Assembly: GCA_022072515.1 (NCBI GenBank)
Contig: JAJVHT010000069.1
Coordinates: forward strand, 30,910-94,909
Source of the DNA: a bacterium
Lineage (GTDB): Bacteria; Zhuqueibacterota; Zhuqueibacteria; Zhuqueibacterales; Zhuqueibacteraceae
Direction: 5' to 3'
DNA length: 64,000 bases
In this document: in pieces, positions 1 to 64,000 of the stretch
How the letters are laid out: every line of letters starts with the position of its first letter
Numbering within the stretch: the first letter of the stretch is position 1
Translations under genes and position numbers: made by a program
Notes under the pieces: generated by a model
What the model saw: the letters and a program-made list of their open reading frames with translations, nothing else
Database searches by the model: none
Told to the model about the DNA's origin: nothing

Positions 1-2184
1 ATTGAGAATCTCATATTTGTCGTATTTCCCTTTTGCATGCTCGCGATTCAAGCGTTGCTCCAAGAGATGCTCAAATGTTTCTTCGTGTACCACCCCCGAG
101 CCCATTATCACCGAGGCGCCCAGCAAGGCAATGCGATACGTATTGGGGGGCGGCGTTTGTTCGTAGTCATCATCCCGCATGCCCCAACGATTCGCTTTGA
201 ACGGCACGTCCAACAAAGAGCCTACGTACGAAGGCACAATCTCATACTTCATCAGATCGTCGGTCTTGCGCACGGCATCGGTTTCCGTCAGTGGCTTCCA
301 ATCATCCGGCTTTTTGGCGTAAAGCTCCCAAAGCTGCGAATTAAACGAATGGACGTTGTAGAGCTGTTCGTAGTATCCGCGCTCGAGCAAGACAGCGTCC
401 CGATCATTGAGGCGATCCATCTTCAGTTCCGCAATAAAGTCACTCGCCTTGGCGCCGAGCCGGAAGGCATAAGCTGGTTGCGCCAAAAAATAAAGCAACA
501 AGATTGCCGCCGCGGTCGGCAGGGCAAACCGAAAAAAAGCTAATCGCGATTTTGGCGCTGCGGTTGACCGTGCCGACCATTTTTCATTTACCAGCATCGC
601 GCTGCCAATCCCAGCGATGATCAACAGGAGCGTCATCCCCAACTCCGGCAAGCTTACTTCGGTGTTTGATATGAGATCGATCCATTCTGCCAGGGACGGG
701 CTGATCCAGAGCGACCAGAGCAGTGACATCACCACAAAAACACCTGCGGCCCGCAGGGTTTTGGAGGCGATTTCCTTCAAGGTGGCTTTGCCTTTCACCA
801 AAACCCGCTTACGTCCATATTTCGTTTCGTATATGGAATTGGTCAGTACCAACAAACCGATGCCCAGCCAAAACAAAATATCCGGCAGGGAAAGCAGGAA
901 TGCGCCACGAATCCAAAACCATTGGTAAGCGTGGAAGAACCAGGTGATCAGAAAACCCCACGTAGTCGCCACCACGAGTTTGGTCATATTGCCCGCTTTT
1001 CGCATCCGACAATAGGCCGGATAGAAAAACAATTTTTGGATAAACTCTTTCCAGTAGACATTGACACGCCGCCAGTAATCCGTGAAGCCGGTGGAAAGAA
1101 AATAGAGATCCATGATCCGCAGCAGATTAAAGCCAAACAGATGCAAAATACCGATAATGAGATGAAACTGGCCGGAGATCCGGATAATCAGCGCATAATT
1201 CGTAACCAGGTATTGTACCAGCGTACCGGTGTCGTGCACTTTTTCGGGACTGATAATCCAGTAATAATTAATGTAGCGATAGATCAGCAGATGCACGACC
1301 CCCCAAAACATCCATTTTATGCCGGTTTGATAAATACGATAATCGTCATCATCATAATAGGTTTGGCAAAACGTGCTATAATCCACCACCGGAAACAGCG
1401 GAAAGGCCACATTGGGCAGCAAAAAGAAATACGAGAGCGTGTGGGCAAAACCCGCTTTGTCCGGCGGGACTTGATTATGCTTGAGATCATAAAGATAAAT
1501 AATCAACCGAAACATCAGCATCGAAGCGAGAATCGGCCACAGGGCTTTTGTCCAGGGAACCGGCATATATCCAAAGCGCGCCGCTGTCAGCGCGCCGGCA
1601 GCAATCAACAAAATCGCCACTCGCGCCGCAAAGGCGATCGGCAGATGGCAGATGCCGATCAATAGAAGGCTAAGCCCAATTAACCAGGCGCTGTCGGCAA
1701 AGCCCAATACACTTAAAAACGCGGCCAGCGACAGGACGATAAAAAAAGTTAATCGATACGGACGCGGCAACAGATGATGAATGATAAATCCGTAGAACAC
1801 CAGGGGCATCACTTTTTCATAAAACGCATTGTGCTCCAAATAACATGTGCGCATGATCACCAGCAGTAAACCCAACTGCGCGGCGATGGTCAAGAATTTG
1901 AACAAACCCGGCCAGTCGAGCACAATGGGTTTAAGCCACGCGAGTAAGCCGCGTTGACCGAACGTGAGATCCAGCGCCGCGCCGATGGCCGCAATAACAA
2001 GGCCGCTCAGCATGAGTTTGCTTTGCCAATCACCATTTTTGCCAAACAGGCCGGCGATGCCGATCAAATCTGCGCCTGCGGCAAGCGCGGTTATCGCGCC
2101 GCCGGCCACGAACGCATAAATCGGCAGTATCCGGGGAATGGAGACTGTAGTTTTCTGTGCGAGCTGAGTTTCAGTTTTTGCCAT
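1..2184 (-). CDS. MBOAT-family O-acyltransferase fused to C-terminal SGNH/DltD-like domain, paralog C (C-terminus beyond window edge)
   Basis: Absent from the ORF track because it has no in-window stop. My reverse-strand translation from ATG 2184-2182 stays open to nt 1 (728 codons). It matches the two neighbours motif for motif: AFYEKVMPL, LFPVVDYSTFCQTYYD, GFTDYWRRVNVYWKEF, TWFFHAYQWFWIRG, then NRWGMRDDDYE and YRIALLGAS. Confidence 0.8.
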   Translation of the reverse strand, partial: MAKTETQLAQKTTVSIPRILPIYAFVAGGAITALAAGADLIGIAGLFGKNGDWQSKLMLSGLVIAAIGAALDLTFGQRGLLAWLKPIVLDWPGLFKFLTIAAQLGLLLVIMRTCYLEHNAFYEKVMPLVFYGFIIHHLLPRPYRLTFFIVLSLAAFLSVLGFADSAWLIGLSLLLIGICHLPIAFAARVAILLIAAGALTAARFGYMPVPWTKALWPILASMLMFRLIIYLYDLKHNQVPPDKAGFAHTLSYFFLLPNVAFPLFPVVDYSTFCQTYYDDDDYRIYQTGIKWMFWGVVHLLIYRYINYYWIISPEKVHDTGTLVQYLVTNYALIIRISGQFHLIIGILHLFGFNLLRIMDLYFLSTGFTDYWRRVNVYWKEFIQKLFFYPAYCRMRKAGNMTKLVVATTWGFLITWFFHAYQWFWIRGAFLLSLPDILFWLGIGLLVLTNSIYETKYGRKRVLVKGKATLKEIASKTLRAAGVFVVMSLLWSLWISPSLAEWIDLISNTEVSLPELGMTLLLIIAGIGSAMLVNEKWSARSTAAPKSRLAFFRFALPTAAAILLLYFLAQPAYAFRLGAKASDFIAELKMDRLNDRDAVLLERGYYEQLYNVHSFNSQLWELYAKKPDDWKPLTETDAVRKTDDLMKYEIVPSYVGSLLDVPFKANRWGMRDDDYEQTPPPNTYRIALLGASVIMGSGVVHEETFEHLLEQRLNREHAKGKYDKYEILN

Positions 2185-2205
2185 TGGCTTTTCCTGTTCA
2201 CAAAA

Positions 2206-4767
2206 TTACTTCGTCGCGAGAAGAATTCTGCTATTTTCGCGCAGCGTTTCATAAAGCCGATCGGCCAGGAGTTGATGTCCCTTCGCGTTCGGATGCAAAT
2301 CCCACTCCTTAACGCGCAACTCTTCCGCCGCATGGCCGTCAAAAGCAGAGGAAAGATTGACGATCGCAAATCCTGCGGCTTGGGCCAAATTCATAAAGCG
2401 CGTGCTTAATTTCGCATCGCGTTTGAGTTTTTCCGCCGCCGGCGTAACCACCGGTGTCAGCACATAAACCGGAAGAATGCCATGCTCCCGGCAAATTTGG
2501 GCAAAACGCGGAAAGGCTTCCGCCAGCGCCTCATCACCAAACTCTTTGAGGCGGGTGAAGATTTGCTCAAACGACATATCTTTGTTGACTTCGGCCTTTT
2601 GCACGATCGTGCGCAAAAAATCAAACGGCACGTCGCCGCCATCTTTCACCACATGGGTAAGATGCCGCGCCAGGCTGATTTCATCACGCGGCGTGGCACA
2701 CAAGAAAACGGCGTCCGGTTCAAACGCCACAACCTTTTTTTCCAACAAGAGGAGCTGGCGAATTGTGCAATAACCCGGCACTGAAAAATTCAACAATTCA
2801 TATTTGACAGACGGCTTGCCGCCGTTTTCCCGATTTAGGCGCGCTTCCAAAATGGCTTCGAAGATTTCATCGTCAGAAACACCGCTGCCAAAAGGTCCGG
2901 AAGCACCCAACACGGCGATCCGATAGACGCCGTGAGGTTTCTTTTGCTCATAATCCTGATCGCGAAATCCCCAGCGATTGATCGTCACTTTGGCGTTATG
3001 AAAAATGAGACTGGTTGAAGGAACCAACTCCAACCGCATAAAATCGCCGGTGCCGCGCCCGGCGGCGGTTTCCTGGATCATCGGCCAATCATCCGATTTT
3101 TTCATATCCAGTTCCCAAAGCTGGCTGTTGAATTGATTGGCCGCGTTGAGATTTTCATAATAACCGCGCGTGAGCAATTCAACCTCGTGCTGATTCAGCC
3201 GCGCCGTTTGCAGATCGCGGATGATTTCCTGCGTTCTATTGTCGAATGACGCCAAGGCCGCCGGTTTCCCGGACAAGAAAAGAAAAAGGCTTACAGCACT
3301 GGTCACTGCCGCCGTTCTCAAGAATGGAAAGAATCCGCTATTGGCCGCGGCGCGTTGGGGCGTTTTTTCAAACAGATAGGCGGCCGTTAAAAACACGCCA
3401 AACGCCAGCGCCAAGATGGGAATAAACTTAATCAGCGCGTCCAGCGTGATGTTGGCATTGGACCACAACGCCACCCAGTCGGCTACGGAAGTGCTTGTCC
3501 AAAGCGACCACAGCACCGTGACGATAAAAAAAAGTCCCATCACGCGCAATGCGAGAACAACGATTTCGGTAAACGCCAGTGCGCGTTGTCCCAACGCTTG
3601 TTGGCGACCACGTTTGTTTTCAAGAATCGAGTTGGCAATCACCAAGACGCCAAAGATCGCCCAAAACAGCATATCCGGCGCAGAAAAGAGAAACGAGCCG
3701 CGGATCCAAAACCACTGGTACGCATGAAAGAACCAGGTACACACAAAAACAACCGCCAGCGCAAGGAGCAGGCGGCTGGTGGCGCCCAATTTGCGCAAAC
3801 GGAAATAAAGCGGATAGAAAAAGACTTTCTGCATAAAGTCTTTCCAGTAAACGTTGGCCCGGCGCCAAAAATCCGTAAAGCTGGCCGCCAGAAAAAACCG
3901 CTGCATCGGTTTCGGCAAATTGAAGCCAAACAAATGCAACATGCCGACAACGAGAGTGAACAGTCCGATCAGCCACAGGATCAGCAAATAATTCGCCGTC
4001 ATGTATTGCGCCAAATCACTCAAACTCTTCACGTCTTCAGGGGGAAGCATCCAATAATAATTGATCGCGCGATAAAACATCAGTTGGATGATTCCCAGCA
4101 GCAGCAAATTGATGCCCTTTTGGTAAATCTGATGGCGGTCAGAGTCGTAATAGGTTCGGCAAAACGTGCTGTAATCCACCACCGGAAAGAGCGGGAACAC
4201 CACGTTCGGCAGCATAAAAAAATACGCCAGCGCATGTGGCAGGCTGGTTTTGCCTTTTTGATGTTTGAGATCGTAAAGATAAACCATGAGCCGGAACATG
4301 AACATGGAAGCCAGGATCGGCAAAACGACGCCGGCCCACGCAACTTTGATCTGGCCCAGACGCAGCACAACCAACATGGCGGCCATGGCAAGCAGCAGCG
4401 TGACGCGAACAGCAAGCGAAGCCGGCAGATGGCAAATGCCGATGAGCAGCAGGCCGAGGCCAATCAACCAGAGGCTGTTGGGAAAACCCAGAGCCGCATA
4501 AATTCCCACCACCGAAAGCACGATGAAAAATGGCAACCGATAGCGCTGAGGCAAAAAATAATGAATCAGGAAACCGCCAAAAGCCAACGGCATGATTTTC
4601 TCGTAGAACACCCGATTTTCCAACTGAAACTGGCGGACAACGAGAACAAGAAGGCCGACTTGAATAGCCAGGCTCAAAAACTTAGCCGCACCCATCCAAT
4701 CGCCAAAGAGCGTCCTGAGCCATCCAGAAGAAGTTGGCGAGGTGAGGTTAGCGTCTACTTTGCTCAT
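2206..4767 (-). CDS. MBOAT-family O-acyltransferase fused to C-terminal SGNH/DltD-like domain, paralog B
   Basis: 853-aa ORF with ATG start. The N-terminal ~400 aa are multi-TM, with MBOAT-type signature SFTDFWRRANVYWKDFMQKVFFYP and a conserved His in TWFFHAYQWFWIRG. About three further TM helices follow. The ~330-aa soluble C-terminal domain has YRIAVLGASGPFGSG (Ser block) and KEWDLHPNAKGHQLLADRL (DxxH block of SGNH/GDSL hydrolases). Confidence 0.8.
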   Translation of the reverse strand: MSKVDANLTSPTSSGWLRTLFGDWMGAAKFLSLAIQVGLLVLVVRQFQLENRVFYEKIMPLAFGGFLIHYFLPQRYRLPFFIVLSVVGIYAALGFPNSLWLIGLGLLLIGICHLPASLAVRVTLLLAMAAMLVVLRLGQIKVAWAGVVLPILASMFMFRLMVYLYDLKHQKGKTSLPHALAYFFMLPNVVFPLFPVVDYSTFCRTYYDSDRHQIYQKGINLLLLGIIQLMFYRAINYYWMLPPEDVKSLSDLAQYMTANYLLILWLIGLFTLVVGMLHLFGFNLPKPMQRFFLAASFTDFWRRANVYWKDFMQKVFFYPLYFRLRKLGATSRLLLALAVVFVCTWFFHAYQWFWIRGSFLFSAPDMLFWAIFGVLVIANSILENKRGRQQALGQRALAFTEIVVLALRVMGLFFIVTVLWSLWTSTSVADWVALWSNANITLDALIKFIPILALAFGVFLTAAYLFEKTPQRAAANSGFFPFLRTAAVTSAVSLFLFLSGKPAALASFDNRTQEIIRDLQTARLNQHEVELLTRGYYENLNAANQFNSQLWELDMKKSDDWPMIQETAAGRGTGDFMRLELVPSTSLIFHNAKVTINRWGFRDQDYEQKKPHGVYRIAVLGASGPFGSGVSDDEIFEAILEARLNRENGGKPSVKYELLNFSVPGYCTIRQLLLLEKKVVAFEPDAVFLCATPRDEISLARHLTHVVKDGGDVPFDFLRTIVQKAEVNKDMSFEQIFTRLKEFGDEALAEAFPRFAQICREHGILPVYVLTPVVTPAAEKLKRDAKLSTRFMNLAQAAGFAIVNLSSAFDGHAAEELRVKEWDLHPNAKGHQLLADRLYETLRENSRILLATK

Positions 4768-4875
4768 ATAAACCTTCTTTTTCTATTTCCTGCTTCAGTA
4801 AAATTTCGCGAAATCGGCATTTGCTAACACCGTTTATGGGTGAAAACCAGTGGCCAGCAGCCGCAAAATGAATCT

Positions 4876-5130
4876 CTACTTGCCGCCCAATTTGGCTTGG
4901 ACGAGGCTCGCCAGGCTGGCGATGGTGTTAAAATTTTTGGTGTTCATTTCGTGTGCTTCGATTTGAACTCCATATTTCTTCTCGAGGAACGCCGCCATTT
5001 TAATGGTAGCCATGGAATCAAGAATTCCGCCGCTGACGAGCGGGGTCTCGTCGGCTAATCCCGCCGGATCCTCGCCGGGGAGAAATTCTTCCAGAATATA
5101 ATCCTTCACGATTTTTTTAATTTCGTTCAT
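4876..5130 (-). CDS. Stand-alone acyl/peptidyl carrier protein, DltC-like
   Basis: 84-aa ORF with ATG start. Carrier-protein size, with attachment-site-type motif GGILDSMATIKM (compare DltC LLDSFGTV). It sits between two MBOAT-SGNH genes. Confidence 0.8.
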   Translation of the reverse strand: MNEIKKIVKDYILEEFLPGEDPAGLADETPLVSGGILDSMATIKMAAFLEKKYGVQIEAHEMNTKNFNTIASLASLVQAKLGGK

Positions 5131-5155
5131 CTGTAAATCTCCTTATATGGTTTTT

Positions 5156-5267
5156 CGTAACTATTCAGCTATTTCACCGCCCGGGCGCTTATTTTTGATA
5201 TTGGTTATATCGCGCCATTTATTTTTGTACACAGATTTGAGCGCCCGGGCGGTACTGAATAGTTACG
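5156..5267 (+). repeat. Palindromic ~110-nt intergenic repeat (MITE/REP-like), copy 1
   Basis: Sequence runs cgtaactattcagctatttcaccgcccgggcgc ... gcgcccgggcggtactgaatagttacg. The termini are inverted repeats around a CCCGGG core. Near-identical copies occur at 55663-55772 (same orientation) and 56731-56843 (inverted). It lies between the MBOAT-A stop and the carrier-protein start. Confidence 0.85.
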
Positions 5268-5292
5268 TTTTTTCATCTGTTTAAGAAAAAAA

Positions 5293-7842
5293 TCACTTCC
5301 CTTCGAGATCAAGTAACTCCCGGTTTTCCTGGATTGTTTGATAGAGGCGGTCGGCCAACAGCCGATGTCCTTCGGCGTTGGGGTGCCAATCCCACTCAGC
5401 CACGCGCAGCGAATCCTTATTTTGATTTTCATACGCGTCGGATATATCGATAATCACAAATCCGTTCTCGCGGGCAACACCCATAAAATAGGCATCGCGC
5501 TCCGCATCCTTTTCCAATTTATGCACCACCGGCGTGTAAACATAAATGGGCTGAATGCTGTGCTGCCGGCAAATCTCGGCGAAGCGCGCATAGAGCCAGC
5601 CGAGCATTTCGTTGCCATAAGGTTTGAGGCGCTTCATCGCTTGATCCTCCGTCAGAGACGAATCGATAGCCGCCTTTTGCGCGATCGCCGCCAAGTAATC
5701 ATAGGGCATCGCCACCCCTTTTATCGCTGTTGCCGCCAGATGGCGCAATGAACTGATGTCCTCGCGCGGCGTGGCAATATAGAAGAGCGCATCCGGCTTG
5801 AAATCCAGCGCTTTCTTTTCGAGGACCACAAGTTCCTGAAGTGGGCTGTAGCCCGGCGAGGCAAAATTCAAAATTTCGTATCGGGCCGGCCCCTCGCCAT
5901 TGCGCGCATGATTCAAGCGCTCTTCCAAAAGCCATTCGAACGTCTCATTATCGGCAACGCCGCTGCCGAACACATGCGAGGCGCCGAGAACGGCGATACG
6001 ATAAGTCTGGTCCGCTTTCTCTTTTTCATATTCCTTGTCGCGCATCCCCCAACGATTGGTGCTGAGTTGGGCGCCATGAAAAACAATACGCTTTGAAGGG
6101 ACGATTTCGTCCCGCATAAAATCGCCGGTCAAGCGGCCGGCCGGCGTTTCCCGCAATGTGGGCCAATTGTCTGCCCGTTTCATGTAAATATCGCCAAGCT
6201 GGGTATTGAATTGGTTGGCTTGGTTGATATCTTCGTAGTAGCCGCGCGTCAATAGTTCCTCATCATGGCGATTCAATCTGGCCGTTTGCAGATCGCGAAC
6301 CAGCGCCGGCGTTTTTTCGCCCAAGTGGGTGTTAATATCCGGGTTTCCGATCAAACATAAAGCCAGCATGGGAACACCGGTAAGGAGAGCGGGGCGAAAA
6401 AATGGAACTTCGGTGTCTGGCGCGGCAGCATCACGCCAGGATAATTTTTCCAACACAATGATGGCCACCAAGAACACCCCGGTTGCCAGCAAGCAAGCGA
6501 CGATGACGCCTTGCAAAGTTACACCGGCGCCGGACAACAGGGCAAGCCAGTCCGCTATGGAAGGACTGATCCACAGAGACCAGAGAATGGCAATGACCGC
6601 AAAGACGCCGACAGTACGCAGCGTCCGCACCATGATTTCGCGCCAATTCCACGACGGCTTTTTTAAGATGCGTTTTCTGCCGTGCTTCGCCTCATAAAGC
6701 GAGTTTGCAATCACGATCAATCCAAAGCCGGACCAATACAACACGTCCGGCGCGGAAAACAAGAAAGAGCCTTTAATCCAAAACCATTGATAAGCGTGAA
6801 AAAGCCATGTTAAAATAAAAACCAGCGCCATGGCGAGAAAAAGGCCACTGCTCTCGCCCCGCTGGCGCAGCCGGATATAGAAAGGATAGAAAAACACCTT
6901 CTGCATGAAATCCTTCCAATAAATATTGGCGCGGCGCCAAAAATCCGTGAAACTCGACGCTAAAAAATAATTGTGCATCGTTTCCGGCAGATTGAATCCG
7001 AACAGGTGCAGCATACCGACAATCAAATGAAACTGCCCGGAAACGCGAAGCAAAACCATCATATTCGAAATCATGTATTGGATGAGCGTGCGCAAGCTGA
7101 CCACTTCGTCCGCAGCAATCGCCCAATAATAATTGACATAGCGATACAGAATCAGCAGCACCACCCCGCGGAACATCCAGTAAATCCCTTTCTGGTAAAT
7201 CCGCTGGCGGTCGCTGTCATAATAAGTCTGGCAAAACGTGCTGTAATCCACCACCGGAAAAAGCGGGAACACGACATTGGGCAGCAAAAAGAAATACGCC
7301 AGTGTCGACGCCAGGCGCTTTGTTGGGACGAGGCCGTGCTTCAGATCATAAAAATAAATCATGAGCCGGAACATAAACATGGAGGCGAGAATCGGCAAAA
7401 CCGCGCCGGCCCATGCAACTTTAATCTGGCCGATCCGCAGCAGCGCCAAACCAACACCGCCGGCGAGGAGTAAACCGGCGCGAACGACAAAAGCCACCGG
7501 CAGATGGCAGATACCGATCAACGCCAAGCCAATGCCAACCAGCCATAAACCATTGGGCAAGCCAAACGCCAGATAAATTCCTCCGAAGGAGAGAACAATA
7601 AAAAAAGGCAGACGATAGCGCAGCGGCAAAAAATAGTGCATCAAAAAACCACCAAAAGCCAGCGGCATAATTTTCTCGTAGAACACCTGGTTCTCCACCT
7701 GAAACTGGCGGGAAAGGAAAACGAGAAGGCCGAACTGAATCGCCACGCTCAGAAATTTGCCCACAGCAGCCCAAGCGCCGGCAAGCTGGCCAAACCCTCC
7801 AGCAGCGGCTGGTTGAACAAGCTGAGCGTCTGCTTTGATCAT
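5293..7842 (-). CDS. MBOAT-family O-acyltransferase fused to C-terminal SGNH/DltD-like domain, paralog A
   Basis: 849-aa ORF with ATG start. Same architecture as 2206-4767: SFTDFWRRANIYWKDFMQKVFFYP, TWLFHAYQWFWIKG, YRIAVLGASHVFGSG and AEWDWHPNAEGHRLLADRL. Long stretches are near-identical to its paralogs at the DNA level. Confidence 0.8.
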   Translation of the reverse strand: MIKADAQLVQPAAAGGFGQLAGAWAAVGKFLSVAIQFGLLVFLSRQFQVENQVFYEKIMPLAFGGFLMHYFLPLRYRLPFFIVLSFGGIYLAFGLPNGLWLVGIGLALIGICHLPVAFVVRAGLLLAGGVGLALLRIGQIKVAWAGAVLPILASMFMFRLMIYFYDLKHGLVPTKRLASTLAYFFLLPNVVFPLFPVVDYSTFCQTYYDSDRQRIYQKGIYWMFRGVVLLILYRYVNYYWAIAADEVVSLRTLIQYMISNMMVLLRVSGQFHLIVGMLHLFGFNLPETMHNYFLASSFTDFWRRANIYWKDFMQKVFFYPFYIRLRQRGESSGLFLAMALVFILTWLFHAYQWFWIKGSFLFSAPDVLYWSGFGLIVIANSLYEAKHGRKRILKKPSWNWREIMVRTLRTVGVFAVIAILWSLWISPSIADWLALLSGAGVTLQGVIVACLLATGVFLVAIIVLEKLSWRDAAAPDTEVPFFRPALLTGVPMLALCLIGNPDINTHLGEKTPALVRDLQTARLNRHDEELLTRGYYEDINQANQFNTQLGDIYMKRADNWPTLRETPAGRLTGDFMRDEIVPSKRIVFHGAQLSTNRWGMRDKEYEKEKADQTYRIAVLGASHVFGSGVADNETFEWLLEERLNHARNGEGPARYEILNFASPGYSPLQELVVLEKKALDFKPDALFYIATPREDISSLRHLAATAIKGVAMPYDYLAAIAQKAAIDSSLTEDQAMKRLKPYGNEMLGWLYARFAEICRQHSIQPIYVYTPVVHKLEKDAERDAYFMGVARENGFVIIDISDAYENQNKDSLRVAEWDWHPNAEGHRLLADRLYQTIQENRELLDLEGK

Positions 7843-7983
7843 ATCAATTTCCTTCGTTCTTTGTCAACGGCCAAGAGAGTCGTCGATGAATTCAAGGCCA
7901 GACGAGACTGCGGCGCCGGCGCGCGCGTCCGCCAGTGTTGCCTCGACTCGCCGTTTCCACAATGGCATAACCGTATGAAAACA

Positions 7984-9138
7984 CTATAACCCCAGCCAGC
8001 GCGCAATAATATTCCTCTGCATCTCCGAAGTGCCCGAATAAATCGTGCTGCCGATGGCGTCGCGCAGCGCGCGTTCCACCTCGTATTCGGTCATGAAACC
8101 ATAGCCGCCAAAAATTTGCACGGTGTTCAACGCCGTTTGCACGAGCGCTTCGCTGCCGAACACTTTGGCAATGGCCGCATCAATTGCCACCATGCGCGAG
8201 CGCTCCAGCCCCCAGGCCGCCTTGTAAATGAGCAGCCGCGCCGCCTCCAAACTGATCTTCATATCGGCAATACGGTGCGCCACCGCTTGAAACTTGCCGA
8301 TGGTTTGTCCGAACTGCTTGCGCGTGCGCGCCTGCCGAATTGCCTTCTCCAGCAGCCGCTCCATCGTGCCGACATGACAAGCCACCAGGCAAGCTCGCTC
8401 CCAATCCATCGAATGGGTGAACTGCGTGGAACCGGCGCCGACTTTGCCAAGAACTTGCGAAGCAGGAACATAAACATCTTCATACACCAACTCGCCAATC
8501 GGCGAGGTGCGCAAGCCCATCTTGTCCCACTTCTTACTCGATCTGAAACCGGGCGTGCCTTTCTCCACGAGAAACGTGGTGACGCCGCCGTGGTATCCTT
8601 TTTCCGGATCGGTCAGCGCAAAAGTCACAGCCAGATCGGCGACCGGCCCGTTCGAGCTGAAGGTTTTGGTGCCGTTTATGCGAAAACCCAAGCCGTCCGG
8701 TGTCGCCACGGCGCGCGTGCGCATCGCAAACGCATCCGATCCGGAGTCCGGCTCGCTCATCGCATTCACCGCGATAATCTTGCCGTTGCATAAACCCGGA
8801 AGGTATTTATGCTTTTGCTCTTCACTGCCAAATTTCCAGATCGGAATCACGCAAGCCAGCAAATGCGCGGCAAGAGAAAACGCCAATCCGCCGTCGTGAC
8901 AACCGTACCCAAACGCTTCGAGGGCGATGGCGGTTGACAGGGCATCCAAACCGCCGCCGCCATATTCTTCCGGCACCGGCAGACCCGGCAGCTTCATCTC
9001 GCCGCATTTGAGCCAAAGTTCGGGGGCAAAAATCTGCTCGCGATCCCTTTGCGCAATGCCTTCATTCAACTCTTGCTGCGCGAAACGAACAATCTCATCG
9101 CGCAGCAGCTTTTGTTCATCCGAATAAGAGAAATCCAT
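7984..9138 (-). CDS. Acyl-CoA dehydrogenase-family flavoprotein (probably acting on a carrier-protein-bound acyl or aminoacyl group)
   Basis: 384 aa with the ACAD pattern end to end: MSEPDSGSDA, FGGYGFMTEYEVERALRDA, IYSGTSEMQRNII. The canonical YEGT Glu is Ser here, and a Glu sits in MDWERACL, the isovaleryl-CoA-dehydrogenase-type position. Confidence 0.8.
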   Translation of the reverse strand: MDFSYSDEQKLLRDEIVRFAQQELNEGIAQRDREQIFAPELWLKCGEMKLPGLPVPEEYGGGGLDALSTAIALEAFGYGCHDGGLAFSLAAHLLACVIPIWKFGSEEQKHKYLPGLCNGKIIAVNAMSEPDSGSDAFAMRTRAVATPDGLGFRINGTKTFSSNGPVADLAVTFALTDPEKGYHGGVTTFLVEKGTPGFRSSKKWDKMGLRTSPIGELVYEDVYVPASQVLGKVGAGSTQFTHSMDWERACLVACHVGTMERLLEKAIRQARTRKQFGQTIGKFQAVAHRIADMKISLEAARLLIYKAAWGLERSRMVAIDAAIAKVFGSEALVQTALNTVQIFGGYGFMTEYEVERALRDAIGSTIYSGTSEMQRNIIARWLGL

Positions 9139-9255
9139 ATCGTGCTCTCATCACCGTAGTCTCGACCCCTTGCGGGCCGCTGTTACAAACATCGAATTGT
9201 TGTTCCTCGCCTGTCCCCACCAGGGGCGGCGCGACGAAGTTATTTATGCGCCGTT

Positions 9256-10599
9256 TTATGCGAAAGAAGATTTGAGCACATCCGCCGTCAGCGAACCCAG
9301 CTTGCTGTGCCAAATATGATTTTCGTTGTTTTCGACAATGTGAATAATTTCCCGCATTTTGCGCAACACTTCGGGTTGCTCCTCATCGTAAACGTCGCCT
9401 TGCAGCAGCTTGAGTACATCGAGGCGGTATTTGGGATTGCTAATAAATGCGGTGAACAGAATATTCAAACGATAATAGACCGCGATAAACTCATACCAGT
9501 TTCGCGTGCCGCGCTTGATGGTGGTCTCAAAAGTTTTGAAACTGTCTTTCGAGAAATTACCGCTTTCCAAAGCCGCGATAATATCCCGGCTGGCAAAGCG
9601 GGAGCTGTTTAACGCAATGCTGACGCCGGTGGAAAAAATGGGATCGACGAAACGCGCCGCGTCACCGACCATCACAAAACGATCGCCGCAAATTTCTTTG
9701 ATGGCATAACTGTAATCGCCTTCTTCCGTAAACGGGCGCATTTGCTCGGATTGTTTGAGCCGCGTAAAGATCTCCGGCCGGGTTCCGACGCAATCCCAAA
9801 AAAACTGCTCGCGCGCGGCGCGCTCTTTAGGAAAATTCATTTTCTGGGTCACCACCCCGATGCTGGTGATCGACTTCGTAATGGGAATCTGCCAGACCCA
9901 ACTATTGTTGAGCGGCAAAAAATGAATGAAAATGTAATCTTGCTTTTCCGAGGAGCCGCGATCATACCCGCGAAACCAGGTATGAATGGCGTATTGATCG
10001 AAAACCGGATCTTTAATTTTCAGTTTCAACCGGTTGCCGAGAAAAGTCCGGCGGCCGCTGGCGTCAACCACCAGGCGCACGTTCACCGGCATTTCTTTTG
10101 CACCGAGACCGACTTTGAGCTGCGCAAAGCCGTTGGCGTTCATATCCACATCTTTAACGGTGACTCCGCTGTAAACCGTCGCGCCGAGCTTTTGCGCATG
10201 TTGCAGCAACAACAAATCAAACTTCCCGCGATCCACGTGGTAGGTGTAATTTTGCTGGACGCCGGGTTGCTCGCGTTCCTCAAAGCGCAGATTGGCCTGA
10301 CAGTCCGGCTCCAGTCCTTCCCACTGGTGATCAGCCGTCAAAGCGCTCGTCGCCACCGTCCACACGGCGCCGTATTTGTGCGGAAATTTATTTTCTTCCA
10401 TCTGCTCGAGCAGACCGAGCTCTTTCAAAACCCGTGTCGAAGACGGCACGAGTGACTCGCCTACGTGCGGGCGGGGGAAAAGCTCGCCTTCGAAGACCAC
10501 ACATTTGATGCCGGCCTTGGCAAGATAAGCCGCCATGCTCGAACCCGCCGGGCCGCCGCCAACAATTCCAACTTCAAAATCTGGTTTTTCGTGATTCAT
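9256..10599 (-). CDS. Flavin-dependent halogenase 1
   Basis: 447 aa. Motifs: GIVGGGPAGS (GxGxxG), FPHKYGAVW (conserved Lys region), NNSWVWQIPIT (WxWxIP) and ARFVDPIFSTGVS (FxxPxxSxG). Confidence 0.85.
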   Translation of the reverse strand: MNHEKPDFEVGIVGGGPAGSSMAAYLAKAGIKCVVFEGELFPRPHVGESLVPSSTRVLKELGLLEQMEENKFPHKYGAVWTVATSALTADHQWEGLEPDCQANLRFEEREQPGVQQNYTYHVDRGKFDLLLLQHAQKLGATVYSGVTVKDVDMNANGFAQLKVGLGAKEMPVNVRLVVDASGRRTFLGNRLKLKIKDPVFDQYAIHTWFRGYDRGSSEKQDYIFIHFLPLNNSWVWQIPITKSITSIGVVTQKMNFPKERAAREQFFWDCVGTRPEIFTRLKQSEQMRPFTEEGDYSYAIKEICGDRFVMVGDAARFVDPIFSTGVSIALNSSRFASRDIIAALESGNFSKDSFKTFETTIKRGTRNWYEFIAVYYRLNILFTAFISNPKYRLDVLKLLQGDVYDEEQPEVLRKMREIIHIVENNENHIWHSKLGSLTADVLKSSFA

Positions 10600-10640
10600 C
10601 TTTCATCTCCATCGCGAATAAGATATGGTAAATGCGCCAA

Positions 10641-11927
10641 TCAATTGACATAGATATCGGATAACGCCTTCTTGAAAATATTTCCTTCCGGCGCATTTTC
10701 GACTTTCTGAATGAATTTCCGCATCTCTTCGAGCACCTCGACTTCGGCGCGATCATAGACTTCTCCCTGCAGCAGTTGCAGAACCTGCACGCGGTACTCT
10801 TTGTGGCTAATAAAGTAGGTGAACGACGGCAGCAGTTTGTAATAAAGCCGGATGAACTCATACCAAATATTGACGCCGCCTCGCACCTTGTCCTCGTAGG
10901 GCTTGAAGGTGGCTTCGCTGAAGTCGCCGGTTGCAAAAGCGAGACGAATTCTTTCCGAGGCGTATTTGGCGCTGTACATGGCGACGCTCACGCCGGAGGA
11001 AAAAATGGGATCGACGAAGCGCGCGGCATCGCCGACCATCAAAAAGCCGTTGCCGCAAAATTTCTCCATGCTATAGCTGTAGTCGCCCTCGCTTTTGAAT
11101 TCATTGATGCGCTCCGCGTTTTGCATGGCGCGGGCGATTTCGGGCGTCGAATTCAACAGCGATTTGAACCAGCCATCGGGATCGAGCTTCGATTCCTTGA
11201 ACACGTCGCGTTCGGCCACCACGCCGACCGAGGTAATCTTATCCGTGATCGGAATCTGCCAAATCCAGCCGCGGTTGACTTTCAAAAAATAGATGTGAAT
11301 ATAATCCGCGCTCTCGCCGGCGCCGCGATCGACGTCTTTGAACCAGGCGTGCACGGCGTACTGATTGAAAATCGGATCCTTTTTCTTCAAATTTAACTGC
11401 CGGCCGAGAAAAGTGCCGCGGCCACTCGCATCGACCACCATCTTGCACGGTATGGTTACCGCTTGGCCGCCAATCTCGAACTGAACTCCCTGCGGATAGC
11501 CATCTTTAAAGATGACTTCCTTGGCGTGGGCACCCTGGTAAACTTTCGAACCAAGCTTCTCGGCATGTTTCAACAGCAGCAAATCGAGCTTGCCGCGATC
11601 GACGTGATAAGTATAATCCTGGTCGATGCCGGGCTGCGCAAATTCGCGAAAGGCGATGTCAAATTCGCCGCGTTTTTCCGGTGGATGCCAGGCGGCGCCG
11701 TATTTTTTGACGAACCCCTCGCGCTCCATCGTCTCCAAAAAGCCGATTTCTTTGAGCACTCGCGTTGTGCTGGTTACCAGAGACTCGCCAACATGCGGCC
11801 GGGGATGATTGGCGCTATCAAAAATCATGTTTTTGATGCCGGCCATCGAAAGATAACTGCCCAATGTCGAACCTGCCGGCCCGCCGCCGATGATGACAAC
11901 GTCTTGCATTCCATTTGATGATTGCAT
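10641..11927 (-). CDS. Flavin-dependent halogenase 2
   Basis: 428 aa, with AAGGAG 8 nt upstream of ATG 11927. Motifs: VIIGGGPAGS, VKKYGAAW, NRGWIWQIPIT (WxWxIP) and ARFVDPIFSSGVS. Paralog of 9256-10599. Confidence 0.85.
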   Translation of the reverse strand: MQSSNGMQDVVIIGGGPAGSTLGSYLSMAGIKNMIFDSANHPRPHVGESLVTSTTRVLKEIGFLETMEREGFVKKYGAAWHPPEKRGEFDIAFREFAQPGIDQDYTYHVDRGKLDLLLLKHAEKLGSKVYQGAHAKEVIFKDGYPQGVQFEIGGQAVTIPCKMVVDASGRGTFLGRQLNLKKKDPIFNQYAVHAWFKDVDRGAGESADYIHIYFLKVNRGWIWQIPITDKITSVGVVAERDVFKESKLDPDGWFKSLLNSTPEIARAMQNAERINEFKSEGDYSYSMEKFCGNGFLMVGDAARFVDPIFSSGVSVAMYSAKYASERIRLAFATGDFSEATFKPYEDKVRGGVNIWYEFIRLYYKLLPSFTYFISHKEYRVQVLQLLQGEVYDRAEVEVLEEMRKFIQKVENAPEGNIFKKALSDIYVN

Positions 11928-12071
11928 TGATGAACTCCTTTAGGTTGAAAGACACACGATGCATTGACCATCCATTCTGACGAAGAAAATCCATCGAGAG
12001 TTTTTCAGTTCATTGAATAAACATTTTTTTGTATTTTTACTCACACATTTAAAAAAATCGCCATTTAAAAA

Positions 12072-13538
12072 TTAAGCCGCCAAACTCGTTGCCGGGGCTC
12101 GCACCGCCTCGCGCCGTTTCACAAACTCGAGCAGTGCGAGCAGCGGCCCGGTCATAAATGTCGTCACCAGCGCCATGAGCACCATCATGGCAAAAACGCG
12201 CGGGGAAAGAATCCCCATATCGTATCCAAGGTTGAGCACGATCAACTCCATCAAGCCGCGGGTATTCATCAGCACGCCGATGGATAACGCATCATGCCAG
12301 CTCATGCCGGTCCACCGGGCCGCCAACGCGCTGACGCCTAATTTTCCGGCAATGGCGATTGCAATAATGCCCGCGCCCAGCAACCAACTCTGCCAGTCAT
12401 TCAGCAAGCCAATCTGAGTGCGTAACCCGGTGAAGGCAAAAAACAGCGGCAGCAGAAAGACCGCGCTGAACGTTTCAAGACGCTCGCGGAGAAACAGCCG
12501 CAAACTTGCGTGTTGGGGCATGGCCACGCCGGCGAGAAAAGCGCCGAACAGCGCATGAATACCGATCACTTCGGTGAACAACGCTGCCGCAAAGACAAAT
12601 ATTAAAACGCTGGCGACAACGCCCTTGCCCAACGGCGCATTCTGCGCTTTTGTATCCATAAGACGGCCAGCACTGGGCTTGACGAAAAGCAGCATGATGC
12701 CAATAAAACCCAGCGACAGTGAAATCGTCAGCACGGCCCCGCTCAAGCCGGAGGCTTTGGCAATGGCGACCACGACAGCGAGAAGGCACCAAGCCGTCAC
12801 GTCATCCACCGCCGCGCACGCGATGGCGGTGCTGCCAAGATACGATTTCGCCAAACCGCGCTCTTCGATGATGCGGGCCAGCACCGGAAACGCCGTAATA
12901 CTCATCGCAATTCCGATAAACAGCGCAAATGCGATGAAGGAAACATGCGGAGCTGCCAAAAAATTGTATACCAGCAGTGAGAATGCCACACCGAGAAAAA
13001 ACGGCACCACGATACTAACATGACTCACCAACACCGCGGCGTGCGCTTTTTGGCGCAGGTACTGCAAATTCAATTCAATCCCGACAACGAACATAAACAG
13101 AATCACGCCAATCTGACTGAGCAACCTTAAGGCGCCCATCGAAGCCTCGGGAAAGAGAAAAGCTTCCATTCCCGGCGACAGCATCCCGAGCAAAGAAGGG
13201 CCGAGCAAAATACCGGCAATCATCTCGCCGATTACAGCCGGTTGCCCAATTTTTTGGAAAAGCGCTCCGAACAATCTTGCCGCGGCGATAATCACAATGA
13301 TTTGCAAGAGCAAAATGCTCAACGGATGGTGCAGATTGTCGAGTAAACCTTTGAACAAGTGGCTTGCCGGTGTTTCCGATTGCTGTAATGGCGTCGGCGT
13401 TGTTTCCTGTGAAGGAACGATTCTTTTATATGGGAACGTCTGGCCGGGATGCAGGCGCGAACCGACTTCCAATATAAAGGAAATACCGACTCCAAAGATG
13501 ATGATCAGAACGCCATACACCAACAAATTCTTGCGCAT
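12072..13538 (-). CDS. Cation:proton antiporter (CPA2 / Na_H_Exchanger family)
   Basis: 488 aa, about 12 hydrophobic segments, family-typical GEMIAGILLGPSLLG near the N-terminus. No KTN/TrkA domain. Confidence 0.75.
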   Translation of the reverse strand: MRKNLLVYGVLIIIFGVGISFILEVGSRLHPGQTFPYKRIVPSQETTPTPLQQSETPASHLFKGLLDNLHHPLSILLLQIIVIIAAARLFGALFQKIGQPAVIGEMIAGILLGPSLLGMLSPGMEAFLFPEASMGALRLLSQIGVILFMFVVGIELNLQYLRQKAHAAVLVSHVSIVVPFFLGVAFSLLVYNFLAAPHVSFIAFALFIGIAMSITAFPVLARIIEERGLAKSYLGSTAIACAAVDDVTAWCLLAVVVAIAKASGLSGAVLTISLSLGFIGIMLLFVKPSAGRLMDTKAQNAPLGKGVVASVLIFVFAAALFTEVIGIHALFGAFLAGVAMPQHASLRLFLRERLETFSAVFLLPLFFAFTGLRTQIGLLNDWQSWLLGAGIIAIAIAGKLGVSALAARWTGMSWHDALSIGVLMNTRGLMELIVLNLGYDMGILSPRVFAMMVLMALVTTFMTGPLLALLEFVKRREAVRAPATSLAA

Positions 13539-13616
13539 AAAGCACGCCTTTCTAAAGCATCGGAGTTGATGAATTTACGAATCCAAAGCCCTTGCCGGGC
13601 GGCGAATGGACCGGCC

Positions 13617-15188
13617 TCACGCAGCCGTCGTCTTCAGCCGTTGGTAATCAATTTTGTCCGTCGAAGTTTTGGGCAGCGTCTCCAAAAACATAAAGAGATC
13701 GGGCACCATATAAGACGGCAAATTTTCCGCACAAAATCCTTTCAGCTCGATCAGTGAGGGGCGCTTGCCGTCTTTGCAACTGAGAAACGCTTTGACGCGC
13801 ACGCCGTTGGTTTCATCCGACAGCGCAATCACTGCGGCTTCGCGGATCGCCGGATGTTTGTAAAGTCCCGCTTCGATCTCGCCGAGCTCGACACGGTAAC
13901 CGCGCTTTTTGACCATGCGATCGCGCCGGCTCACGTAAATATAACCTTCTTCGGCATGCTCGACGACGATGTCGCCGGTTTTATACCAGCGCCGGCCCGT
14001 GTGCTCGGCAAGGAATGACTGCGCCGTGCGTTCCGGCAAATTCCAATAACCCTGCATTACCCCTTCGCCAGTAACGACCAACTCGCCTTCCTGTCCGGCG
14101 GGAACTTCCTGGCCTTGCTCGTCTACGACTTTGCATTGCACGTGCGCGCAGGATTTCCCAATCGGATAGGGCGTGTTGCGCTCTTCCGGAATCGTGGCCG
14201 GGATTTCGTACCAGGTGCAAACGTTCGTTTCGGTCGGACCGTACAAATTGAAATAGCGCGGTTGCGGCAGCAAATTTTTCAACGCGCGCAGATGCTTGAC
14301 GGGAAACACTTCGCCGGCAAAAAAAACGCTGCGCAACGCCGAGCAATCATATTTTTCCAATTTGCCGTATTGCATGAGAAAGCTCAAAATCGACGGCGTC
14401 GAATACCACACCGAAATTTTTTTCTCGGCTAGCAACGGCGCCAGTTGCGCCGGAGCTTTGCCGGTTTCTTCGCTGATCAACACCAGCGTACCGGCATGTT
14501 TGATGGCGAGATAAATATCCAAAATCGACAGATCAAAATGGAACGGCGCATGGGAAGAGAAGCGATCATCGGCGTTCGGCGCAAAAGTATCCGAGCACCA
14601 GTTCACAAAACTGGTGGCGTTGCGATGCGACAGCATCACCCCTTTGGGCAAGCCGGTCGATCCCGAGGTATAGAGAATGTACGCGAGATCATCCGGCGCC
14701 GAAACGGCGGTTGCAGCCGCCGGGGCCGGAGCTTTTTCCTGCGCTTCGTCCAGAGCTTTTTGCAAAAATTTGCCGCCGCCAGTTTCTTCCAGAAGAATGA
14801 AAGCTGGCATGGGAGTTTCCGGCGGCCACTCGGCGCGAAATTTCTCTTCGAAGCGTTGCTCTATGATCACTGCTTTGATCGAGCAATTGCTCAGAATGTA
14901 AACGCCGCGACTAACCGGGGCATTCGGATCGATGGGCACATAAGCCGCACCGGTTTTCAATATGCCGAAGATGGCCGCTACCGCGTCAATGGATTTGCGC
15001 AGATACATTCCAACACGGTCGCCGCGTCGCACACCGAGATAATGCAAACGGTCACGCAGTTGGTCAGAAAGTTTGGCCAAATCGCGATAGGTGATCACGC
15101 CGCTCTCCGGCTCATCCACCGCGGGATGCTCCGGACGAACGCGGGCGGAATCGTCGAGAAACTGATGCAAAGGGTTGAACGCCGTCAT
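13617..15188 (-). CDS. Stand-alone adenylation enzyme, DltA-like (amino acid--carrier protein ligase)
   Basis: 523 aa. Motifs: LAYILYTSGSTGLPKGV (A3), FHFDLSILDIY (A4), VWYSTPS, FFAGEVFPV, NLYGPTETNV (A5), WYKTGD (A7), VKKRGYRVELGEIE (A8) and KTSTDKIDYQ (A10). The spacing and motifs resemble B. subtilis DltA as I recall it. Confidence 0.8.
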   Translation of the reverse strand: MTAFNPLHQFLDDSARVRPEHPAVDEPESGVITYRDLAKLSDQLRDRLHYLGVRRGDRVGMYLRKSIDAVAAIFGILKTGAAYVPIDPNAPVSRGVYILSNCSIKAVIIEQRFEEKFRAEWPPETPMPAFILLEETGGGKFLQKALDEAQEKAPAPAAATAVSAPDDLAYILYTSGSTGLPKGVMLSHRNATSFVNWCSDTFAPNADDRFSSHAPFHFDLSILDIYLAIKHAGTLVLISEETGKAPAQLAPLLAEKKISVWYSTPSILSFLMQYGKLEKYDCSALRSVFFAGEVFPVKHLRALKNLLPQPRYFNLYGPTETNVCTWYEIPATIPEERNTPYPIGKSCAHVQCKVVDEQGQEVPAGQEGELVVTGEGVMQGYWNLPERTAQSFLAEHTGRRWYKTGDIVVEHAEEGYIYVSRRDRMVKKRGYRVELGEIEAGLYKHPAIREAAVIALSDETNGVRVKAFLSCKDGKRPSLIELKGFCAENLPSYMVPDLFMFLETLPKTSTDKIDYQRLKTTAA

Positions 15189-15218
15189 ACCGGTTCTCTT
15201 AAAAATAAAGTCAAAGTT

Positions 15219-16259
15219 TTATGCCGCTTTATATCCGCGCACGAAACTATTCACGCCGTAAACTGACATCGCACTGGAGACGATATTGCTGAAACCCGCT
15301 TCCGCCAACCAGCGTTTGCTGTCGCTCATCGTATGGTTCTTGCCGTGTTTTGTCGTGCAGAGCAAATCCAGATCGATGAAGACGGCCCAACGCCCGCCTA
15401 GGCGGTTTTCCTGCAAGTGTTGTGACTGGATGACGACGGAGCCGCCGGGATTGAGTGCTTCATGCAAACGCGCCAGGAGCCGCCGGCGTGTCGCCTCATC
15501 GAAAATGTGCAGCAGATTCGAGGCGAGAATCAAATCGTACGATCCGGGAATATCGTCGCGCACCGCATCGAACGGCAAATAGTGCACTTCATTTTGCAAT
15601 GGATACTTTGCCTGAATTTCTTTGGCCACGTCCAGAACGCCGGCATTATCCATCAGATAAAGCTGCAAATCCGGATTGCGCATTCCCAACATAAACGCAT
15701 ACGTGCCCGAGCCGCAGCCCAAATCCAACAAAGTTTTGCAGCCGCGCGTGTCCAGATAGTGCGCCAGCTCTTTGCCGCGCAATGACGCGTAGTTGTGCAT
15801 GGCCAGCGTGTAAGTGCGCGTGAGATTGGGGTCGACGCCGAGATAATCGGCCTGGTCGGCCGTGGGTTCGGAGCTGAGCACGGCTTCATCAAGGCGGAAG
15901 ATGGCCGTGCAAAATTCTTTCTGCAGGCGAATCCAATTGCCGAGGTAATTATCGCCGGCGGACGGCAACAACACAGACCGGCATGCTGGTGCGGCCCGAA
16001 AGCTGGTGCCGTCTTCGGTTTCAAGCAGCTTCAGCACGACGCCGGCATTTAACAAACGCACCAAAGATTCCGGCCGCGCTTTGATTTCTGCCGCCAGCGC
16101 TTGCACCGTCTTGCTGTCATCGCCGAGGCGCTCGAAAATTTCCAGTTTGAGCAGCGCGAACAGAACGCTGGACTGATAAAAGCCTTCGGCGATGGTCAGC
16201 ACCTGAATTTGATCTTTGATGATCGAGGTGCGGTTCGAGGTTGTCGGTGGTTGCGCCAT
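15219..16259 (-). CDS. SAM-dependent O-methyltransferase (class I, with N-terminal dimerisation-type domain)
   Basis: Motif I is LLDLGCGSGTYAFML, with a helical N-terminal domain typical of small-molecule OMTs. The track ORF extends to 16334, but that overlaps the upstream gene by 71 nt. The internal ATG at 16259 (MAQPPTTS) leaves a 4-nt gap after the upstream stop. Confidence 0.75.
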   Translation of the reverse strand: MAQPPTTSNRTSIIKDQIQVLTIAEGFYQSSVLFALLKLEIFERLGDDSKTVQALAAEIKARPESLVRLLNAGVVLKLLETEDGTSFRAAPACRSVLLPSAGDNYLGNWIRLQKEFCTAIFRLDEAVLSSEPTADQADYLGVDPNLTRTYTLAMHNYASLRGKELAHYLDTRGCKTLLDLGCGSGTYAFMLGMRNPDLQLYLMDNAGVLDVAKEIQAKYPLQNEVHYLPFDAVRDDIPGSYDLILASNLLHIFDEATRRRLLARLHEALNPGGSVVIQSQHLQENRLGGRWAVFIDLDLLCTTKHGKNHTMSDSKRWLAEAGFSNIVSSAMSVYGVNSFVRGYKAA

Positions 16260-16263
16260 AATT

Positions 16264-16857
16264 TTAGAATTGATAGCCGAATTTTTCAATATCAGTTTGA
16301 AACCAGCGCCCGACGATTGCAAGCGAGGCGTCATTGTAGTACTGCCGATAGTCGCCGCGGTCGGATTTCTTCAAATGCGGCAACTCGGCCTCCCGGTTGA
16401 GCAGCAAACAAATTTTCGCGAAATCGGCCTGCAGATTCTCAAATCTGCCGATGAAATTAACCGCCTGCTTGCCGTTCTCGTCGATCAGCCAATGCCATTG
16501 CGGCATGAACATCTTGGGTTTGTTATAATACTCCGGCGCATTATCGCCGTAGGCCAATTTCACCCACTCATTAAAATCGACGGCCTTCGTTCCCAATGCG
16601 GTTTGGTTCGTCATGACGCGGTAATGATAATGCGACACCACGCGATCCCAGGGATTTCTGACGATTGCGAAGCTGAACAATTTTTTCCACGTGTCTTTGC
16701 CCAGCTCGGATATTTTCTCCAAAGCCGTCCGGTGTCCGAAATTCAATCCCAAGGCCTGCTCGATGCTGCTGCCGCCGGTCTTGTTGATATGAATAAAGAA
16801 AAATCCCCGTTGCACCGCCAGCGGGCGGCGCCGGCGGCCTTCTCCGATCTCGTTCAT
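16264..16857 (-). CDS. Sulfotransferase (family-2-like)
   Basis: 197 aa. FFFIHINKTGGSSIEQAL is a PAPS 5-prime-phosphosulfate-binding loop; AIVRNPWDRVVSHY is the 3-prime-phosphate-binding motif. ATGA overlap with the upstream gene. Confidence 0.75.
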   Translation of the reverse strand: MNEIGEGRRRRPLAVQRGFFFIHINKTGGSSIEQALGLNFGHRTALEKISELGKDTWKKLFSFAIVRNPWDRVVSHYHYRVMTNQTALGTKAVDFNEWVKLAYGDNAPEYYNKPKMFMPQWHWLIDENGKQAVNFIGRFENLQADFAKICLLLNREAELPHLKKSDRGDYRQYYNDASLAIVGRWFQTDIEKFGYQF

Positions 16858-17936
16858 GAATCCAATCTATCCTCAAAATCAAATTTTTTTGCCATCGTCG
16901 CAATGGATTCAGCTTCAGCGCTCGATAAAACTTTTTTCCAGCCCGCAATGCGTTCGCCAACCGGCAGGCCGCGCCGATGTTTCGCGCTTGACGAGCTGTC
17001 GTCATCAAACACCCGAAAATCGTGTTCGCCAACCGGCGCCACGTTTAGGCGTTGCAGCATTTCCAAAACAACCTGCTCGCGCCGACGGCACAAGTCTTCA
17101 TAACTCACAAAAACGATGCGGGCGCGGTTATCGGCAAAGCTGTGCTGCACAAACTTCTCGGTCAATGCCCAGTAAGCTGTGAGGCGCGTTACCATATCAC
17201 CTTCGTCGTAATGCTTGATCTCCTCACGCCATTGGCCGAAAAAATCGGCGCGCCCATCGTCCGGGTGGAGAAGTTGATTTGCCAAACTCAGATGCTTGAA
17301 CATGCTTCCCCACGGCGTCGTTTTGGCGCTCGCCATCACAGCGCGCGGATCGCGATAAATGTGAATGACCGGCAAGGCGAACGTATTGTGTACAGCCCGC
17401 AGGCAAAGCTGAGCCCGAACACATTTTAAAATGACGCGCGTGCGAAAGCTTTCATCCAGACGGTTGCGATAAATTCGAACCCATCTGCCCGAGAGGGCGG
17501 AATGCAGCGCCAGATCGAAGACGCGGTGCAACGGATGCCCTGCGAGCGTGGGCGCGCCGCAGAAAGGCATATACTGCCATAAAAATCCTTTTTTTCTTTC
17601 AGCCAGATAATTGTCTTGCGCGTAAAGGGCCTTTACTTCCGGCACCTCGGAAAACAGCGGCTCAAAAACCAGTTTGGCGGTGAGCATTTTCGTCAGCGAC
17701 TCTTGCAGCCAGGTCGTGCCGCTGCGCCAAAAACCGCACATGAACAGGCTGTCACGCGGATTGATTTGCGCGGCAACTTGCCGATCAATGTCATAAGAAG
17801 CGGCGGCGGCGCGCAATTTTTTTTCACGGTTTTTTGACGCCGCCGTTGTCGCCGCTTGGGGCTTACCTGAATTCATAAAGTGCTCTGTCTCATTGCAACA
17901 TATCATCCGGAGCGCCGGGAACTTTGTGCTTACCAA
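16854..17936 (-). CDS. Sulfotransferase (P-loop RSGTTW type)
   Basis: CGFWRSGTTWLQESL is the 5-prime PSB loop; HIYRDPRAVMAS is the 3-prime PB motif. The track start at 17936 is TTG. In-frame ATGs at 17906 and 17876 are alternative starts. Confidence 0.75.
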   Translation of the reverse strand: MVSTKFPALRMICCNETEHFMNSGKPQAATTAASKNREKKLRAAAASYDIDRQVAAQINPRDSLFMCGFWRSGTTWLQESLTKMLTAKLVFEPLFSEVPEVKALYAQDNYLAERKKGFLWQYMPFCGAPTLAGHPLHRVFDLALHSALSGRWVRIYRNRLDESFRTRVILKCVRAQLCLRAVHNTFALPVIHIYRDPRAVMASAKTTPWGSMFKHLSLANQLLHPDDGRADFFGQWREEIKHYDEGDMVTRLTAYWALTEKFVQHSFADNRARIVFVSYEDLCRRREQVVLEMLQRLNVAPVGEHDFRVFDDDSSSSAKHRRGLPVGERIAGWKKVLSSAEAESIATMAKKFDFEDRLDS

Positions 17937-17941
17937 AAACT

Positions 17942-18547
17942 TCAGGAAAATTCTTCAATATCACGTATTGAATTATGCGGCGTGTGTTTTTTCTTATCAC
18001 GCACACTTGCTTTATTGGTGTGCGGAAACGGCACGGCCGGAATTTCCTTGTGCAAAAAAGCGCATAATTTCTCCCAGCCATCGCCGTCGGCAAAATTCAT
18101 CACCAGCAGATCATTGGGGCGCTCGCGAAAATATTCCAGCACGTCGCGATTGTGCCGCTCGTATCTTGCGGCATAAATCGTTTCGTTACCGGCCGGATTA
18201 CCGACGCCGTAAATCCATTTTCGCATCGGCGTCTTTGCGGCGCCGAAGTATTTCACCATGCTCGCCACCCAACTTTCCGTCGAGCGCACGGTCAAAATAA
18301 ATTTGCTGCCGGGATATTTTTGATCGAGTTCTCGATAGATAATCGGCCACGGATTGTCACTGAACGCATCGTATTGCTCCACCAATGCAAAAGCGAAGGC
18401 ATAAACTTCCTGCGCAATATACGGATTCTTGTAAACGCTCAGCTCGGCTTTGTTGACGTGATAGCCTAAAATCCGCAGCGCTTTGCTCAGCGACGAGGTG
18501 CCGGTACGATGAAAACCGATGCAGAAAATTTTAAACTGATTCATCAT
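17942..18547 (-). CDS. Sulfotransferase (small, family-4-like)
   Basis: 201 aa. FCIGFHRTGTSSLSKAL is the PSB-type loop. The ATG start directly abuts the TAA stop of the upstream GT2. Confidence 0.65.
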   Translation of the reverse strand: MMNQFKIFCIGFHRTGTSSLSKALRILGYHVNKAELSVYKNPYIAQEVYAFAFALVEQYDAFSDNPWPIIYRELDQKYPGSKFILTVRSTESWVASMVKYFGAAKTPMRKWIYGVGNPAGNETIYAARYERHNRDVLEYFRERPNDLLVMNFADGDGWEKLCAFLHKEIPAVPFPHTNKASVRDKKKHTPHNSIRDIEEFS

Positions 18548-19624
18548 TTATTCATCTTCTTCGCTCGGCAGGGAAAATGGCGCAACCCTGCCGGGCGCTT
18601 TTTTTAAATGGGTCCGGCCATCAGAAGAACGGACGATGGAACGAGCCGAAAAATCAATTTTTTCTTTCTGGGTCAGCCGTTGCCAACCCTGCATCATCGG
18701 CCGGACAATCTTCTGTCCACCCAGCAAGCAGTTGATCATCCGGCGCAGATGGCCCGGCCGCGTCAACGGCGATTGCAATATGCCGGGAAACAAACGAATG
18801 GTTTCAAAACACGCCCGCAGCGCCTGAAAAGTTTTCGCGCTGTGATATTGATCTCTCGCCAATCGCCTTTGCTCCCGGGCCGCAAAAATTCGCTCTGCCA
18901 CTTGCCGCTCTTTGCCGTCCAGTTCCTGAACAGCGCGCTGGCGCATCTTCGTCAAAAGCTTGCGCACTTTCTGCTTGGGAGGGCGCCACTGTCCGCTATG
19001 AACACGCCAGAGGCAAACTGTGCCCGGAACCAATATCACCAAACCCCGCCGCGACAACCGCAGCCACAATTCATGATCCTCGCCAAAACTATAAGTCGTG
19101 TTCCAGCCATGCAGCGATTTGATGGCTGCCGTTAGAAACAAACACCGCGAACAAACCGGCGACCAGCCCAACAAAATATCGGGCCAGAGATTGCGCAAAT
19201 AATGCCGCCGCACGAATTTGCTCGACATTTGCGCGCCATGCTCGTCAAATCTCACAATATTTCCGATTGAAGCAATGGCCGACGGATAACGCGCGAAAGC
19301 ATCAACATGGGTTTGCAATCCCGCCGCGGGCAGCAAATCATCGTCATCTAAAAAGAGAATGAACTTGCCTTGTGCAACGTCAAGGCCGGTATTGCGCGCG
19401 GCCGACCGTTCGGCATGTTGCTCGAGCCGAAGAATCTTGACCCGTTTGTCACCAAGCTGTTGCACGTAGGCAAACGTGTCGTCTTCCGACGCATCATCTA
19501 CGACAACCAGCTCCCACTGCACAAACGTTTGCGCCAAAATGCTGTTAATCGCCTCCGCCAGTAAAACACGGCGATTGCGCGTGGGGATAACAATCGAAAT
19601 CACTGGCGCGTCATTCATGCCCAT
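18548..19624 (-). CDS. Glycosyltransferase family 2
   Basis: 358 aa. ISIVIPTRNRRVLLAEAINSILAQTFVQWELVVVDDASEDDT and FLDDDD (DxD). Confidence 0.85.
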   Translation of the reverse strand: MGMNDAPVISIVIPTRNRRVLLAEAINSILAQTFVQWELVVVDDASEDDTFAYVQQLGDKRVKILRLEQHAERSAARNTGLDVAQGKFILFLDDDDLLPAAGLQTHVDAFARYPSAIASIGNIVRFDEHGAQMSSKFVRRHYLRNLWPDILLGWSPVCSRCLFLTAAIKSLHGWNTTYSFGEDHELWLRLSRRGLVILVPGTVCLWRVHSGQWRPPKQKVRKLLTKMRQRAVQELDGKERQVAERIFAAREQRRLARDQYHSAKTFQALRACFETIRLFPGILQSPLTRPGHLRRMINCLLGGQKIVRPMMQGWQRLTQKEKIDFSARSIVRSSDGRTHLKKAPGRVAPFSLPSEEDE

Positions 19625-19703
19625 CCCTTGATTTTGGGTTTCATACCGGTTGCTCCGTTCGTCTCAAAAAACTGCAAAACAGTCCAACGGCTGTATGGGC
19701 ACT

Positions 19704-20753
19704 TTATTCGCCTGGCGATTCGATCGCGTGCCAACGCGCCTGCGGCTGGACATTCGTGTCGGCGCTGCGCGTGTCCGTCTCGTCGTCGCGATTATCCAGG
19801 CGCAACGACGAAAATTCCAGCGACTTTCTGCCGGGCAGACGTTCGATCACCGGCCGGCCGCCGATCAAACATTTAAGCATTGGCGAAACGAGCATCCTGC
19901 GCGTCACCGGCGACAGCAGCACGCCGGGCAGCAAACGCATTGTCTGGAGATAAGCCTGCAGCGCTTTAGCGGTCTCGCCGGCGGCATAGTGTTTTTCGCC
20001 CGCGCGGAAAAACTCGCGCGCCTGCAAAATTTTTTCCGCCGGCGCACGCTGTTTGGCGTCCAGCTTTTTGATGGCGCGCTTGCGAATCTTCGTCATCAAT
20101 TGCCAAAGTTTGCGCGGCCGCCATTGGCCACCGTGCAGGCGATAGTGCAAAACAATATCCGGCAAAAGCACGATTCGGCCCAATTGCGACAACTTGAGCC
20201 ACAACACATGATCTTCGCAAATGTTGTAGTCCGTATCCCAACCGTGCATGGCTTTGATCACTTGCGTGCGAAACAAACTTTGCCCGGAAACCGGAATATG
20301 GCCGAACAGCAAATCCGGCCAGAGATCATACAATTTTCGCCGCCACCCGTAACGAATGGCTTGCCGGCCGCCATTCTCATCAAACATGATGAAGCTGCCG
20401 GCGGTGCCGGGCGCAACCGGATATTTTTGCAACGCTTCCCAATGCGCTTGCAAAGCCGCGGCGGGCAAGAGATCGTCATCATCAAGAAAAAGAACAAATT
20501 CGCCCTTGGCTGCTTCCAGCCCAAAGTTCCGCGCCTGCGTGCGTTCGCGGTGTTCCTCAAACCGAAAAGGGCGAACCTGGGCGTTTTGTAACCCGCGCAA
20601 CCACGACCACGTCTCGTCCGTCGAGGCGTCATCGATAACGAGCAACTCCCAATTCCGATACGTTTGCGCCAAAACGCTCTCGACGGTTTCCTGCAGCAAA
20701 CGCCGCCGGTTATGGGTTGGAATGATGATCGAGATTGTCGGATTGCGGCTCAT
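19704..20753 (-). CDS. Glycosyltransferase family 2
   Basis: ISIIIPTHNRRRLLQETVESVLAQTYRNWELLVIDDASTDET and FLDDDD. Paralog of 18548-19624. The track ORF (to 20882) overlaps the SHMT gene; ATG 20753 (MSRNPTISIII) fits the family N-terminus. Confidence 0.8.
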   Translation of the reverse strand: MSRNPTISIIIPTHNRRRLLQETVESVLAQTYRNWELLVIDDASTDETWSWLRGLQNAQVRPFRFEEHRERTQARNFGLEAAKGEFVLFLDDDDLLPAAALQAHWEALQKYPVAPGTAGSFIMFDENGGRQAIRYGWRRKLYDLWPDLLFGHIPVSGQSLFRTQVIKAMHGWDTDYNICEDHVLWLKLSQLGRIVLLPDIVLHYRLHGGQWRPRKLWQLMTKIRKRAIKKLDAKQRAPAEKILQAREFFRAGEKHYAAGETAKALQAYLQTMRLLPGVLLSPVTRRMLVSPMLKCLIGGRPVIERLPGRKSLEFSSLRLDNRDDETDTRSADTNVQPQARWHAIESPGE

Positions 20754-20845
20754 TTTAAAACGTTGCGATAAAACGTTTGCCGGTGGACGTGTTTTTAGAT
20801 TAGCGGCTATTGAACTTTGCTTGGCGCCATAACGAAGCAACCGTC

Positions 20846-22186
20846 TCACACCGGATAACAGGGGATCGGAAAACGCGAACACAATTTTTTCACATCCGCG
20901 CGCACGGCATTCCGAACAGTCTCGTCGAGTTTATAGTGGCTCTCATCAATCGCTTTTATGGCGGCCAACACCCGGTGCACGAGATCGGCGCAGGTCGCCA
21001 TTTCGCCCGGCCCCATTTCGCGGCGCGCCAAACTGTTGGTGCCGATGCGAATGCCGCTGGTGATCGTCGGCGATTTCTGGTCGCCGGGAATTCTATTTTT
21101 ATTGACGACGATGTGGCAATCTTCGAGCGCGCGTTCGGCGATGATGCCGGTGAGGCCTTTTTGCAGCACATCGATGACGACGAGATGATTATCGGTGCCG
21201 CCGGTGATGACGCGATAGCCGCGCTCGAGAAAACATTGGGCCAGCGCGCGGCCGTCATCCACAATTCTTTTCGCCAATTTTTTAAATTCCGGACGCGCCA
21301 CCATTCCCAGGGCGCGCGCCATCGCCGCAATCGTGTGCAAATGCGGCGCGCCTTGAAAGAAAGGAAAAACCGCTTTCTGCAATTTTTCCGCCAGCGTCAT
21401 TTTGCCGTCCGGCGCCGGGCGATCAAAATCTTTTCCCATCATGATCAAACCGGCGCGCGGCCCGTAAATCTGCTTGTGCGTGCAGGTCGTCGTGAAATGC
21501 GCGTGATTGATCGGGCTGGGATGCTCGCCGGCGACCACGAGTCCGGAAATGTGCGTGATGTCAGCCAAAACATACGCGCCGACTTCATCGGCAATCTCGC
21601 GAAAGCGCTTGAAATCGATGACGCGCGGATATGAGGTGGTGCCGCAGATAAGCAGCTTGGGTTTGTGCTCGTGCGCCAGCCGCTGCACCTGCTCGTAGTC
21701 AATGCTGCCGGACGGATGCAAGCCATAACCAATCGCATTGAAATACTGGCCGGAAACCGAAGCCTTGGAGCCGTGCGTGAGATGGCCGCCGGAACTAAGC
21801 TCCATGCCCAGCAGCGTATCGCCGGCTTTCATCATGCTGCACATCACGATCTGATTGGCCGTGGTCGCGGAGTGCGCTTGCACATTTGCATACTGCGCGC
21901 CGAAAGCGGCTTTGGCGCGATCAATCGCCAGTTGCTCGATCTCATCGATAACGACGCAGCCGGCGTGAAATCTGGCCTGCGGATAGCCCTCGGCGGTCAC
22001 GTTCATCGGTGTCATGCTTTCACAAATCAACACCGACGGATCGACGACGCTCGAAGCCGCGACCATCGTCAGCACCGTGGTTTGGCGCTCGTGTTCGCGA
22101 TCCAATAAACCATAAAGCTGCGGATCATCTTTTCGCAAAGTTTCAATGCCCTGATGCACGAAACTTTCCAACCGGTTATCATTCAT
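20846..22186 (-). CDS. Serine hydroxymethyltransferase-fold PLP enzyme, divergent paralog
   Basis: 446 aa, collinear with GlyA: AEGYP, EQLAIDRAKAAFGAQYANVQAHS, GGHLTHG, and PLP-Lys motif TTCTHKQIYGPRAG. The canonical IASEN motif reads VAASS. Confidence 0.8.
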   Translation of the reverse strand: MNDNRLESFVHQGIETLRKDDPQLYGLLDREHERQTTVLTMVAASSVVDPSVLICESMTPMNVTAEGYPQARFHAGCVVIDEIEQLAIDRAKAAFGAQYANVQAHSATTANQIVMCSMMKAGDTLLGMELSSGGHLTHGSKASVSGQYFNAIGYGLHPSGSIDYEQVQRLAHEHKPKLLICGTTSYPRVIDFKRFREIADEVGAYVLADITHISGLVVAGEHPSPINHAHFTTTCTHKQIYGPRAGLIMMGKDFDRPAPDGKMTLAEKLQKAVFPFFQGAPHLHTIAAMARALGMVARPEFKKLAKRIVDDGRALAQCFLERGYRVITGGTDNHLVVIDVLQKGLTGIIAERALEDCHIVVNKNRIPGDQKSPTITSGIRIGTNSLARREMGPGEMATCADLVHRVLAAIKAIDESHYKLDETVRNAVRADVKKLCSRFPIPCYPV

Positions 22187-22219
22187 CTTATGTTTTTCTC
22201 CCTTGGCTCAGCTATACCA

Positions 22220-24976
22220 TCACGTCACGATTCCAGCTAACGCCGCTTTTTCCGCCAGCATCGCCTCGATTTGTTCATCCGAAAGCTGGTTGATTTGCAT
22301 CAGCGTGCGCGCAATTTCAACGATATCGATTTCTTCTGCCTGGCCGGCGGCGATGAGGCGCGTAGCAAATTGGGCCACTGTCGGCGCTTCCCAAAACTCA
22401 TGCACCGGCAAGATCACCGGAAAAATATCGCGCAATTGCGCCATAATTTTCGTTGCCATTAACGAGTGGCCGCCCAATTCCAAAAAATTGTCCTGCACGC
22501 CGATCGGCGCGAACGCAAAAACGTCGCTCCAAATTTGCGCCACCACTTCTTCCACCGGATGGCGCGGCGCGACAAACGCCGTCGACAATTCCGGCCGCGA
22601 AAAATCTGGCGCCGGCAGCGCCCGGCGATCAATTTTGCCGTTGGGTGAAAGCGGCAGGGCTTCCAGCAAAACAAAAGCCGTTGGCACCATGTATTCGGGC
22701 AAACATTTGTGCAGATACTCGCGCCACGCCGGCACGAGTTCGTGCGCGGCTTGACCATATTTCGAATCCGGGACAATATAGGCCACAAGACGCTTGCCGC
22801 TTCCGACTTGATCGGGCTTTTCATCTTTCGCAACGACCACCGCTTCTTTGACGGCGGGATGCTTGGCCAACGCCGAGATAATTTCACCAAGCTCGATGCG
22901 ATAGCCGCGAATCTTCACTTGAAAATCCATGCGACCGAGCAGCTCGAGATTGCCGTCCCGCACCGCCGGGTGGCGTGCGAGGTCGCCGGTTTTGTACATG
23001 CGGTCGCCGGCAATGCCGCTGAACGGATTGGGAATAAATTTCTCCGCTGTCAACTCCGGGCGATTCCAATAACCGCGGCCCACGCCGATGCCGCCGAGAT
23101 GCAATTCACACGGCACGCCGACTGGAACCGGCTGCAGATATTTATCCAACACGTAAGCGAGCTGATTCGCCATCGGCACGCCGTAAGGAATACTTTTCCA
23201 TGCCGACGAGGCGTCCACGATATCGTAAATAGTGGAATCCATCGACACTTCGGTCGCACCGCCCATGCTGACCACGTGCACGCCGGGAATCAAACTTTTG
23301 AGGCGATCCGGCAAACTCACCGGAATCCAATCCCCGCCGAGCAAAGCTAGGCGCAACAAGCGTGGCGTGAGGCCGGGATGATCGCTGCAATGATTCACCA
23401 GCATCTCGAGCAGCGCCGGCACCGAATGCCAAACCGTGATGTCGTGATGCACCATTAACTCCGCCCAACGGCCCGGCTCCAAAATGGCGGGGGCTGCAAC
23501 GATGACGATCGTGCCGCCGGTCAGCAGCGTGCCGAAAATATCGTACGCCGACATGTCGAAACTCAGCGAAGCCAAGCCGAGCAGGCGATCATTGGCGCCA
23601 ATCGCGTAGCGCCGGTTGAAATCACAAAAATTGCTGACGCGGCCACGATGGTTGAGCACGGCGCCCTTGGGACGGCCGGTCGAGCCCGAGGTGTAAATCA
23701 CATAGGCGAGATGCGCGGGCGTGACGCTGCTGTGCGGATTCACGGCGCTTTCCGGCGCGATCGTTTCTGCAATTTGATCCAGGCAGATTAATTTAAAATT
23801 CGCCGTGGCAAAATTTAAATTTGCACGCAACGAGGTTTCCGTCAACAAAACCTGCACCTGCGTATCTTCCAGCATAAACGCCAATCGTGATGCCGGATAT
23901 GAAGGATCCAACGGCACGTAAGCGCCGCCGGCTTTGAGTATGCCATAGAGGCCGATCACCATTTCGAGCGAACGGTTCATGTAAACCCCGACAAGCGTAT
24001 CCGGCCCCACGCCCAACTTTTGTAAATAATGCGCCAGTTTATTGGCGCGGCGATTCAACTCACCGTAAGTGAGTTGCGCGTCTGCGAAAACGACGGCAAT
24101 CTTATCCGGCAAACTCTCCGCTTGCGCCTCAAAGAGATGATGCAGACATGCATCAGAGGGAAACGGCGCCTCCGTCGCATTCCACTTTCTCACAATCTGC
24201 TGCCATTCTTCATCCGGCAAAATCTGCAGCAAGGCGATTCGCGTGTCCGGATTGGCAACCGCGCCGTGCAGCAAGGCCTGGTAGTGCCCGGCCATGCGTG
24301 TGATCGTCGCAGCGTCAAACAAATCGGCGTTGTAAGTGATGACGCCTTCGCAGCCTTGCGGGCCGTCAACTATTGCGAAGTCCACCTCGAACTTGGCGAG
24401 TTCATCATTCGCTGGCGTCCCATCGGCGCCAGTGTAATCAGTTACGCCATTTTTAAAAGCAAAGGCCGATTGAAAAAGACGGCTCGGGTCACGCTGCGGG
24501 TAAAGCTCGTGGGCCAGTTGCGCCAACGGCAGCGCTGCGTGCGCTCGTGCTGCGTGTAAGATTCCGCGCACGCGGTTGAGCAACTCGCGAAAGGTCGGAT
24601 TGCCGCTTAGATCCACGCGCAACGGCAGTGTATTCGCGATCGTCGCGGCCGTAACCAGGTCATTTTGGCCCGAGTAACGCTGCAATAAAATTTGATAGGC
24701 GGCAAACAAGCCTTCAAAAAGGGTGGCGGCTTCCTCGCCACACAACCGGAGTAGTCCTTCCCTCGCGATGGGAGAAAGCGCGAACCGCTGGCTTTCACGC
24801 CGGTAAGTTGGCACGGCGGGACGGGCGCGGTCCGTGGGCAGTTCCAACGCCGGCGGGTTTTCACCCAACTGCTTTTTCCAGTAAGCGCGCGAGGTATGCA
24901 ACGCTTCACCTTGCAACCAATTTTCCGGCACCGCCGCCTGCTTTTCAGCTGGGGGTCTCATGTTGCGCGTGCTCAT
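22220..24976 (-). CDS. Non-ribosomal peptide synthetase module: remnant C domain - A - T (PCP)
   Basis: 918 aa. The N-terminal ~255 aa match only the C-terminal half of a condensation domain (YWKKQLGENPPALELPTDRARP onward; no HHxxxDG). A domain: LTYGELNRRANKLA, AYVIYTSGSTGRPKGA, SLSFDMSAYDIFG, SMGGATE, ELHLGGIGVGRGYWNRPELTAEKF, YKTGDLAR, GRMDFQVKIRGYRIELGEI, NGKIDRRAL. PCP: FLELGGHSLMATKIM. Confidence 0.9.
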   Translation of the reverse strand: MSTRNMRPPAEKQAAVPENWLQGEALHTSRAYWKKQLGENPPALELPTDRARPAVPTYRRESQRFALSPIAREGLLRLCGEEAATLFEGLFAAYQILLQRYSGQNDLVTAATIANTLPLRVDLSGNPTFRELLNRVRGILHAARAHAALPLAQLAHELYPQRDPSRLFQSAFAFKNGVTDYTGADGTPANDELAKFEVDFAIVDGPQGCEGVITYNADLFDAATITRMAGHYQALLHGAVANPDTRIALLQILPDEEWQQIVRKWNATEAPFPSDACLHHLFEAQAESLPDKIAVVFADAQLTYGELNRRANKLAHYLQKLGVGPDTLVGVYMNRSLEMVIGLYGILKAGGAYVPLDPSYPASRLAFMLEDTQVQVLLTETSLRANLNFATANFKLICLDQIAETIAPESAVNPHSSVTPAHLAYVIYTSGSTGRPKGAVLNHRGRVSNFCDFNRRYAIGANDRLLGLASLSFDMSAYDIFGTLLTGGTIVIVAAPAILEPGRWAELMVHHDITVWHSVPALLEMLVNHCSDHPGLTPRLLRLALLGGDWIPVSLPDRLKSLIPGVHVVSMGGATEVSMDSTIYDIVDASSAWKSIPYGVPMANQLAYVLDKYLQPVPVGVPCELHLGGIGVGRGYWNRPELTAEKFIPNPFSGIAGDRMYKTGDLARHPAVRDGNLELLGRMDFQVKIRGYRIELGEIISALAKHPAVKEAVVVAKDEKPDQVGSGKRLVAYIVPDSKYGQAAHELVPAWREYLHKCLPEYMVPTAFVLLEALPLSPNGKIDRRALPAPDFSRPELSTAFVAPRHPVEEVVAQIWSDVFAFAPIGVQDNFLELGGHSLMATKIMAQLRDIFPVILPVHEFWEAPTVAQFATRLIAAGQAEEIDIVEIARTLMQINQLSDEQIEAMLAEKAALAGIVT

Positions 24977-25668
24977 ATCAATTCATAACCAAAAAACTTA
25001 AGAACGTCTTCATGCTCTTGGAGAACCGCGTTGATGCGATCGATATCCGTTCGCCGCAAACGGCCGATTTTTTCATGATTAAAATTTTGAATCGTTTCGT
25101 CGCTTGCATGCGCGGCAAAGGATTGCGTGATGTCAATATCCTGCAAGGCCGGCATAAAGTTCAGAATCTGTTTTTTAATTTGCGGGGTTTGTTCGGTAAA
25201 GCGTTCATATGTAAAATGCGTCAGCTTTTTTAAGCCTGTAATATTTTTGATTTGATAGGCCGCGTGCGCAATCCATTTGCCTGCAGAAATTTGAACATCG
25301 TGATCGAGCCGCCGGCGGTGGCTTTCACAAAAGGCATACGGATTTCTGATCATCGCCACAAAAGCCGCCGGCTGAAAAACTTTTTCGATCTCAAAAGCGC
25401 GCGCGATGTTCGGCGGACTTTTTTCCAGCAAAATCGGCTTATGCAAATCCCAATGCTTTTCCCAGGTCGCTTTAATCTGAAGCCACGGCAGACGCTTCCC
25501 GGGATTCCACGGCTCGGTGCGCATGAATTCTCTCACGCCCTCCAGCGCCTGGCCCTCATACGGCAGCGACGACACGGCCGGCGAAGTGCCAAGCAATTTC
25601 CACAGGACCGTCGATCCGGAAAAAGGCGGGCAGAGAACAAATAAATATTCATGCGCCATAACTGCCAT
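24973..25668 (-). CDS. Sulfotransferase
   Basis: LCPPFSGSTVLWKLL is a PSB-type loop; AMIRNPYAFCES is the 3-prime PB motif. ATGA overlap with the NRPS start. The track start 25734 is TTG and would run through the 25714-25753 hairpin. ATGs at 25668 and 25659 are more plausible. Confidence 0.65.
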   Translation of the reverse strand: MAVMAHEYLFVLCPPFSGSTVLWKLLGTSPAVSSLPYEGQALEGVREFMRTEPWNPGKRLPWLQIKATWEKHWDLHKPILLEKSPPNIARAFEIEKVFQPAAFVAMIRNPYAFCESHRRRLDHDVQISAGKWIAHAAYQIKNITGLKKLTHFTYERFTEQTPQIKKQILNFMPALQDIDITQSFAAHASDETIQNFNHEKIGRLRRTDIDRINAVLQEHEDVLKFFGYELI

Positions 25669-25700
25669 CCAAAGCGGGTAATGTCGAAATACTATAAATC

Positions 25701-25753
25701 GTAAAAAGTCGTGCGTAAAACGTAACACGCGCAAAGACGTGTTACGTTTTACG
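25701..25753 (-). terminator. Perfect 15-bp inverted repeat hairpin (possible intrinsic terminator or attenuator after the protease gene)
   Basis: cgtaaaacgtaacac (25714-25728), a 10-nt loop, then gtgttacgttttacg (25739-25753). On the minus strand the stem is followed, after 6 nt, by TTTTT. It starts 15 nt downstream of the protease stop. Confidence 0.45.
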
Positions 25754-25768
25754 TGTTGCCTGTTTTCC

Positions 25769-27610
25769 TTATTTCATCAGCACGAGACGGCGAACCTGCC
25801 GCACGGCGCCGACTTCCAGGACGGTGAAGTAAACCCCGCTCGGCAAATGGCCCGCTTCAAAACGCGCCAAATGATGGCCGGCGGCGCGGCGCTGATTCAC
25901 CAGCGTCGCCACTTCGGCGCCGACGAGATTGTACACTTTCAACGTCACAAAAGCTTCTTCCGGCAGACTAAAAGCAATCGTCGTGCTCGGATTAAACGGG
26001 TTCGGATAATTGGGATACAAGGCAATCTCTTGGGGAACGCCTGCTGTCGCCGATTCGGCGGCAACCGGCTTTTGCGCCCGGCTCGTCGCTGAGCAAACTT
26101 CAAATTCGGCAAGGCGCAGATGGCCGTTATTGAAAACCGTCGCCTGCAGCATGATATACCGTTCCGTGCGCGTCGTGGGCAAATTGATTGTCTCGGTGCC
26201 GCCGGCGCCGGTCGTCGTGCTGAACACGGTTACAAACGAATTGCCATTGGTCGAATTAGAGACACGGATCGAATAACTTTTGGCGTAGCGTGTCGGGTCG
26301 CTGCTGCTCCATTTCAAAGTCACCTGATTGTAGCTCTTCCCGGTTCCCAAATCAATGCGGATTGATTGGGGCGCCGAATTTTTGTTTCGCCAATATGTGC
26401 TCGTATTGCCGTCAACGGCCTTGGGGGCGTTGGTGCTGCTGTTAAAATTGCTGGTCGCCGTCGCCGGCCGGCCTTGCGCGATGTTGGTGCAACCGCCGCC
26501 CCCACCGCCGTCGCAAGTCGGCCCATTCAGCGCATTCCAAAATGCGGTGTTAAAGGTGCTTGTGCCGCTGTTGTTGCCGCCCCCTGTGGAGCAGCCGCCA
26601 TGCGTGTGAACACCGACGGCATTGCCGGTGGCCTCGTCAATGACCGGGCTGCCGGAGTTGCCGCCCTCAGTGTCAACCTGATAGCGCATAGTGGTTCCGG
26701 AGGAGCCCGCGTTGGGGCCGGCGTGAGTCTGCTGGGTTTGGTTGCGCGCCGGGTCGTTGAAATCAACACCGAAGCCGGTAATGCGGATGGTCGGCGGACC
26801 AAGATTCTGCACGACATTAAAAGACGCGCCCTGCGCAGCGATCGGCTGCAGACCGGTTACCGAGTTATTGAACACGCAAAAGCGGCCCCAATCATTGCCG
26901 ATACCGCCGTTGACAAATTGCCAACTGCCGGGATCAATCGAATATTGATCCTGCGGACCGGGATTGTTGAGCGTGCCGTCGGAATTGGAAGGCGGCACAT
27001 TAAATTGCAAAACCAGATTGCTGCCGCCCGAACAATGCCCGGCGGTGACATGCAAGCCGTTGGCAATAATCCATCCGGTGCAGCCAATATTCAAAATACG
27101 GCCCGAAGCCGGATGATTGGAAGGAACGCGATCATCCGCTGATCCGCACTGGGACGCCGGCAGGGCGACGCCGCCAACCCATTCACCGACTTCAAGCGCT
27201 TTGAGTTGAAAGAAAATTCCCTCGTCATCCGGGCCGACGTAAAGGTGCACATCGACGGCATCGCCATTGAAATACGCGCTGGAATTTTGCCATTGCGCCA
27301 ACTTGGCGGCATTGAGGTCTTGCCGGGCGCCGTCTTTGCGCGAGATGAGCGCCAGATAGCTGTTGGCGCCGAGATGGACTTGGCCAAAATACACTCGCAG
27401 CCATGGCGCTCCGGCAACTTCGACGCGGCGGCTTTCTGCTAAAAAGGTTCTGGCGCCGTCACCTCTTTCGCCTTGATGTTCTGCGGACTTCCAGGAATAG
27501 GCCTCTTGGTGAAACGGAATCTCGGCGGTTTGCGCCGCGACCAGCGCGGGCCAAACCATTCCGACCACCATGCCAAGCAGCCCGAGACGTTGTAGCAGTG
27601 ATCTTTTCAT
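25769..27610 (-). CDS. Secreted trypsin-like (Glu-specific/V8-like) serine protease with discoidin (F5/8 type C) domain and T9SS C-terminal sorting domain
   Basis: ATG 27610 is preceded by AAGGAGG and gives signal peptide MKRSLLQRLGLLGMVVGMVWPALVAAQ. Catalytic motifs are HVTAGHC (His) and EGGNSGSPV (Ser). A discoidin-like block runs NIAQGRPATATS...STYWRN...LAEFEV. The C-terminus (YPNYPNPFNPSTTIAFSLPEEAFVTLKVYNLVGAEV...GVYF) is typical of a T9SS CTD. Confidence 0.85.
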   Translation of the reverse strand: MKRSLLQRLGLLGMVVGMVWPALVAAQTAEIPFHQEAYSWKSAEHQGERGDGARTFLAESRRVEVAGAPWLRVYFGQVHLGANSYLALISRKDGARQDLNAAKLAQWQNSSAYFNGDAVDVHLYVGPDDEGIFFQLKALEVGEWVGGVALPASQCGSADDRVPSNHPASGRILNIGCTGWIIANGLHVTAGHCSGGSNLVLQFNVPPSNSDGTLNNPGPQDQYSIDPGSWQFVNGGIGNDWGRFCVFNNSVTGLQPIAAQGASFNVVQNLGPPTIRITGFGVDFNDPARNQTQQTHAGPNAGSSGTTMRYQVDTEGGNSGSPVIDEATGNAVGVHTHGGCSTGGGNNSGTSTFNTAFWNALNGPTCDGGGGGGCTNIAQGRPATATSNFNSSTNAPKAVDGNTSTYWRNKNSAPQSIRIDLGTGKSYNQVTLKWSSSDPTRYAKSYSIRVSNSTNGNSFVTVFSTTTGAGGTETINLPTTRTERYIMLQATVFNNGHLRLAEFEVCSATSRAQKPVAAESATAGVPQEIALYPNYPNPFNPSTTIAFSLPEEAFVTLKVYNLVGAEVATLVNQRRAAGHHLARFEAGHLPSGVYFTVLEVGAVRQVRRLVLMK

Positions 27611-27623
27611 ACCACATTCCTCC

Positions 27624-28400
27624 TTAAATTTGAGTGCCACATCCGTTAGTTAAAACATCCTGCCGCAACTGGCCGCACACCGCCTGCAGCAGCGACAAGC
27701 GCGAAGCCTTAAGAAAAAAATGGTCGCCTTCAAACATGTTCAGCGAGAAGGCATTGCCGGTCTGCTGGCGCCACGCTTCCAAATGCGTCCGCGGCGAACT
27801 GTGATCCTGCAATCCGCCAAAACAAGAAATCGGGAAATCGAATGGCGCTTCGTCGTCGTAGACATAGGTATCGCTCATCGCAAAATCCGCCCGTAAAGCC
27901 GGCAGCAACAGCGCCAGCATCTCCGCATTTTCCAAAATCTCGCGCGGAATGCCCTTGTAACGAACGCTGACTTCCTGCACGAAATCATCATCCGGCAAAT
28001 GCTGCAGCGGCGGATGGGGATCGGGAATCTGCGGCGCGCGCGAGCCGGAGACGAACAGGCGCAGCGGCTGTGCGTCATTTTGCCGGCGCAATTGGCGGCT
28101 CAATTCAAAGGCGGTGATCGCACCGAGGCTATGGCCGAAAAAAGCAAACGGCTTGTCGAGGGCCGTCGCGAGGATTGGCGCCAAGGCTTCGCACAGCGCG
28201 TCCAGCTTCGTGAACGGTGTTTCTTGCAAGCGCGCTTCCCGCCCCGGCAACTGCACCGCAACAATTTCCACTTCCGGCGGCACACTCAACGCCCACGTCC
28301 GATATTCAAATGCGCCGCCACCCGCGTACGGAAAGCAGAACAACCGCACCCGCGCTTGCGGATGCGATTTGGGAATACTGAGCCAGCCGTTGTTCGTCAT
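27624..28400 (-). CDS. Type II thioesterase
   Basis: LFCFPYAGGGAFEYRTW and FFGHSLGA (GxSxG), with a C-terminal GDHFFL. The track start 28439 is TTG; ATG 28400 gives a typical ~259 aa. Confidence 0.85.
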   Translation of the reverse strand: MTNNGWLSIPKSHPQARVRLFCFPYAGGGAFEYRTWALSVPPEVEIVAVQLPGREARLQETPFTKLDALCEALAPILATALDKPFAFFGHSLGAITAFELSRQLRRQNDAQPLRLFVSGSRAPQIPDPHPPLQHLPDDDFVQEVSVRYKGIPREILENAEMLALLLPALRADFAMSDTYVYDDEAPFDFPISCFGGLQDHSSPRTHLEAWRQQTGNAFSLNMFEGDHFFLKASRLSLLQAVCGQLRQDVLTNGCGTQI

Positions 28401-28469
28401 CTTCGTTCGCAAGATTGAATTCGAAATTACACTCTTCAATTCACCCTTTTTACCGCTTGGCCAAAGCGT

Positions 28470-29048
28470 TTACGCGCCGAGGCGCTCCAAATGCCCTTTG
28501 CCGGCGAGCGTGCTGAGATCGATGTCCGCAATGCAGCGCACCTTGACGTAATCCAGCGTTAAGCCGCCAACGAGGCGGAGGTTGCCACGTTGTCCGGCAA
28601 AATCAGCCTCACGAAAATTACTCGCGTCTTTATCGAGTCGAACGCCCAACTCCGTGCCGCCTTGCGTGTTCGTGAATTTTATATGAACATAACCGCGTTC
28701 GATGCACGCTTTCAACGCCTGCGCGGTTTTCTCCGGCCGCAAGCTCACTTCCACCGGATGCTCGCCAGTCGACAAGCGCTGCACCAAATCGTTTTGCACC
28801 GGGGCCGATTGCGCGGGCGGCGGTGGCGGCGGATTCTTGGCCTGTGCTTCCATTTTTTTTCGCAAACTCAGCGGCCGCATGTCGGTCCACACTTCCTTTA
28901 TATAGGCCAGACACTCCTCTTTCGGCCCGCTCTTTCCCACCTCGCGCCAACCCAGCGGATTGTCGCGCTCCGCCGGCCAGATCGAATATTGCTCTTCGTG
29001 ATTCACCACCACTTTGTATATGATGGCATCGTCTTGATCTTGATTCAT
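28470..29048 (-). CDS. MbtH-like protein fused through a poly-Pro linker to an uncharacterised ~100-aa C-terminal domain
   Basis: The N-terminus carries the full MbtH signature: [20 protein letters not shown]. This is followed by the linker [10 protein letters not shown] and then a distinct domain ([38 protein letters not shown]...[25 protein letters not shown]). AGGAG lies upstream of the ATG. Confidence 0.85.
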
Positions 29049-29147
29049 ATGATCTCCTGTTTATCCGCCGTCAGACGTCGGGTGTTAACATCACCGCCGC
29101 AAGCATGCTGTCTGGCGTTTTATTTTTTACGTATAACTTACTGCGCT

Positions 29148-31466
29148 TTACTTCTGCAACGTCACTTTCCGCACGATCGTCTGCGGCCCGACCTGCAAGC
29201 GATAGAGGTAAACGCCCGAGCTGACTTCCCGCCCCGAATCATCCCGACCGTTCCACCGCGCCAATTTGTATCCCGGCGTTTGCGTTTCGTGAATCAATAA
29301 TCGGACACGCTGGCCCATGACATTGTAAATGCCCAAATGCACCGGCGTTTCTTCCGGCAACGCGTATTCAATCACCGTTTGCGCGTTGAACGGATTTGGA
29401 TAACTCGGTGCGAGTGTGACTCGCTCCGGTTTTTGGGCAGTAATACTCAGCGGCTGCGCCAACGCTGCGGCCGGCGCCGGCAGCTCGCGCGCCGCAGCGG
29501 CCGCATTCATTTGCAAAACCAATTGCGGCTTATCGGCGCCTTCCTTTGAGCTGTATTGCACCGTGGTTGCAGAGTTATTCTGCATGCCGAAACTAAACGT
29601 GCCGTTGCCGGTGAGGGCCGGCGTGACATCCCACTCAACCCACTGCCCGACCGTTACGCTGCCCACCGTACCCAGGGCGCTCCCCGTAAAATTTGGCGCG
29701 TTAGTGGCATTGATGCCGTTCTCGAGCCACGGCGTGGAAGTACTGCGATAATTATTTGAGGTTGTGTAAACCGAACCGCCGCTGTTGCTCGCCACGGTCA
29801 CGCGCAAACGCAGCTTCGCGCTCTGCACCGTGGCGGTTAAGCCGCTCACCACAAACTTCAGATAACTGCGCAGAACCGTCGAAGACTTTTGTAAACGCAG
29901 GGTCGTCGCCGAGCCATTATTCTGCGTGCGATTCGCCGAGTTTATGTATGCATCGGCCGTCGGATTGAAAATTAAATTTTGCGGCGGTGGCGTGACGGTA
30001 AAATCATCCGCGCTCATGGCCGTGCCTCCCGGCGCGGTAACGCTGATTTTGCCGGTGGTGGCGCCGGCGGGAACATCGGCGCGCAGGCTCGAATTTGACA
30101 TGACCGTCACAGTGCTCGCGGCGACACCATTGAAAGCAACTTGCGTCGCGCCAGTAAAATTCGCGCCGGTGATGGTTACTTGGGTGCCAACCACGCCATT
30201 GGTAGGATTAAAAGAAACAATGCCCGGCGGCAGCGGCGGGGTCAGGACGAAATCATCCGCGCTGGTTGCCGTACCGCTGGGATTGGTGACCGTAATTTTC
30301 CCGGAGGTTGCGCCCGCCGGCACCTCCACTTGAATTTCCGTATCGGAGGCGATGGTGAAACTGCTCGCCGCCATGCCATTAAAAGCAACCTGGGTTGCCG
30401 TATTGAACGAGCTGCCAATAATTGTCACGGCCGTACCAATAGCTCCCGACAATGGACTGAAAGACGAGAGGACCGGCGCCGGCGGCGGCGCCACGCTCGA
30501 TCTGACAAAAAAAGCATCCGGCTGCGCGCCATTGATCGCTTTGAAATAAAAGCGCGCCATATCCGGTTGGCCGTTATAATTGAACTCGCCAAACAGGGCG
30601 CCGTAGGTGGCGTTCTGCGTCGAGGTGTAAATGCTCGCCCACCAGGCGCCGCTCAGTTTTTGCGAGCGGATGCTTTTGCCGCCCAGCCCTGAAACGAAAA
30701 CAAAGCTTCTGCCCTCATCCGCCGGCGTGTTCGCATCGTCTTTGGCGAGGACCAACGTGTTCGAGGTGCTGGCCACGGTTTGATTTTGACAACTGCTCAG
30801 CAGATGCGTCCGGCTGTAAGAATGTTCATGCGCAGTCGCAATGATGGCCCCGCCTTTTCGCGCTTCTTCGTAAACGGGCCAGCCCGTGTCGTCGCCCTTG
30901 TCGCCGACTTGCATGAGCTTCATGTTTTTGTGCCAACTGCTGATGCTCCAAATGGAATTATCCACCGCCAGCTTGTCACGAATGTAAATGTCGTGGCCGC
31001 TGCCGGTGACGCCGGGCGCGGTCAAAACGAAAAAAATGCCGCTATAATTAAATGAAGATTTGACGCCCAGATCTCCATCCCACGTGATGCCCAGCCGGTT
31101 CATGCGCGCGATCAAGAACGATTGATAACCACTGGCGCCATAAAAATTGCTCTTATCGTGGTTTCCAATCGACGCGAAGTATGGAAAATTCGCGCCTAAC
31201 ACGCTGGTGATCAAATTATCCCACGCCGCCGCGTTGTCGCCATAGTCGAAATCGCCGGAATGCACGACGGTTTGCGCACCTTCATTTTTGATGAGATTCA
31301 AGACCGCGATCGCATTCGCTCCCGTGCCTTGATCGCCGATAAAAGCGACCTTGAAATTGGCCGGCGTTTGCGATGTTTGCGCCAGCAGCGTCGAGACACT
31401 CACGCTGGCGAAAGCAGCCATACCGAGAAGCATAAGCCTTCTCTGCAAAAAACGGATCCCTTCCAT
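29148..31466 (-). CDS. Secreted calcineurin-like metallophosphoesterase with two IPT/TIG-like repeats, a beta-rich module and T9SS C-terminal sorting domain
   Basis: Signal peptide MEGIRFLQRRLMLLGMAAFASVSVSTLLAQ. Metallophosphoesterase motifs: VAFIGDQGTG, HSGDFDY, GNHD. Two ~80-aa repeats (FSPLSGAIGTAVTIIGSSF...GKITVTNPSGTATS and FNPTNGVVGTQVTITGANF...GKISVTAPGGTAMS). The C-terminus (YPNPFNAQTVIEYALPEETPVHLGIYNVMGQRV...GVYLYRL) is T9SS-CTD-like. Confidence 0.8.
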   Translation of the reverse strand: MEGIRFLQRRLMLLGMAAFASVSVSTLLAQTSQTPANFKVAFIGDQGTGANAIAVLNLIKNEGAQTVVHSGDFDYGDNAAAWDNLITSVLGANFPYFASIGNHDKSNFYGASGYQSFLIARMNRLGITWDGDLGVKSSFNYSGIFFVLTAPGVTGSGHDIYIRDKLAVDNSIWSISSWHKNMKLMQVGDKGDDTGWPVYEEARKGGAIIATAHEHSYSRTHLLSSCQNQTVASTSNTLVLAKDDANTPADEGRSFVFVSGLGGKSIRSQKLSGAWWASIYTSTQNATYGALFGEFNYNGQPDMARFYFKAINGAQPDAFFVRSSVAPPPAPVLSSFSPLSGAIGTAVTIIGSSFNTATQVAFNGMAASSFTIASDTEIQVEVPAGATSGKITVTNPSGTATSADDFVLTPPLPPGIVSFNPTNGVVGTQVTITGANFTGATQVAFNGVAASTVTVMSNSSLRADVPAGATTGKISVTAPGGTAMSADDFTVTPPPQNLIFNPTADAYINSANRTQNNGSATTLRLQKSSTVLRSYLKFVVSGLTATVQSAKLRLRVTVASNSGGSVYTTSNNYRSTSTPWLENGINATNAPNFTGSALGTVGSVTVGQWVEWDVTPALTGNGTFSFGMQNNSATTVQYSSKEGADKPQLVLQMNAAAAARELPAPAAALAQPLSITAQKPERVTLAPSYPNPFNAQTVIEYALPEETPVHLGIYNVMGQRVRLLIHETQTPGYKLARWNGRDDSGREVSSGVYLYRLQVGPQTIVRKVTLQK

Positions 31467-31578
31467 GAGTCTCTCCGTTTTGTGATAAATGAGATGCTTT
31501 TTCCTCTAATTACAAACGGCCATCCTAATCGCAGGACACAAGGCGCAAAGCCAAGCCTTGCGCTTTATATTTAAGTCT

Positions 31579-33057
31579 TTATTTCCGAATCATGGTGATC
31601 CAATCCTGAACCACCGAAAACGCCAAAGCCATGTTTTTGATGCTCACCGTTTCACGCCGCTTGAGCGCAGCGTGAATTTTCCCCAAAAGAAAAGCCGCTA
31701 CATACCACGCCAACCGCCGGCGGTCAGCGGCCCACGGCACTTGCCGCTGGTAACTCGTCAAATAAAGCTCGATGCTTTCATCCACCGGCGCGGCGGGAAT
31801 GGCATCACTTACTTTTAAAAACGCCAACGAAGCCACGAATTCCGCCACATCATAGAGCGGATCGCCGCAAGCAATCGAATCAAAATCAATGAGCGCCAGT
31901 GCGCCGTCCCGGCACAAAAGCTGCGCCAGCTTAAAGCTGCCGTGAATCGTCGTTTGCGGCATTTCGGCCTCCAACCAGCCAACCGGCGCTTCCAACGTTT
32001 TAACAAAATGCTCCAACTCTTCTCGCCGTTGCGGCAAAAACGGCGCAATGTCGCTCGCATCATCGCAAGCATTGAGAAACACCGCTTGCAGAGACGGCCC
32101 GCGCCGCAGTTGCACGCCGTCAATCACGATCTGATGCAGCGCCGCGAGCATGCCGGCGATTTGTTGCGGAAACGCCGTCCGCGGCAAATTCACCCAACCG
32201 GTTCGCTGCATCATGACATTGAAATCTTCACCTTCCCATGCCTGCTGCCAAACGCTGTGGGCCGCGTCGAGATACGCGATCGGCGCCGGTACATTCAGCC
32301 GCCCGTCATGACAAGCCGGACTCGCACAAATTTTTTGCAAGGCCCGATACACGTGCCAGCCTTGCCCGTCGTCATAAGTTTTGCTATAAAAAATGGGGGC
32401 CAAGCCGGTCGTTGTGGACGCGCTCAGCTCCAGCGTGAAACGCAACACACAGCGTTTACCGGGCATGTATTTAATTTTGTCGATAACCACGTGCTGGCAC
32501 GTGACGCCGTCCGGCAAACCCAAACCGGCACGATTGGCTTCGATTTGTTGCATGATCCACGCCGGCTCCAAAAGTTGGCCGAGATAAGGCAGCTTGCGAT
32601 CATACGGAAACGCGTACAGCACCATATCCATTTCCGGCCACACGTTGACGGGTTTCCAAAAACCGCAGCCCGGCCAGGTGTCCGGCGTTTCACGCCAATC
32701 CTTGCCGCGCTTGCAGGGCATTTGGGCCTGAAACCACATCGCATAATTTTTCTGCCGATGCTCGCGATCACGGCAACGCACGGTGTAGGTGATCTCACAA
32801 CTCTTTCCCGGCTTGTGGTAAACTTTGCCGACGGCGACAGTGTCGATCAACAGCGCATGGCCGGGATACTCCCGCTGAAAAAACTCCTGCAAGGCCGGTT
32901 TCATCCACACCGCATCCAGCGCGCGCGCCAACTGCGGCAGATGTTCATCCTGTCCGTCCTGCTTTTTGCGCTTGCGCGGCAAGCGCGCGGCGCCGGTGTT
33001 TTTAGGGTCGTCTGCAAGCATGCTTTGTTGTATTTCGTTGGGTTGGCATCTCTGCAA
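31579..33057 (-). CDS. Kinase-fold (APH/CotS-like) protein K1, long form with duplicated N-lobe; catalytic Asp replaced
   Basis: 492 aa. The C-lobe reads TIHGSFKLAQLL...LIDFDSIACGDPLYDVAEFVASL. Two N-lobe-like units: VGKVYHKPGKSCEITY and IDKIKYMPGKRCVLRF...IFYSKTY. The track start 33057 is TTG; an alternative ATG is at 33021. Confidence 0.7.
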   Translation of the reverse strand: MQRCQPNEIQQSMLADDPKNTGAARLPRKRKKQDGQDEHLPQLARALDAVWMKPALQEFFQREYPGHALLIDTVAVGKVYHKPGKSCEITYTVRCRDREHRQKNYAMWFQAQMPCKRGKDWRETPDTWPGCGFWKPVNVWPEMDMVLYAFPYDRKLPYLGQLLEPAWIMQQIEANRAGLGLPDGVTCQHVVIDKIKYMPGKRCVLRFTLELSASTTTGLAPIFYSKTYDDGQGWHVYRALQKICASPACHDGRLNVPAPIAYLDAAHSVWQQAWEGEDFNVMMQRTGWVNLPRTAFPQQIAGMLAALHQIVIDGVQLRRGPSLQAVFLNACDDASDIAPFLPQRREELEHFVKTLEAPVGWLEAEMPQTTIHGSFKLAQLLCRDGALALIDFDSIACGDPLYDVAEFVASLAFLKVSDAIPAAPVDESIELYLTSYQRQVPWAADRRRLAWYVAAFLLGKIHAALKRRETVSIKNMALAFSVVQDWITMIRK

Positions 33058-33163
33058 TAAGGAACAGTCGCAAATTCCAACACCAGGGCGATACTGAAAC
33101 GCTGATCCTTATGGCCGCTGTGCATGAGATTCCGTTCGAACAGAGATGCAACCTCATTCCAAC

Positions 33164-34279
33164 TCAGTTTAAAGTTTCCGGCATAGCGGCAAACTTCTCC
33201 GAAGTTTGCCGCAACATCGCCGTGAATTTCGCGAGCACGCATTCGGCGGAATAATGTTCCAGCAAATAAGCGCGCGGCGAATAGTTCTGATACGTATCCA
33301 GCAATTCCGCCAGTCCGAGATGAAACTCCGCCGGCGTTTTGATCAAACCCGCCGCCGGGCCGACATAACGGCTGCCGGCCCACAATTCCGCATTCACCAG
33401 CACCGGCACATTGGCGGCCATGTATTCCAAAATCGCGCGCGGCGCGGCATCCAACGTGGCGCACATCACGCCGATTTTTGCCTGATTCACATAACGATTC
33501 ACTTCCGCCTTCGGCACTTCGCCGGTAAAATGCACCGCGAGATTCAGCTCGCGCGCCAATTTCTCCAACTCGGCGCGATTGCCTTTACGATCGTCGCCAA
33601 TGCAAATACAACGCAACTGGCGCTCCGGCAATTTCGCCATCGCCCGCAACAACAATTCATGATTTTTGCGTTCGCGCAAATAAGCGACGTAGCAAATGTC
33701 ATAAATTTTTTCTCCGGGCAGCGGATAATGCGTGGCACGGTAATCAATGAGCTTGTCCCAAATCGCACAGTGGATTTGCGGGCAAACCCGCTTGACTTCT
33801 TCCACCTCCCAAGCTTCATCGACTAAACAAAGATCGTAACGCGGCAAGGCTTTGATTTTTTCCGGCCGCCAATCTTTCGAGTAAACCATTTTAAAACTGC
33901 CGGGGCAGCAGTCGAAAATTTGCGCCAGATATGGCGGATAATCCGGGCCTTCAACCCAAATGATATCGGGTTGTCCGGTGCGGCGAATATACCGGGGCAG
34001 CTCTTCCGAAGTCAAATCTTCCCGACCGGGAAACAGCAACACCGGCAACTGCCCCGGCACCGCGACTTCCTGAAACGCCTGATTCCAAAATTTCCACTCC
34101 TCGGCGCCGGTGAGAAAGTGCCGTTGCTGCAAGCCCATAATGATATTTTTCGAACTGCTGCCGGCCTTCGCTGAGATTTTCATCTGTTCCAGCGCCGCGC
34201 CATCCAAAGCCGGCGCGGCTTGATTTTCCCGCGTAAAGACAGTGCTTTCTGTTTTGGTGCGAACAAATGCCAATCGCAT
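33164..34279 (-). CDS. GT-B fold glycosyltransferase (GT4-like C-terminal half)
   Basis: C-terminal pattern: RKNHELLLRAMAKL...LRCICIGDD...HFTGEVP...ATLDAAPRAILEYMAANVPVLV. ATG 34279 avoids overlap with the upstream gene (stop at 34302). Confidence 0.55.
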   Translation of the reverse strand: MRLAFVRTKTESTVFTRENQAAPALDGAALEQMKISAKAGSSSKNIIMGLQQRHFLTGAEEWKFWNQAFQEVAVPGQLPVLLFPGREDLTSEELPRYIRRTGQPDIIWVEGPDYPPYLAQIFDCCPGSFKMVYSKDWRPEKIKALPRYDLCLVDEAWEVEEVKRVCPQIHCAIWDKLIDYRATHYPLPGEKIYDICYVAYLRERKNHELLLRAMAKLPERQLRCICIGDDRKGNRAELEKLARELNLAVHFTGEVPKAEVNRYVNQAKIGVMCATLDAAPRAILEYMAANVPVLVNAELWAGSRYVGPAAGLIKTPAEFHLGLAELLDTYQNYSPRAYLLEHYSAECVLAKFTAMLRQTSEKFAAMPETLN

Positions 34280-34301
34280 CGGGGCAACAATTCCTTTGAG
34301 C

Positions 34302-35678
34302 TTAAATCGCCTGCAGCCAATCTGCCAAGACTTCAAAAATCGCGTCGCGTTTGGCCATGGCCGGCCTGTCCAAATTTTTCATCGTGTCGTGCATTTTGCT
34401 CAGCAGCGCCGAAATCGCATAAAAAGCCAACCGCGCCGGCGGCAGTTTCCAAGGCACATGCCGTTCATAGCTTTTTATAAACAACGCTGCCGCTTGCGCC
34501 AAACGCTGCCGCGAATGGCCGGCGGTGAATTCAAGATACTGCAACGAGGCCATGAACTCCGCCACATCATACAGCGGATCACCCAACGCCACGGCGTCGA
34601 AATCTACCAACGCCAACTCGTGCTGGCGCGCGACAAATTGCTCGAGGCGAATCGCACCGTGAATCGGGGTGACCGGCGACTCGGCGGCGCCGGGCAACAA
34701 CATTTCCCGCCGCGCTTTGAGGCGGGCCAAAATTTCATCGAGATGTGGCTGGCATGGCGGCAACAGCCATCCCAGCATTTGCGCGTCTTCCTCCGCCGAA
34801 TCAAAAGCGCGCTCGAGTGTGTTCGCCGGCGGCAACTGCTCGCACTGGCTTTGATGAAAGCTCGCGATGCCGGCCGCCAAACGCGGAAATAATTCTTCCC
34901 AATCGGCAGTATCAAGCTGCGCCATGAGCGGGCGGCCTTCCCACGGCGTTTGCCACAACGTATTTGCCGCTTCGAGATGCAGCAACGGCCGCGGAATGTC
35001 GATGGCGTGCCGGAGGCGCGCATAAACCTGTTGCAAGACTTCATAATGAAACCGGCTCATGCCATCGCTGTAGGTCTTGCTAAAAAACGAAAGCGCGCGT
35101 TCCTCTCCAGCGGAATTTTGCAAACGGGCGTGATAGCGCAACACGCAACGCTTGCCCGGCATGTATTTCACGCGCACAAAATTTGTCTGCACGCCCCGCC
35201 AATTTCCCGCCAATCCGAACGCCGCGAGATTCGCTTCGATGTGCGCCTGCACAAAACCGGGATCGGCGGCTTTGACCAATCCCGCCATGTCAGGATCATT
35301 GGGAAACGTCCACACCACCATTTCGAGATCGGACCACAGGCTCACCGCTTGCCAAAGGCCGTTTTGCAAATTTCCGGCGGCGCGCGCGGTTTCATAGTGC
35401 CGGCGTGCTTGGCCGGCCCGCACCAGTTTGCCCAAGAACCATTGGTCCATTTTTTCCCCGCGCGTGTTGCGCAGATTCAGACGATACAGCAGCCGGCAGC
35501 GTTTGCCGAGCCGATGTTGGATCCGCTCGAGGACGCAGCTTTCGACGCGTGCTTCCAGCCGCGCCAGCGCCGCGTGAAATTTCTCCGCGAAGATCGGCGT
35601 CATCGCGTCCGCATCGGTTACAGTGGCGAGAGCCGGCAACCGGTCATCTCGCCAGATTTTTTCTGCCAGCGGTTGCAT
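34302..35678 (-). CDS. Kinase-fold protein K2, long form with duplicated N-lobe; catalytic Asp replaced
   Basis: 458 aa. PIHGAIRLEQFV...LVDFDAVALGDPLYDVAEFMASL. N-lobe units: LERIQHRLGKRCRLLY...WFLGKL and VRVKYMPGKRCVLRY...SFFSKTY. The ATG directly abuts the TAA of K3. Confidence 0.7.
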   Translation of the reverse strand: MQPLAEKIWRDDRLPALATVTDADAMTPIFAEKFHAALARLEARVESCVLERIQHRLGKRCRLLYRLNLRNTRGEKMDQWFLGKLVRAGQARRHYETARAAGNLQNGLWQAVSLWSDLEMVVWTFPNDPDMAGLVKAADPGFVQAHIEANLAAFGLAGNWRGVQTNFVRVKYMPGKRCVLRYHARLQNSAGEERALSFFSKTYSDGMSRFHYEVLQQVYARLRHAIDIPRPLLHLEAANTLWQTPWEGRPLMAQLDTADWEELFPRLAAGIASFHQSQCEQLPPANTLERAFDSAEEDAQMLGWLLPPCQPHLDEILARLKARREMLLPGAAESPVTPIHGAIRLEQFVARQHELALVDFDAVALGDPLYDVAEFMASLQYLEFTAGHSRQRLAQAAALFIKSYERHVPWKLPPARLAFYAISALLSKMHDTMKNLDRPAMAKRDAIFEVLADWLQAI

Positions 35679-37076
35679 TTAAAAGAGTCCCTCACTTCCT
35701 GCGAGTATTGCCGCCGCCCAGTTCAACAATTGGTCGACTTTTTCGGCATGATTCTCTTTCGCCAAACGAATGCATTTCTTCGCTTGTTTGCCCAACAGAT
35801 GCGCCGCGGTTTGCCAGACCAACACGTCGTTTGGCAAACCCCACGGCGCCGCCGCCGCATAAGCCCGGCAAAATTGCCGAATCGCCGCGCGGCTGCGCGC
35901 GGGCGAAAGCCCGTCTTTGACTGACTCTCCTTTCAACGGCAAATACAACAGATGCGCCACGAAACTCGCCACATCGGCAATCGGATTGCCGAGAACGAAA
36001 TCATCAAAATCGATCAAAGCCAATTTGCCGTCGACCACGAGAAATTGCGAAAGCCGAAACGCGCTGTGAATCAGCGCCGGCGGCAAAGACGGCAAGCCGT
36101 CATATTTTTCCTGCAACGTGCGCGCCAGGGCTTCGACACGCGGGCGGTAGGCCGGATTGAAATTGCCCAAAATTTCCACGGCTTCGGCAGCTTCCGCGAT
36201 GACGTGCTCATCGCCGCGCGCCGGCAAGCCGGCGATTTGGCATTGATGGATGCCGGCCAGCCCGGCGCCGATCTGCGCGGCCACACGCTCAAGATCAAGC
36301 GCGCTGAGATGATCGTCCGCATTCTTGCCTTGCAAACCGCGCACGAAAGTGGTATTCATTTCCGCCGCAAAAAACAACGGCTCCGGAATCAACAACCCGC
36401 CGGCTTGGCAAACCGGCGCCTGCCACAACGCTTGCATGGTTTTGAAAATCAATTCGCCGTTGGTTTTCGGATTGAGCATTTTGCTAAAGATCACCTGCGG
36501 CGCCGCGCCCTCGAAAAGCAACCGATGGCGCAATGTGCAGCGGTCGCGGGGAACGTATTTAATGCGCTTGGTAAAAATCCGGCGCAATCTGGCCTCGGGC
36601 GGCAGATGCAAATACGGCCATAACGATTGCACGACTTCCTTAAAATTTTCGCGATTGGTCAACCGGTGCAGATGCCGCAGCTTGGGGTCATTGGGATAAC
36701 CCCACAAGATCATGTTCAACTGCGGCAAAAAATGCAAAGCCGGCAACACCTTGGGTTGAAACAGCGCGTGGCGGAGCGCCTTGGCATAATTCGCGGCGGC
36801 CTCGTTCTGCGGCAAATGAGGCTCGACCATCGCAAAACAAAGCGGCCGCTGCATTTTGCCTTTTGCCAGATCTTTGACGACCAGTTGATAATTCAAATGA
36901 CACTTTTTGCCGGGTTCATAACGCATTTGATTCAGCAACACATGGTGCAGCTCCAACCGGCCATCGCCAAAGCCGGGAAGCTCGCGCTGAAAAATTTCCT
37001 TCATCGCCAGCGTATTGGTAACGACCGCCAATTGCGGGAAAACCGTGTCATCGTATTTTTCGGCAAATTTGAGCAT
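35679..37076 (-). CDS. Kinase-fold protein K3, long form with duplicated N-lobe; catalytic Asp replaced
   Basis: 465 aa. LIHSAFRLSQFL...LIDFDDFVLGNPIADVASFVAHL. N-lobe units: LNQMRYEPGKKCHLNY and KRIKYVPRDRCTLRH...VIFSKML. Confidence 0.7.
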   Translation of the reverse strand: MLKFAEKYDDTVFPQLAVVTNTLAMKEIFQRELPGFGDGRLELHHVLLNQMRYEPGKKCHLNYQLVVKDLAKGKMQRPLCFAMVEPHLPQNEAAANYAKALRHALFQPKVLPALHFLPQLNMILWGYPNDPKLRHLHRLTNRENFKEVVQSLWPYLHLPPEARLRRIFTKRIKYVPRDRCTLRHRLLFEGAAPQVIFSKMLNPKTNGELIFKTMQALWQAPVCQAGGLLIPEPLFFAAEMNTTFVRGLQGKNADDHLSALDLERVAAQIGAGLAGIHQCQIAGLPARGDEHVIAEAAEAVEILGNFNPAYRPRVEALARTLQEKYDGLPSLPPALIHSAFRLSQFLVVDGKLALIDFDDFVLGNPIADVASFVAHLLYLPLKGESVKDGLSPARSRAAIRQFCRAYAAAAPWGLPNDVLVWQTAAHLLGKQAKKCIRLAKENHAEKVDQLLNWAAAILAGSEGLF

Positions 37077-37116
37077 GTGTTTGAGAACCGCGTGTTTCCA
37101 ATCTGATTAACGGCAA

Positions 37117-38463
37117 TTAGGCGCCAAGCTGATCGGCAATTTTGAGCAGCCGGCTCACCAGGCTCGTATCCATGCGCTTGACGGATTTATAGACTTGGCT
37201 GGCGATCAAATGACTCGCCGCAAACCAATTGATGCGCGCCGGCGATAACGGCACGGCTGCCGCGCGATTGTACGACGCGCAGAAATCGGCTATCGTCTGC
37301 TCGGCCGCTTCCGGAGCGATTTTCCAATCGGCCTTCATTTTATAAAGATGCGCGATAAAACGGCCGACATCGTAGCCGGGATCGCCAAGGCTGGCGCCGT
37401 CAAAGTCAATGAACGCGATGCCTTTGGCCGTGGCAAAAATATGGCTGAATTTGAACGACGCGTGCACCGGCGTCACCGGGCCGGAACCGAATTGCGCTGC
37501 GGCGGCCAAAAGTTTTTCGCCGGTTTGCGCGCAACGCGCCGCATACTCCGGAAAAGTTTTACTGATCTTTTTCATCGCCTGACGCAACTCTTCCACTTGC
37601 GCCGCAACCGTTCTTTCCACCGGCAGTTGCAAAGGGATGCTGTGAAACGCCGCCAGGCGCTCGCCAATCTCCTGCGCCACCTGCGAAAAATCCGGCATAC
37701 GCTCGGCGATTTTTGCCAACGGCTCACCGGCGATCATTTCCTGCCACAGCACGTGCCGCCCGGTGTCGTAACTATACGGCTCCGGTAAAATTAAGCGGCC
37801 CTGCCGGCGCGCTGCACTTGTCCAAATTTGCTGCATGAGCGTGAACGCCTTGCGGCCTTCCGCAGGCCGATAGGCCTTGCCAAAAATCCCGGCGGCAGCG
37901 CCATCGGCCAGGGTCAGATGAAAAAAATAACCACACCGCATACCGGGAACATACTTGCTTTGCACCGCGCGAATGGTGACCGGCGCCTGGCGCAGGCCGA
38001 ATTTTTCCGGCGCGGCCCGCATGTCGGCCAAAACTTTTTCGGCATCGGCCATCTTCGCCACTCCCGGCACTTTCGGATCATTGGGATAAGCCCACAGCAC
38101 CGTCAACCAGTCCGGCAGGTAAACCACTGCCGGCCCCCATGCCGGCGGCGTCCAGCTTTTCTGTTGTTGGCGCGCAAAAATTTTTTCAGCGCGCGCCGCC
38201 CGCCGGAACAACTTTCCGTAAAAACGCTGTTGCCCAAGCTCGCGCTGCTGGCGGTCACGGATGCTGGCCGTAAACAAAATCACACAAGCCGCACCGGGGC
38301 GATAATTCAACTGCTCGATGGCGCAATTGGCCACGTGCAGATCACCCGCGGCAAACGCCGGCCCCAAATATTGATTCAGCTTTTGCGCCAGTGTCGCCGT
38401 TTCCGCCATTTCGCGCAATTGCGGAAACTCACAATCGGCGGGAATGTTTGCCAGCTTGGCCAT
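37117..38463 (-). CDS. Kinase-fold protein K4, long form with duplicated N-lobe; catalytic Asp replaced
   Basis: 448 aa. PVHASFKFSHIF...FIDFDGASLGDPGYDVGRFIAHL. N-lobe units: IEQLNYRPGAACVILF...RFYGKLF and VQSKYVPGMRCGYFF...GIFGKAY. Confidence 0.7.
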   Translation of the reverse strand: MAKLANIPADCEFPQLREMAETATLAQKLNQYLGPAFAAGDLHVANCAIEQLNYRPGAACVILFTASIRDRQQRELGQQRFYGKLFRRAARAEKIFARQQQKSWTPPAWGPAVVYLPDWLTVLWAYPNDPKVPGVAKMADAEKVLADMRAAPEKFGLRQAPVTIRAVQSKYVPGMRCGYFFHLTLADGAAAGIFGKAYRPAEGRKAFTLMQQIWTSAARRQGRLILPEPYSYDTGRHVLWQEMIAGEPLAKIAERMPDFSQVAQEIGERLAAFHSIPLQLPVERTVAAQVEELRQAMKKISKTFPEYAARCAQTGEKLLAAAAQFGSGPVTPVHASFKFSHIFATAKGIAFIDFDGASLGDPGYDVGRFIAHLYKMKADWKIAPEAAEQTIADFCASYNRAAAVPLSPARINWFAASHLIASQVYKSVKRMDTSLVSRLLKIADQLGA

Positions 38464-38514
38464 CCGGTATTGTTCCAGTTCAGACTTTAACCCGCAAGCG
38501 GGGTTCGTTCTGTG

Positions 38515-40470
38515 TTAAAATTCTCTAAACGTTTCTGGCGCAAATTCGACTTCGCCCAAATCCATCCGCTTTTCTTTTTTGCCCTCAGCACCAGCTGTTG
38601 CCGGCGCCAGCGCCAATTCCCGGGCACGGCCGCATTGCAATTCATACAGCTCGCGGTAAGGCGCGCAAGTTTTCATCAACTGCTCGTGCGTGCCGAAACC
38701 GGCGAGGCGGCCTTCCTCCAAAACCAAAATTTTGTTGGCGCGGGCAAGCGTCGAAAATTTATGCGCGATAATGATCGTTGTTTTGCCTGCCGTCAATTCA
38801 TCGAGAGCCGCGTGCATCTTCGCTTCCGTCTTGGCGTCCAAAGCCGTCGCCGGTTCGTCAAGAATCACAATCGGCGTATTGCGAATGATGGCGCGCGCAA
38901 TATTGAGCCGCTGCTTCTGCCCGCCGGAGAGATTTTCGCCGCCTTGCAAAATCATGGTGTCGTAGCCCTGCGGCATTTGCTCGATGAATTCATGCGCTTG
39001 CGCCAGCTTGGCCGCGTTCACGACCTCGTCATCGGTGGCGTCGATCTTGCCAAAAGCGATATTCTGCCGCACGGTTTTGTTGAAGAGTTTCGCTTCCTGC
39101 AACAACACGGTCAATTGGCCGCGCAGCGATTTGAGCGTAAATTCGCGAATGTCGGCGCCGTCGATCAACACCTGCCCCTGCTGCGGGTCATAAAAACGCA
39201 ACAATAAACTCACGAGCGTGGATTTGCCGGCGCCGCTGTGGCCGACGAGCGCGACGGTTTCACCCGGCGCGATCGCGAAACTGACTTGCTTGATAACGTC
39301 AATATCCTTTTTATAAGCGAAACTTACCCGGCGGAATTCGATGCGACCGGTGAACGCCGGCGCCGGAACCGCATTCGGCGCGTCTTCCATGACGAACTCA
39401 CAATCAATCAGCTCCAAAATGCGCTCGGCGGCAACTTGGGAGCGCGCCAGGTCGAGCAACATGCCGGCAAATTTATCAAGCGGACTGTAAAGTTTTTTCA
39501 AATACGCGACAAACAACACCAGCGTACCGGGCGTAATGGCGCCGCTGAGCGCGAGGCTGCCGCCGTAATAGACCACCAAACAGGTGCCGATCGCAACCAG
39601 CGTATCGGTGACGCGGGAAAAAACCTTCGAGAGCCGCGTCGCCGTGAGCGTCGACTCGAGGCTTTGCCGATTTTCAGTGGCGAATCGGGCCTGCTGCGAA
39701 TCTTCGCGGCCATACGCCTGCACCAAAGCCATCGCGGTGACGCTTTCGGTGATCATGGAGGCGATATTGCTTTCCGTGTTGCGTTTTTTCTTGGTGGCTT
39801 TATGTACTTTCGTGCCGAAACGCCGGTTGTAATAATACATGATCGGAATAACACTGAACGCCATCAGCGCCAAACGCCAGTTCATCGTCCACATCAGGCC
39901 GACGTGCGAGCCGATGGTAACCAGACGATAAACGACATTCTGCGGCACGCCGAGCAGAATCGTCGGCAGTTCGCGCAAATCCGAAATCATGCGATACACC
40001 AGATCGCCGGAGCGAAACGATTCATGAAACGCCAGCGACAACCTTTGCATGTGGCCGAAAATGCGCTCGCGAATTTCCCGAATCATTTTCGCCGAGACCA
40101 TCATCATGCCGACTTTGTGAAAATAAGAAACGAAACTGTCGGCCACATTCAACCCGATAAAAGCCAGCGCGAGCACGGCGAGCAAAGTCGACGGCTCGGC
40201 GCCAAACCAGTTCGTCAAGAAAGCCGCTTGCGGCGGTAATGGATTTTTCAAAATCACGTAATCCATGATCAGCTTCAACGGCCAGGGCGTCAGCAAAGCG
40301 AACCCGACGGTCAACAGCAAGCCGAAATAAGCGACGAGAAGCTGCCGCCAGTGGTTTTTGTAGTGATTGCCAAAAACCTTATAAACCCGCAACAGAATCC
40401 GGTAATCGATCCGATCGACGTCGATCGGCTGTTTGCCAAGTTTGCGTTTAAATTGTGCGCGACCTTGCAT
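38515..40470 (-). CDS. ABC exporter half-transporter (MsbA/type IV exporter-like, TMD-NBD)
   Basis: 651 aa, six N-terminal TM segments. Walker A GHSGAGKSTL, signature LSGGQKQRLNIARA, Walker B IVILDEP, H-loop IIIAHKFST. Confidence 0.9.
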   Translation of the reverse strand: MQGRAQFKRKLGKQPIDVDRIDYRILLRVYKVFGNHYKNHWRQLLVAYFGLLLTVGFALLTPWPLKLIMDYVILKNPLPPQAAFLTNWFGAEPSTLLAVLALAFIGLNVADSFVSYFHKVGMMMVSAKMIREIRERIFGHMQRLSLAFHESFRSGDLVYRMISDLRELPTILLGVPQNVVYRLVTIGSHVGLMWTMNWRLALMAFSVIPIMYYYNRRFGTKVHKATKKKRNTESNIASMITESVTAMALVQAYGREDSQQARFATENRQSLESTLTATRLSKVFSRVTDTLVAIGTCLVVYYGGSLALSGAITPGTLVLFVAYLKKLYSPLDKFAGMLLDLARSQVAAERILELIDCEFVMEDAPNAVPAPAFTGRIEFRRVSFAYKKDIDVIKQVSFAIAPGETVALVGHSGAGKSTLVSLLLRFYDPQQGQVLIDGADIREFTLKSLRGQLTVLLQEAKLFNKTVRQNIAFGKIDATDDEVVNAAKLAQAHEFIEQMPQGYDTMILQGGENLSGGQKQRLNIARAIIRNTPIVILDEPATALDAKTEAKMHAALDELTAGKTTIIIAHKFSTLARANKILVLEEGRLAGFGTHEQLMKTCAPYRELYELQCGRARELALAPATAGAEGKKEKRMDLGEVEFAPETFREF

Positions 40471-40494
40471 GTTGGGTTTCGGAATCTATCCTTA

Positions 40495-42426
40495 TTAGTT
40501 CACCGTGAGGGGCGCCGGCACCAGACGTCCATTATCGCCGCCGGCTTCCATTTCGGGCATGGCCGTTGTCTTTTGCCGGCCAAATTGCAATTCATAAAGC
40601 TCACGATAGGGCGGGCTGTTGTGCAAAAGCTGCTCATGCGAGCCCAAATGCGCCAATTGCCCTTCTTCCAACAAGAGAATTTTGTCGGCATTGGCGACGG
40701 TCGAAAATTTATGCGCGATGATAAACGTCGTCTTGCCGCGAGTGAGACGATGGATGGCGGTATTGATTTGGGCTTCCGTCCGCGCATCCAGGCCGGTGGT
40801 CGGCTCATCGAGGAACACGATCGGCGTCTGGCGCACGACCGCGCGCGCGATGTTGAGGCGTTGCCGCTGCCCGCCGGAAAGATTTTCGCCGCCTTCGTGC
40901 ATCATCGTGTCATAACCTTTCGGCATCTGTTCGATAAAATCATGCGCTTCCGCCAATTTTGCCGCGGTGCGAATCTCCTCATCGGTCGCGTCAAGTTTTC
41001 CGAAGGCGATATTCTCATGCACAGTTTGATGAAACAATCGCGCTTCCTGCAGCAAGATGGTCATTTGTTGGCGCAAAGATTTGAGCGTATAGCGGCGAAT
41101 ATTCACGCCGTCAATAAGAATTTCTCCTTGTCGCGGGTCGTAGAAACGCAGCAACAAGCTGATCAGGGTGGATTTGCCGGCGCCGCTGTGGCCGACGAGC
41201 GCCACCGTTTCGCCCGGCTCTACGACAAAATTGAGATCTTTTAAAACATCGTGACCCGGTTTGTAAGCGAAGCTGACATTTCTGAATTCGATGCGGCCCT
41301 GCAGCGCCGGGGCCGGGATGGCATCCGGATCATCTTGCATGACCATTTCATTTTCAACCAGCTCGAGCAAACGCTCCGCCGCCACCAATGATTTGGCCAG
41401 GCCAAAGAACAGGCTGGTGAATTTTTCAAACGAGCCCACAACCGCCCGCATGTAGTTCACAAAAACCCACAACGTGCCGACGGTGATCGCGCCGCCGAGC
41501 GCAAATTGGCCGCCCCAATATAGCACGCCCGCCGTGCTGAGCACGATGAGAAAATCACTGAGGCGGCTATAGGTTTGATGCATTCGCAGGGTGCGCAATT
41601 GCGCTTCCAAATTCAGCAAATTGCTGGCGCCCAAGCGATAGCGTTCGCTTTCTTCACGGCCATACGCCTGCACGACGGCCATCGAAGTCAAGTTTTCGAC
41701 GATTACCGAGGCCAGCTCACCGGCGCGTTTGCGGGCTCGTTTCATATATTTTTTCATGCCGGCGGTGAAATAACGCGTAAACCAGTAAACCAGCGGCATG
41801 GTGCTGCAGGCAATCAGCGCAAGACGCCAATCAAGGGCCAACATCAGGCCGACATAAGCGACGAACGTCACCACCCGCTGGATAAAATCCTGGGGAAAAT
41901 CAATGAGGATACTTTTCATCTCACTGACATCCGACGTCATCAGATAGACGAGATTGCCGGAGCTGGCGGATTCGTGAAACGACAGCGAGAGGCGGTTGAA
42001 ATGAGAAAAGACGCGTTCGCGGATGTCGGCGGTCATGCGATCTCCGGCGCTCGACACCCAATACTTGTTAATAAACGAAAAGTAGGCTTCGCCAACGGTA
42101 ATGCCGATAATGGCGAGCGCCAGCCCGAGCAAAACCAGCTTGGGCTGTTCAGTAAACAGCGGATTCAGAAAAGCGGCCGGACCTTCCAACGGCGCCCGCA
42201 AAATTAAATTGTCCAAAATGAACTTGAGCGGCCATGGCGACAAAACTTCCAGCCCAATGGCAACCAGCAAGCTCAAATAAGCCACGGTCAGAGTTTTCCA
42301 ATGCTTTTTATAATGCCGTCCGAATACTTTATACACCTTGAGCAAGCCGCCGCGGTCAAGCGGACCAGCGTCGTCCTTTTTCTTGCCAAGGGCGCGTATT
42401 TCGGCGAGGTCTTCCAAAAAGCGCAT
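40495..42426 (-). CDS. ABC exporter half-transporter (MsbA-like), paralog; probable heterodimer partner
   Basis: 643 aa. GHSGAGKSTL, LSGGQRQRLNIARA, IVFLDEP, FIIAHKFST. It lies 24 nt upstream of its paralog. Confidence 0.9.
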   Translation of the reverse strand: MRFLEDLAEIRALGKKKDDAGPLDRGGLLKVYKVFGRHYKKHWKTLTVAYLSLLVAIGLEVLSPWPLKFILDNLILRAPLEGPAAFLNPLFTEQPKLVLLGLALAIIGITVGEAYFSFINKYWVSSAGDRMTADIRERVFSHFNRLSLSFHESASSGNLVYLMTSDVSEMKSILIDFPQDFIQRVVTFVAYVGLMLALDWRLALIACSTMPLVYWFTRYFTAGMKKYMKRARKRAGELASVIVENLTSMAVVQAYGREESERYRLGASNLLNLEAQLRTLRMHQTYSRLSDFLIVLSTAGVLYWGGQFALGGAITVGTLWVFVNYMRAVVGSFEKFTSLFFGLAKSLVAAERLLELVENEMVMQDDPDAIPAPALQGRIEFRNVSFAYKPGHDVLKDLNFVVEPGETVALVGHSGAGKSTLISLLLRFYDPRQGEILIDGVNIRRYTLKSLRQQMTILLQEARLFHQTVHENIAFGKLDATDEEIRTAAKLAEAHDFIEQMPKGYDTMMHEGGENLSGGQRQRLNIARAVVRQTPIVFLDEPTTGLDARTEAQINTAIHRLTRGKTTFIIAHKFSTVANADKILLLEEGQLAHLGSHEQLLHNSPPYRELYELQFGRQKTTAMPEMEAGGDNGRLVPAPLTVN

Positions 42427-42503
42427 GAATCCGATTCCAGTTAAAATCCGTTGTGGCGCTGGCTACCGCGCCGCATGACCGGCGCAAAGTTTTGCCGCTC
42501 CAT

Positions 42504-43499
42504 TCACGCGGCGCTTTTCAAGAAAGCGCTGCCGGCCTCGAGAAGTTGCCGCACCTGTTGTCGCCAATCGGCAACCGCTGGCGCGCGGGTGCAAATCACC
42601 GCTCGGCGCAAATATGCAAAAGCCTGATAGGCCTGCAATCCAGTGAGCATCAGTTGAGGCCGGCGAGCATTATAAGCTTCCAGGAAAGCGTTCTGTAATT
42701 TTTTGCTGCGTGAGCCAAAATGAACTTGCAACGTGACCAAAAAATTGGCAATATCCAGCGCCGGCGTCGAAAGGCATAAGCCGTCGAAATCAATAAAAAA
42801 GGCGCGGTCGGCTGCGAGAAAAATTTGCGCAAGATTCAAATCGCCGTGCACTGGGCACACCGGCGCCGGCGATTCCCTTTCCTCCTGCACCAAACGGATC
42901 AGCAGCGTCTCGACCAATGGCGCGATTTCCGGGTATGCCGCGCTCAACACTTCCGGGCCGGGATGGCAATATTTCTTGAGATGGTCGTCGAGGGTTTTCT
43001 TTTCGCCGACCGCGGCCGTCACCTGATGCAACGTCGCCAAATTTTGAGCGACACGGCGCATCGCCACCACCAGCGTTTCCGGCTCTGCCAGCTCAGATAA
43101 AGCCTGGCCGGGAACAGCACTTTGCACGAGCATGCCCAACTCCGGCTCATACGCCAAAGGCTCCGGCATGCCTAACGGCGCGCCGCCGGCGTGCGCCCCG
43201 GCGCCATCATCACCGGGCGCCGCTTGCCAAAGCTGCCGCCAATTGGCAAAAATGCTTTCACCGCGATTTTTGCGATACATCTTGCCGATGAGGCGGCGCG
43301 GGCGCGCCGGTTTCCCGGCGAACCACAAGAGGTATTCAATCACGCAACGCTTGCCCGGCGTATATTTTAAAACACGGCTGCGAACTTGCCGAAGAGAGTT
43401 CTCTCGCAGCGCCGAATTCCATTGTGCCGAGGCAAACCAGGACAGCATTGCCTCGTCGTCGAGGGCGCGTTTGAGGCCGGGCAGCTTGCGATCATTCAA
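42504..43499 (-). CDS. Kinase-fold protein K5, short form with intact HGD catalytic motif
   Basis: 331 aa. One N-lobe (RVLKYTPGKRCVIEY...LIGKMY), PVHGDLNLAQIF and FIDFDGLCLSTPALDIANFLVTL. The track start is TTG, overlapping the upstream TGA by 4 nt. Confidence 0.7.
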   Translation of the reverse strand: MNDRKLPGLKRALDDEAMLSWFASAQWNSALRENSLRQVRSRVLKYTPGKRCVIEYLLWFAGKPARPRRLIGKMYRKNRGESIFANWRQLWQAAPGDDGAGAHAGGAPLGMPEPLAYEPELGMLVQSAVPGQALSELAEPETLVVAMRRVAQNLATLHQVTAAVGEKKTLDDHLKKYCHPGPEVLSAAYPEIAPLVETLLIRLVQEERESPAPVCPVHGDLNLAQIFLAADRAFFIDFDGLCLSTPALDIANFLVTLQVHFGSRSKKLQNAFLEAYNARRPQLMLTGLQAYQAFAYLRRAVICTRAPAVADWRQQVRQLLEAGSAFLKSAA

Positions 43500-43960
43500 A
43501 AGCCTTCGATCTCCGTTTTGTCGTTCACGATAATCGTGAACCCCAGAACTTCGAGCGTTTTCGTGGCCGCATCGATTTTGGTGATGCCGCCTTGCAATTC
43601 TTCGATATTAAAACCTTTGGATTCCTGCATTTTAACCTTGACCGGCGCAAAACCCGTGGCTTCCGAAAAAGGGCCTTTGAGCTTGACGAGGTCGCCCGCC
43701 TTCAGGTTCTTCAACGTGATAGGCTGCCGTTGCACGTTTTTAATCTCCACACTGCCGTTCAGCACAAAATCACGATTCATCAGACGCATAGAATTCTTTT
43801 CCACCTCGAGACTTTGAATTTTGCCTTCCAGCGCGCATTCTTCATCGCCGGGCTTGATGCTGACTTCGAGTGCGGAAAAATTATTGCCGTCGGCAGGTTT
43901 GCCCTTCACCTTGACCCGTTGTCCCACTTTGAGATTATTGAACCCGATGGTTTTCTCCAT
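43496..43960 (-). CDS. Cytoplasmic DUF5666-like beta-rich protein D2
   Basis: 154 aa, no signal peptide, GGAG upstream of the ATG. Repeated units: LKVGQRVKVKGKPADGNNFSALEV, LKAGDLVKLKG, GGITKIDAATKTLEVLGFTIIVNDKTEIE. The family name is assigned from memory of the motif pattern and is unverified. Confidence 0.55.
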   Translation of the reverse strand: MEKTIGFNNLKVGQRVKVKGKPADGNNFSALEVSIKPGDEECALEGKIQSLEVEKNSMRLMNRDFVLNGSVEIKNVQRQPITLKNLKAGDLVKLKGPFSEATGFAPVKVKMQESKGFNIEELQGGITKIDAATKTLEVLGFTIIVNDKTEIEGF

Positions 43961-44096
43961 AAAAATTCTCCACTGATGAGTTATTTTATTTTTAATCGAA
44001 CATCTTTTTTATAGCCAAACACCGACACAACTTTTCAGAATGGATGCAATGCCATCACCGCGGCCAATCTGCCGGCGGTGATAGGGGCGCGCCGGC

Positions 44097-44606
44097 TTAG
44101 ATGGGAATGTACGGCGTTGGGGCTTCCCGTGCTTCTTCCGGCGTTTCACCCAGCTCAATAACGGTTTTGCCTGACATCAAAATTTTTATCCCGTTCACCC
44201 AAAAAATTTTGCGTTCGTGGTCGATTTTATCGATCACCCCCTGCACCTGTTCAATATTGAATTCCCGGGTTTCTCGCAATTTTATTCGTTTGGGCACAAA
44301 GCCGGCGGCGGGCGTGTGCCGCCCTTTGAGCTTAATCATATCCCCCGCTTCCAAGGCCACTGCATTCAACGGCGCGCCTTCCTCGTCTTTCATTTCCAGA
44401 TCATCCGCTATCAAAATCTCCTGATCACAAAGCCGCAGCACTTTGCGGCGGCGATCGACGCTCTGAATCGGGCATTCGATTTCACTGTCTTTGAGCGCCG
44501 GTTCCAAGCTAATTTCCACGGCCAGAAATCCGGCTCCATCCCGGAATTTGCCGGTAATCTTGACACTGTGACCGGCTTGCAAGTCGCTAAACTCAATCAG
44601 GCTCAT
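44097..44606 (-). CDS. Cytoplasmic DUF5666-like beta-rich protein D1 (paralog of D2)
   Basis: 169 aa, collinear with D2: LQAGHSVKITGKFRDGAGFLAVEI, LEAGDMIKLKG, GVIDKIDHERKIFWVNGIKILMSGKTVIE. ATGA overlap with the K6 stop. Confidence 0.55.
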   Translation of the reverse strand: MSLIEFSDLQAGHSVKITGKFRDGAGFLAVEISLEPALKDSEIECPIQSVDRRRKVLRLCDQEILIADDLEMKDEEGAPLNAVALEAGDMIKLKGRHTPAAGFVPKRIKLRETREFNIEQVQGVIDKIDHERKIFWVNGIKILMSGKTVIELGETPEEAREAPTPYIPI

Positions 44607-45718
44607 AACGTGCTCAGTGGGGTAGGTTCCATTTCTTCCTCAACGTCCGCCGGATCTTCATCCGCGTCAAAATCAAACAGATAACGCTCGGACGACCAGC
44701 CGTGGCGCTGCATTTCTTCAATACACTTGACGCCGGTTTCCACCATGCGTTGGACGCGCCGCCGCCAACCTTCTTCTTGCAAGCGCAAACATTTACAAGC
44801 CCGGCGCAAATTGGTTAATCCTTCGTAGAGCAAGATGCGGTGCGCCACATCGCGCTCGATGCGGGAAAAATATTCATCCAAAAATACGTTGATCAAGTCG
44901 ACCATGGCGGGATTTTTCTTAATCTTGCCGCGCAAAAACACCAGCATGTTACCAAGATCGGAAGCGGGATCACCATAGGCGAGGGCGTCAAAATCGATCA
45001 GCCAGGCGTTGCCGTTTTCAACGTGAATCTGGCCGAGATGAAAATCGCCGTGGATGGGCGTCAGCTTGGCGTCACGAATGAGGCCGGCCTCGATTTTGTG
45101 GGCGGTTTGCACCATGTACTCGATGCGGCTTTCCAATTCCGGGCAAGCCAGCTCGAGAAACGGATAACGCGGATGGCAGCGTAATAAATGATCCTTGACG
45201 AGAAAAGGCTGGTCCAAATTAAGCTCGCACCGATGCAGCTTGGCAATGGTGCGGGCGAGCAGCCGAAAATGCGCCGGACTCGAAGCTTGTTTGACCAAAG
45301 TTTTCAACGGCACGCCCGGCACTTCTTCCTGGAAGAGCATGCACAAGCCGGTGGAAAAGGAGAGCGGCTCGGGAATGCTGATGCCGTCCGCGGCGTTGCG
45401 GGCGAACCCATTTTTCCACAATTGCTGCATGGTTTCAAAAACATGCTCGCCGCGTCTGGCTTTATAAACCTTGCCGATAACACGCCATTCGTGGCGCTGC
45501 TGGGTCGCCAAATTCACCGCGTCGACACGATAGCGAATCACGCAGCGCTGATTGCGCCGGCGAATGATTTCAATGCCGACCGCACGGACTTCGAAATTCT
45601 CACCAAAGTGATTACAAACCAGGGGGGCAAACGTTTGGCACATCCGTTGGGGGTCAAGAGCGATGTCCAACGTGTACAACTTGTCGTGTAAAACCGATGC
45701 GGAAGATGCAGTAGACAT
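44603..45718 (-). CDS. Kinase-fold protein K6, short form with intact HGD catalytic motif
   Basis: One N-lobe (IEIIRRRNQRCVIRY...VIGKVY), PIHGDFHLGQIH and LIDFDALAYGDPASDLGNMLVFL. The track start 45733 is TTG; ATG 45718 is preceded by GAAGGG. Confidence 0.7.
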   Translation of the reverse strand: MSTASSASVLHDKLYTLDIALDPQRMCQTFAPLVCNHFGENFEVRAVGIEIIRRRNQRCVIRYRVDAVNLATQQRHEWRVIGKVYKARRGEHVFETMQQLWKNGFARNAADGISIPEPLSFSTGLCMLFQEEVPGVPLKTLVKQASSPAHFRLLARTIAKLHRCELNLDQPFLVKDHLLRCHPRYPFLELACPELESRIEYMVQTAHKIEAGLIRDAKLTPIHGDFHLGQIHVENGNAWLIDFDALAYGDPASDLGNMLVFLRGKIKKNPAMVDLINVFLDEYFSRIERDVAHRILLYEGLTNLRRACKCLRLQEEGWRRRVQRMVETGVKCIEEMQRHGWSSERYLFDFDADEDPADVEEEMEPTPLSTL

Positions 45719-45870
45719 GACGCTACCCTTCAAAGCTGAATTTCGACGACACGTTTTGAATTAACGCTGCAACGCTTCCGCGTTGCATTCCGTTTACTTT
45801 GTATCTTCAAGCACTCACCCTCCAGACGCCAATCAGCAACCGCAAACGTCCGGACGGTTTTACGAATTTT

Positions 45871-47232
45871 TCAAGCAACAGGTACAGGTTGCGTGGCATC
45901 GGCGCCGCGTGGCGAAACTGCCGGCGCTGCCGCAGGGTGTAATTCAGCGTTTGTAAATGTACCGCGCCGTAGCGCCGTACGCAGAAGCACGCCGATTTTT
46001 TCAATATTCCGAAGCGCGTCAAATTCACGCTCGACTTTGGCGCGCCCTGCCGCACCGAGCCGCCGGGCCAACTCCGGATGCCGCAGCAAAGACTCGAGCG
46101 CTACGGCCACCGCTGCAGAATTTTTTTCCGGCGTCAACAAGCCGCTGACACCGTGTTCCACCAATTCCGGAATGCCGGAAATCGCCGTGGAAACGACCGG
46201 AATGCCCATGGCCATGGCTTCCACCAAAACATTGGGAATGCCGTCACGGTCGCCGTCATTTTGCACTTCACAAGCCAGCGCAAAAACGTCCGCCCGCCGA
46301 TAATATGACCATAACTCGGTTTGCGACATTTGCGGCAACAGCGTGACCTGATTTTGCAAACCCAAGTCCATGATTAATTTTTCCAGCTCGTTTTTCAACG
46401 GCCCGCCGCCAATGAGATAACTCTGAAATTCTAATCCCGCCTGCCGCAGTTGCTGCAACGCCTGCACGAGCACGGGAAAACCTTTTTTCGGCACGAAACG
46501 TCCAATCGACAGAATAACCGGGCAAGCAGCGTTCGCTATTGGGGCGCGTTCCGGCTTGAATAATTCCAGATCGTTGCCATGGTAAACCCGGAACACTGGC
46601 GCGTCCGCGCCGGCAACACGCGCCAAATAAGCGCGGTTGAATTCTGTGCAGGTGACGACGAACTGCGCCCGGCGAATTTTTTCGCGCAAAAAATCGTGCT
46701 CCTGCAAATAAATATCTTTGGCATGCGCGCTGAAGCTGTAGCCCATGCCGGTCAACCAACTCGCGAAATAAGCCACCGTAGTCGGACCGTGGCTAAAGTG
46801 CGCATGCAAATGCGCGACATTCGTTCCCGGCAAACTTTTTTGCACGAGATACGCCGCCTGCGCAAAGCGTTTGATCGTGGATGAACTGCGCTGGCGCAGG
46901 CTGCGTCCCGAAGCAAAGCAAAACGCCCGCCAATAACAGCCCGGCCGATTCCACCACAAACGGAGATTGGCGCCGATAAACGAGAAAAAGAACCGCCAAA
47001 AATAATCCGGAATGTAAGTCACCTGAGCGCGCACCCGGCGCACGCTGTCATGCACCTTGCTCTCGCCGGGATTGCGCATGGCAAAGATGTGCAGCGGTTG
47101 GCCGAGTTGTTCGAGCAATAAAATCTCGTTGACAATGAACGTTTCGGAAAGGCGCGGATAGCCTTTCAGAATGAAACCGACTTTACTTGCCCCGCGGGGG
47201 CGGGAGTTGGGTTGCGCTTCGACAGGCGGCAT
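45871..47232 (-). CDS. Glycosyltransferase family 4 (WcaL-like)
   Basis: 453 aa. The N-terminus (KVGFILKGYPRLSETFIVNEILLLEQLG) is WcaL-like. The C-terminus (DGDRDGIPNVLVEAMAMGIPVVSTAISGIPELVEHGVSGLL) carries the GT4 Ex7E region. Confidence 0.8.
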   Translation of the reverse strand: MPPVEAQPNSRPRGASKVGFILKGYPRLSETFIVNEILLLEQLGQPLHIFAMRNPGESKVHDSVRRVRAQVTYIPDYFWRFFFSFIGANLRLWWNRPGCYWRAFCFASGRSLRQRSSSTIKRFAQAAYLVQKSLPGTNVAHLHAHFSHGPTTVAYFASWLTGMGYSFSAHAKDIYLQEHDFLREKIRRAQFVVTCTEFNRAYLARVAGADAPVFRVYHGNDLELFKPERAPIANAACPVILSIGRFVPKKGFPVLVQALQQLRQAGLEFQSYLIGGGPLKNELEKLIMDLGLQNQVTLLPQMSQTELWSYYRRADVFALACEVQNDGDRDGIPNVLVEAMAMGIPVVSTAISGIPELVEHGVSGLLTPEKNSAAVAVALESLLRHPELARRLGAAGRAKVEREFDALRNIEKIGVLLRTALRRGTFTNAELHPAAAPAVSPRGADATQPVPVA

Positions 47233-47424
47233 GATTGTACGAGCCGGATGTTAGTTCAAAAGTGATCGCTGTTACCGCGCATTTTTCATTATCGGAATTA
47301 TCGCGAAGAGTAAAATATTTTTCCGCGATTTTACTTTCGGCGGATAATCATTCAATATTAGTTTGGCGTATCTCGCAGAGAATGCCGGCGCCATCTGCTT
47401 GCCGGTTATTTATAGCACCGGGGC

Positions 47425-48627
47425 CTATGTTAATTCTGACACGCTATCATTCACGATTAAGGAAGCCACGCGGGAAGCGCCGCTTAAATCCGGCATTTGG
47501 GCTTCCGCAAAGCGCGGCGTTTTGCGCAAACGCTGCCAGATCAGCTCGGCAAAATTTTCCGGCGTCAGGCGCGTCGGATGGATCGTGCCGAACAGGCCAC
47601 GCGCGGCCATCAGACGCGAGCGCATGCTTTGTTCGGCGCTGGGACCGGCGCGGGGAACGACGATGGCGTTTTTGCGAAAATGCAGAATTTCGCTGATCGT
47701 GTTGTAGCCGGCCATCGAAATGACGAGATTGGCCCGCCGCAAAAAGCGCACACTGTCTTCGCCCATCCGGCTCACCGTGATCGGCAAGTTTTTGGTTTTG
47801 TGATGCAGCAGCTCACGTTGCTCTTTGCTCATAAACGGGCCGGTGGTGACGAACGCCTGGAACTTCAAATCGCTGCGCAACAAACGGGCAGCGTCGATAA
47901 ATTGATCCATAAAAAACGAGGCATCTGCGCCGCCGCCGCCGGTGACCAAAATAAACTTGCCGTCTTGCTTTGCGCGCCGCAATTTCTTTTTCGGCCCCGG
48001 CAGGGGCTCGACGTTTTCGCGGCAGACATAACCGCAATACTGCGCTTTGCCCAACAACGAGGCGGGAAATTCATATTGCGCGATCACATCGAACAAATCA
48101 GCGCAGCCGTAAATAAACACGGCGTCATAAAACGCATCGATGGCCTCAAAAGCGCCTTCCGTTTTCCATTGCCGGCGAATCACTTCCGGCGCCCCTAAAA
48201 TATCCCGAATGCCCAAAATCACTTTAGTATGCGGGCTGTGTTGCCGCAAAATTTGCAAAGGTTCGGCCAATTCACCCAATGCGCCATGCGGCATATGGTC
48301 CACCAAAAAAACGTCGGGCTGATAGCTGATGGCAACATTGCGAATAATGTCGGAGCGAATCGCCAATACCTCCCGCTCGCTCATGGGCAGCCGGTCCGGC
48401 CGCCAAACGCCGGTATCAACCTTGATGATAGTTGGGATCTTGATGAAATCACAATTGGACGGCAGTTTAAAGAAGGGGGCTACCGGGGAATCCGCGATAA
48501 TGAGACACGAAGCCTGGGTGCGGCGCTTCTTGATCTGCGTACAGATATTGAGGTTACGTCGCAAATGTCCCAAGCCGAAGCCGTCCTGGGAATAAATCAA
48601 AACCCTGGTTGCTGATCCGTGTGCCAT
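47425..48627 (-). CDS. GT-B glycosyltransferase, MurG/GT28-like (COG4671-type predicted glycosyltransferase)
   Basis: 400 aa. RVLIYSQDGFGLGHLRRNLNI at the N-terminus; VISMAGYNTISEILHFRKNAIVVPRAGPSAEQSMRSR resembles a GT28 C-terminal domain. Confidence 0.65.
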   Translation of the reverse strand: MAHGSATRVLIYSQDGFGLGHLRRNLNICTQIKKRRTQASCLIIADSPVAPFFKLPSNCDFIKIPTIIKVDTGVWRPDRLPMSEREVLAIRSDIIRNVAISYQPDVFLVDHMPHGALGELAEPLQILRQHSPHTKVILGIRDILGAPEVIRRQWKTEGAFEAIDAFYDAVFIYGCADLFDVIAQYEFPASLLGKAQYCGYVCRENVEPLPGPKKKLRRAKQDGKFILVTGGGGADASFFMDQFIDAARLLRSDLKFQAFVTTGPFMSKEQRELLHHKTKNLPITVSRMGEDSVRFLRRANLVISMAGYNTISEILHFRKNAIVVPRAGPSAEQSMRSRLMAARGLFGTIHPTRLTPENFAELIWQRLRKTPRFAEAQMPDLSGASRVASLIVNDSVSELT

Positions 48628-48735
48628 AAGCCGTCAAGTGCAAGTTGTAAACACGGTACATCAAATAAAGAATGCGGTTGACTCCTTGACAACCGCAGGT
48701 GGCCATGCGTCGAATGGGTGAGGCAGAAGAAATAA

Positions 48736-49959
48736 TTATGATGCAACTTTAAGCTCAACCGCTGGCGACGAGCCGCTGAGCGCTCGAATCCTTTCTGCAA
48801 GTTTTGCAAAGCCATCCAACGGAATGCCTTCATAAAACGGCTTCTGTGCCAAGCGCGGTCCGTTGAACAGCGTCTGGTTGATGAATTCCTGCAAAACGGC
48901 GGGGTGATACTCTTCCGGCGACACGAGCTTGAGCAAACCCAGCTCTTGCAATAAGCGCGCGCGGCAGAAATTCGCCGGTTGCTGCTTGAGGTTGGGAACC
49001 GCCAACGCGGCTTTACGATGCGCCAGAATTTCACAGATCAAATTATACTCGCCCGCGCCGATCACCAGACTGGCAAAGCGCACATATTGCAAAGTGTGCT
49101 TGCCAAACCGTTGAAACATCACATTGGGCAGCTTTTGCGCGCGCTGGGCAAAGCTGCGTTTTTCATGCGGGCCAATTGCCGGGCCCGCGACGACAAAACT
49201 TTGAAACGCGATACCGTCATTCTTTTTTTCCAAAAAGCGCAAATACGCGTCAATCATGGCGCTATCGCCGGCGCCGCCCGCCGAGCTTAACATCACCAAC
49301 GGCAAATTGCGGTTCATTTTCGCCACGTTTTCACTAACCTTGCGTGACGGCATGCTGAGACGCGCCAGATAGCCGGTATAAAAAATTTTGCCCGCGACCG
49401 CCGGCGGAAGCTGATACTTTTCGGCCAGATTAAAGACCCGCGACGCGCCATAAACAAAAATTTCATCCGCGCACTGCGTTAAGACCTCGAGAATATCGTT
49501 GCGGGCCCATTGTTGCATAACCCATTCCGGCGCCCCCAGCGTATCGGACAAACCCCAAATAATTTTAGCGGTTGCCAACTCATCCCGCACGCAATCCACG
49601 ATCCGCCGCATTTCATCCGGCTGCTCCAATAAGCTCTCATCCAGCATCACCACATCCGGGCGAAAAGTCTTAATGGCGCTCTGCGCAATCTTGCGGCGAA
49701 GGCGCAGCTTGTTATCATGCTCGATATTGAGGCCGCCGAACAACTGGCCTGCCTGATCTTTAACCTCAAGAACAGGAAGATGCACATAATCAACTCTCTC
49801 GGCCAACCGAAACCGGCCCACGGTCGATAGATCCGTCAGCACCAGAATCGAACAACCTTCCAATGCTTTGGAGAGGGAAGCCGCGATGTTGAGCGTGCGC
49901 GATGTCTGTCCCAATCCTCGGCTGTCATTACAATACATGAGTATGCGCAGCGAGGACAT
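48736..49959 (-). CDS. GT-B glycosyltransferase, MurG/GT28-like, paralog
   Basis: 407 aa. LRILMYCNDSRGLGQTSRTLNIA and VIGAGEYNLICEILAHRKAALAVP. Same architecture as 47425-48627. Confidence 0.6.
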   Translation of the reverse strand: MSSLRILMYCNDSRGLGQTSRTLNIAASLSKALEGCSILVLTDLSTVGRFRLAERVDYVHLPVLEVKDQAGQLFGGLNIEHDNKLRLRRKIAQSAIKTFRPDVVMLDESLLEQPDEMRRIVDCVRDELATAKIIWGLSDTLGAPEWVMQQWARNDILEVLTQCADEIFVYGASRVFNLAEKYQLPPAVAGKIFYTGYLARLSMPSRKVSENVAKMNRNLPLVMLSSAGGAGDSAMIDAYLRFLEKKNDGIAFQSFVVAGPAIGPHEKRSFAQRAQKLPNVMFQRFGKHTLQYVRFASLVIGAGEYNLICEILAHRKAALAVPNLKQQPANFCRARLLQELGLLKLVSPEEYHPAVLQEFINQTLFNGPRLAQKPFYEGIPLDGFAKLAERIRALSGSSPAVELKVAS

Positions 49960-50385
49960 ACGGCAAACCTTTAAAAAAAGAATTCACACGACCGGAGACA
50001 GGAATTTGACCAGCAACGGCAACCGGCCATTGCTCCAAACCCTAACCCAGCCAATGATTTATACGGACGCGTCATTTAAAATAAAAATGCCGCCGCCCTG
50101 ATCCGATAATAACCAAAGATGAAAAATCAAATGCTGTGACTTATCGGTGCTTCGTGTCTCGTCTGTTTAAAATTAATAAAGTGATGAGTGCTGGAGATTT
50201 TGGCGTGGTAACGAATACCCCTTTGTGCCAGCCCGAAATACCCTACACATCCCAAACAACGACAAACAATCGGGGAGACTCGCGCGCCAAAAAATTAAAA
50301 TGCGTTAAAAGATATAAAATCTCACGGTCGAAGTCAAGACTTTTTTTCCTCTTTTTAAAAATTGCCAATCACATTTGTTCACTAC

Positions 50386-50437
50386 AAAAAAAACCGGTCA
50401 CGAAAAATCCTTTTTTCGAGGGTTTCTCATGACCGGT
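50386..50437 (-). terminator. Candidate intrinsic terminator downstream of the efflux operon
   Basis: Minus-strand RNA: ACCGGUCA...UGACCGGU (8 bp) is stacked on an inner CGAAAAA/UUUUUCG stem with an 11-nt bulge, followed directly by a U run (plus-strand A run 50386-50392). It lies ~125 nt after the permease stop. Confidence 0.45.
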
Positions 50438-50559
50438 CAAATGGTCAAACCGTGTTGTAAAATGCCGCACTTGCTGCCCCAACCAGCCCGGCAAAGCCCG
50501 AAACGCGAATCTACAAATTGAGTTTTGCCATGAAAGTCAGGCGGTCGCCCAAAAAATTA

Positions 50560-51795
50560 TTACTCGAATCGCAATGCCGCAATCGGATCCATTTTGGCGG
50601 CCTGGCGCGCCGGATAGATCCCGAAAACAATTCCAACCAGAGCGGAGATACCGAAGGAAATCACCACGCTGAACAGTGAGATCACCGTTTCCCAACCGGC
50701 AAATAGATTGATGGCTTTCGCCATTACCACCCCGAGAATGATACCGATCGTGCCGCCGGTCACGCTGATCATAATCGTTTCATTGAGAAATTGGCCAAGA
50801 ATATCACGCTCGGTGGCGCCCAAGGCGCGGCGCGTCCCGATCTCTTTCGTGCGTTCGGTCACACTGGCCAGCATGATATTCATAATGCCAATGCCGCCAA
50901 CCAGCAGCGAAATTGCGGCAATCGAGCCCATGACAATATTGAATACGCGCTGCGTTTTTTGGCTCTGCGCCAACAGCTCGGCCGGAATGATAATTTCATA
51001 ATCATTCACGCCGTTGTGCGTGCGGTTCAGCAGCCGCTTGACCACTTCAGAAGTGGGAACGACTTGATCTTCTTTTTCAACTTGAATCGCAATCTCCTCG
51101 ACGGCATTGGGCCGGTCTTCGTCGGTGTAACGCTTCAAGGCCGTGGTGATGGGTATATAAACATCTTTATTGATATTACGCAGCTTGATCACCGAGGCCT
51201 TGCCCTCTTTGACCGTCTTGGCCTCCATCACGCCGATCACGACAAACCACGTGTCGCCAATTCTGATCCGGCGGCCAACCGGATTGCGATATCCGAACAA
51301 CTCGCTGCGAATTTCCGAACCGATCACACAAACGCGCTTGGCCTCCGCCACATCCAGCGCGCCGATGAAACGGCCCTCGCTCGGATGAAAATTGGTCACC
51401 CATTGGTACGTTTCGTCGGTGCCGACGACGCGGCCATTGGATTCCTTATTGCCCAACATAATTTCCGTTTCCACAAAACGCACAGGCGTCACGCCTTTGA
51501 CGCTGGGCAAATTCTCACGAATCAATTGGCCGTCGCGATACGTCAAACCACGGGAGTTCTTTTGCTCTGCCTCTTCAGCTTGTTCGCCGGTCAGCTTCAA
51601 CTGATTGACGCGAATATTATTGGTTCCCAGCAGTTTGATCTGTTCCACGGCCTCACGCTTGGCACCTTCTCCGATCGACAGCATTGAAATGACGGCTGCC
51701 ACGCCGAAAATCACGCCGAGGGTCGTTAAAAACGACCGCAGCTTGTGAACCAATATGCTTTTGATGCCGATGCGTAAGTTTTCCGAAAATTGCAT
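50560..51795 (-). CDS. ABC transporter permease, MacB/FtsX family
   Basis: 411 aa. N-terminal TM (LRSFLTTLGVIFGVAAVISMLSIGEG), a large periplasmic domain, then three C-terminal TMs with ERTKEIGTRRALGA. Confidence 0.9.
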   Translation of the reverse strand: MQFSENLRIGIKSILVHKLRSFLTTLGVIFGVAAVISMLSIGEGAKREAVEQIKLLGTNNIRVNQLKLTGEQAEEAEQKNSRGLTYRDGQLIRENLPSVKGVTPVRFVETEIMLGNKESNGRVVGTDETYQWVTNFHPSEGRFIGALDVAEAKRVCVIGSEIRSELFGYRNPVGRRIRIGDTWFVVIGVMEAKTVKEGKASVIKLRNINKDVYIPITTALKRYTDEDRPNAVEEIAIQVEKEDQVVPTSEVVKRLLNRTHNGVNDYEIIIPAELLAQSQKTQRVFNIVMGSIAAISLLVGGIGIMNIMLASVTERTKEIGTRRALGATERDILGQFLNETIMISVTGGTIGIILGVVMAKAINLFAGWETVISLFSVVISFGISALVGIVFGIYPARQAAKMDPIAALRFE

Positions 51796-51975
51796 GGTGT
51801 CAACCTCGATGAATAAGCGCCTCGCTGCACCGACACGCTTAGTTGTACTGTCATTCCAGCAGGTTCGCGCAAAATGAAATGGTCAGGATTTATCCGGCGT
51901 AGAAGTAAATATGTACAACGCAATCTCGCAATCAACCGGTGGCGAGAAATCGTTTCAAGATTTATGTCTTGCGTC

Positions 51976-52701
51976 TCACGCTTCCGGCATTTCTTGAAAT
52001 AAATCTTTCAACTGTTGAATCTCTTTGCCCACAAGCTGACGCAAAATTTTCCCGTCTTGCATGTGAATAAGCCGGCGCGCCCATTTGGCTTTGTTCATTT
52101 CGTGGGTCACCAAAACGACGGTCGTGCCCTTCGCGTTCAAACCTTGCAAAATTTCCATGATTTCGTGGCCGGTTTTGGTGTCGAGGTTGCCTGTCGGTTC
52201 ATCCGCGAAAATAATCTGCGGCTTGGTTACCAGGGCGCGCGCAATCGCCACCCGCTGGTTCTCGCCGCCGGAAAGCTCATTGGGACGGTGATTGGGGCGG
52301 TGTCCCAGGCCGACGGCCTTCAACATTTCGAGGCAGAGCTCCCGCCTTTGTGCCCGCTCGATGCCCATGTAAATCAACGGCACTTCGACATTTTCCACGA
52401 CGGTAAGCTGCATAATTAAATTGAAGGCTTGAAACACAAAACCGACTTTACGATTGCGCAGGCGGGACAACTCCACGTCGTCAAGCTTCTCCACCGGCGT
52501 GCCATCAAGCGAGTAGGTGCCGCCGGAAGGTCGATCCAAACAGCCCAGCAAATGCATGAGCGTGGACTTGCCGGAGCCTGACGGCCCCATGATCGCCAGG
52601 AATTCACCTTTCTCGACATTCAAAGAGACGCCGCGCAGCGCTTTCACTACCGTCTCACCCATCACATATTCCCGCCGCAGCTCTTTTACCTCAACCAGCA
52701 T
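51976..52701 (-). CDS. ABC transporter ATP-binding protein (MacB/LolD-type)
   Basis: [44 protein letters not shown] 52701 is preceded by AAGGAG; the track start 52704 is TTG. Confidence 0.9.
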
Positions 52702-52752
52702 CAATTTCTCCTTACGGAATTTTATTCCGCCTTAAATTTCCCGTCTTGCCAA

Positions 52753-53982
52753 TCAAAGCGAGGAGGGCCGGCCGAGCAGCACCTCGTCGCCTGCTGCCAA
52801 ACCATCTTTCACCACGGCAACCCGGTCGTTGCTTTCAACGATATGAATACGCCGAACGTCAACACCGCCGCGCCTTTTCACATAGGCAATGGTTTGATCC
52901 TGATCATCCAAAAAAACGGCCTCCAAGGGAATGCTCAATACGTTTTCATGCTGGCCGACAATGATATCCAACGTCGCCGTCAATCCCGGTTTCAGGCGTT
53001 TATCTTGATCGAGCACCTGAATCGTGACGTCAAAAACTTTGGCGCCAGTGGCTTTGCCGGTCACCCGGCTGATCTTGCGTTTGGCCAGGTCTGCAATATA
53101 AGTGACTTGCCCCTTGAACACGGCATTGTCATAAGCATCCAATCGAATTTCCACCGGTATTCCATTGTTGACCCGGGCAAGATCAACTTCGCTGATTTCG
53201 GTGTCCACCATCATGGAAGAAATATCCGGCAAATACATCAGCTCCTGGCCTTCAAAGGGAATCATGCCGACGTTGATTTTTTTCTGATTCTCCACGTCGC
53301 CGGTCATCGCATAGACCACCAAACCGGCACGTGGCGCCAGCACCGCGCCCTGCCGCAGTTTTCGTTCTTGTTGTTCCAAGCCGCGCTGCGCCCGCTGCAC
53401 GTTGGCTTGCGCAGCGTTTAAAGCCGCTTTGAGCGAGCGCGCTTTTGACTTCAATTCCAGATAAGCCAGCTCCGCCTGTTCGACCTCGCTTTGCTGAATG
53501 AAACCCTTTTTAACGAGATCCGGCAATGTTTCGAGATTTTTTTTCGCGGATTGTTCCCGGGCCTCCAGCGCTTCCAAATCGCTTTCCGCGCGCACCAAAT
53601 CGGACTGCGCCACCAACACTCCGGACTCGGCTTCGCCTTTGGAGATGATATATTTCTCCGATTCATAGCGGATCAACGTATCCCCTTCCTCAACCGTCGT
53701 GCCTTCCGGCACCAGCCACAGAATTTGTTTATCCGTTTCCGCACTAATCACCACCTGGTCTTGCGCCCGCAACTCGCCGGTCTCGCTGATTTTAATGGTC
53801 ACATGCCCTTGCTTGACCCGGGCGATTGGGATCGACGTATCATCCGTCTCGGATATCAACAGCGAGCTGCTGAGGGCAAGCAGCAATACGACACCCGCAG
53901 CGCCCAAGAACAGCATTTTACGCCGGCTGGGAGTGGAAAAAATTTTTTTAATGCCGCCCTGCAAATTTTGCGATGCTTTCAT
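52753..53982 (-). CDS. Periplasmic adaptor (membrane fusion protein, HlyD/MacA-like)
   Basis: 409 aa. An N-terminal anchor, a long coiled-coil region (AESDLEALEAREQSAKKNLE...LKAALNAAQANVQRAQRGLEQQERKL) and a beta-barrel C-terminus. Confidence 0.85.
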   Translation of the reverse strand: MKASQNLQGGIKKIFSTPSRRKMLFLGAAGVVLLLALSSSLLISETDDTSIPIARVKQGHVTIKISETGELRAQDQVVISAETDKQILWLVPEGTTVEEGDTLIRYESEKYIISKGEAESGVLVAQSDLVRAESDLEALEAREQSAKKNLETLPDLVKKGFIQQSEVEQAELAYLELKSKARSLKAALNAAQANVQRAQRGLEQQERKLRQGAVLAPRAGLVVYAMTGDVENQKKINVGMIPFEGQELMYLPDISSMMVDTEISEVDLARVNNGIPVEIRLDAYDNAVFKGQVTYIADLAKRKISRVTGKATGAKVFDVTIQVLDQDKRLKPGLTATLDIIVGQHENVLSIPLEAVFLDDQDQTIAYVKRRGGVDVRRIHIVESNDRVAVVKDGLAAGDEVLLGRPSSL

Positions 53983-54020
53983 AAATTCACCTGATATGGA
54001 TTCGCCTGCAATGTCCCGAC

Positions 54021-55619
54021 TTATGGCGCGATCGGCCGGCCGACCAAACTTTCCAACAAAGCCAATTGCGTATGATAATCGACCAACTTACGGAGATACC
54101 CATTTTGCGCCTTGAGCAAAAACTCTTGTGCGTCGGTGATGTCGAAATTGGAGGCGCGGCCCAGATTGAACATGGTCGTGGCAAAGTCAAATTTATCCTG
54201 GGCAATGACAATACTGTGCTGAATCGCTTTAATCTGTTCGGCAGCGCTGTAAACACCGCGCACGATATCGCGCACATCAATCATCGTTTGGCGCTGCACT
54301 TCAAGCAGCCGGAGCTCCTGTTGGGTAACCGCGATCTCTGCGTCTTCGGCTTTCGCGGCAGCTTCCCGATTTAAAAAGGGATAACTTAGGTTTAAACTTG
54401 CTTGCCAACCGCCGCTCCGGTTCAAATCGCGATTGCTGACCAAGCTCCTTCTGGCGTCAGCAGAATAAGAGGCAACCAGGTCGAGCTGCGGTAACAACGA
54501 ATTCTTGGCGAGGCTCCGCTGCAAGCGGCTGCGGCTAATTCCAATTTCAGCGCTGTGAATGAGCGGATTATTCTCCAAAGCCTCCCGCACGAGCGCCGGC
54601 TCGTCAAGCACGATCGGGCTATAGCTCAAGTCAGTGGCATCCAGCTCGATGACCATGTCGATCGGCAGTCCCATCGCATCCTTGAGATTATCAAGCGCCA
54701 ACTGATAGTCGCTTTGGCTGGCCAGCAAGGAGGCTTTGTCATCGGCAAAACGAATTTCTGCGCTCAACACATCGCGCCGTGTCGCGAGCTTGGCGACGGT
54801 GAGCGCCTTCGACGCCTCCACCAAAACCGAATCTTTAATAAAAGCCGATTCGTTCACTTTGACGATGGCGCGTTGCTGCAAGGCAACAAAATAAACGCGC
54901 TTGACCACGAAGACCGTTTGCAGTTTACGGTTCAACAGGTTTCTCTCTTCAATCCGTTGATCATAACCGGTACCGAGAAAAGAGCTGCGCGCCACTGTCG
55001 TTCCGGCGTCGCGCAACAAAGGCTGGTTCAGGCTAAAGGCATAGCCGCGATCCCGGTTTTTAATCGTGGGATTTTCAAAAGGATACTGTACGGAGCGCGC
55101 CAAATCACTGGAAAATTGCACTGTCGCGCCGGTCGGCAGAAAAAGCTGGGCCTTACCGGCGATGTTGGTGTTATTAGAAAAATCCTTTTCGACGATATTA
55201 ACCAACACATTGGTGGAATCATCGATCTCGACTTCGTCTAATGTAAAGGATTTGTCGAGCGTATTCGCCCTCGTGCCGTCGATGCTGAAAACCGGCAAAA
55301 ACCTGCCATAGCTCCCCGCATGCTGGGCTGCCGCGCGGTCAAACTCACCTTGTGAAATGCGCAACGCAATGTTCTGCGACAGCGCAATGCGGATGCAGTC
55401 GTTCAGTGTCAGTGGTTTTTGCACGGCGGCCTTGATTTCTGCATCCGTATACGGCTGATAATAAAAATCGCGCGCTTTTTCGCGCCCGTTGTCGCCGGCA
55501 CGAACGGAACAGGCCACAAGCAGAAAAAGCATCGCCATGCGCTTGCCGGCCGGCTGCCATTTTCTGGGTATGCCAAACCACCGCGGTCGAAAGGTACTCA
55601 TGGAGATCATAGTTGTCAA
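54021..55619 (-). CDS. TolC-family outer membrane efflux protein
   Basis: 532 aa, with two repeats of the OEP pattern (LTLNDCIRIALSQNIALR...; ALENNPLIHSAEIGISRSRLQ...). The track start is TTG. In-frame ATGs lie downstream, so the exact start is uncertain. Confidence 0.8.
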   Translation of the reverse strand: MTTMISMSTFRPRWFGIPRKWQPAGKRMAMLFLLVACSVRAGDNGREKARDFYYQPYTDAEIKAAVQKPLTLNDCIRIALSQNIALRISQGEFDRAAAQHAGSYGRFLPVFSIDGTRANTLDKSFTLDEVEIDDSTNVLVNIVEKDFSNNTNIAGKAQLFLPTGATVQFSSDLARSVQYPFENPTIKNRDRGYAFSLNQPLLRDAGTTVARSSFLGTGYDQRIEERNLLNRKLQTVFVVKRVYFVALQQRAIVKVNESAFIKDSVLVEASKALTVAKLATRRDVLSAEIRFADDKASLLASQSDYQLALDNLKDAMGLPIDMVIELDATDLSYSPIVLDEPALVREALENNPLIHSAEIGISRSRLQRSLAKNSLLPQLDLVASYSADARRSLVSNRDLNRSGGWQASLNLSYPFLNREAAAKAEDAEIAVTQQELRLLEVQRQTMIDVRDIVRGVYSAAEQIKAIQHSIVIAQDKFDFATTMFNLGRASNFDITDAQEFLLKAQNGYLRKLVDYHTQLALLESLVGRPIAP

Positions 55620-55662
55620 TACCTCGGTGTAACTAACAAAGCGGAGCGTTCATTATTTTATT

Positions 55663-55772
55663 GCACCTATTCAGCTATTTTACCGCCCGGGCAGTTATTT
55701 TGGAGATGTGTTATATCGCGCCATTTATTTTTGCACACAGATTTGAGCGCCCGGGCGGTACTGAACAGTTAC
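55663..55772 (+). repeat. Palindromic ~110-nt repeat, copy 2
   Basis: gcacctattcagctattttaccgcccgggc ... gcgcccgggcggtactgaacagttac. By eye about nine-tenths identical to copy 1. It ends 3 nt from the stop of the DUF5666-like gene. Confidence 0.85.
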
Positions 55773-55775
55773 ATT

Positions 55776-56354
55776 TTATTTTACAACAGATTGCACCTTG
55801 GTCGCCTCGACGATTTTAAACGTCGTGCCCATCATCGTTACCGTCCGCTTAATCGGATCGATTTTTTCGACTTTTCCGACCGCCCGGATTTCATTCAACT
55901 CGTTCGGCTTGAAATCGGTTTCCTGCTGAATTTCTTCCGCCGAAAATGTACCGTCTTTCAAAAAGGTGCCCTCACACTCCACCAACATGCCTGTTTTCAG
56001 ATCAGCAAAACCTTTGAAGGTGCCTTCGGGACTTTCGTACTCGCTCTCCGCTGTGGCCAACACGGAAATACGTCCAATCGTAAATTGTTTTTTGGTCGGA
56101 CTGATCGTTTTCACCACCCCTTTCAACTCCCAATCATCATCCTGAAAATCACCGGTCAGAAATTTAACCTTCTTGGTGCTCAGAGAAAAATCCGATTGTA
56201 GAGTGCCTTCCAACTCCACCCATTGGCCGACCTTGATCGTTTTAAACAGATCCGCCGCTGACTTTTGCATACCCACCTGGGCGACGCCGGTGTTGACCAT
56301 GGCCAAAAACACGGCGGCGATAAGGGACGAGGTCCACTTCGTATTCGCTTTCAT
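55776..56354 (-). CDS. Secreted DUF5666-like beta-rich protein D3
   Basis: ATG 56354 is preceded by AAGGAG and gives signal peptide MKANTKWTSSLIAAVFLAMVNTGVAQV. Repeated units: IKVGQWVELEG, LKTGMLVECEG, VGKVEKIDPIKRTVTMMGTTFKIVEATKVQ. Confidence 0.6.
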   Translation of the reverse strand: MKANTKWTSSLIAAVFLAMVNTGVAQVGMQKSAADLFKTIKVGQWVELEGTLQSDFSLSTKKVKFLTGDFQDDDWELKGVVKTISPTKKQFTIGRISVLATAESEYESPEGTFKGFADLKTGMLVECEGTFLKDGTFSAEEIQQETDFKPNELNEIRAVGKVEKIDPIKRTVTMMGTTFKIVEATKVQSVVK

Positions 56355-56730
56355 AATAGACTCCTTGCAATAGATTTGATTGAATGCTTGGTTTGTTGAC
56401 AGCGGCTTTCTTATATTTTGCATTTCTAAAAGTCGCGTGCCAATTTTCCGGCCGAGTGACTAAACCAGAAACGGAAGCACTCACGGGTTCGCACAGTTAA
56501 AAGGGCAAATAGGAATTTTTAGGGTGACCAACTGCATGGTAAATATACGAATACTGCGGCTGACTTTGTGTCATGAACTTGTCCGGTGTTTGTAAAATCT
56601 ACGTCACAAAATCTATCGCTGTGCAACAAGAGATAGGGGGATAAGAGTGAGGCGGAGAGGTTGGCCCAAAATAAAAAGCGCAGAGCGGCGCGCCACAGCC
56701 CTGCGCTTATACAAAAATACCAAAAATTTA

Positions 56731-56843
56731 CATAACTATTCAGTACCGCCAGGGCGCTCAAATCTGCGTACAAAAATAAATTGGCGCGATATAACAAATC
56801 TCAAAAATAAGCGCCCGGGCGGTAAAATAGCTGAATAGTTACA
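56731..56843 (-). repeat. Palindromic ~110-nt repeat, copy 3 (inverted relative to copies 1 and 2)
   Basis: Its reverse complement aligns with copy 1, with only a handful of substitutions and one 1-nt indel by eye. It lies 377 nt upstream of the D3 start. Confidence 0.85.
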
Positions 56844-56937
56844 GATTTACCGCCTTAAAGGCTTTGCAAAGAAATACAAAATTCGACTTCCATAGTCGTC
56901 CACTGCATAGCAAAACATCAACGAATCAATACTGCTT

Positions 56938-57540
56938 TTAAGCAGCAACCGCAACGGCTTGCTGATGCGTGACATGCACGCCGTCGCTGCTGCTTTGAGC
57001 AAGTGGCGCCAAATAGCCCATTTCTTCCAGCTTGCGGACGATCTTCTGCGCGCTTTCAAGCGGCGATTCCTTCTCGGTTTCGCAAATCACTTCCGGATTC
57101 GTCGGCGGCTCATACGGATCGCTGACGCCGGTGAACTCTTTGATCTCGCCGGCCAGCGCTTTTTTGTACAAACCCTTGACGTCCCGCTGAATGCAGGTTT
57201 CGAGCGAGACTTTCACATAAACTTCGACAAAATCCTTAATAAGGGCGCGATTCTCGTCCCGAATATTTTTGTACGGTGAAATCGCCGCCGCAATGGCAAT
57301 GACGCCGTTGCGCGACAACAAATGACAAACGAAGCCGATCCGGCGAATATTTATATCGCGATCTTCCTTGGAAAATCCCAAACCTTTGCTCAAATTCGTG
57401 CGCACGACATCGCCATCGAGAACTTCAACTTTACTCCCACGGGTTTTTAACAACGGGACCAGATGTTCGGTGATCGTCGATTTCCCAGCGCCGGAAAGGC
57501 CGGTAAACCAAATGGTGCAACCGCGAGGTGAATGAGTCAT
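56938..57540 (-). CDS. cysC: Adenylyl-sulfate (APS) kinase
   Basis: [14 protein letters not shown]-loop and LDGDVVR. About 200 aa from ATG 57540 (GGGA 9 nt upstream). The track ORF extends to 57576. Confidence 0.9.
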
Positions 57541-57616
57541 GATAGTATTCCCTTGAGTGTTATGTTTTAAAATCATAAGACGTAATGCATATTTTTATGC
57601 TTTACGTTATTAAGCT

Positions 57617-58786
57617 TTACGAATTACCATTACGCAAGCCTTTGATCAAAATCTCCACGACCTCGGCGCGGCTGAATTCAGGCGGAGGGGCTTCGCCGCG
57701 GCCGAGCATTTCCCGAACCTGGGTGCCGGAGAGTGACACTTGCTGCGCACTGTCATGCGGGCAGGTCTTGTTCGTCACCACCGCGCCGCATTTCTTGCAG
57801 AAAAATGAGTTCTCAAAATTCAACGTCGTGATGCCCAACTCTGCCGGCGTGAAGTTGGTAAACATTTTTTGCGCATCATAAGTGCCGTAATATTTGCCGA
57901 CGCCGGCATGATCGCGGCCAACGATGAAATGCGTGCAGCCATAATTCTTGCGGCACATCGCATGAAAAATCGCTTCGCGCGGGCCGGCATAGCGCATCGC
58001 CGCGGGAAACACGCTCAAGAGCACACGGTTGGCGGGATAATAATTTTTCAGCAGGGCGTGATAACTTTCCATGCGCAATTCTGCCGAAATATCATCGTTT
58101 TTGGTTTTGCCGACGAGCGGATGCAGCAAAAGGCCGTCGACGATTTCCATCGCGCATTTCTGAATATACTCGTGGGCGCGATGGACCGGGTTGCGTGTTT
58201 GAAAACCCACCACCGTGTTCCAGCCGCGCTCGGCAAAAATCTTGCGCGTCTCCGCCGGATCCCGGCGGTATTCAAGAAACGTGCTTTCCGGATGGCGATT
58301 GATCATCCACACCTCGCCGGCCAGGCAAACTTCGCCCTGGCCCATCACGCGCGCCACGCCGGGATGCGCCGTTTCTGCCGTGCGATAAACTTCCATCGCC
58401 TCGCGCGTTTTATTGTACTCGAATTTCTCCACCACCTGCATGACGCCGAGAATTGTGGCGCCGTTGCCGTTTTCCACCAGCGCAATTTCTTCATCGAGCC
58501 GGATGCCGGCGGCAACGTCTTTGGCAACCGGCAAAGTAATCGGCAGCGACCAGACGAGACCGTTGGCGAGCCGCATCGTTTCCACGACGCTGTGATAATC
58601 GGCTTGCGACATAAAGCCGGTGAGCGGGCTCATCGCGCCGTTGGCGATCATTTCGAGATCGGCGACGCCGACTTCAGAAAGCGGAATTTTTTTTGCATCG
58701 CGGGCGCGTTGTAACGCCGCTTCACGTTCTTCACCGCGCAGCATGCGATCCACCAATTTACCGCCGTGAGGTATGTTGAGGGACAT
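57617..58786 (-). CDS. sat: Sulfate adenylyltransferase (ATP sulfurylase)
   Basis: 389 aa. [12 protein letters not shown] and VGRDHAGVG motifs, with an N-terminal PUA-like region. Confidence 0.9.
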
Positions 58787-58985
58787 GATATAAATTTTCT
58801 CCAGACTATTTTATTAATGTAAAAACAGAGTTGTTGATGATTTTTATGACAACCCAAAAGTTATATTTACCGGCAATGCAAGGTTTTTGCGGGTTAAAAA
58901 AATGTCACCAGACCTGACCGCCGGAGCGCATAAAAAATTAAAACTTGCGTCGGGCAAAAATGTTTTATTTTTTTAACAACTGCCG

Positions 58986-59033
58986 CAAAATAAAAATCCC
59001 CAAGTCAATACCTCGACTCGGGGCAACTTGGGG
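58986..59033 (-). terminator. Candidate intrinsic terminator immediately after tRNA-CAU
   Basis: Minus-strand CCCCAAGU, a 20-nt loop, ACUUGGGG (8 bp), followed by AUUUUUAUUUUG. Confidence 0.55.
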
Positions 59034-59035
59034 CG

Positions 59036-59109
59036 TGGGCCCTGTAGGGCTCGAACCTACGACCAGCGGATTATGAGTCCGCGGCTCTAACCAACTGAGC
59101 TAAGGGCCC
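59036..59109 (-). tRNA. tRNA with CAU anticodon (Met by anticodon; features resemble lysidine-type tRNA-Ile2)
   Basis: The reverse complement GGGCCCTTAGCTCAGTTGGTTAGAGCCGCGGACTCATAATCCGCTGGTCGTAGGTTCGAGCCCTACAGGGCCCA folds as a 74-nt cloverleaf with anticodon loop CTCATAA. It is not an initiator: 1:72 is paired and the anticodon stem lacks GGG/CCC. C4-G69 and C5-G68 match E. coli ileX as I recall it. No encoded CCA. Confidence 0.9.
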
Positions 59110-59191
59110 TTTGGAAAGCAAAAAACAAATGGCAAACAGCAAAACACACTTGCCTTTTGCCGTTTGCTCTTTTCTTTTTGCTCTACTTTCG

Positions 59192-59264
59192 TGCGCCTAC
59201 CAGGAATCGAACCTGGAACCTTGTGATTAAGAGTCACCTGCTCTGCCAGTTGAGCTATAGGCGC
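59192..59264 (-). tRNA. tRNA-Lys (CUU)
   Basis: The reverse complement GCGCCTATAGCTCAACTGGCAGAGCAGGTGACTCTTAATCACAAGGTTCCAGGTTCGATTCCTGGTAGGCGCA gives a 73-nt cloverleaf with loop CTCTTAA. Confidence 0.9.
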
Positions 59265-59300
59265 TTGTTTTTTGCCTTTTTCTTTTTGCTGTTAAAGAAG

Positions 59301-59373
59301 TGAGCCTGGAGAGAATCGAACTCTCGGCCAACGGATTAAAAGTCCGCTGCTCTACCAGCTGAGCTACAGGCTC
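59301..59373 (-). tRNA. tRNA-Lys (UUU)
   Basis: The reverse complement GAGCCTGTAGCTCAGCTGGTAGAGCAGCGGACTTTTAATCCGTTGGCCGAGAGTTCGATTCTCTCCAGGCTCA gives a 73-nt cloverleaf with loop CTTTTAA. Confidence 0.9.
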
Positions 59374-59452
59374 GCCCGCTTTATCAATCGTTATTCAATT
59401 TCACAAGGCAGCTTTAAATATAAACAATTTACCCGACGCAGTCAATCAAAAT

Positions 59453-61222
59453 TTACGCCAATTTAATGCCCAGTTCGCGCAATTGTTTCTCGTCAACCGG
59501 CGACGGGGCGCCATCCATGAGCGACAGCGCCGCGTTGGTCTTTGGAAAAGCAATAACATCTCGAATGCTTTTCCGGCCGGCAAACAGCATCACCAGCCGG
59601 TCAAAGCCGAACGCAATTCCACCATGCGGCGGCGCGCCATACTCGAAGGCTTCGAGCAGAAAGCCGAATTTATTTTCCGCCTCGGCATCGCTGAGCTTGA
59701 GCAAATTAAACATCTTCTTCTGCAATTCCCGCTGATGAATTCGAATGCTGCCGCCGGCGATCTCAGTGCCGTTCAGCACCAGATCATAAGCTTTAGCGCG
59801 CACTTTTTCCGGCGCGGTGTCCACGAGCGCAATGTCTTCATCTTTTGGCGCGGTGAACGGATGATGCCGCGCCATCCAGCGCTTCTCTTCCTCATCAAAT
59901 TCCAGCAGCGGAAAATCGACGACCCACAAAAAATTGAACGAATTTTCCGGGATCAGCTTCTCCTCCTGGGCCAGCCGCAAACGCAAGGCGCCCAAAACTT
60001 TTTGCGCCTTTTCTTCTTCGTCGGCAACAAAGAGCAGCAAGTCCCCGGCCTTTGCCGGCCAGGCGGCATTGACTTTCCCGATCACGCCACTGGAGAAAAA
60101 TTTGGCGGCGCCACCTTCCCAGCCGCTCTCGGTGACTTTGAGCGTGACCAAACCCTTCGCGCCCATTTGGGTGGCGTACTGCGCGAGATCGTCGATTTGC
60201 TTGCGCGAATATTTCGCGCCGCCGGGCAAACAAAGCGCTTGCACAGTTTTGCCGCCGGTCACGGTTTCAACGAAAATTTTAAATTCGCTTTGTCCGGCCA
60301 ACGCCGTTACGTCGCGGATTTCCAAGCCAAACCGCAAATCCGGCTTGTCGCTGCCGAAGCGCGCCATGGCCTCGGCATAAGTCAGCCGCGGCAACGGCAG
60401 AGAAATTTTGCGGCCGAGAATATTTTGCATCATCTCGGCGGTAAGCCCTTCGACCAGCGCCATCACATCTTCCTGATCGACAAACGACATTTCGATATCG
60501 ATCTGGGTAAATTCCGGCTGGCGGTCGGCGCGTGTGTCTTCGTCCCGGAAACAACGCACGATTTGAAAATACCGATCCATGCCCGCGACCATGAGAATCT
60601 GCTTGTACATCTGCGGGCTTTGCGGCAGCGCATAAAAACTGCCCTTGTAAAGGCGGCTCGGCACCAAATAATCGCGCGCGCCTTCCGGCGTGCTGCGCAT
60701 CAGAATCGGCGTTTCAATATCGACAAAGCCGTGGCGGTCCAAATAGGCGCGGGTGGTTTTATACAATTCGTTGCGAATGAGCAAATTGCGCTGCATATCC
60801 GGCCGGCGCAAATCGAGATAGCGGTATTTCAAACGCAGCTCTTCCGCCGCTTCCACATAAGCGCTAACCTCGAATGGCGTCACTTTCGCGGGGTTGAGAA
60901 TTTTGAGTTCTTTTGCGGCGACTTCAATTTCACCGGTCGCAATATTTTTGTTAATCATGCCGGTGGGCCGCAACGCCACCTGCCCGCGCACCGCCACCAC
61001 AAATTCGTTGCGCAAGTCCTTGGCCTTTTGGTACATTTCTCCGGCTTCAGGATTGAACACGATCTGCGTTTTGCCATAACGATCCCGCAAATCAACAAAA
61101 AAAACGCCGCCGTGATCGCGCCAGCTATCCACCCACCCCATCAGGGTGACTTCCGCGCCGGCGTTTTCTTTTCTTAATGCCCCGCACGTGTGGCTGCGTT
61201 TCCAGTTGCCTAACTTTTCCAT
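59453..61222 (-). CDS. aspS: Aspartate--tRNA ligase
   Basis: 589 aa. N-terminal OB domain (VTLMGWVDSWRDHGGVFFVDLRDRYG), class II motifs (FRDEDTRADRQPEFTQID, GGIAFGFDRL) and a bacterial insertion domain. Confidence 0.95.
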   Translation of the reverse strand: MEKLGNWKRSHTCGALRKENAGAEVTLMGWVDSWRDHGGVFFVDLRDRYGKTQIVFNPEAGEMYQKAKDLRNEFVVAVRGQVALRPTGMINKNIATGEIEVAAKELKILNPAKVTPFEVSAYVEAAEELRLKYRYLDLRRPDMQRNLLIRNELYKTTRAYLDRHGFVDIETPILMRSTPEGARDYLVPSRLYKGSFYALPQSPQMYKQILMVAGMDRYFQIVRCFRDEDTRADRQPEFTQIDIEMSFVDQEDVMALVEGLTAEMMQNILGRKISLPLPRLTYAEAMARFGSDKPDLRFGLEIRDVTALAGQSEFKIFVETVTGGKTVQALCLPGGAKYSRKQIDDLAQYATQMGAKGLVTLKVTESGWEGGAAKFFSSGVIGKVNAAWPAKAGDLLLFVADEEEKAQKVLGALRLRLAQEEKLIPENSFNFLWVVDFPLLEFDEEEKRWMARHHPFTAPKDEDIALVDTAPEKVRAKAYDLVLNGTEIAGGSIRIHQRELQKKMFNLLKLSDAEAENKFGFLLEAFEYGAPPHGGIAFGFDRLVMLFAGRKSIRDVIAFPKTNAALSLMDGAPSPVDEKQLRELGIKLA

Positions 61223-61468
61223 ATCTTTTCCTTAAAAACATCCATTCGTAAAAGCGCCGTGGTTTTTTCTTTTTGCCGCAATGACGCCGTCATGCCAATC
61301 TCATCTTACTGCCAAATAAAAAAAATGCCGATCTCAAGATACGCCTCTGAGATGCGGCCGCGTTGCAATTTTTGCGATTAAAATTTGCAAGCCGATTTCC
61401 CGCCGTTACACAATTATAAAATCGGCATTTTTGCCCAAAAAGGCAAGCAGATTTTTGCCAACCAATCC

Positions 61469-61909
61469 CTATAACAGCGCCTGGACTTCTTCCTTGACCC
61501 GCATCGGATTGGCCACCTCGTCAAAAACCACTTCGGCGTCGTCGCTGGCAGCGCTGCTAAATTCCACGTCGCCAATACCCAAAAGGCGCTGCAGAATCGA
61601 CTGTTTGACATTGATGCTGCGTACGTCCTCAACGCGAATTGAGTTGACGCGGCGCGCCACCAAGCCATGCCGGCTTTCGACAATCTCCCCATCGAAGATG
61701 AATCGCGCGGCGTAATGCCGGTAGAGCATTATCGCACAGACCACGATAAAAGGCACGGCAAATATCAAGCTCACGCTGGCAAGAAAATCCGTCGAATTCG
61801 TTGACGAGTATGCTTCCAACAACGGCAGACAAGTCAACAAGAAAAGAACAATAGCGATGGTCATTAACCCCGATTGACTTCGCCAGGCGGGTCGCAAGAT
61901 ATAAGGCAT
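61469..61909 (-). CDS. Membrane protein with bacterial PH (bPH2, YdbS/YdbT-like) domain
   Basis: 146 aa. Two N-terminal TM helices, then IFDGEIVESRHGLVARRVNSIRVEDVRSINVKQSILQRLLGIGDVEF. GGAGGAG lies upstream of the ATG. Confidence 0.7.
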   Translation of the reverse strand: MPYILRPAWRSQSGLMTIAIVLFLLTCLPLLEAYSSTNSTDFLASVSLIFAVPFIVVCAIMLYRHYAARFIFDGEIVESRHGLVARRVNSIRVEDVRSINVKQSILQRLLGIGDVEFSSAASDDAEVVFDEVANPMRVKEEVQALL

Positions 61910-62075
61910 GCTCTCCTCCTCTCAGCCAAAAACTCACTTTTTAGGAGATCACTTTTCTGGGATAACAGCACCATGTTTAATTTAGTCAGATCGTGGCATC
62001 CTGTCAATAACAATTTTATGCGGCGCCCCCGACTCGCTTTCGCGGAATGACGGAATAGGTGGCAATGGAAAAAAG

Positions 62076-62924
62076 CTATGGCGTTGACAACAGTTCCAAC
62101 ACCGCTTCGTTCCATCCCGCCGGGCCAGGTTTTGTGGTGAGCTTGGCCTTAACCTGCGCCAGAACATTCTCGTCAATCGCGCCATTTTTCTTGCGAACTA
62201 AAATCGGCACGTCAACCGTTTGCAGCAGCGGCAAATCATTCAGGCTATCGCCGAGGCCGGCCGTGCAAATGGATTGTTGTAAGGCGGCTTGATAAAGCTC
62301 AATGAGCCGGCGCGCGGCCACACCCTTGTCGCTGTCGCCGGTGAGATGGAAGAATCTCCCGCCGCGTGTCACGCGCAAGCCTTTGCGCCAAGCTTCGACT
62401 TGCAGCCGTTTGACCTCATCTTCATCAAAATCACGATTGATGAAAAACGGTTCGTCCGCGTCGCGCATTTTTGCCAGACGCGCTTGCGCGAATGTCAAAT
62501 CGGTTCGTGCAGCGATTTGCTCAACCGTTAAATCGCCGAAGCCGGTGAGCGGCAGATCGGCGCGCTCAGCAATCTCGACGAGCGCGGCGCGCAAGATCGA
62601 ATAACCCGCGCCGGTGAGAATCAGATGATGTTCATCCCGATCCGCGGCAGTCGCCACTGGCTGATCAAAATAATTTTGGGGAATGAAAAGCGCGCCGCCA
62701 TTCTCCGCAACAAAAGGATGAACGAGATTGAGCCTTTTGCACCAATATTGCATTTCGGCGAAAGTTTTGGAGGAGCATAAAATCAGCGGCACTTGCGCAG
62801 CTCGCAAGGCTTTCAGCGCTGGCAACGCTGGAGAAAAATCGTAGGTGTCGTGATCGAGTAGCGTGCCGTCGAGATCGGTAAAAATTAACAGACGTGAGAT
62901 TGTCGGTGTATTCGTTAGCGTCAT
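62076..62924 (-). CDS. HAD-IIB phosphatase, mannosyl-/glucosyl-3-phosphoglycerate phosphatase (MpgP/YedP)-like
   Basis: 282 aa. LIFTDLDGTLLDHDTYDFSPALPALKAL...LILCSSKTFAEM and GLGDSLNDLPLL. Confidence 0.7.
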   Translation of the reverse strand: MTLTNTPTISRLLIFTDLDGTLLDHDTYDFSPALPALKALRAAQVPLILCSSKTFAEMQYWCKRLNLVHPFVAENGGALFIPQNYFDQPVATAADRDEHHLILTGAGYSILRAALVEIAERADLPLTGFGDLTVEQIAARTDLTFAQARLAKMRDADEPFFINRDFDEDEVKRLQVEAWRKGLRVTRGGRFFHLTGDSDKGVAARRLIELYQAALQQSICTAGLGDSLNDLPLLQTVDVPILVRKKNGAIDENVLAQVKAKLTTKPGPAGWNEAVLELLSTP

Positions 62925-62988
62925 CCGTTGCTTGGTCTACAAACTTTTTTTTAAATCGAATACAAGTGAGAGCAAAATCGTATGGCAC

Positions 62989-63708
62989 TTACAAATGCGC
63001 TATTTCATCCAATTCCGGCTCACGTTTTGGCTTTTGTTTGTTTTTGCCAAAGCGGCGCTCGAGCATGTCGCGCGCCAAATCACGGCCGCCGAGGCCAAAG
63101 GCCAAGGCCACCGCCAACACGGCGCCGCCAAAGAGAATTGAAAACGTGGCGACGACAATGCCCTGGCCGATGCCGGCTTGCTCCAGCGCAATGGCCAAGA
63201 AGAAAACGAAGACCAGCGCTTGCGCCGCCATCGCCAGGGCGCGGGCGAATTGCAAATTGGCATTAACCGCCGCGATCAGCACGGTGCGGTTGACAAAGGC
63301 GCTCAGCAAATGGCCGGCAAAAAGAATGAGCAGCGCGGCCGCCAGCCGCGGCAAGTAAACAAAAAGCTGCGCGATGAACGCATCAATTGCCGGCGACTCC
63401 AGCGCGTGCAATCCCAGCAATAAAAAAACGAAAAAGAGCAGATAATAAACCGCGCGACTGAAAAGCTCGGTTGGCGTCAGGCGCACACCCGCACGTCTCA
63501 GCACTTCGCCAAAGCCCAGGCGATGCGCGAAGCGGTCGAAATGGATCAGGCGCAAAAAACCATGCAGCGCCCAACGCACCATCCGGCCCAAAAGCCAGCC
63601 GCTGAGCAGGATCAACAGCATGATAATAATGTTATCCATCATGCCGTAGAAATCTTGCCACAGTTTCTGCAGCGGCGTCCACAAAACATCATTGAAAAAT
63701 TTTTTCAT
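62989..63708 (-). CDS. Membrane protein with conserved-TM-helix repeats (MscS N-terminal-like)
   Basis: 239 aa. Four to five TM segments, with repeated LPRLAAALLILFAGHLLS-type helices. GAGGTG lies upstream of the ATG. Confidence 0.5.
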   Translation of the reverse strand: MKKFFNDVLWTPLQKLWQDFYGMMDNIIIMLLILLSGWLLGRMVRWALHGFLRLIHFDRFAHRLGFGEVLRRAGVRLTPTELFSRAVYYLLFFVFLLLGLHALESPAIDAFIAQLFVYLPRLAAALLILFAGHLLSAFVNRTVLIAAVNANLQFARALAMAAQALVFVFFLAIALEQAGIGQGIVVATFSILFGGAVLAVALAFGLGGRDLARDMLERRFGKNKQKPKREPELDEIAHL

Positions 63709-63798
63709 TTTTCACCTCGACCACAAATAAAGCAGCAACCACGTTCGGAAAATTTTAACTTTTGGCGTAAGCAACCAAGAAATCCGTCAACGTCGGTT

Positions 63799-63999
63799 TC
63801 ACTTTGCTACCCACCGGCGCAACAACTCCGGCTTGAATTTTTCATAAACCCGGCACAAATTTTCAATCCGGGCTTCGACCTCCTCGGCCGAGCTTTCCAG
63901 CATTTCCAAAACAAAAGCAGCGGTGCGGCCGAGGTAAAGGGGAATCAACGAGCGGAGCAAATGCTCGTAAGGCAGGCGACGATGATGATGCGCCAGCAC
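63799..63999 (-). CDS. C-terminal fragment of an unidentified protein (N-terminus beyond window edge)
   Basis: The reading frame is open to the window edge. Only ~66 C-terminal residues are visible (…LIPLYLGRTAAFVLEMLESSAEEVEARIENLCRVYEKFKPELLRRWVAK). That is not enough to name a family. Confidence 0.4.
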   Translation of the reverse strand: MLAHHHRRLPYEHLLRSLIPLYLGRTAAFVLEMLESSAEEVEARIENLCRVYEKFKPELLRRWVAK

Positions 64000-64000
64000 G

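What the first reader, a model, noticed from the sequence alone, without database searches (positions are those of the whole stretch)
42504..45718. Mirror-image pairs: each catalytically intact kinase is translationally coupled to a cytoplasmic DUF5666-like protein
**Seen.** The gene order is K6-D1-(136-nt gap)-D2-K5. The K6 stop overlaps the D1 start (ATGA), and the D2 stop overlaps the K5 start (TTGA). D1 and D2 are collinear paralogs with repeated small beta-barrel-like units (L.AGD.[IV]KLKG; G.I.KID....[LF].V.G..I......IE). Neither has a signal peptide. A third paralog, D3 at 55776-56354, does have one.

**Inference.** One-to-one coupling suggests kinase/partner complexes, with D as substrate, adaptor or cargo-binding subunit. 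From memory, the domain family is usually seen in secreted proteins, so a cytoplasmic, kinase-coupled version would be unusual.
Basis: partly seen in the sequence, partly recalled or inferred. Interest (0 to 1): 0.6.

Follow-up and report, generated by a model that had tools for sequence, protein, structure and literature searches.

The report
Free-standing twin-barrel modules between two kinases
Two small signal-less beta-barrel proteins lie between two active small-molecule kinases in a conserved sugar-building and export gene cluster of an uncultured KSB1 bacterium; elsewhere the same module is fused to sugar-adding and methylating enzymes, so it is probably a general helper part of the assembly line, not a kinase-specific partner or substrate.

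Summary
On the minus strand the order is K6, D1, a 136-nt gap, D2, K5. The K6/D1 junction is an ATGA overlap and the D2/K5 junction a TTGA overlap. D1 and D2 are 38% identical DUF5666 proteins without signal peptides, and D3 has one.

- **For a K–D link:** in KSB1 genomes a D gene lies directly next to a short kinase in about 20 of 24 loci, and the D2/K5 4-nt overlap recurs in many.
- **Against a 1:1 pair as the conserved unit:**
  - Many loci have one D between two kinases.
  - Others place D after a GT28-type glycosyltransferase, with K6 and K5 adjacent to each other.
  - More distant loci have ABC–ABC–GT4–GT28C–D and no kinase.
  - A third intact K6-like kinase in this genome has no D.
- **Fusions:** a profile search found 44 free-standing and 24 single-module fusion clusters. 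The identified partners are glycosyltransferases of seven Pfam families, methyltransferases and LicD, never a kinase. One partner is an ortholog of this cluster's GT28C_b.
- **Kinase class:** K6 resembles choline, aminoglycoside, methylthioribose and maltose kinases, not protein kinases.

Best reading: D is a cytoplasmic, non-catalytic twin OB-like barrel module of a glycoconjugate assembly/export line, probably binding a shared acceptor or tethering enzymes. Its biochemical function is untested.

The parts
44603..45733 (-). K6: APH-fold small-molecule kinase, catalytically intact. The last ~33 residues form an acidic, disordered C-terminal tail.
   Evidence: Pfam APH 58.4 bits. Invariant K88, H228-G-D230, Q235 and D247/D249 across orthologs. 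AF2 model pLDDT 87.6; the best PDB folds are choline, APH, MTR and homoserine kinases.
44097..44606 (-). D1: free-standing cytoplasmic DUF5666 twin-barrel module (169 aa, pI 5.2). Its start overlaps the K6 stop (ATGA).
   Evidence: The D1 clade has 100% support and sits after K6 in type-A loci.
43961..44096 (-). 136-nt D1-D2 spacer with a GC-rich hairpin followed by an AT-rich stretch and a GGAG before the D2 start.
   Evidence: The fold is not better than shuffles (z -1.18). No terminator or promoter consensus hit lies in the spacer.
43496..43960 (-). D2: free-standing cytoplasmic DUF5666 twin-barrel module (154 aa, pI 8.6). Its stop overlaps the K5 start (TTGA).
   Evidence: Pfam DUF5666 52.2 bits. 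49 close homologs, most of 154 aa. AF2 pLDDT 93.9, pTM 0.88, all-beta. The clade of D2 plus single-D loci has 96% support.
42504..43499 (-). K5: APH-fold small-molecule kinase, catalytically intact, 30% identical to K6.
   Evidence: None of 120 homolog clusters carries DUF5666.
47425..48627 (-). GT28C_b: GT-B glycosyltransferase. It is the gene that directly precedes D in type-B and type-C loci and is fused to D in P0194.
   Evidence: The P0194 GT part is 39% identical to it (E 1e-59) and is followed by a D module.
48736..49959 (-). GT28C_a: the second GT28C-type glycosyltransferase and first gene of the conserved module.
45871..47232 (-). GT4 glycosyltransferase (EpsE-like) directly upstream of K6.
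38515..42426 (-). ABC1 and ABC2: two MsbA/NdvA/PglK-like half-transporter exporters directly downstream of K5.
   Evidence: Conserved in all related loci.
55776..56423 (-). D3: secreted version of the same permuted module, with a signal peptide after Met24 (start 56354). It lies upstream of TolC-HlyD-MacB.
   Evidence: The same D3-TolC-HlyD-MacB arrangement lies next to the cluster in L024.

Best explanation
D1 and D2 are free-standing copies of a roughly 150-residue cytoplasmic, non-catalytic module. The module is built from DUF5666 repeats in a permuted register (half unit, full unit, half unit) and is modelled as a compact all-beta body made of OB-like small barrels.

The module belongs to a glycoconjugate assembly-and-export line: two GT28C-type GTs, a GT4, two active APH-fold kinases, base-less kinase paralogs and an MsbA/PglK-like ABC exporter pair. 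It does not belong to the kinases specifically. In other lineages the same module is covalently fused to the line's glycosyltransferases, methyltransferases or LicD. In KSB1 it is a separate gene that has come to lie between K6 and K5.

The most likely mechanism is inferred, not shown. The module would bind something common to all steps, either the anionic (lipid-pyrophosphate-linked or phosphorylated) acceptor or a shared docking surface. Binding would go through its invariant Lys-rich strands (VKVKGK, VKLKG, KVK). The module would thereby present the acceptor to the neighbouring enzyme, or hold that enzyme on it. In this window the neighbouring enzymes are the kinases. The overlapping stop/start codons give co-expression with K6 and K5. 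They do not show an obligate 1:1 complex.
For: **Conserved module.** GT28Ca-GT28Cb-GT4-K6-D(-D)-K5-ABC-ABC recurs across KSB1 contigs and genomes.

**D moves within the cluster.**
- Type B: GT28Cb-D(-D)-GT4-K6-K5 (L010, L024, L025, L042, L043, L051; also G040, G074, G121, G144).
- L052: GT4-D-K6-K5-K6'.
- Type C: ABC-ABC-GT4-GT28C-D with no kinase (L008, L009, L011).

**Profile search of 1.84 billion representatives, best 150 classified.**
- 44 free-standing clusters, none with an N-terminal hydrophobic segment.
- 24 single-module fusions.
- 82 secreted multi-repeat proteins, 71 with a hydrophobic N-terminus.

**Fusion partners.** GT2, Glyco_trans_1_2, GT4, GT9, GT10, NodZ-like, GT28C, class-I and FkbM methyltransferases, and LicD. 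The fused modules are 32-50% identical to D2. They start in the same permuted register: the Pfam match begins at about position 33 of 60.

**Link to this cluster's own GT.** P0194 is an ortholog of GT28C_b fused to D.

**Several D-bearing enzymes per cluster.** Consecutive genes on one contig each carry a D module on a different enzyme (L030-L032, L053).

**Conserved residues.** K17, K93 and K95 are invariant. R15, K19, K36, K108 and K110 are nearly invariant, and all lie on predicted strands.

**A secreted copy travels with the cluster.** D3 lies next to the TolC-HlyD-MacB pump that accompanies the cluster. This fits a ligand that travels with the product.
Against: - No binding, interface or localisation was tested.
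- The fold search found no informative two-barrel homolog. No hit had E<0.001; the best were single OB-like barrels such as PilY2 and CusF.
- In KSB1, D is adjacent to a short kinase in most loci, and D2/K5 overlap is frequent, so a kinase-directed role in this lineage is not excluded.
- 21 of 23 fused modules form one clade. The fusions may therefore reflect domain shuffling in one lineage rather than many independent events.
- D1 is acidic overall (pI 5.2), which weakens a simple 'basic surface binds anion' picture.
- The chemical nature of the cluster's product is unknown.
Confidence: 0.55

Rival explanations
1. One reading: each active kinase forms a dedicated 1:1 complex with its neighbouring D (K6:D1, K5:D2), with D acting as regulatory, adaptor or cargo-binding subunit of the kinase.
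For: - D is adjacent to a K-short gene in about 20 of 24 KSB1 loci.
- The D2/K5 4-nt overlap recurs in L004, L012, L016, L020-L022, L035-L038, L040, L041 and L047.
- The D1 and D2 clades track the K6 and K5 positions.
- In Acidobacteriota, K-like kinase genes alternate with genes for MT-D and X-D fusion proteins.
Against: - Many loci keep K6 and K5 but only one D, always of D2 type.
- Type-B loci put K6 next to K5 and D next to GT28C_b.
- Type-C loci have D without kinases.
- A third intact K6-like kinase in this genome (40% identical) sits beside an NRPS C-A-T-TE gene with no D.
- There is no kinase-D fusion among the 24 fusions or among 120 K5-family clusters.
- The K6/D1 overlap is seen only in the closest relatives.
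Confidence: 0.2
2. D is an oligomerising or docking domain that assembles the pathway's enzymes into one complex, possibly on the ABC exporter, without binding the substrate.
For: The same module sits on many different enzymes of one cluster. Among the weak fold hits is an S-layer self-assembly domain.
Against: - A free-standing docking domain with no enzyme attached has no obvious job.
- The secreted paralog D3 and the secreted multi-repeat DUF5666 proteins cannot dock to cytoplasmic enzymes.
- No oligomer prediction was possible.
Confidence: 0.15
3. D1 and D2 are protein substrates, or a precursor or primer, that the kinases phosphorylate and the GTs glycosylate before export.
For: D is the only conserved non-enzyme in the module. 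The best NCBIfam hit of K5 and K6, although far below cut-off, is the peptide kinase LxmK (40 bits against 315).
Against: - The structural neighbours of K6 are all small-molecule kinases, and so are its profile hits.
- T149 is the only conserved hydroxyl residue. Position 98, Tyr in most members, is Phe in D2 and His in D1.
- The module is conserved over its full length and is fused to enzymes at their N-terminus, C-terminus or internally.
- The ABC exporters lack a peptidase domain.
Confidence: 0.05

Closest known systems
Pfam DUF5666 (PF18914) repeat proteins, including the PilY2-like small barrel (PDB 3tdq)
   Same: D1, D2 and D3 pass the Pfam threshold. The single-barrel fold resembles PilY2 and CusF-type OB-like barrels.
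   Different: Typical members are secreted multi-repeat proteins, often with T9SS sorting domains. D1 and D2 are single 150-aa modules in a permuted register. They are cytoplasmic, and they are either free-standing or fused to GT/MT enzymes.
WbdD kinase/methyltransferase terminator plus the Wzt carbohydrate-binding module of ABC-transporter-dependent O-antigen synthesis (E. coli O9a; PMC3482155)
   Same: The logic matches. Cytoplasmic GT4-type glycan synthesis is combined with kinase (and, in related loci, methyltransferase) tailoring, a non-catalytic binding module and ABC export.
   Different: WbdD was not among the PDB hits of the K5/K6 profile at E<=1. The exporters here are MsbA/PglK-type rather than Wzm/Wzt. 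From my own knowledge, not tested here, the Wzt CBM is a beta-sandwich fused to the transporter, whereas D is a twin small-barrel module that is free or fused to enzymes. This is an analogy only.
Maltokinase (Mak/Pep2) and glucosamine kinase family (PDB 5jy7, 4o7o, 4u94, 6hwj)
   Same: K5 and K6 share the H-G-D-x-H-x-G-Q catalytic loop. The K5/K6 profile hits these structures at E 1e-5 to 1e-4.
   Different: The TIGR02457 score is 24 bits against a cut-off of 375. The top structural neighbours are choline, APH and MTR kinases. The substrate is unknown.
Self-resistance logic of oleandomycin- or streptomycin-type clusters (intracellular modification, ABC export, extracellular reactivation)
   Same: Intracellular kinases and GT1-like GTs, ABC exporters and a secreted metallophosphoesterase occur in the same cluster.
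   Different: No antibiotic scaffold genes lie inside the conserved GT-K-D-ABC module. Those systems have no D-like component, as far as I know. Not tested.

Membership tests
Pfam DUF5666 (PF18914) | Score above the gathering threshold (27 bits) | tested here: met
   D1 30.2, D2 52.2 and D3 55.8 bits.
Pfam DUF5666 (PF18914), typical secreted form | Signal peptide and/or tandem repeats with a secretion sorting domain | tested here: not met
   D1 and D2 have no N-terminal hydrophobic segment and no possible upstream extension. None of 44 free-standing relatives has one, against 71 of 82 multi-repeat proteins.
APH / eukaryotic-like small-molecule kinases (PF01636) | Pfam score above threshold, plus the ATP-binding Lys, the catalytic H-x-D loop and the Mg-binding D-x-D | tested here: met
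   K6 58.4 and K5 49.8 bits. K88, H228-G-D230 and D247/D249 are invariant in 18 orthologs. The fold matches choline, APH and MTR kinases at E 4e-9 or weaker, TM about 0.5-0.57.
Maltokinase (TIGR02457 / Mak) | Score above the curated cut-off | tested here: not met
   K6 scores 24.2 bits against 375. Only the catalytic-loop motif HGDxHxGQ is shared.
Class V lanthipeptide kinase LxmK (NF038156) | Score above the curated cut-off | tested here: not met
   About 40 bits against 315 for both K5 and K6.
WbdD-type glycan-terminating kinase | Sequence similarity to the WbdD kinase domain | tested here: not met
   No WbdD chain appears among the 41 PDB hits of the K5/K6 profile at E<=1.
   Single-D loci, type-B and type-C loci, and a D-less K6 paralog all exist.
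   Only single-chain prediction of unmodified sequences is offered.

The most novel reading that the evidence does not exclude
The 150-residue permuted DUF5666 module would be a new family of cytoplasmic glycan- or phosphoglycan-binding (CBM-like 'reader') modules. It would act in cis when fused to GTs, MTs or LicD, and in trans as free D1/D2. It would mark a widespread, undescribed pathway for kinase- and methyl-decorated glycoconjugates that depends on an MsbA/PglK-type exporter, found in KSB1, Acidobacteriota and other uncultured phyla. The secreted paralog D3 would hand the same product to a TolC-MacB pump.
Probability: 0.3. Interest if true: 0.7.

Novelty: new variant of a known kind. Interest (0 to 1): 0.45.

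Why it matters
DUF5666 is a large family with no known function, and the literature mentions it only incidentally: 6 papers in the searched library. This work shows three things about one sub-family:
- It is cytoplasmic.
- It is strongly conserved (44 free-standing clusters at 50% identity among the best 150 hits).
- It is repeatedly attached to unrelated glycan-building and tailoring enzymes.

That gives the family its first functional context. It also gives a concrete hypothesis to test: an accessory acceptor-binding or tethering module of glycoconjugate assembly lines.

The work also corrects an attractive but too narrow reading, that of kinase-specific partner or substrate. Finally, it defines a conserved GT-kinase-D-ABC module in the uncultured KSB1 phylum whose product is unknown.

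Tried and rejected
- **PDB sequence search with single kinases.** K6 or K5 alone gave nothing. A profile was needed.
- **Fold search with the D2 model.** No hit had E<0.001, only generic single OB-like barrels. No TOBE/Mop, PilZ or CBM match appeared that could name a ligand.
- **ESM Atlas.** It returned only other DUF5666 clusters.
- **NCBIfam.** No model matches D1 or D2.
- **D1-D2 spacer.** The hairpin is not better than shuffles, and no promoter or terminator consensus lies there. I did not pursue separate transcription units.
- **Unknown fusion partners.** PDB sequence search with P0071 and P0180 gave nothing.
- **Context of fusion genes.** The contigs are mostly 2-7 kb, too short to show whole clusters.
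- **RiPP-precursor or carrier-protein ideas for D.** Rejected. D is conserved over its full length. The conserved C-terminal EIEGF is not free in the fusions. No conserved acceptor residue is present in D1 and D2 apart from T149.
- **Literature on KSB1 plus glycosyltransferase plus BGC.** None found.
- **Model coordinates.** They are not exposed, so I could not verify the strand-swapped barrel topology or map the Lys patch in 3D.
Full report
**1. What is in the sequence**

All genes of the region lie on the minus strand. In transcription order:

| Gene | Coordinates | Length | Pfam |
|---|---|---|---|
| K6 | 44603-45733 | 376 aa | APH |
| D1 | 44097-44606 | 169 aa | DUF5666 |
| spacer | 43961-44096 | 136 nt | – |
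| D2 | 43496-43960 | 154 aa | DUF5666 |
| K5 | 42504-43499 | 331 aa, TTG start | APH |

- The K6 stop and D1 start share ATGA. The D2 stop and K5 start share TTGA.
- The K5 TTG start is credible because the residues it encodes (…DRKLPGL…) are conserved at the N-terminus of K5 orthologs.
- D1 and D2 are 38% identical without gaps. K6 and K5 are 30% identical.
- Neither D ORF can be extended upstream, and neither has a hydrophobic N-terminus. D3 (55776-56423) has a typical signal peptide after Met24 and is collinear with D2.

The 4-nt overlaps themselves are ordinary operon features. By the ORF coordinates, two other minus-strand junctions in the window have the same overlap.

**2. Context**

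The four genes sit in a long co-directional block:
- GT28C_a, GT28C_b, GT4, K6, D1, D2, K5;
- two MsbA/NdvA/PglK-like ABC half-transporters;
- three longer APH paralogs, a GT4-like GT and another long APH paralog;
- a T9SS-sorted metallophosphoesterase;
- MbtH, a type II thioesterase, a T9SS protease, a sulfotransferase and an NRPS module.

Upstream lie D3-TolC-HlyD-MacB and the PAPS-supply genes. Further downstream lie halogenases, an O-methyltransferase, a GT2 and others. The organism is a KSB1-phylum MAG, 4.6 Mb and 79% complete.

**3. The kinases**

Across 18 orthologs, K5 and K6 keep the ATP-binding Lys, the H-G-D catalytic loop, a Gln five residues after the Asp, and the D-x-D metal site.

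A profile of these sequences hits only small-molecule kinases in the PDB. These include APH family proteins, the ACAD11 kinase domain, maltokinases, APH(2''), glucosamine kinase and amicoumacin kinase. The best E-value is 2e-6.

The AF2 model of K6 (pLDDT 87.6) finds choline/ethanolamine kinases, APHs, methylthioribose kinase, homoserine kinase, a steroid kinase and PsiK as nearest folds. No protein kinase is among the top 50. No curated NCBIfam model is reached; LxmK scores 40 bits against 315 and maltokinase 24 against 375.

K5 and K6 are thus intact small-molecule or glycan kinases of unknown substrate.

**4. Is K–D adjacency conserved?**

D2 has 49 close homolog clusters, most of exactly 154 aa, from KSB1 and metagenomes. 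I mapped gene order by BLAST of locus ORFs against the window's proteins. I also compared the coordinates of D and K-short hits in 151 genomes of the phylum. Five arrangements recur:

| Type | Arrangement | Where seen |
|---|---|---|
| A | …GT4-K6-D1-D2-K5-ABC… (as in the window) | 7 loci in the phylum sample; about 15 contigs |
| A' | K6-D-K5, one D | 8 loci in the sample; L004, L016, L020-L022, L047, L060 |
| B | GT28Cb-D(-D)-GT4-K6-K5 | 4 in the sample; L010, L024, L025, L042, L043, L051 |
| (one locus) | GT4-D-K6-K5-K6' | L052 |
| C | ABC-ABC-GT4-GT28C-D, no kinase on the contig | L008, L009, L011; 45-47% identity to D2 |

The phylum sample also has 5-6 loci in which one D lies next to a single K-short hit.

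Overall, D touches a short kinase in about 20 of 24 KSB1 loci. The D2/K5 4-nt overlap recurs in about 13 loci. The K6/D1 overlap occurs only in the nearest relatives (L048, L062).

A tree of the modules gives a D1 clade (100% support). D2 and all single-D loci form one clade (96%). When only one D is present, it is therefore D2-type, and K6 then has no D1.

A third K6-like kinase in the same genome lies on contig C4. It is 40% identical to K6 and keeps its Lys, HGD and D-x-D. It overlaps the end of an NRPS C-A-T-TE gene and has no D nearby.

Adjacency is thus a strong lineage habit, but 1:1 pairing is not the conserved unit.

**5. The wider family: the key result**

A profile of 28 D proteins was searched against 1.84 billion representatives. 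It gave 3237 hits at E≤1e-3 and 164 at E≤1e-30. The best 150 fall into three classes:

| Class | Count | With hydrophobic N-terminus |
|---|---|---|
| Multi-repeat proteins | 82 | 71 |
| Free-standing modules | 44 | 0 |
| Proteins with a single module plus other domains | 24 | 1 (an artefact inside the module) |

The multi-repeat proteins sampled often carry T9SS sorting domains.

The identified fusion partners are:
- GT2;
- Glyco_trans_1_2;
- GT4;
- GT9;
- GT10 fucosyltransferase;
- a NodZ-like GT;
- GT28C;
- class-I and FkbM methyltransferases;
- LicD.

Several partners have no Pfam hit. The fused modules are 32-50% identical to D2. None of the unknown partner regions matches K1-K6.

The GT part of P0194 is 39% identical (E 1e-59) to this window's GT28C_b. 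GT28C_b is the very gene that precedes D in types B and C.

My own ORF calls on raw contigs confirm continuous GT2-D, D-MT and MT-D reading frames. On single contigs, consecutive genes each carry a D module on a different enzyme (L030-L032, L053).

Among 120 K5-family clusters, none carries DUF5666.

In Vicinamibacterales (Acidobacteriota) and related metagenome contigs, APH kinases alternate with MT-D and X-D fusion genes. The order is K-long-like, MT-D, (MT-D), K6-like, X-D. Kinases and D-bearing proteins therefore do travel together in a second phylum, but there D sits on the methyltransferase.

**6. Structure of D**

AF2 with the 28-sequence alignment gives a confident model (pLDDT 93.9, pTM 0.88). 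It is almost all beta, with 12 strands.

The sequence register is the second half of a DUF5666 unit, then a full unit, then the first half of a unit (Pfam coordinates). This implies two small barrels, one of them closed by the N- and C-terminal halves.

Foldseek against the PDB finds nothing significant. The best hits are single OB-like barrels: PilY2, CusF and cold-shock/S1-type domains.

The invariant or near-invariant residues are dominated by Lys and Arg on alternate strand positions: R15, K17, K19, K36, K93, K95, K108 and K110. T149 is the only well-conserved hydroxyl residue. The mostly-Tyr position 98 is Phe in D2 and His in D1.

**7. Interpretation**

*Shown:*
- D1 and D2 belong to a cytoplasmic sub-family of DUF5666.
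- The sub-family is an integral, mobile component of a conserved GT-kinase-ABC-exporter module.
- The same module is repeatedly fused to glycan-building or tailoring enzymes of unrelated folds, but not to kinases.
- The kinases are small-molecule type.

*Inferred:*
- D is a non-catalytic accessory module.
- It either binds something common to all steps or tethers enzymes. The common ligand would be a lipid-(pyro)phosphate-linked or otherwise anionic glycan acceptor, which fits the conserved basic strands.
- The secreted paralog D3 beside the TolC-HlyD-MacB pump is conserved next to the cluster in L024, and the pump itself in L012, L038, L042, L043, L052 and L062. This favours a ligand that travels with the product over a purely protein-docking role.
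- In this window, translational coupling would ensure co-production of D with K6 and K5. That is compatible with D serving the kinases here, but not exclusively.

The closest functional analogy is the WbdD kinase/methyltransferase plus Wzt carbohydrate-binding module logic of ABC-dependent O-antigen synthesis (PMC3482155). There is no homology to either component.

**8. Verdict**

The arrangement is real and conserved in KSB1. The evidence, however, points to a general assembly-line module rather than a kinase-specific partner or substrate.

The cytoplasmic, enzyme-fused DUF5666 sub-family appears undescribed. I rate it a new variant of a known kind (a domain family of unknown function), of moderate interest. 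The biochemical function remains untested.

Earlier notes of this scan on the same window (e1-3923972, -973, -975, -979, -984) describe the surrounding block. I re-derived the gene order and the maltokinase/glucosamine-kinase similarity independently.

Noticed in passing
own genome contig C4:27097-28065 (L070:8068-9135): A third K6-like APH kinase (40% identical to K6; Lys, HGD and D-x-D retained; His in place of the Gln). It overlaps the end of an NRPS C-A-T-TE gene by 13 nt. A GT4-like GT, a polysaccharide deacetylase, two sulfotransferases, a BNR protein, a TonB receptor and a PPTase follow. No DUF5666 gene is nearby.
   Followed up: partly
window 44603-44705 (K6 C-terminus): K6 and most of its orthologs end in a disordered, strongly acidic tail (pI about 4; pLDDT below 50 from residue 360). 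K5 orthologs lack it. In the window the tail immediately precedes D1.
   Followed up: no
window 50560-56423; L024:374-6197; L042/L043:1-3800: The MacB-HlyD-TolC pump is conserved next to the GT28C_a end of the cluster in several relatives. In L024 the secreted D3-like gene again lies directly upstream of TolC. D3 therefore looks like a fixed part of the pump operon rather than a mobile cassette.
   Followed up: partly
L028:7756-14022; L061, L063-L065: Vicinamibacterales-type loci alternate APH kinases with methyltransferase-D fusions and with a fusion of D to a domain weakly like HATPase_c_2. A GT28C gene, a Kelch protein and a TonB-type OMP lie nearby.
   Followed up: partly
L052:7001-10747: One KSB1-like contig has D followed by three short kinases (K6-K5-K6') before the ABC exporters.
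   Followed up: no
L004:11876-13339; L016:13683-14831; L020:13472-14620; L022:5734-6879: Several relatives carry an extra gene of 380-490 aa between ABC1 and ABC2. It has no Pfam hit on record, and only a short weak similarity to part of the T9SS metallophosphoesterase. The window lacks it.
   Followed up: no
P0014, P0018, P0026 (D2 orthologs): Some D2 orthologs carry C-terminal low-complexity tails rich in Arg, Asp, Pro, Gly and Glu (RPDRGERPDR-like repeats). The window's D2 lacks them.
   Followed up: no
window 9256-11927: Two adjacent flavin-dependent halogenase genes, an acyl-CoA dehydrogenase, a stand-alone adenylating enzyme and an O-methyltransferase lie downstream in the same strand block. 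They point to an aromatic or acyl decoration of the product.
   Followed up: no
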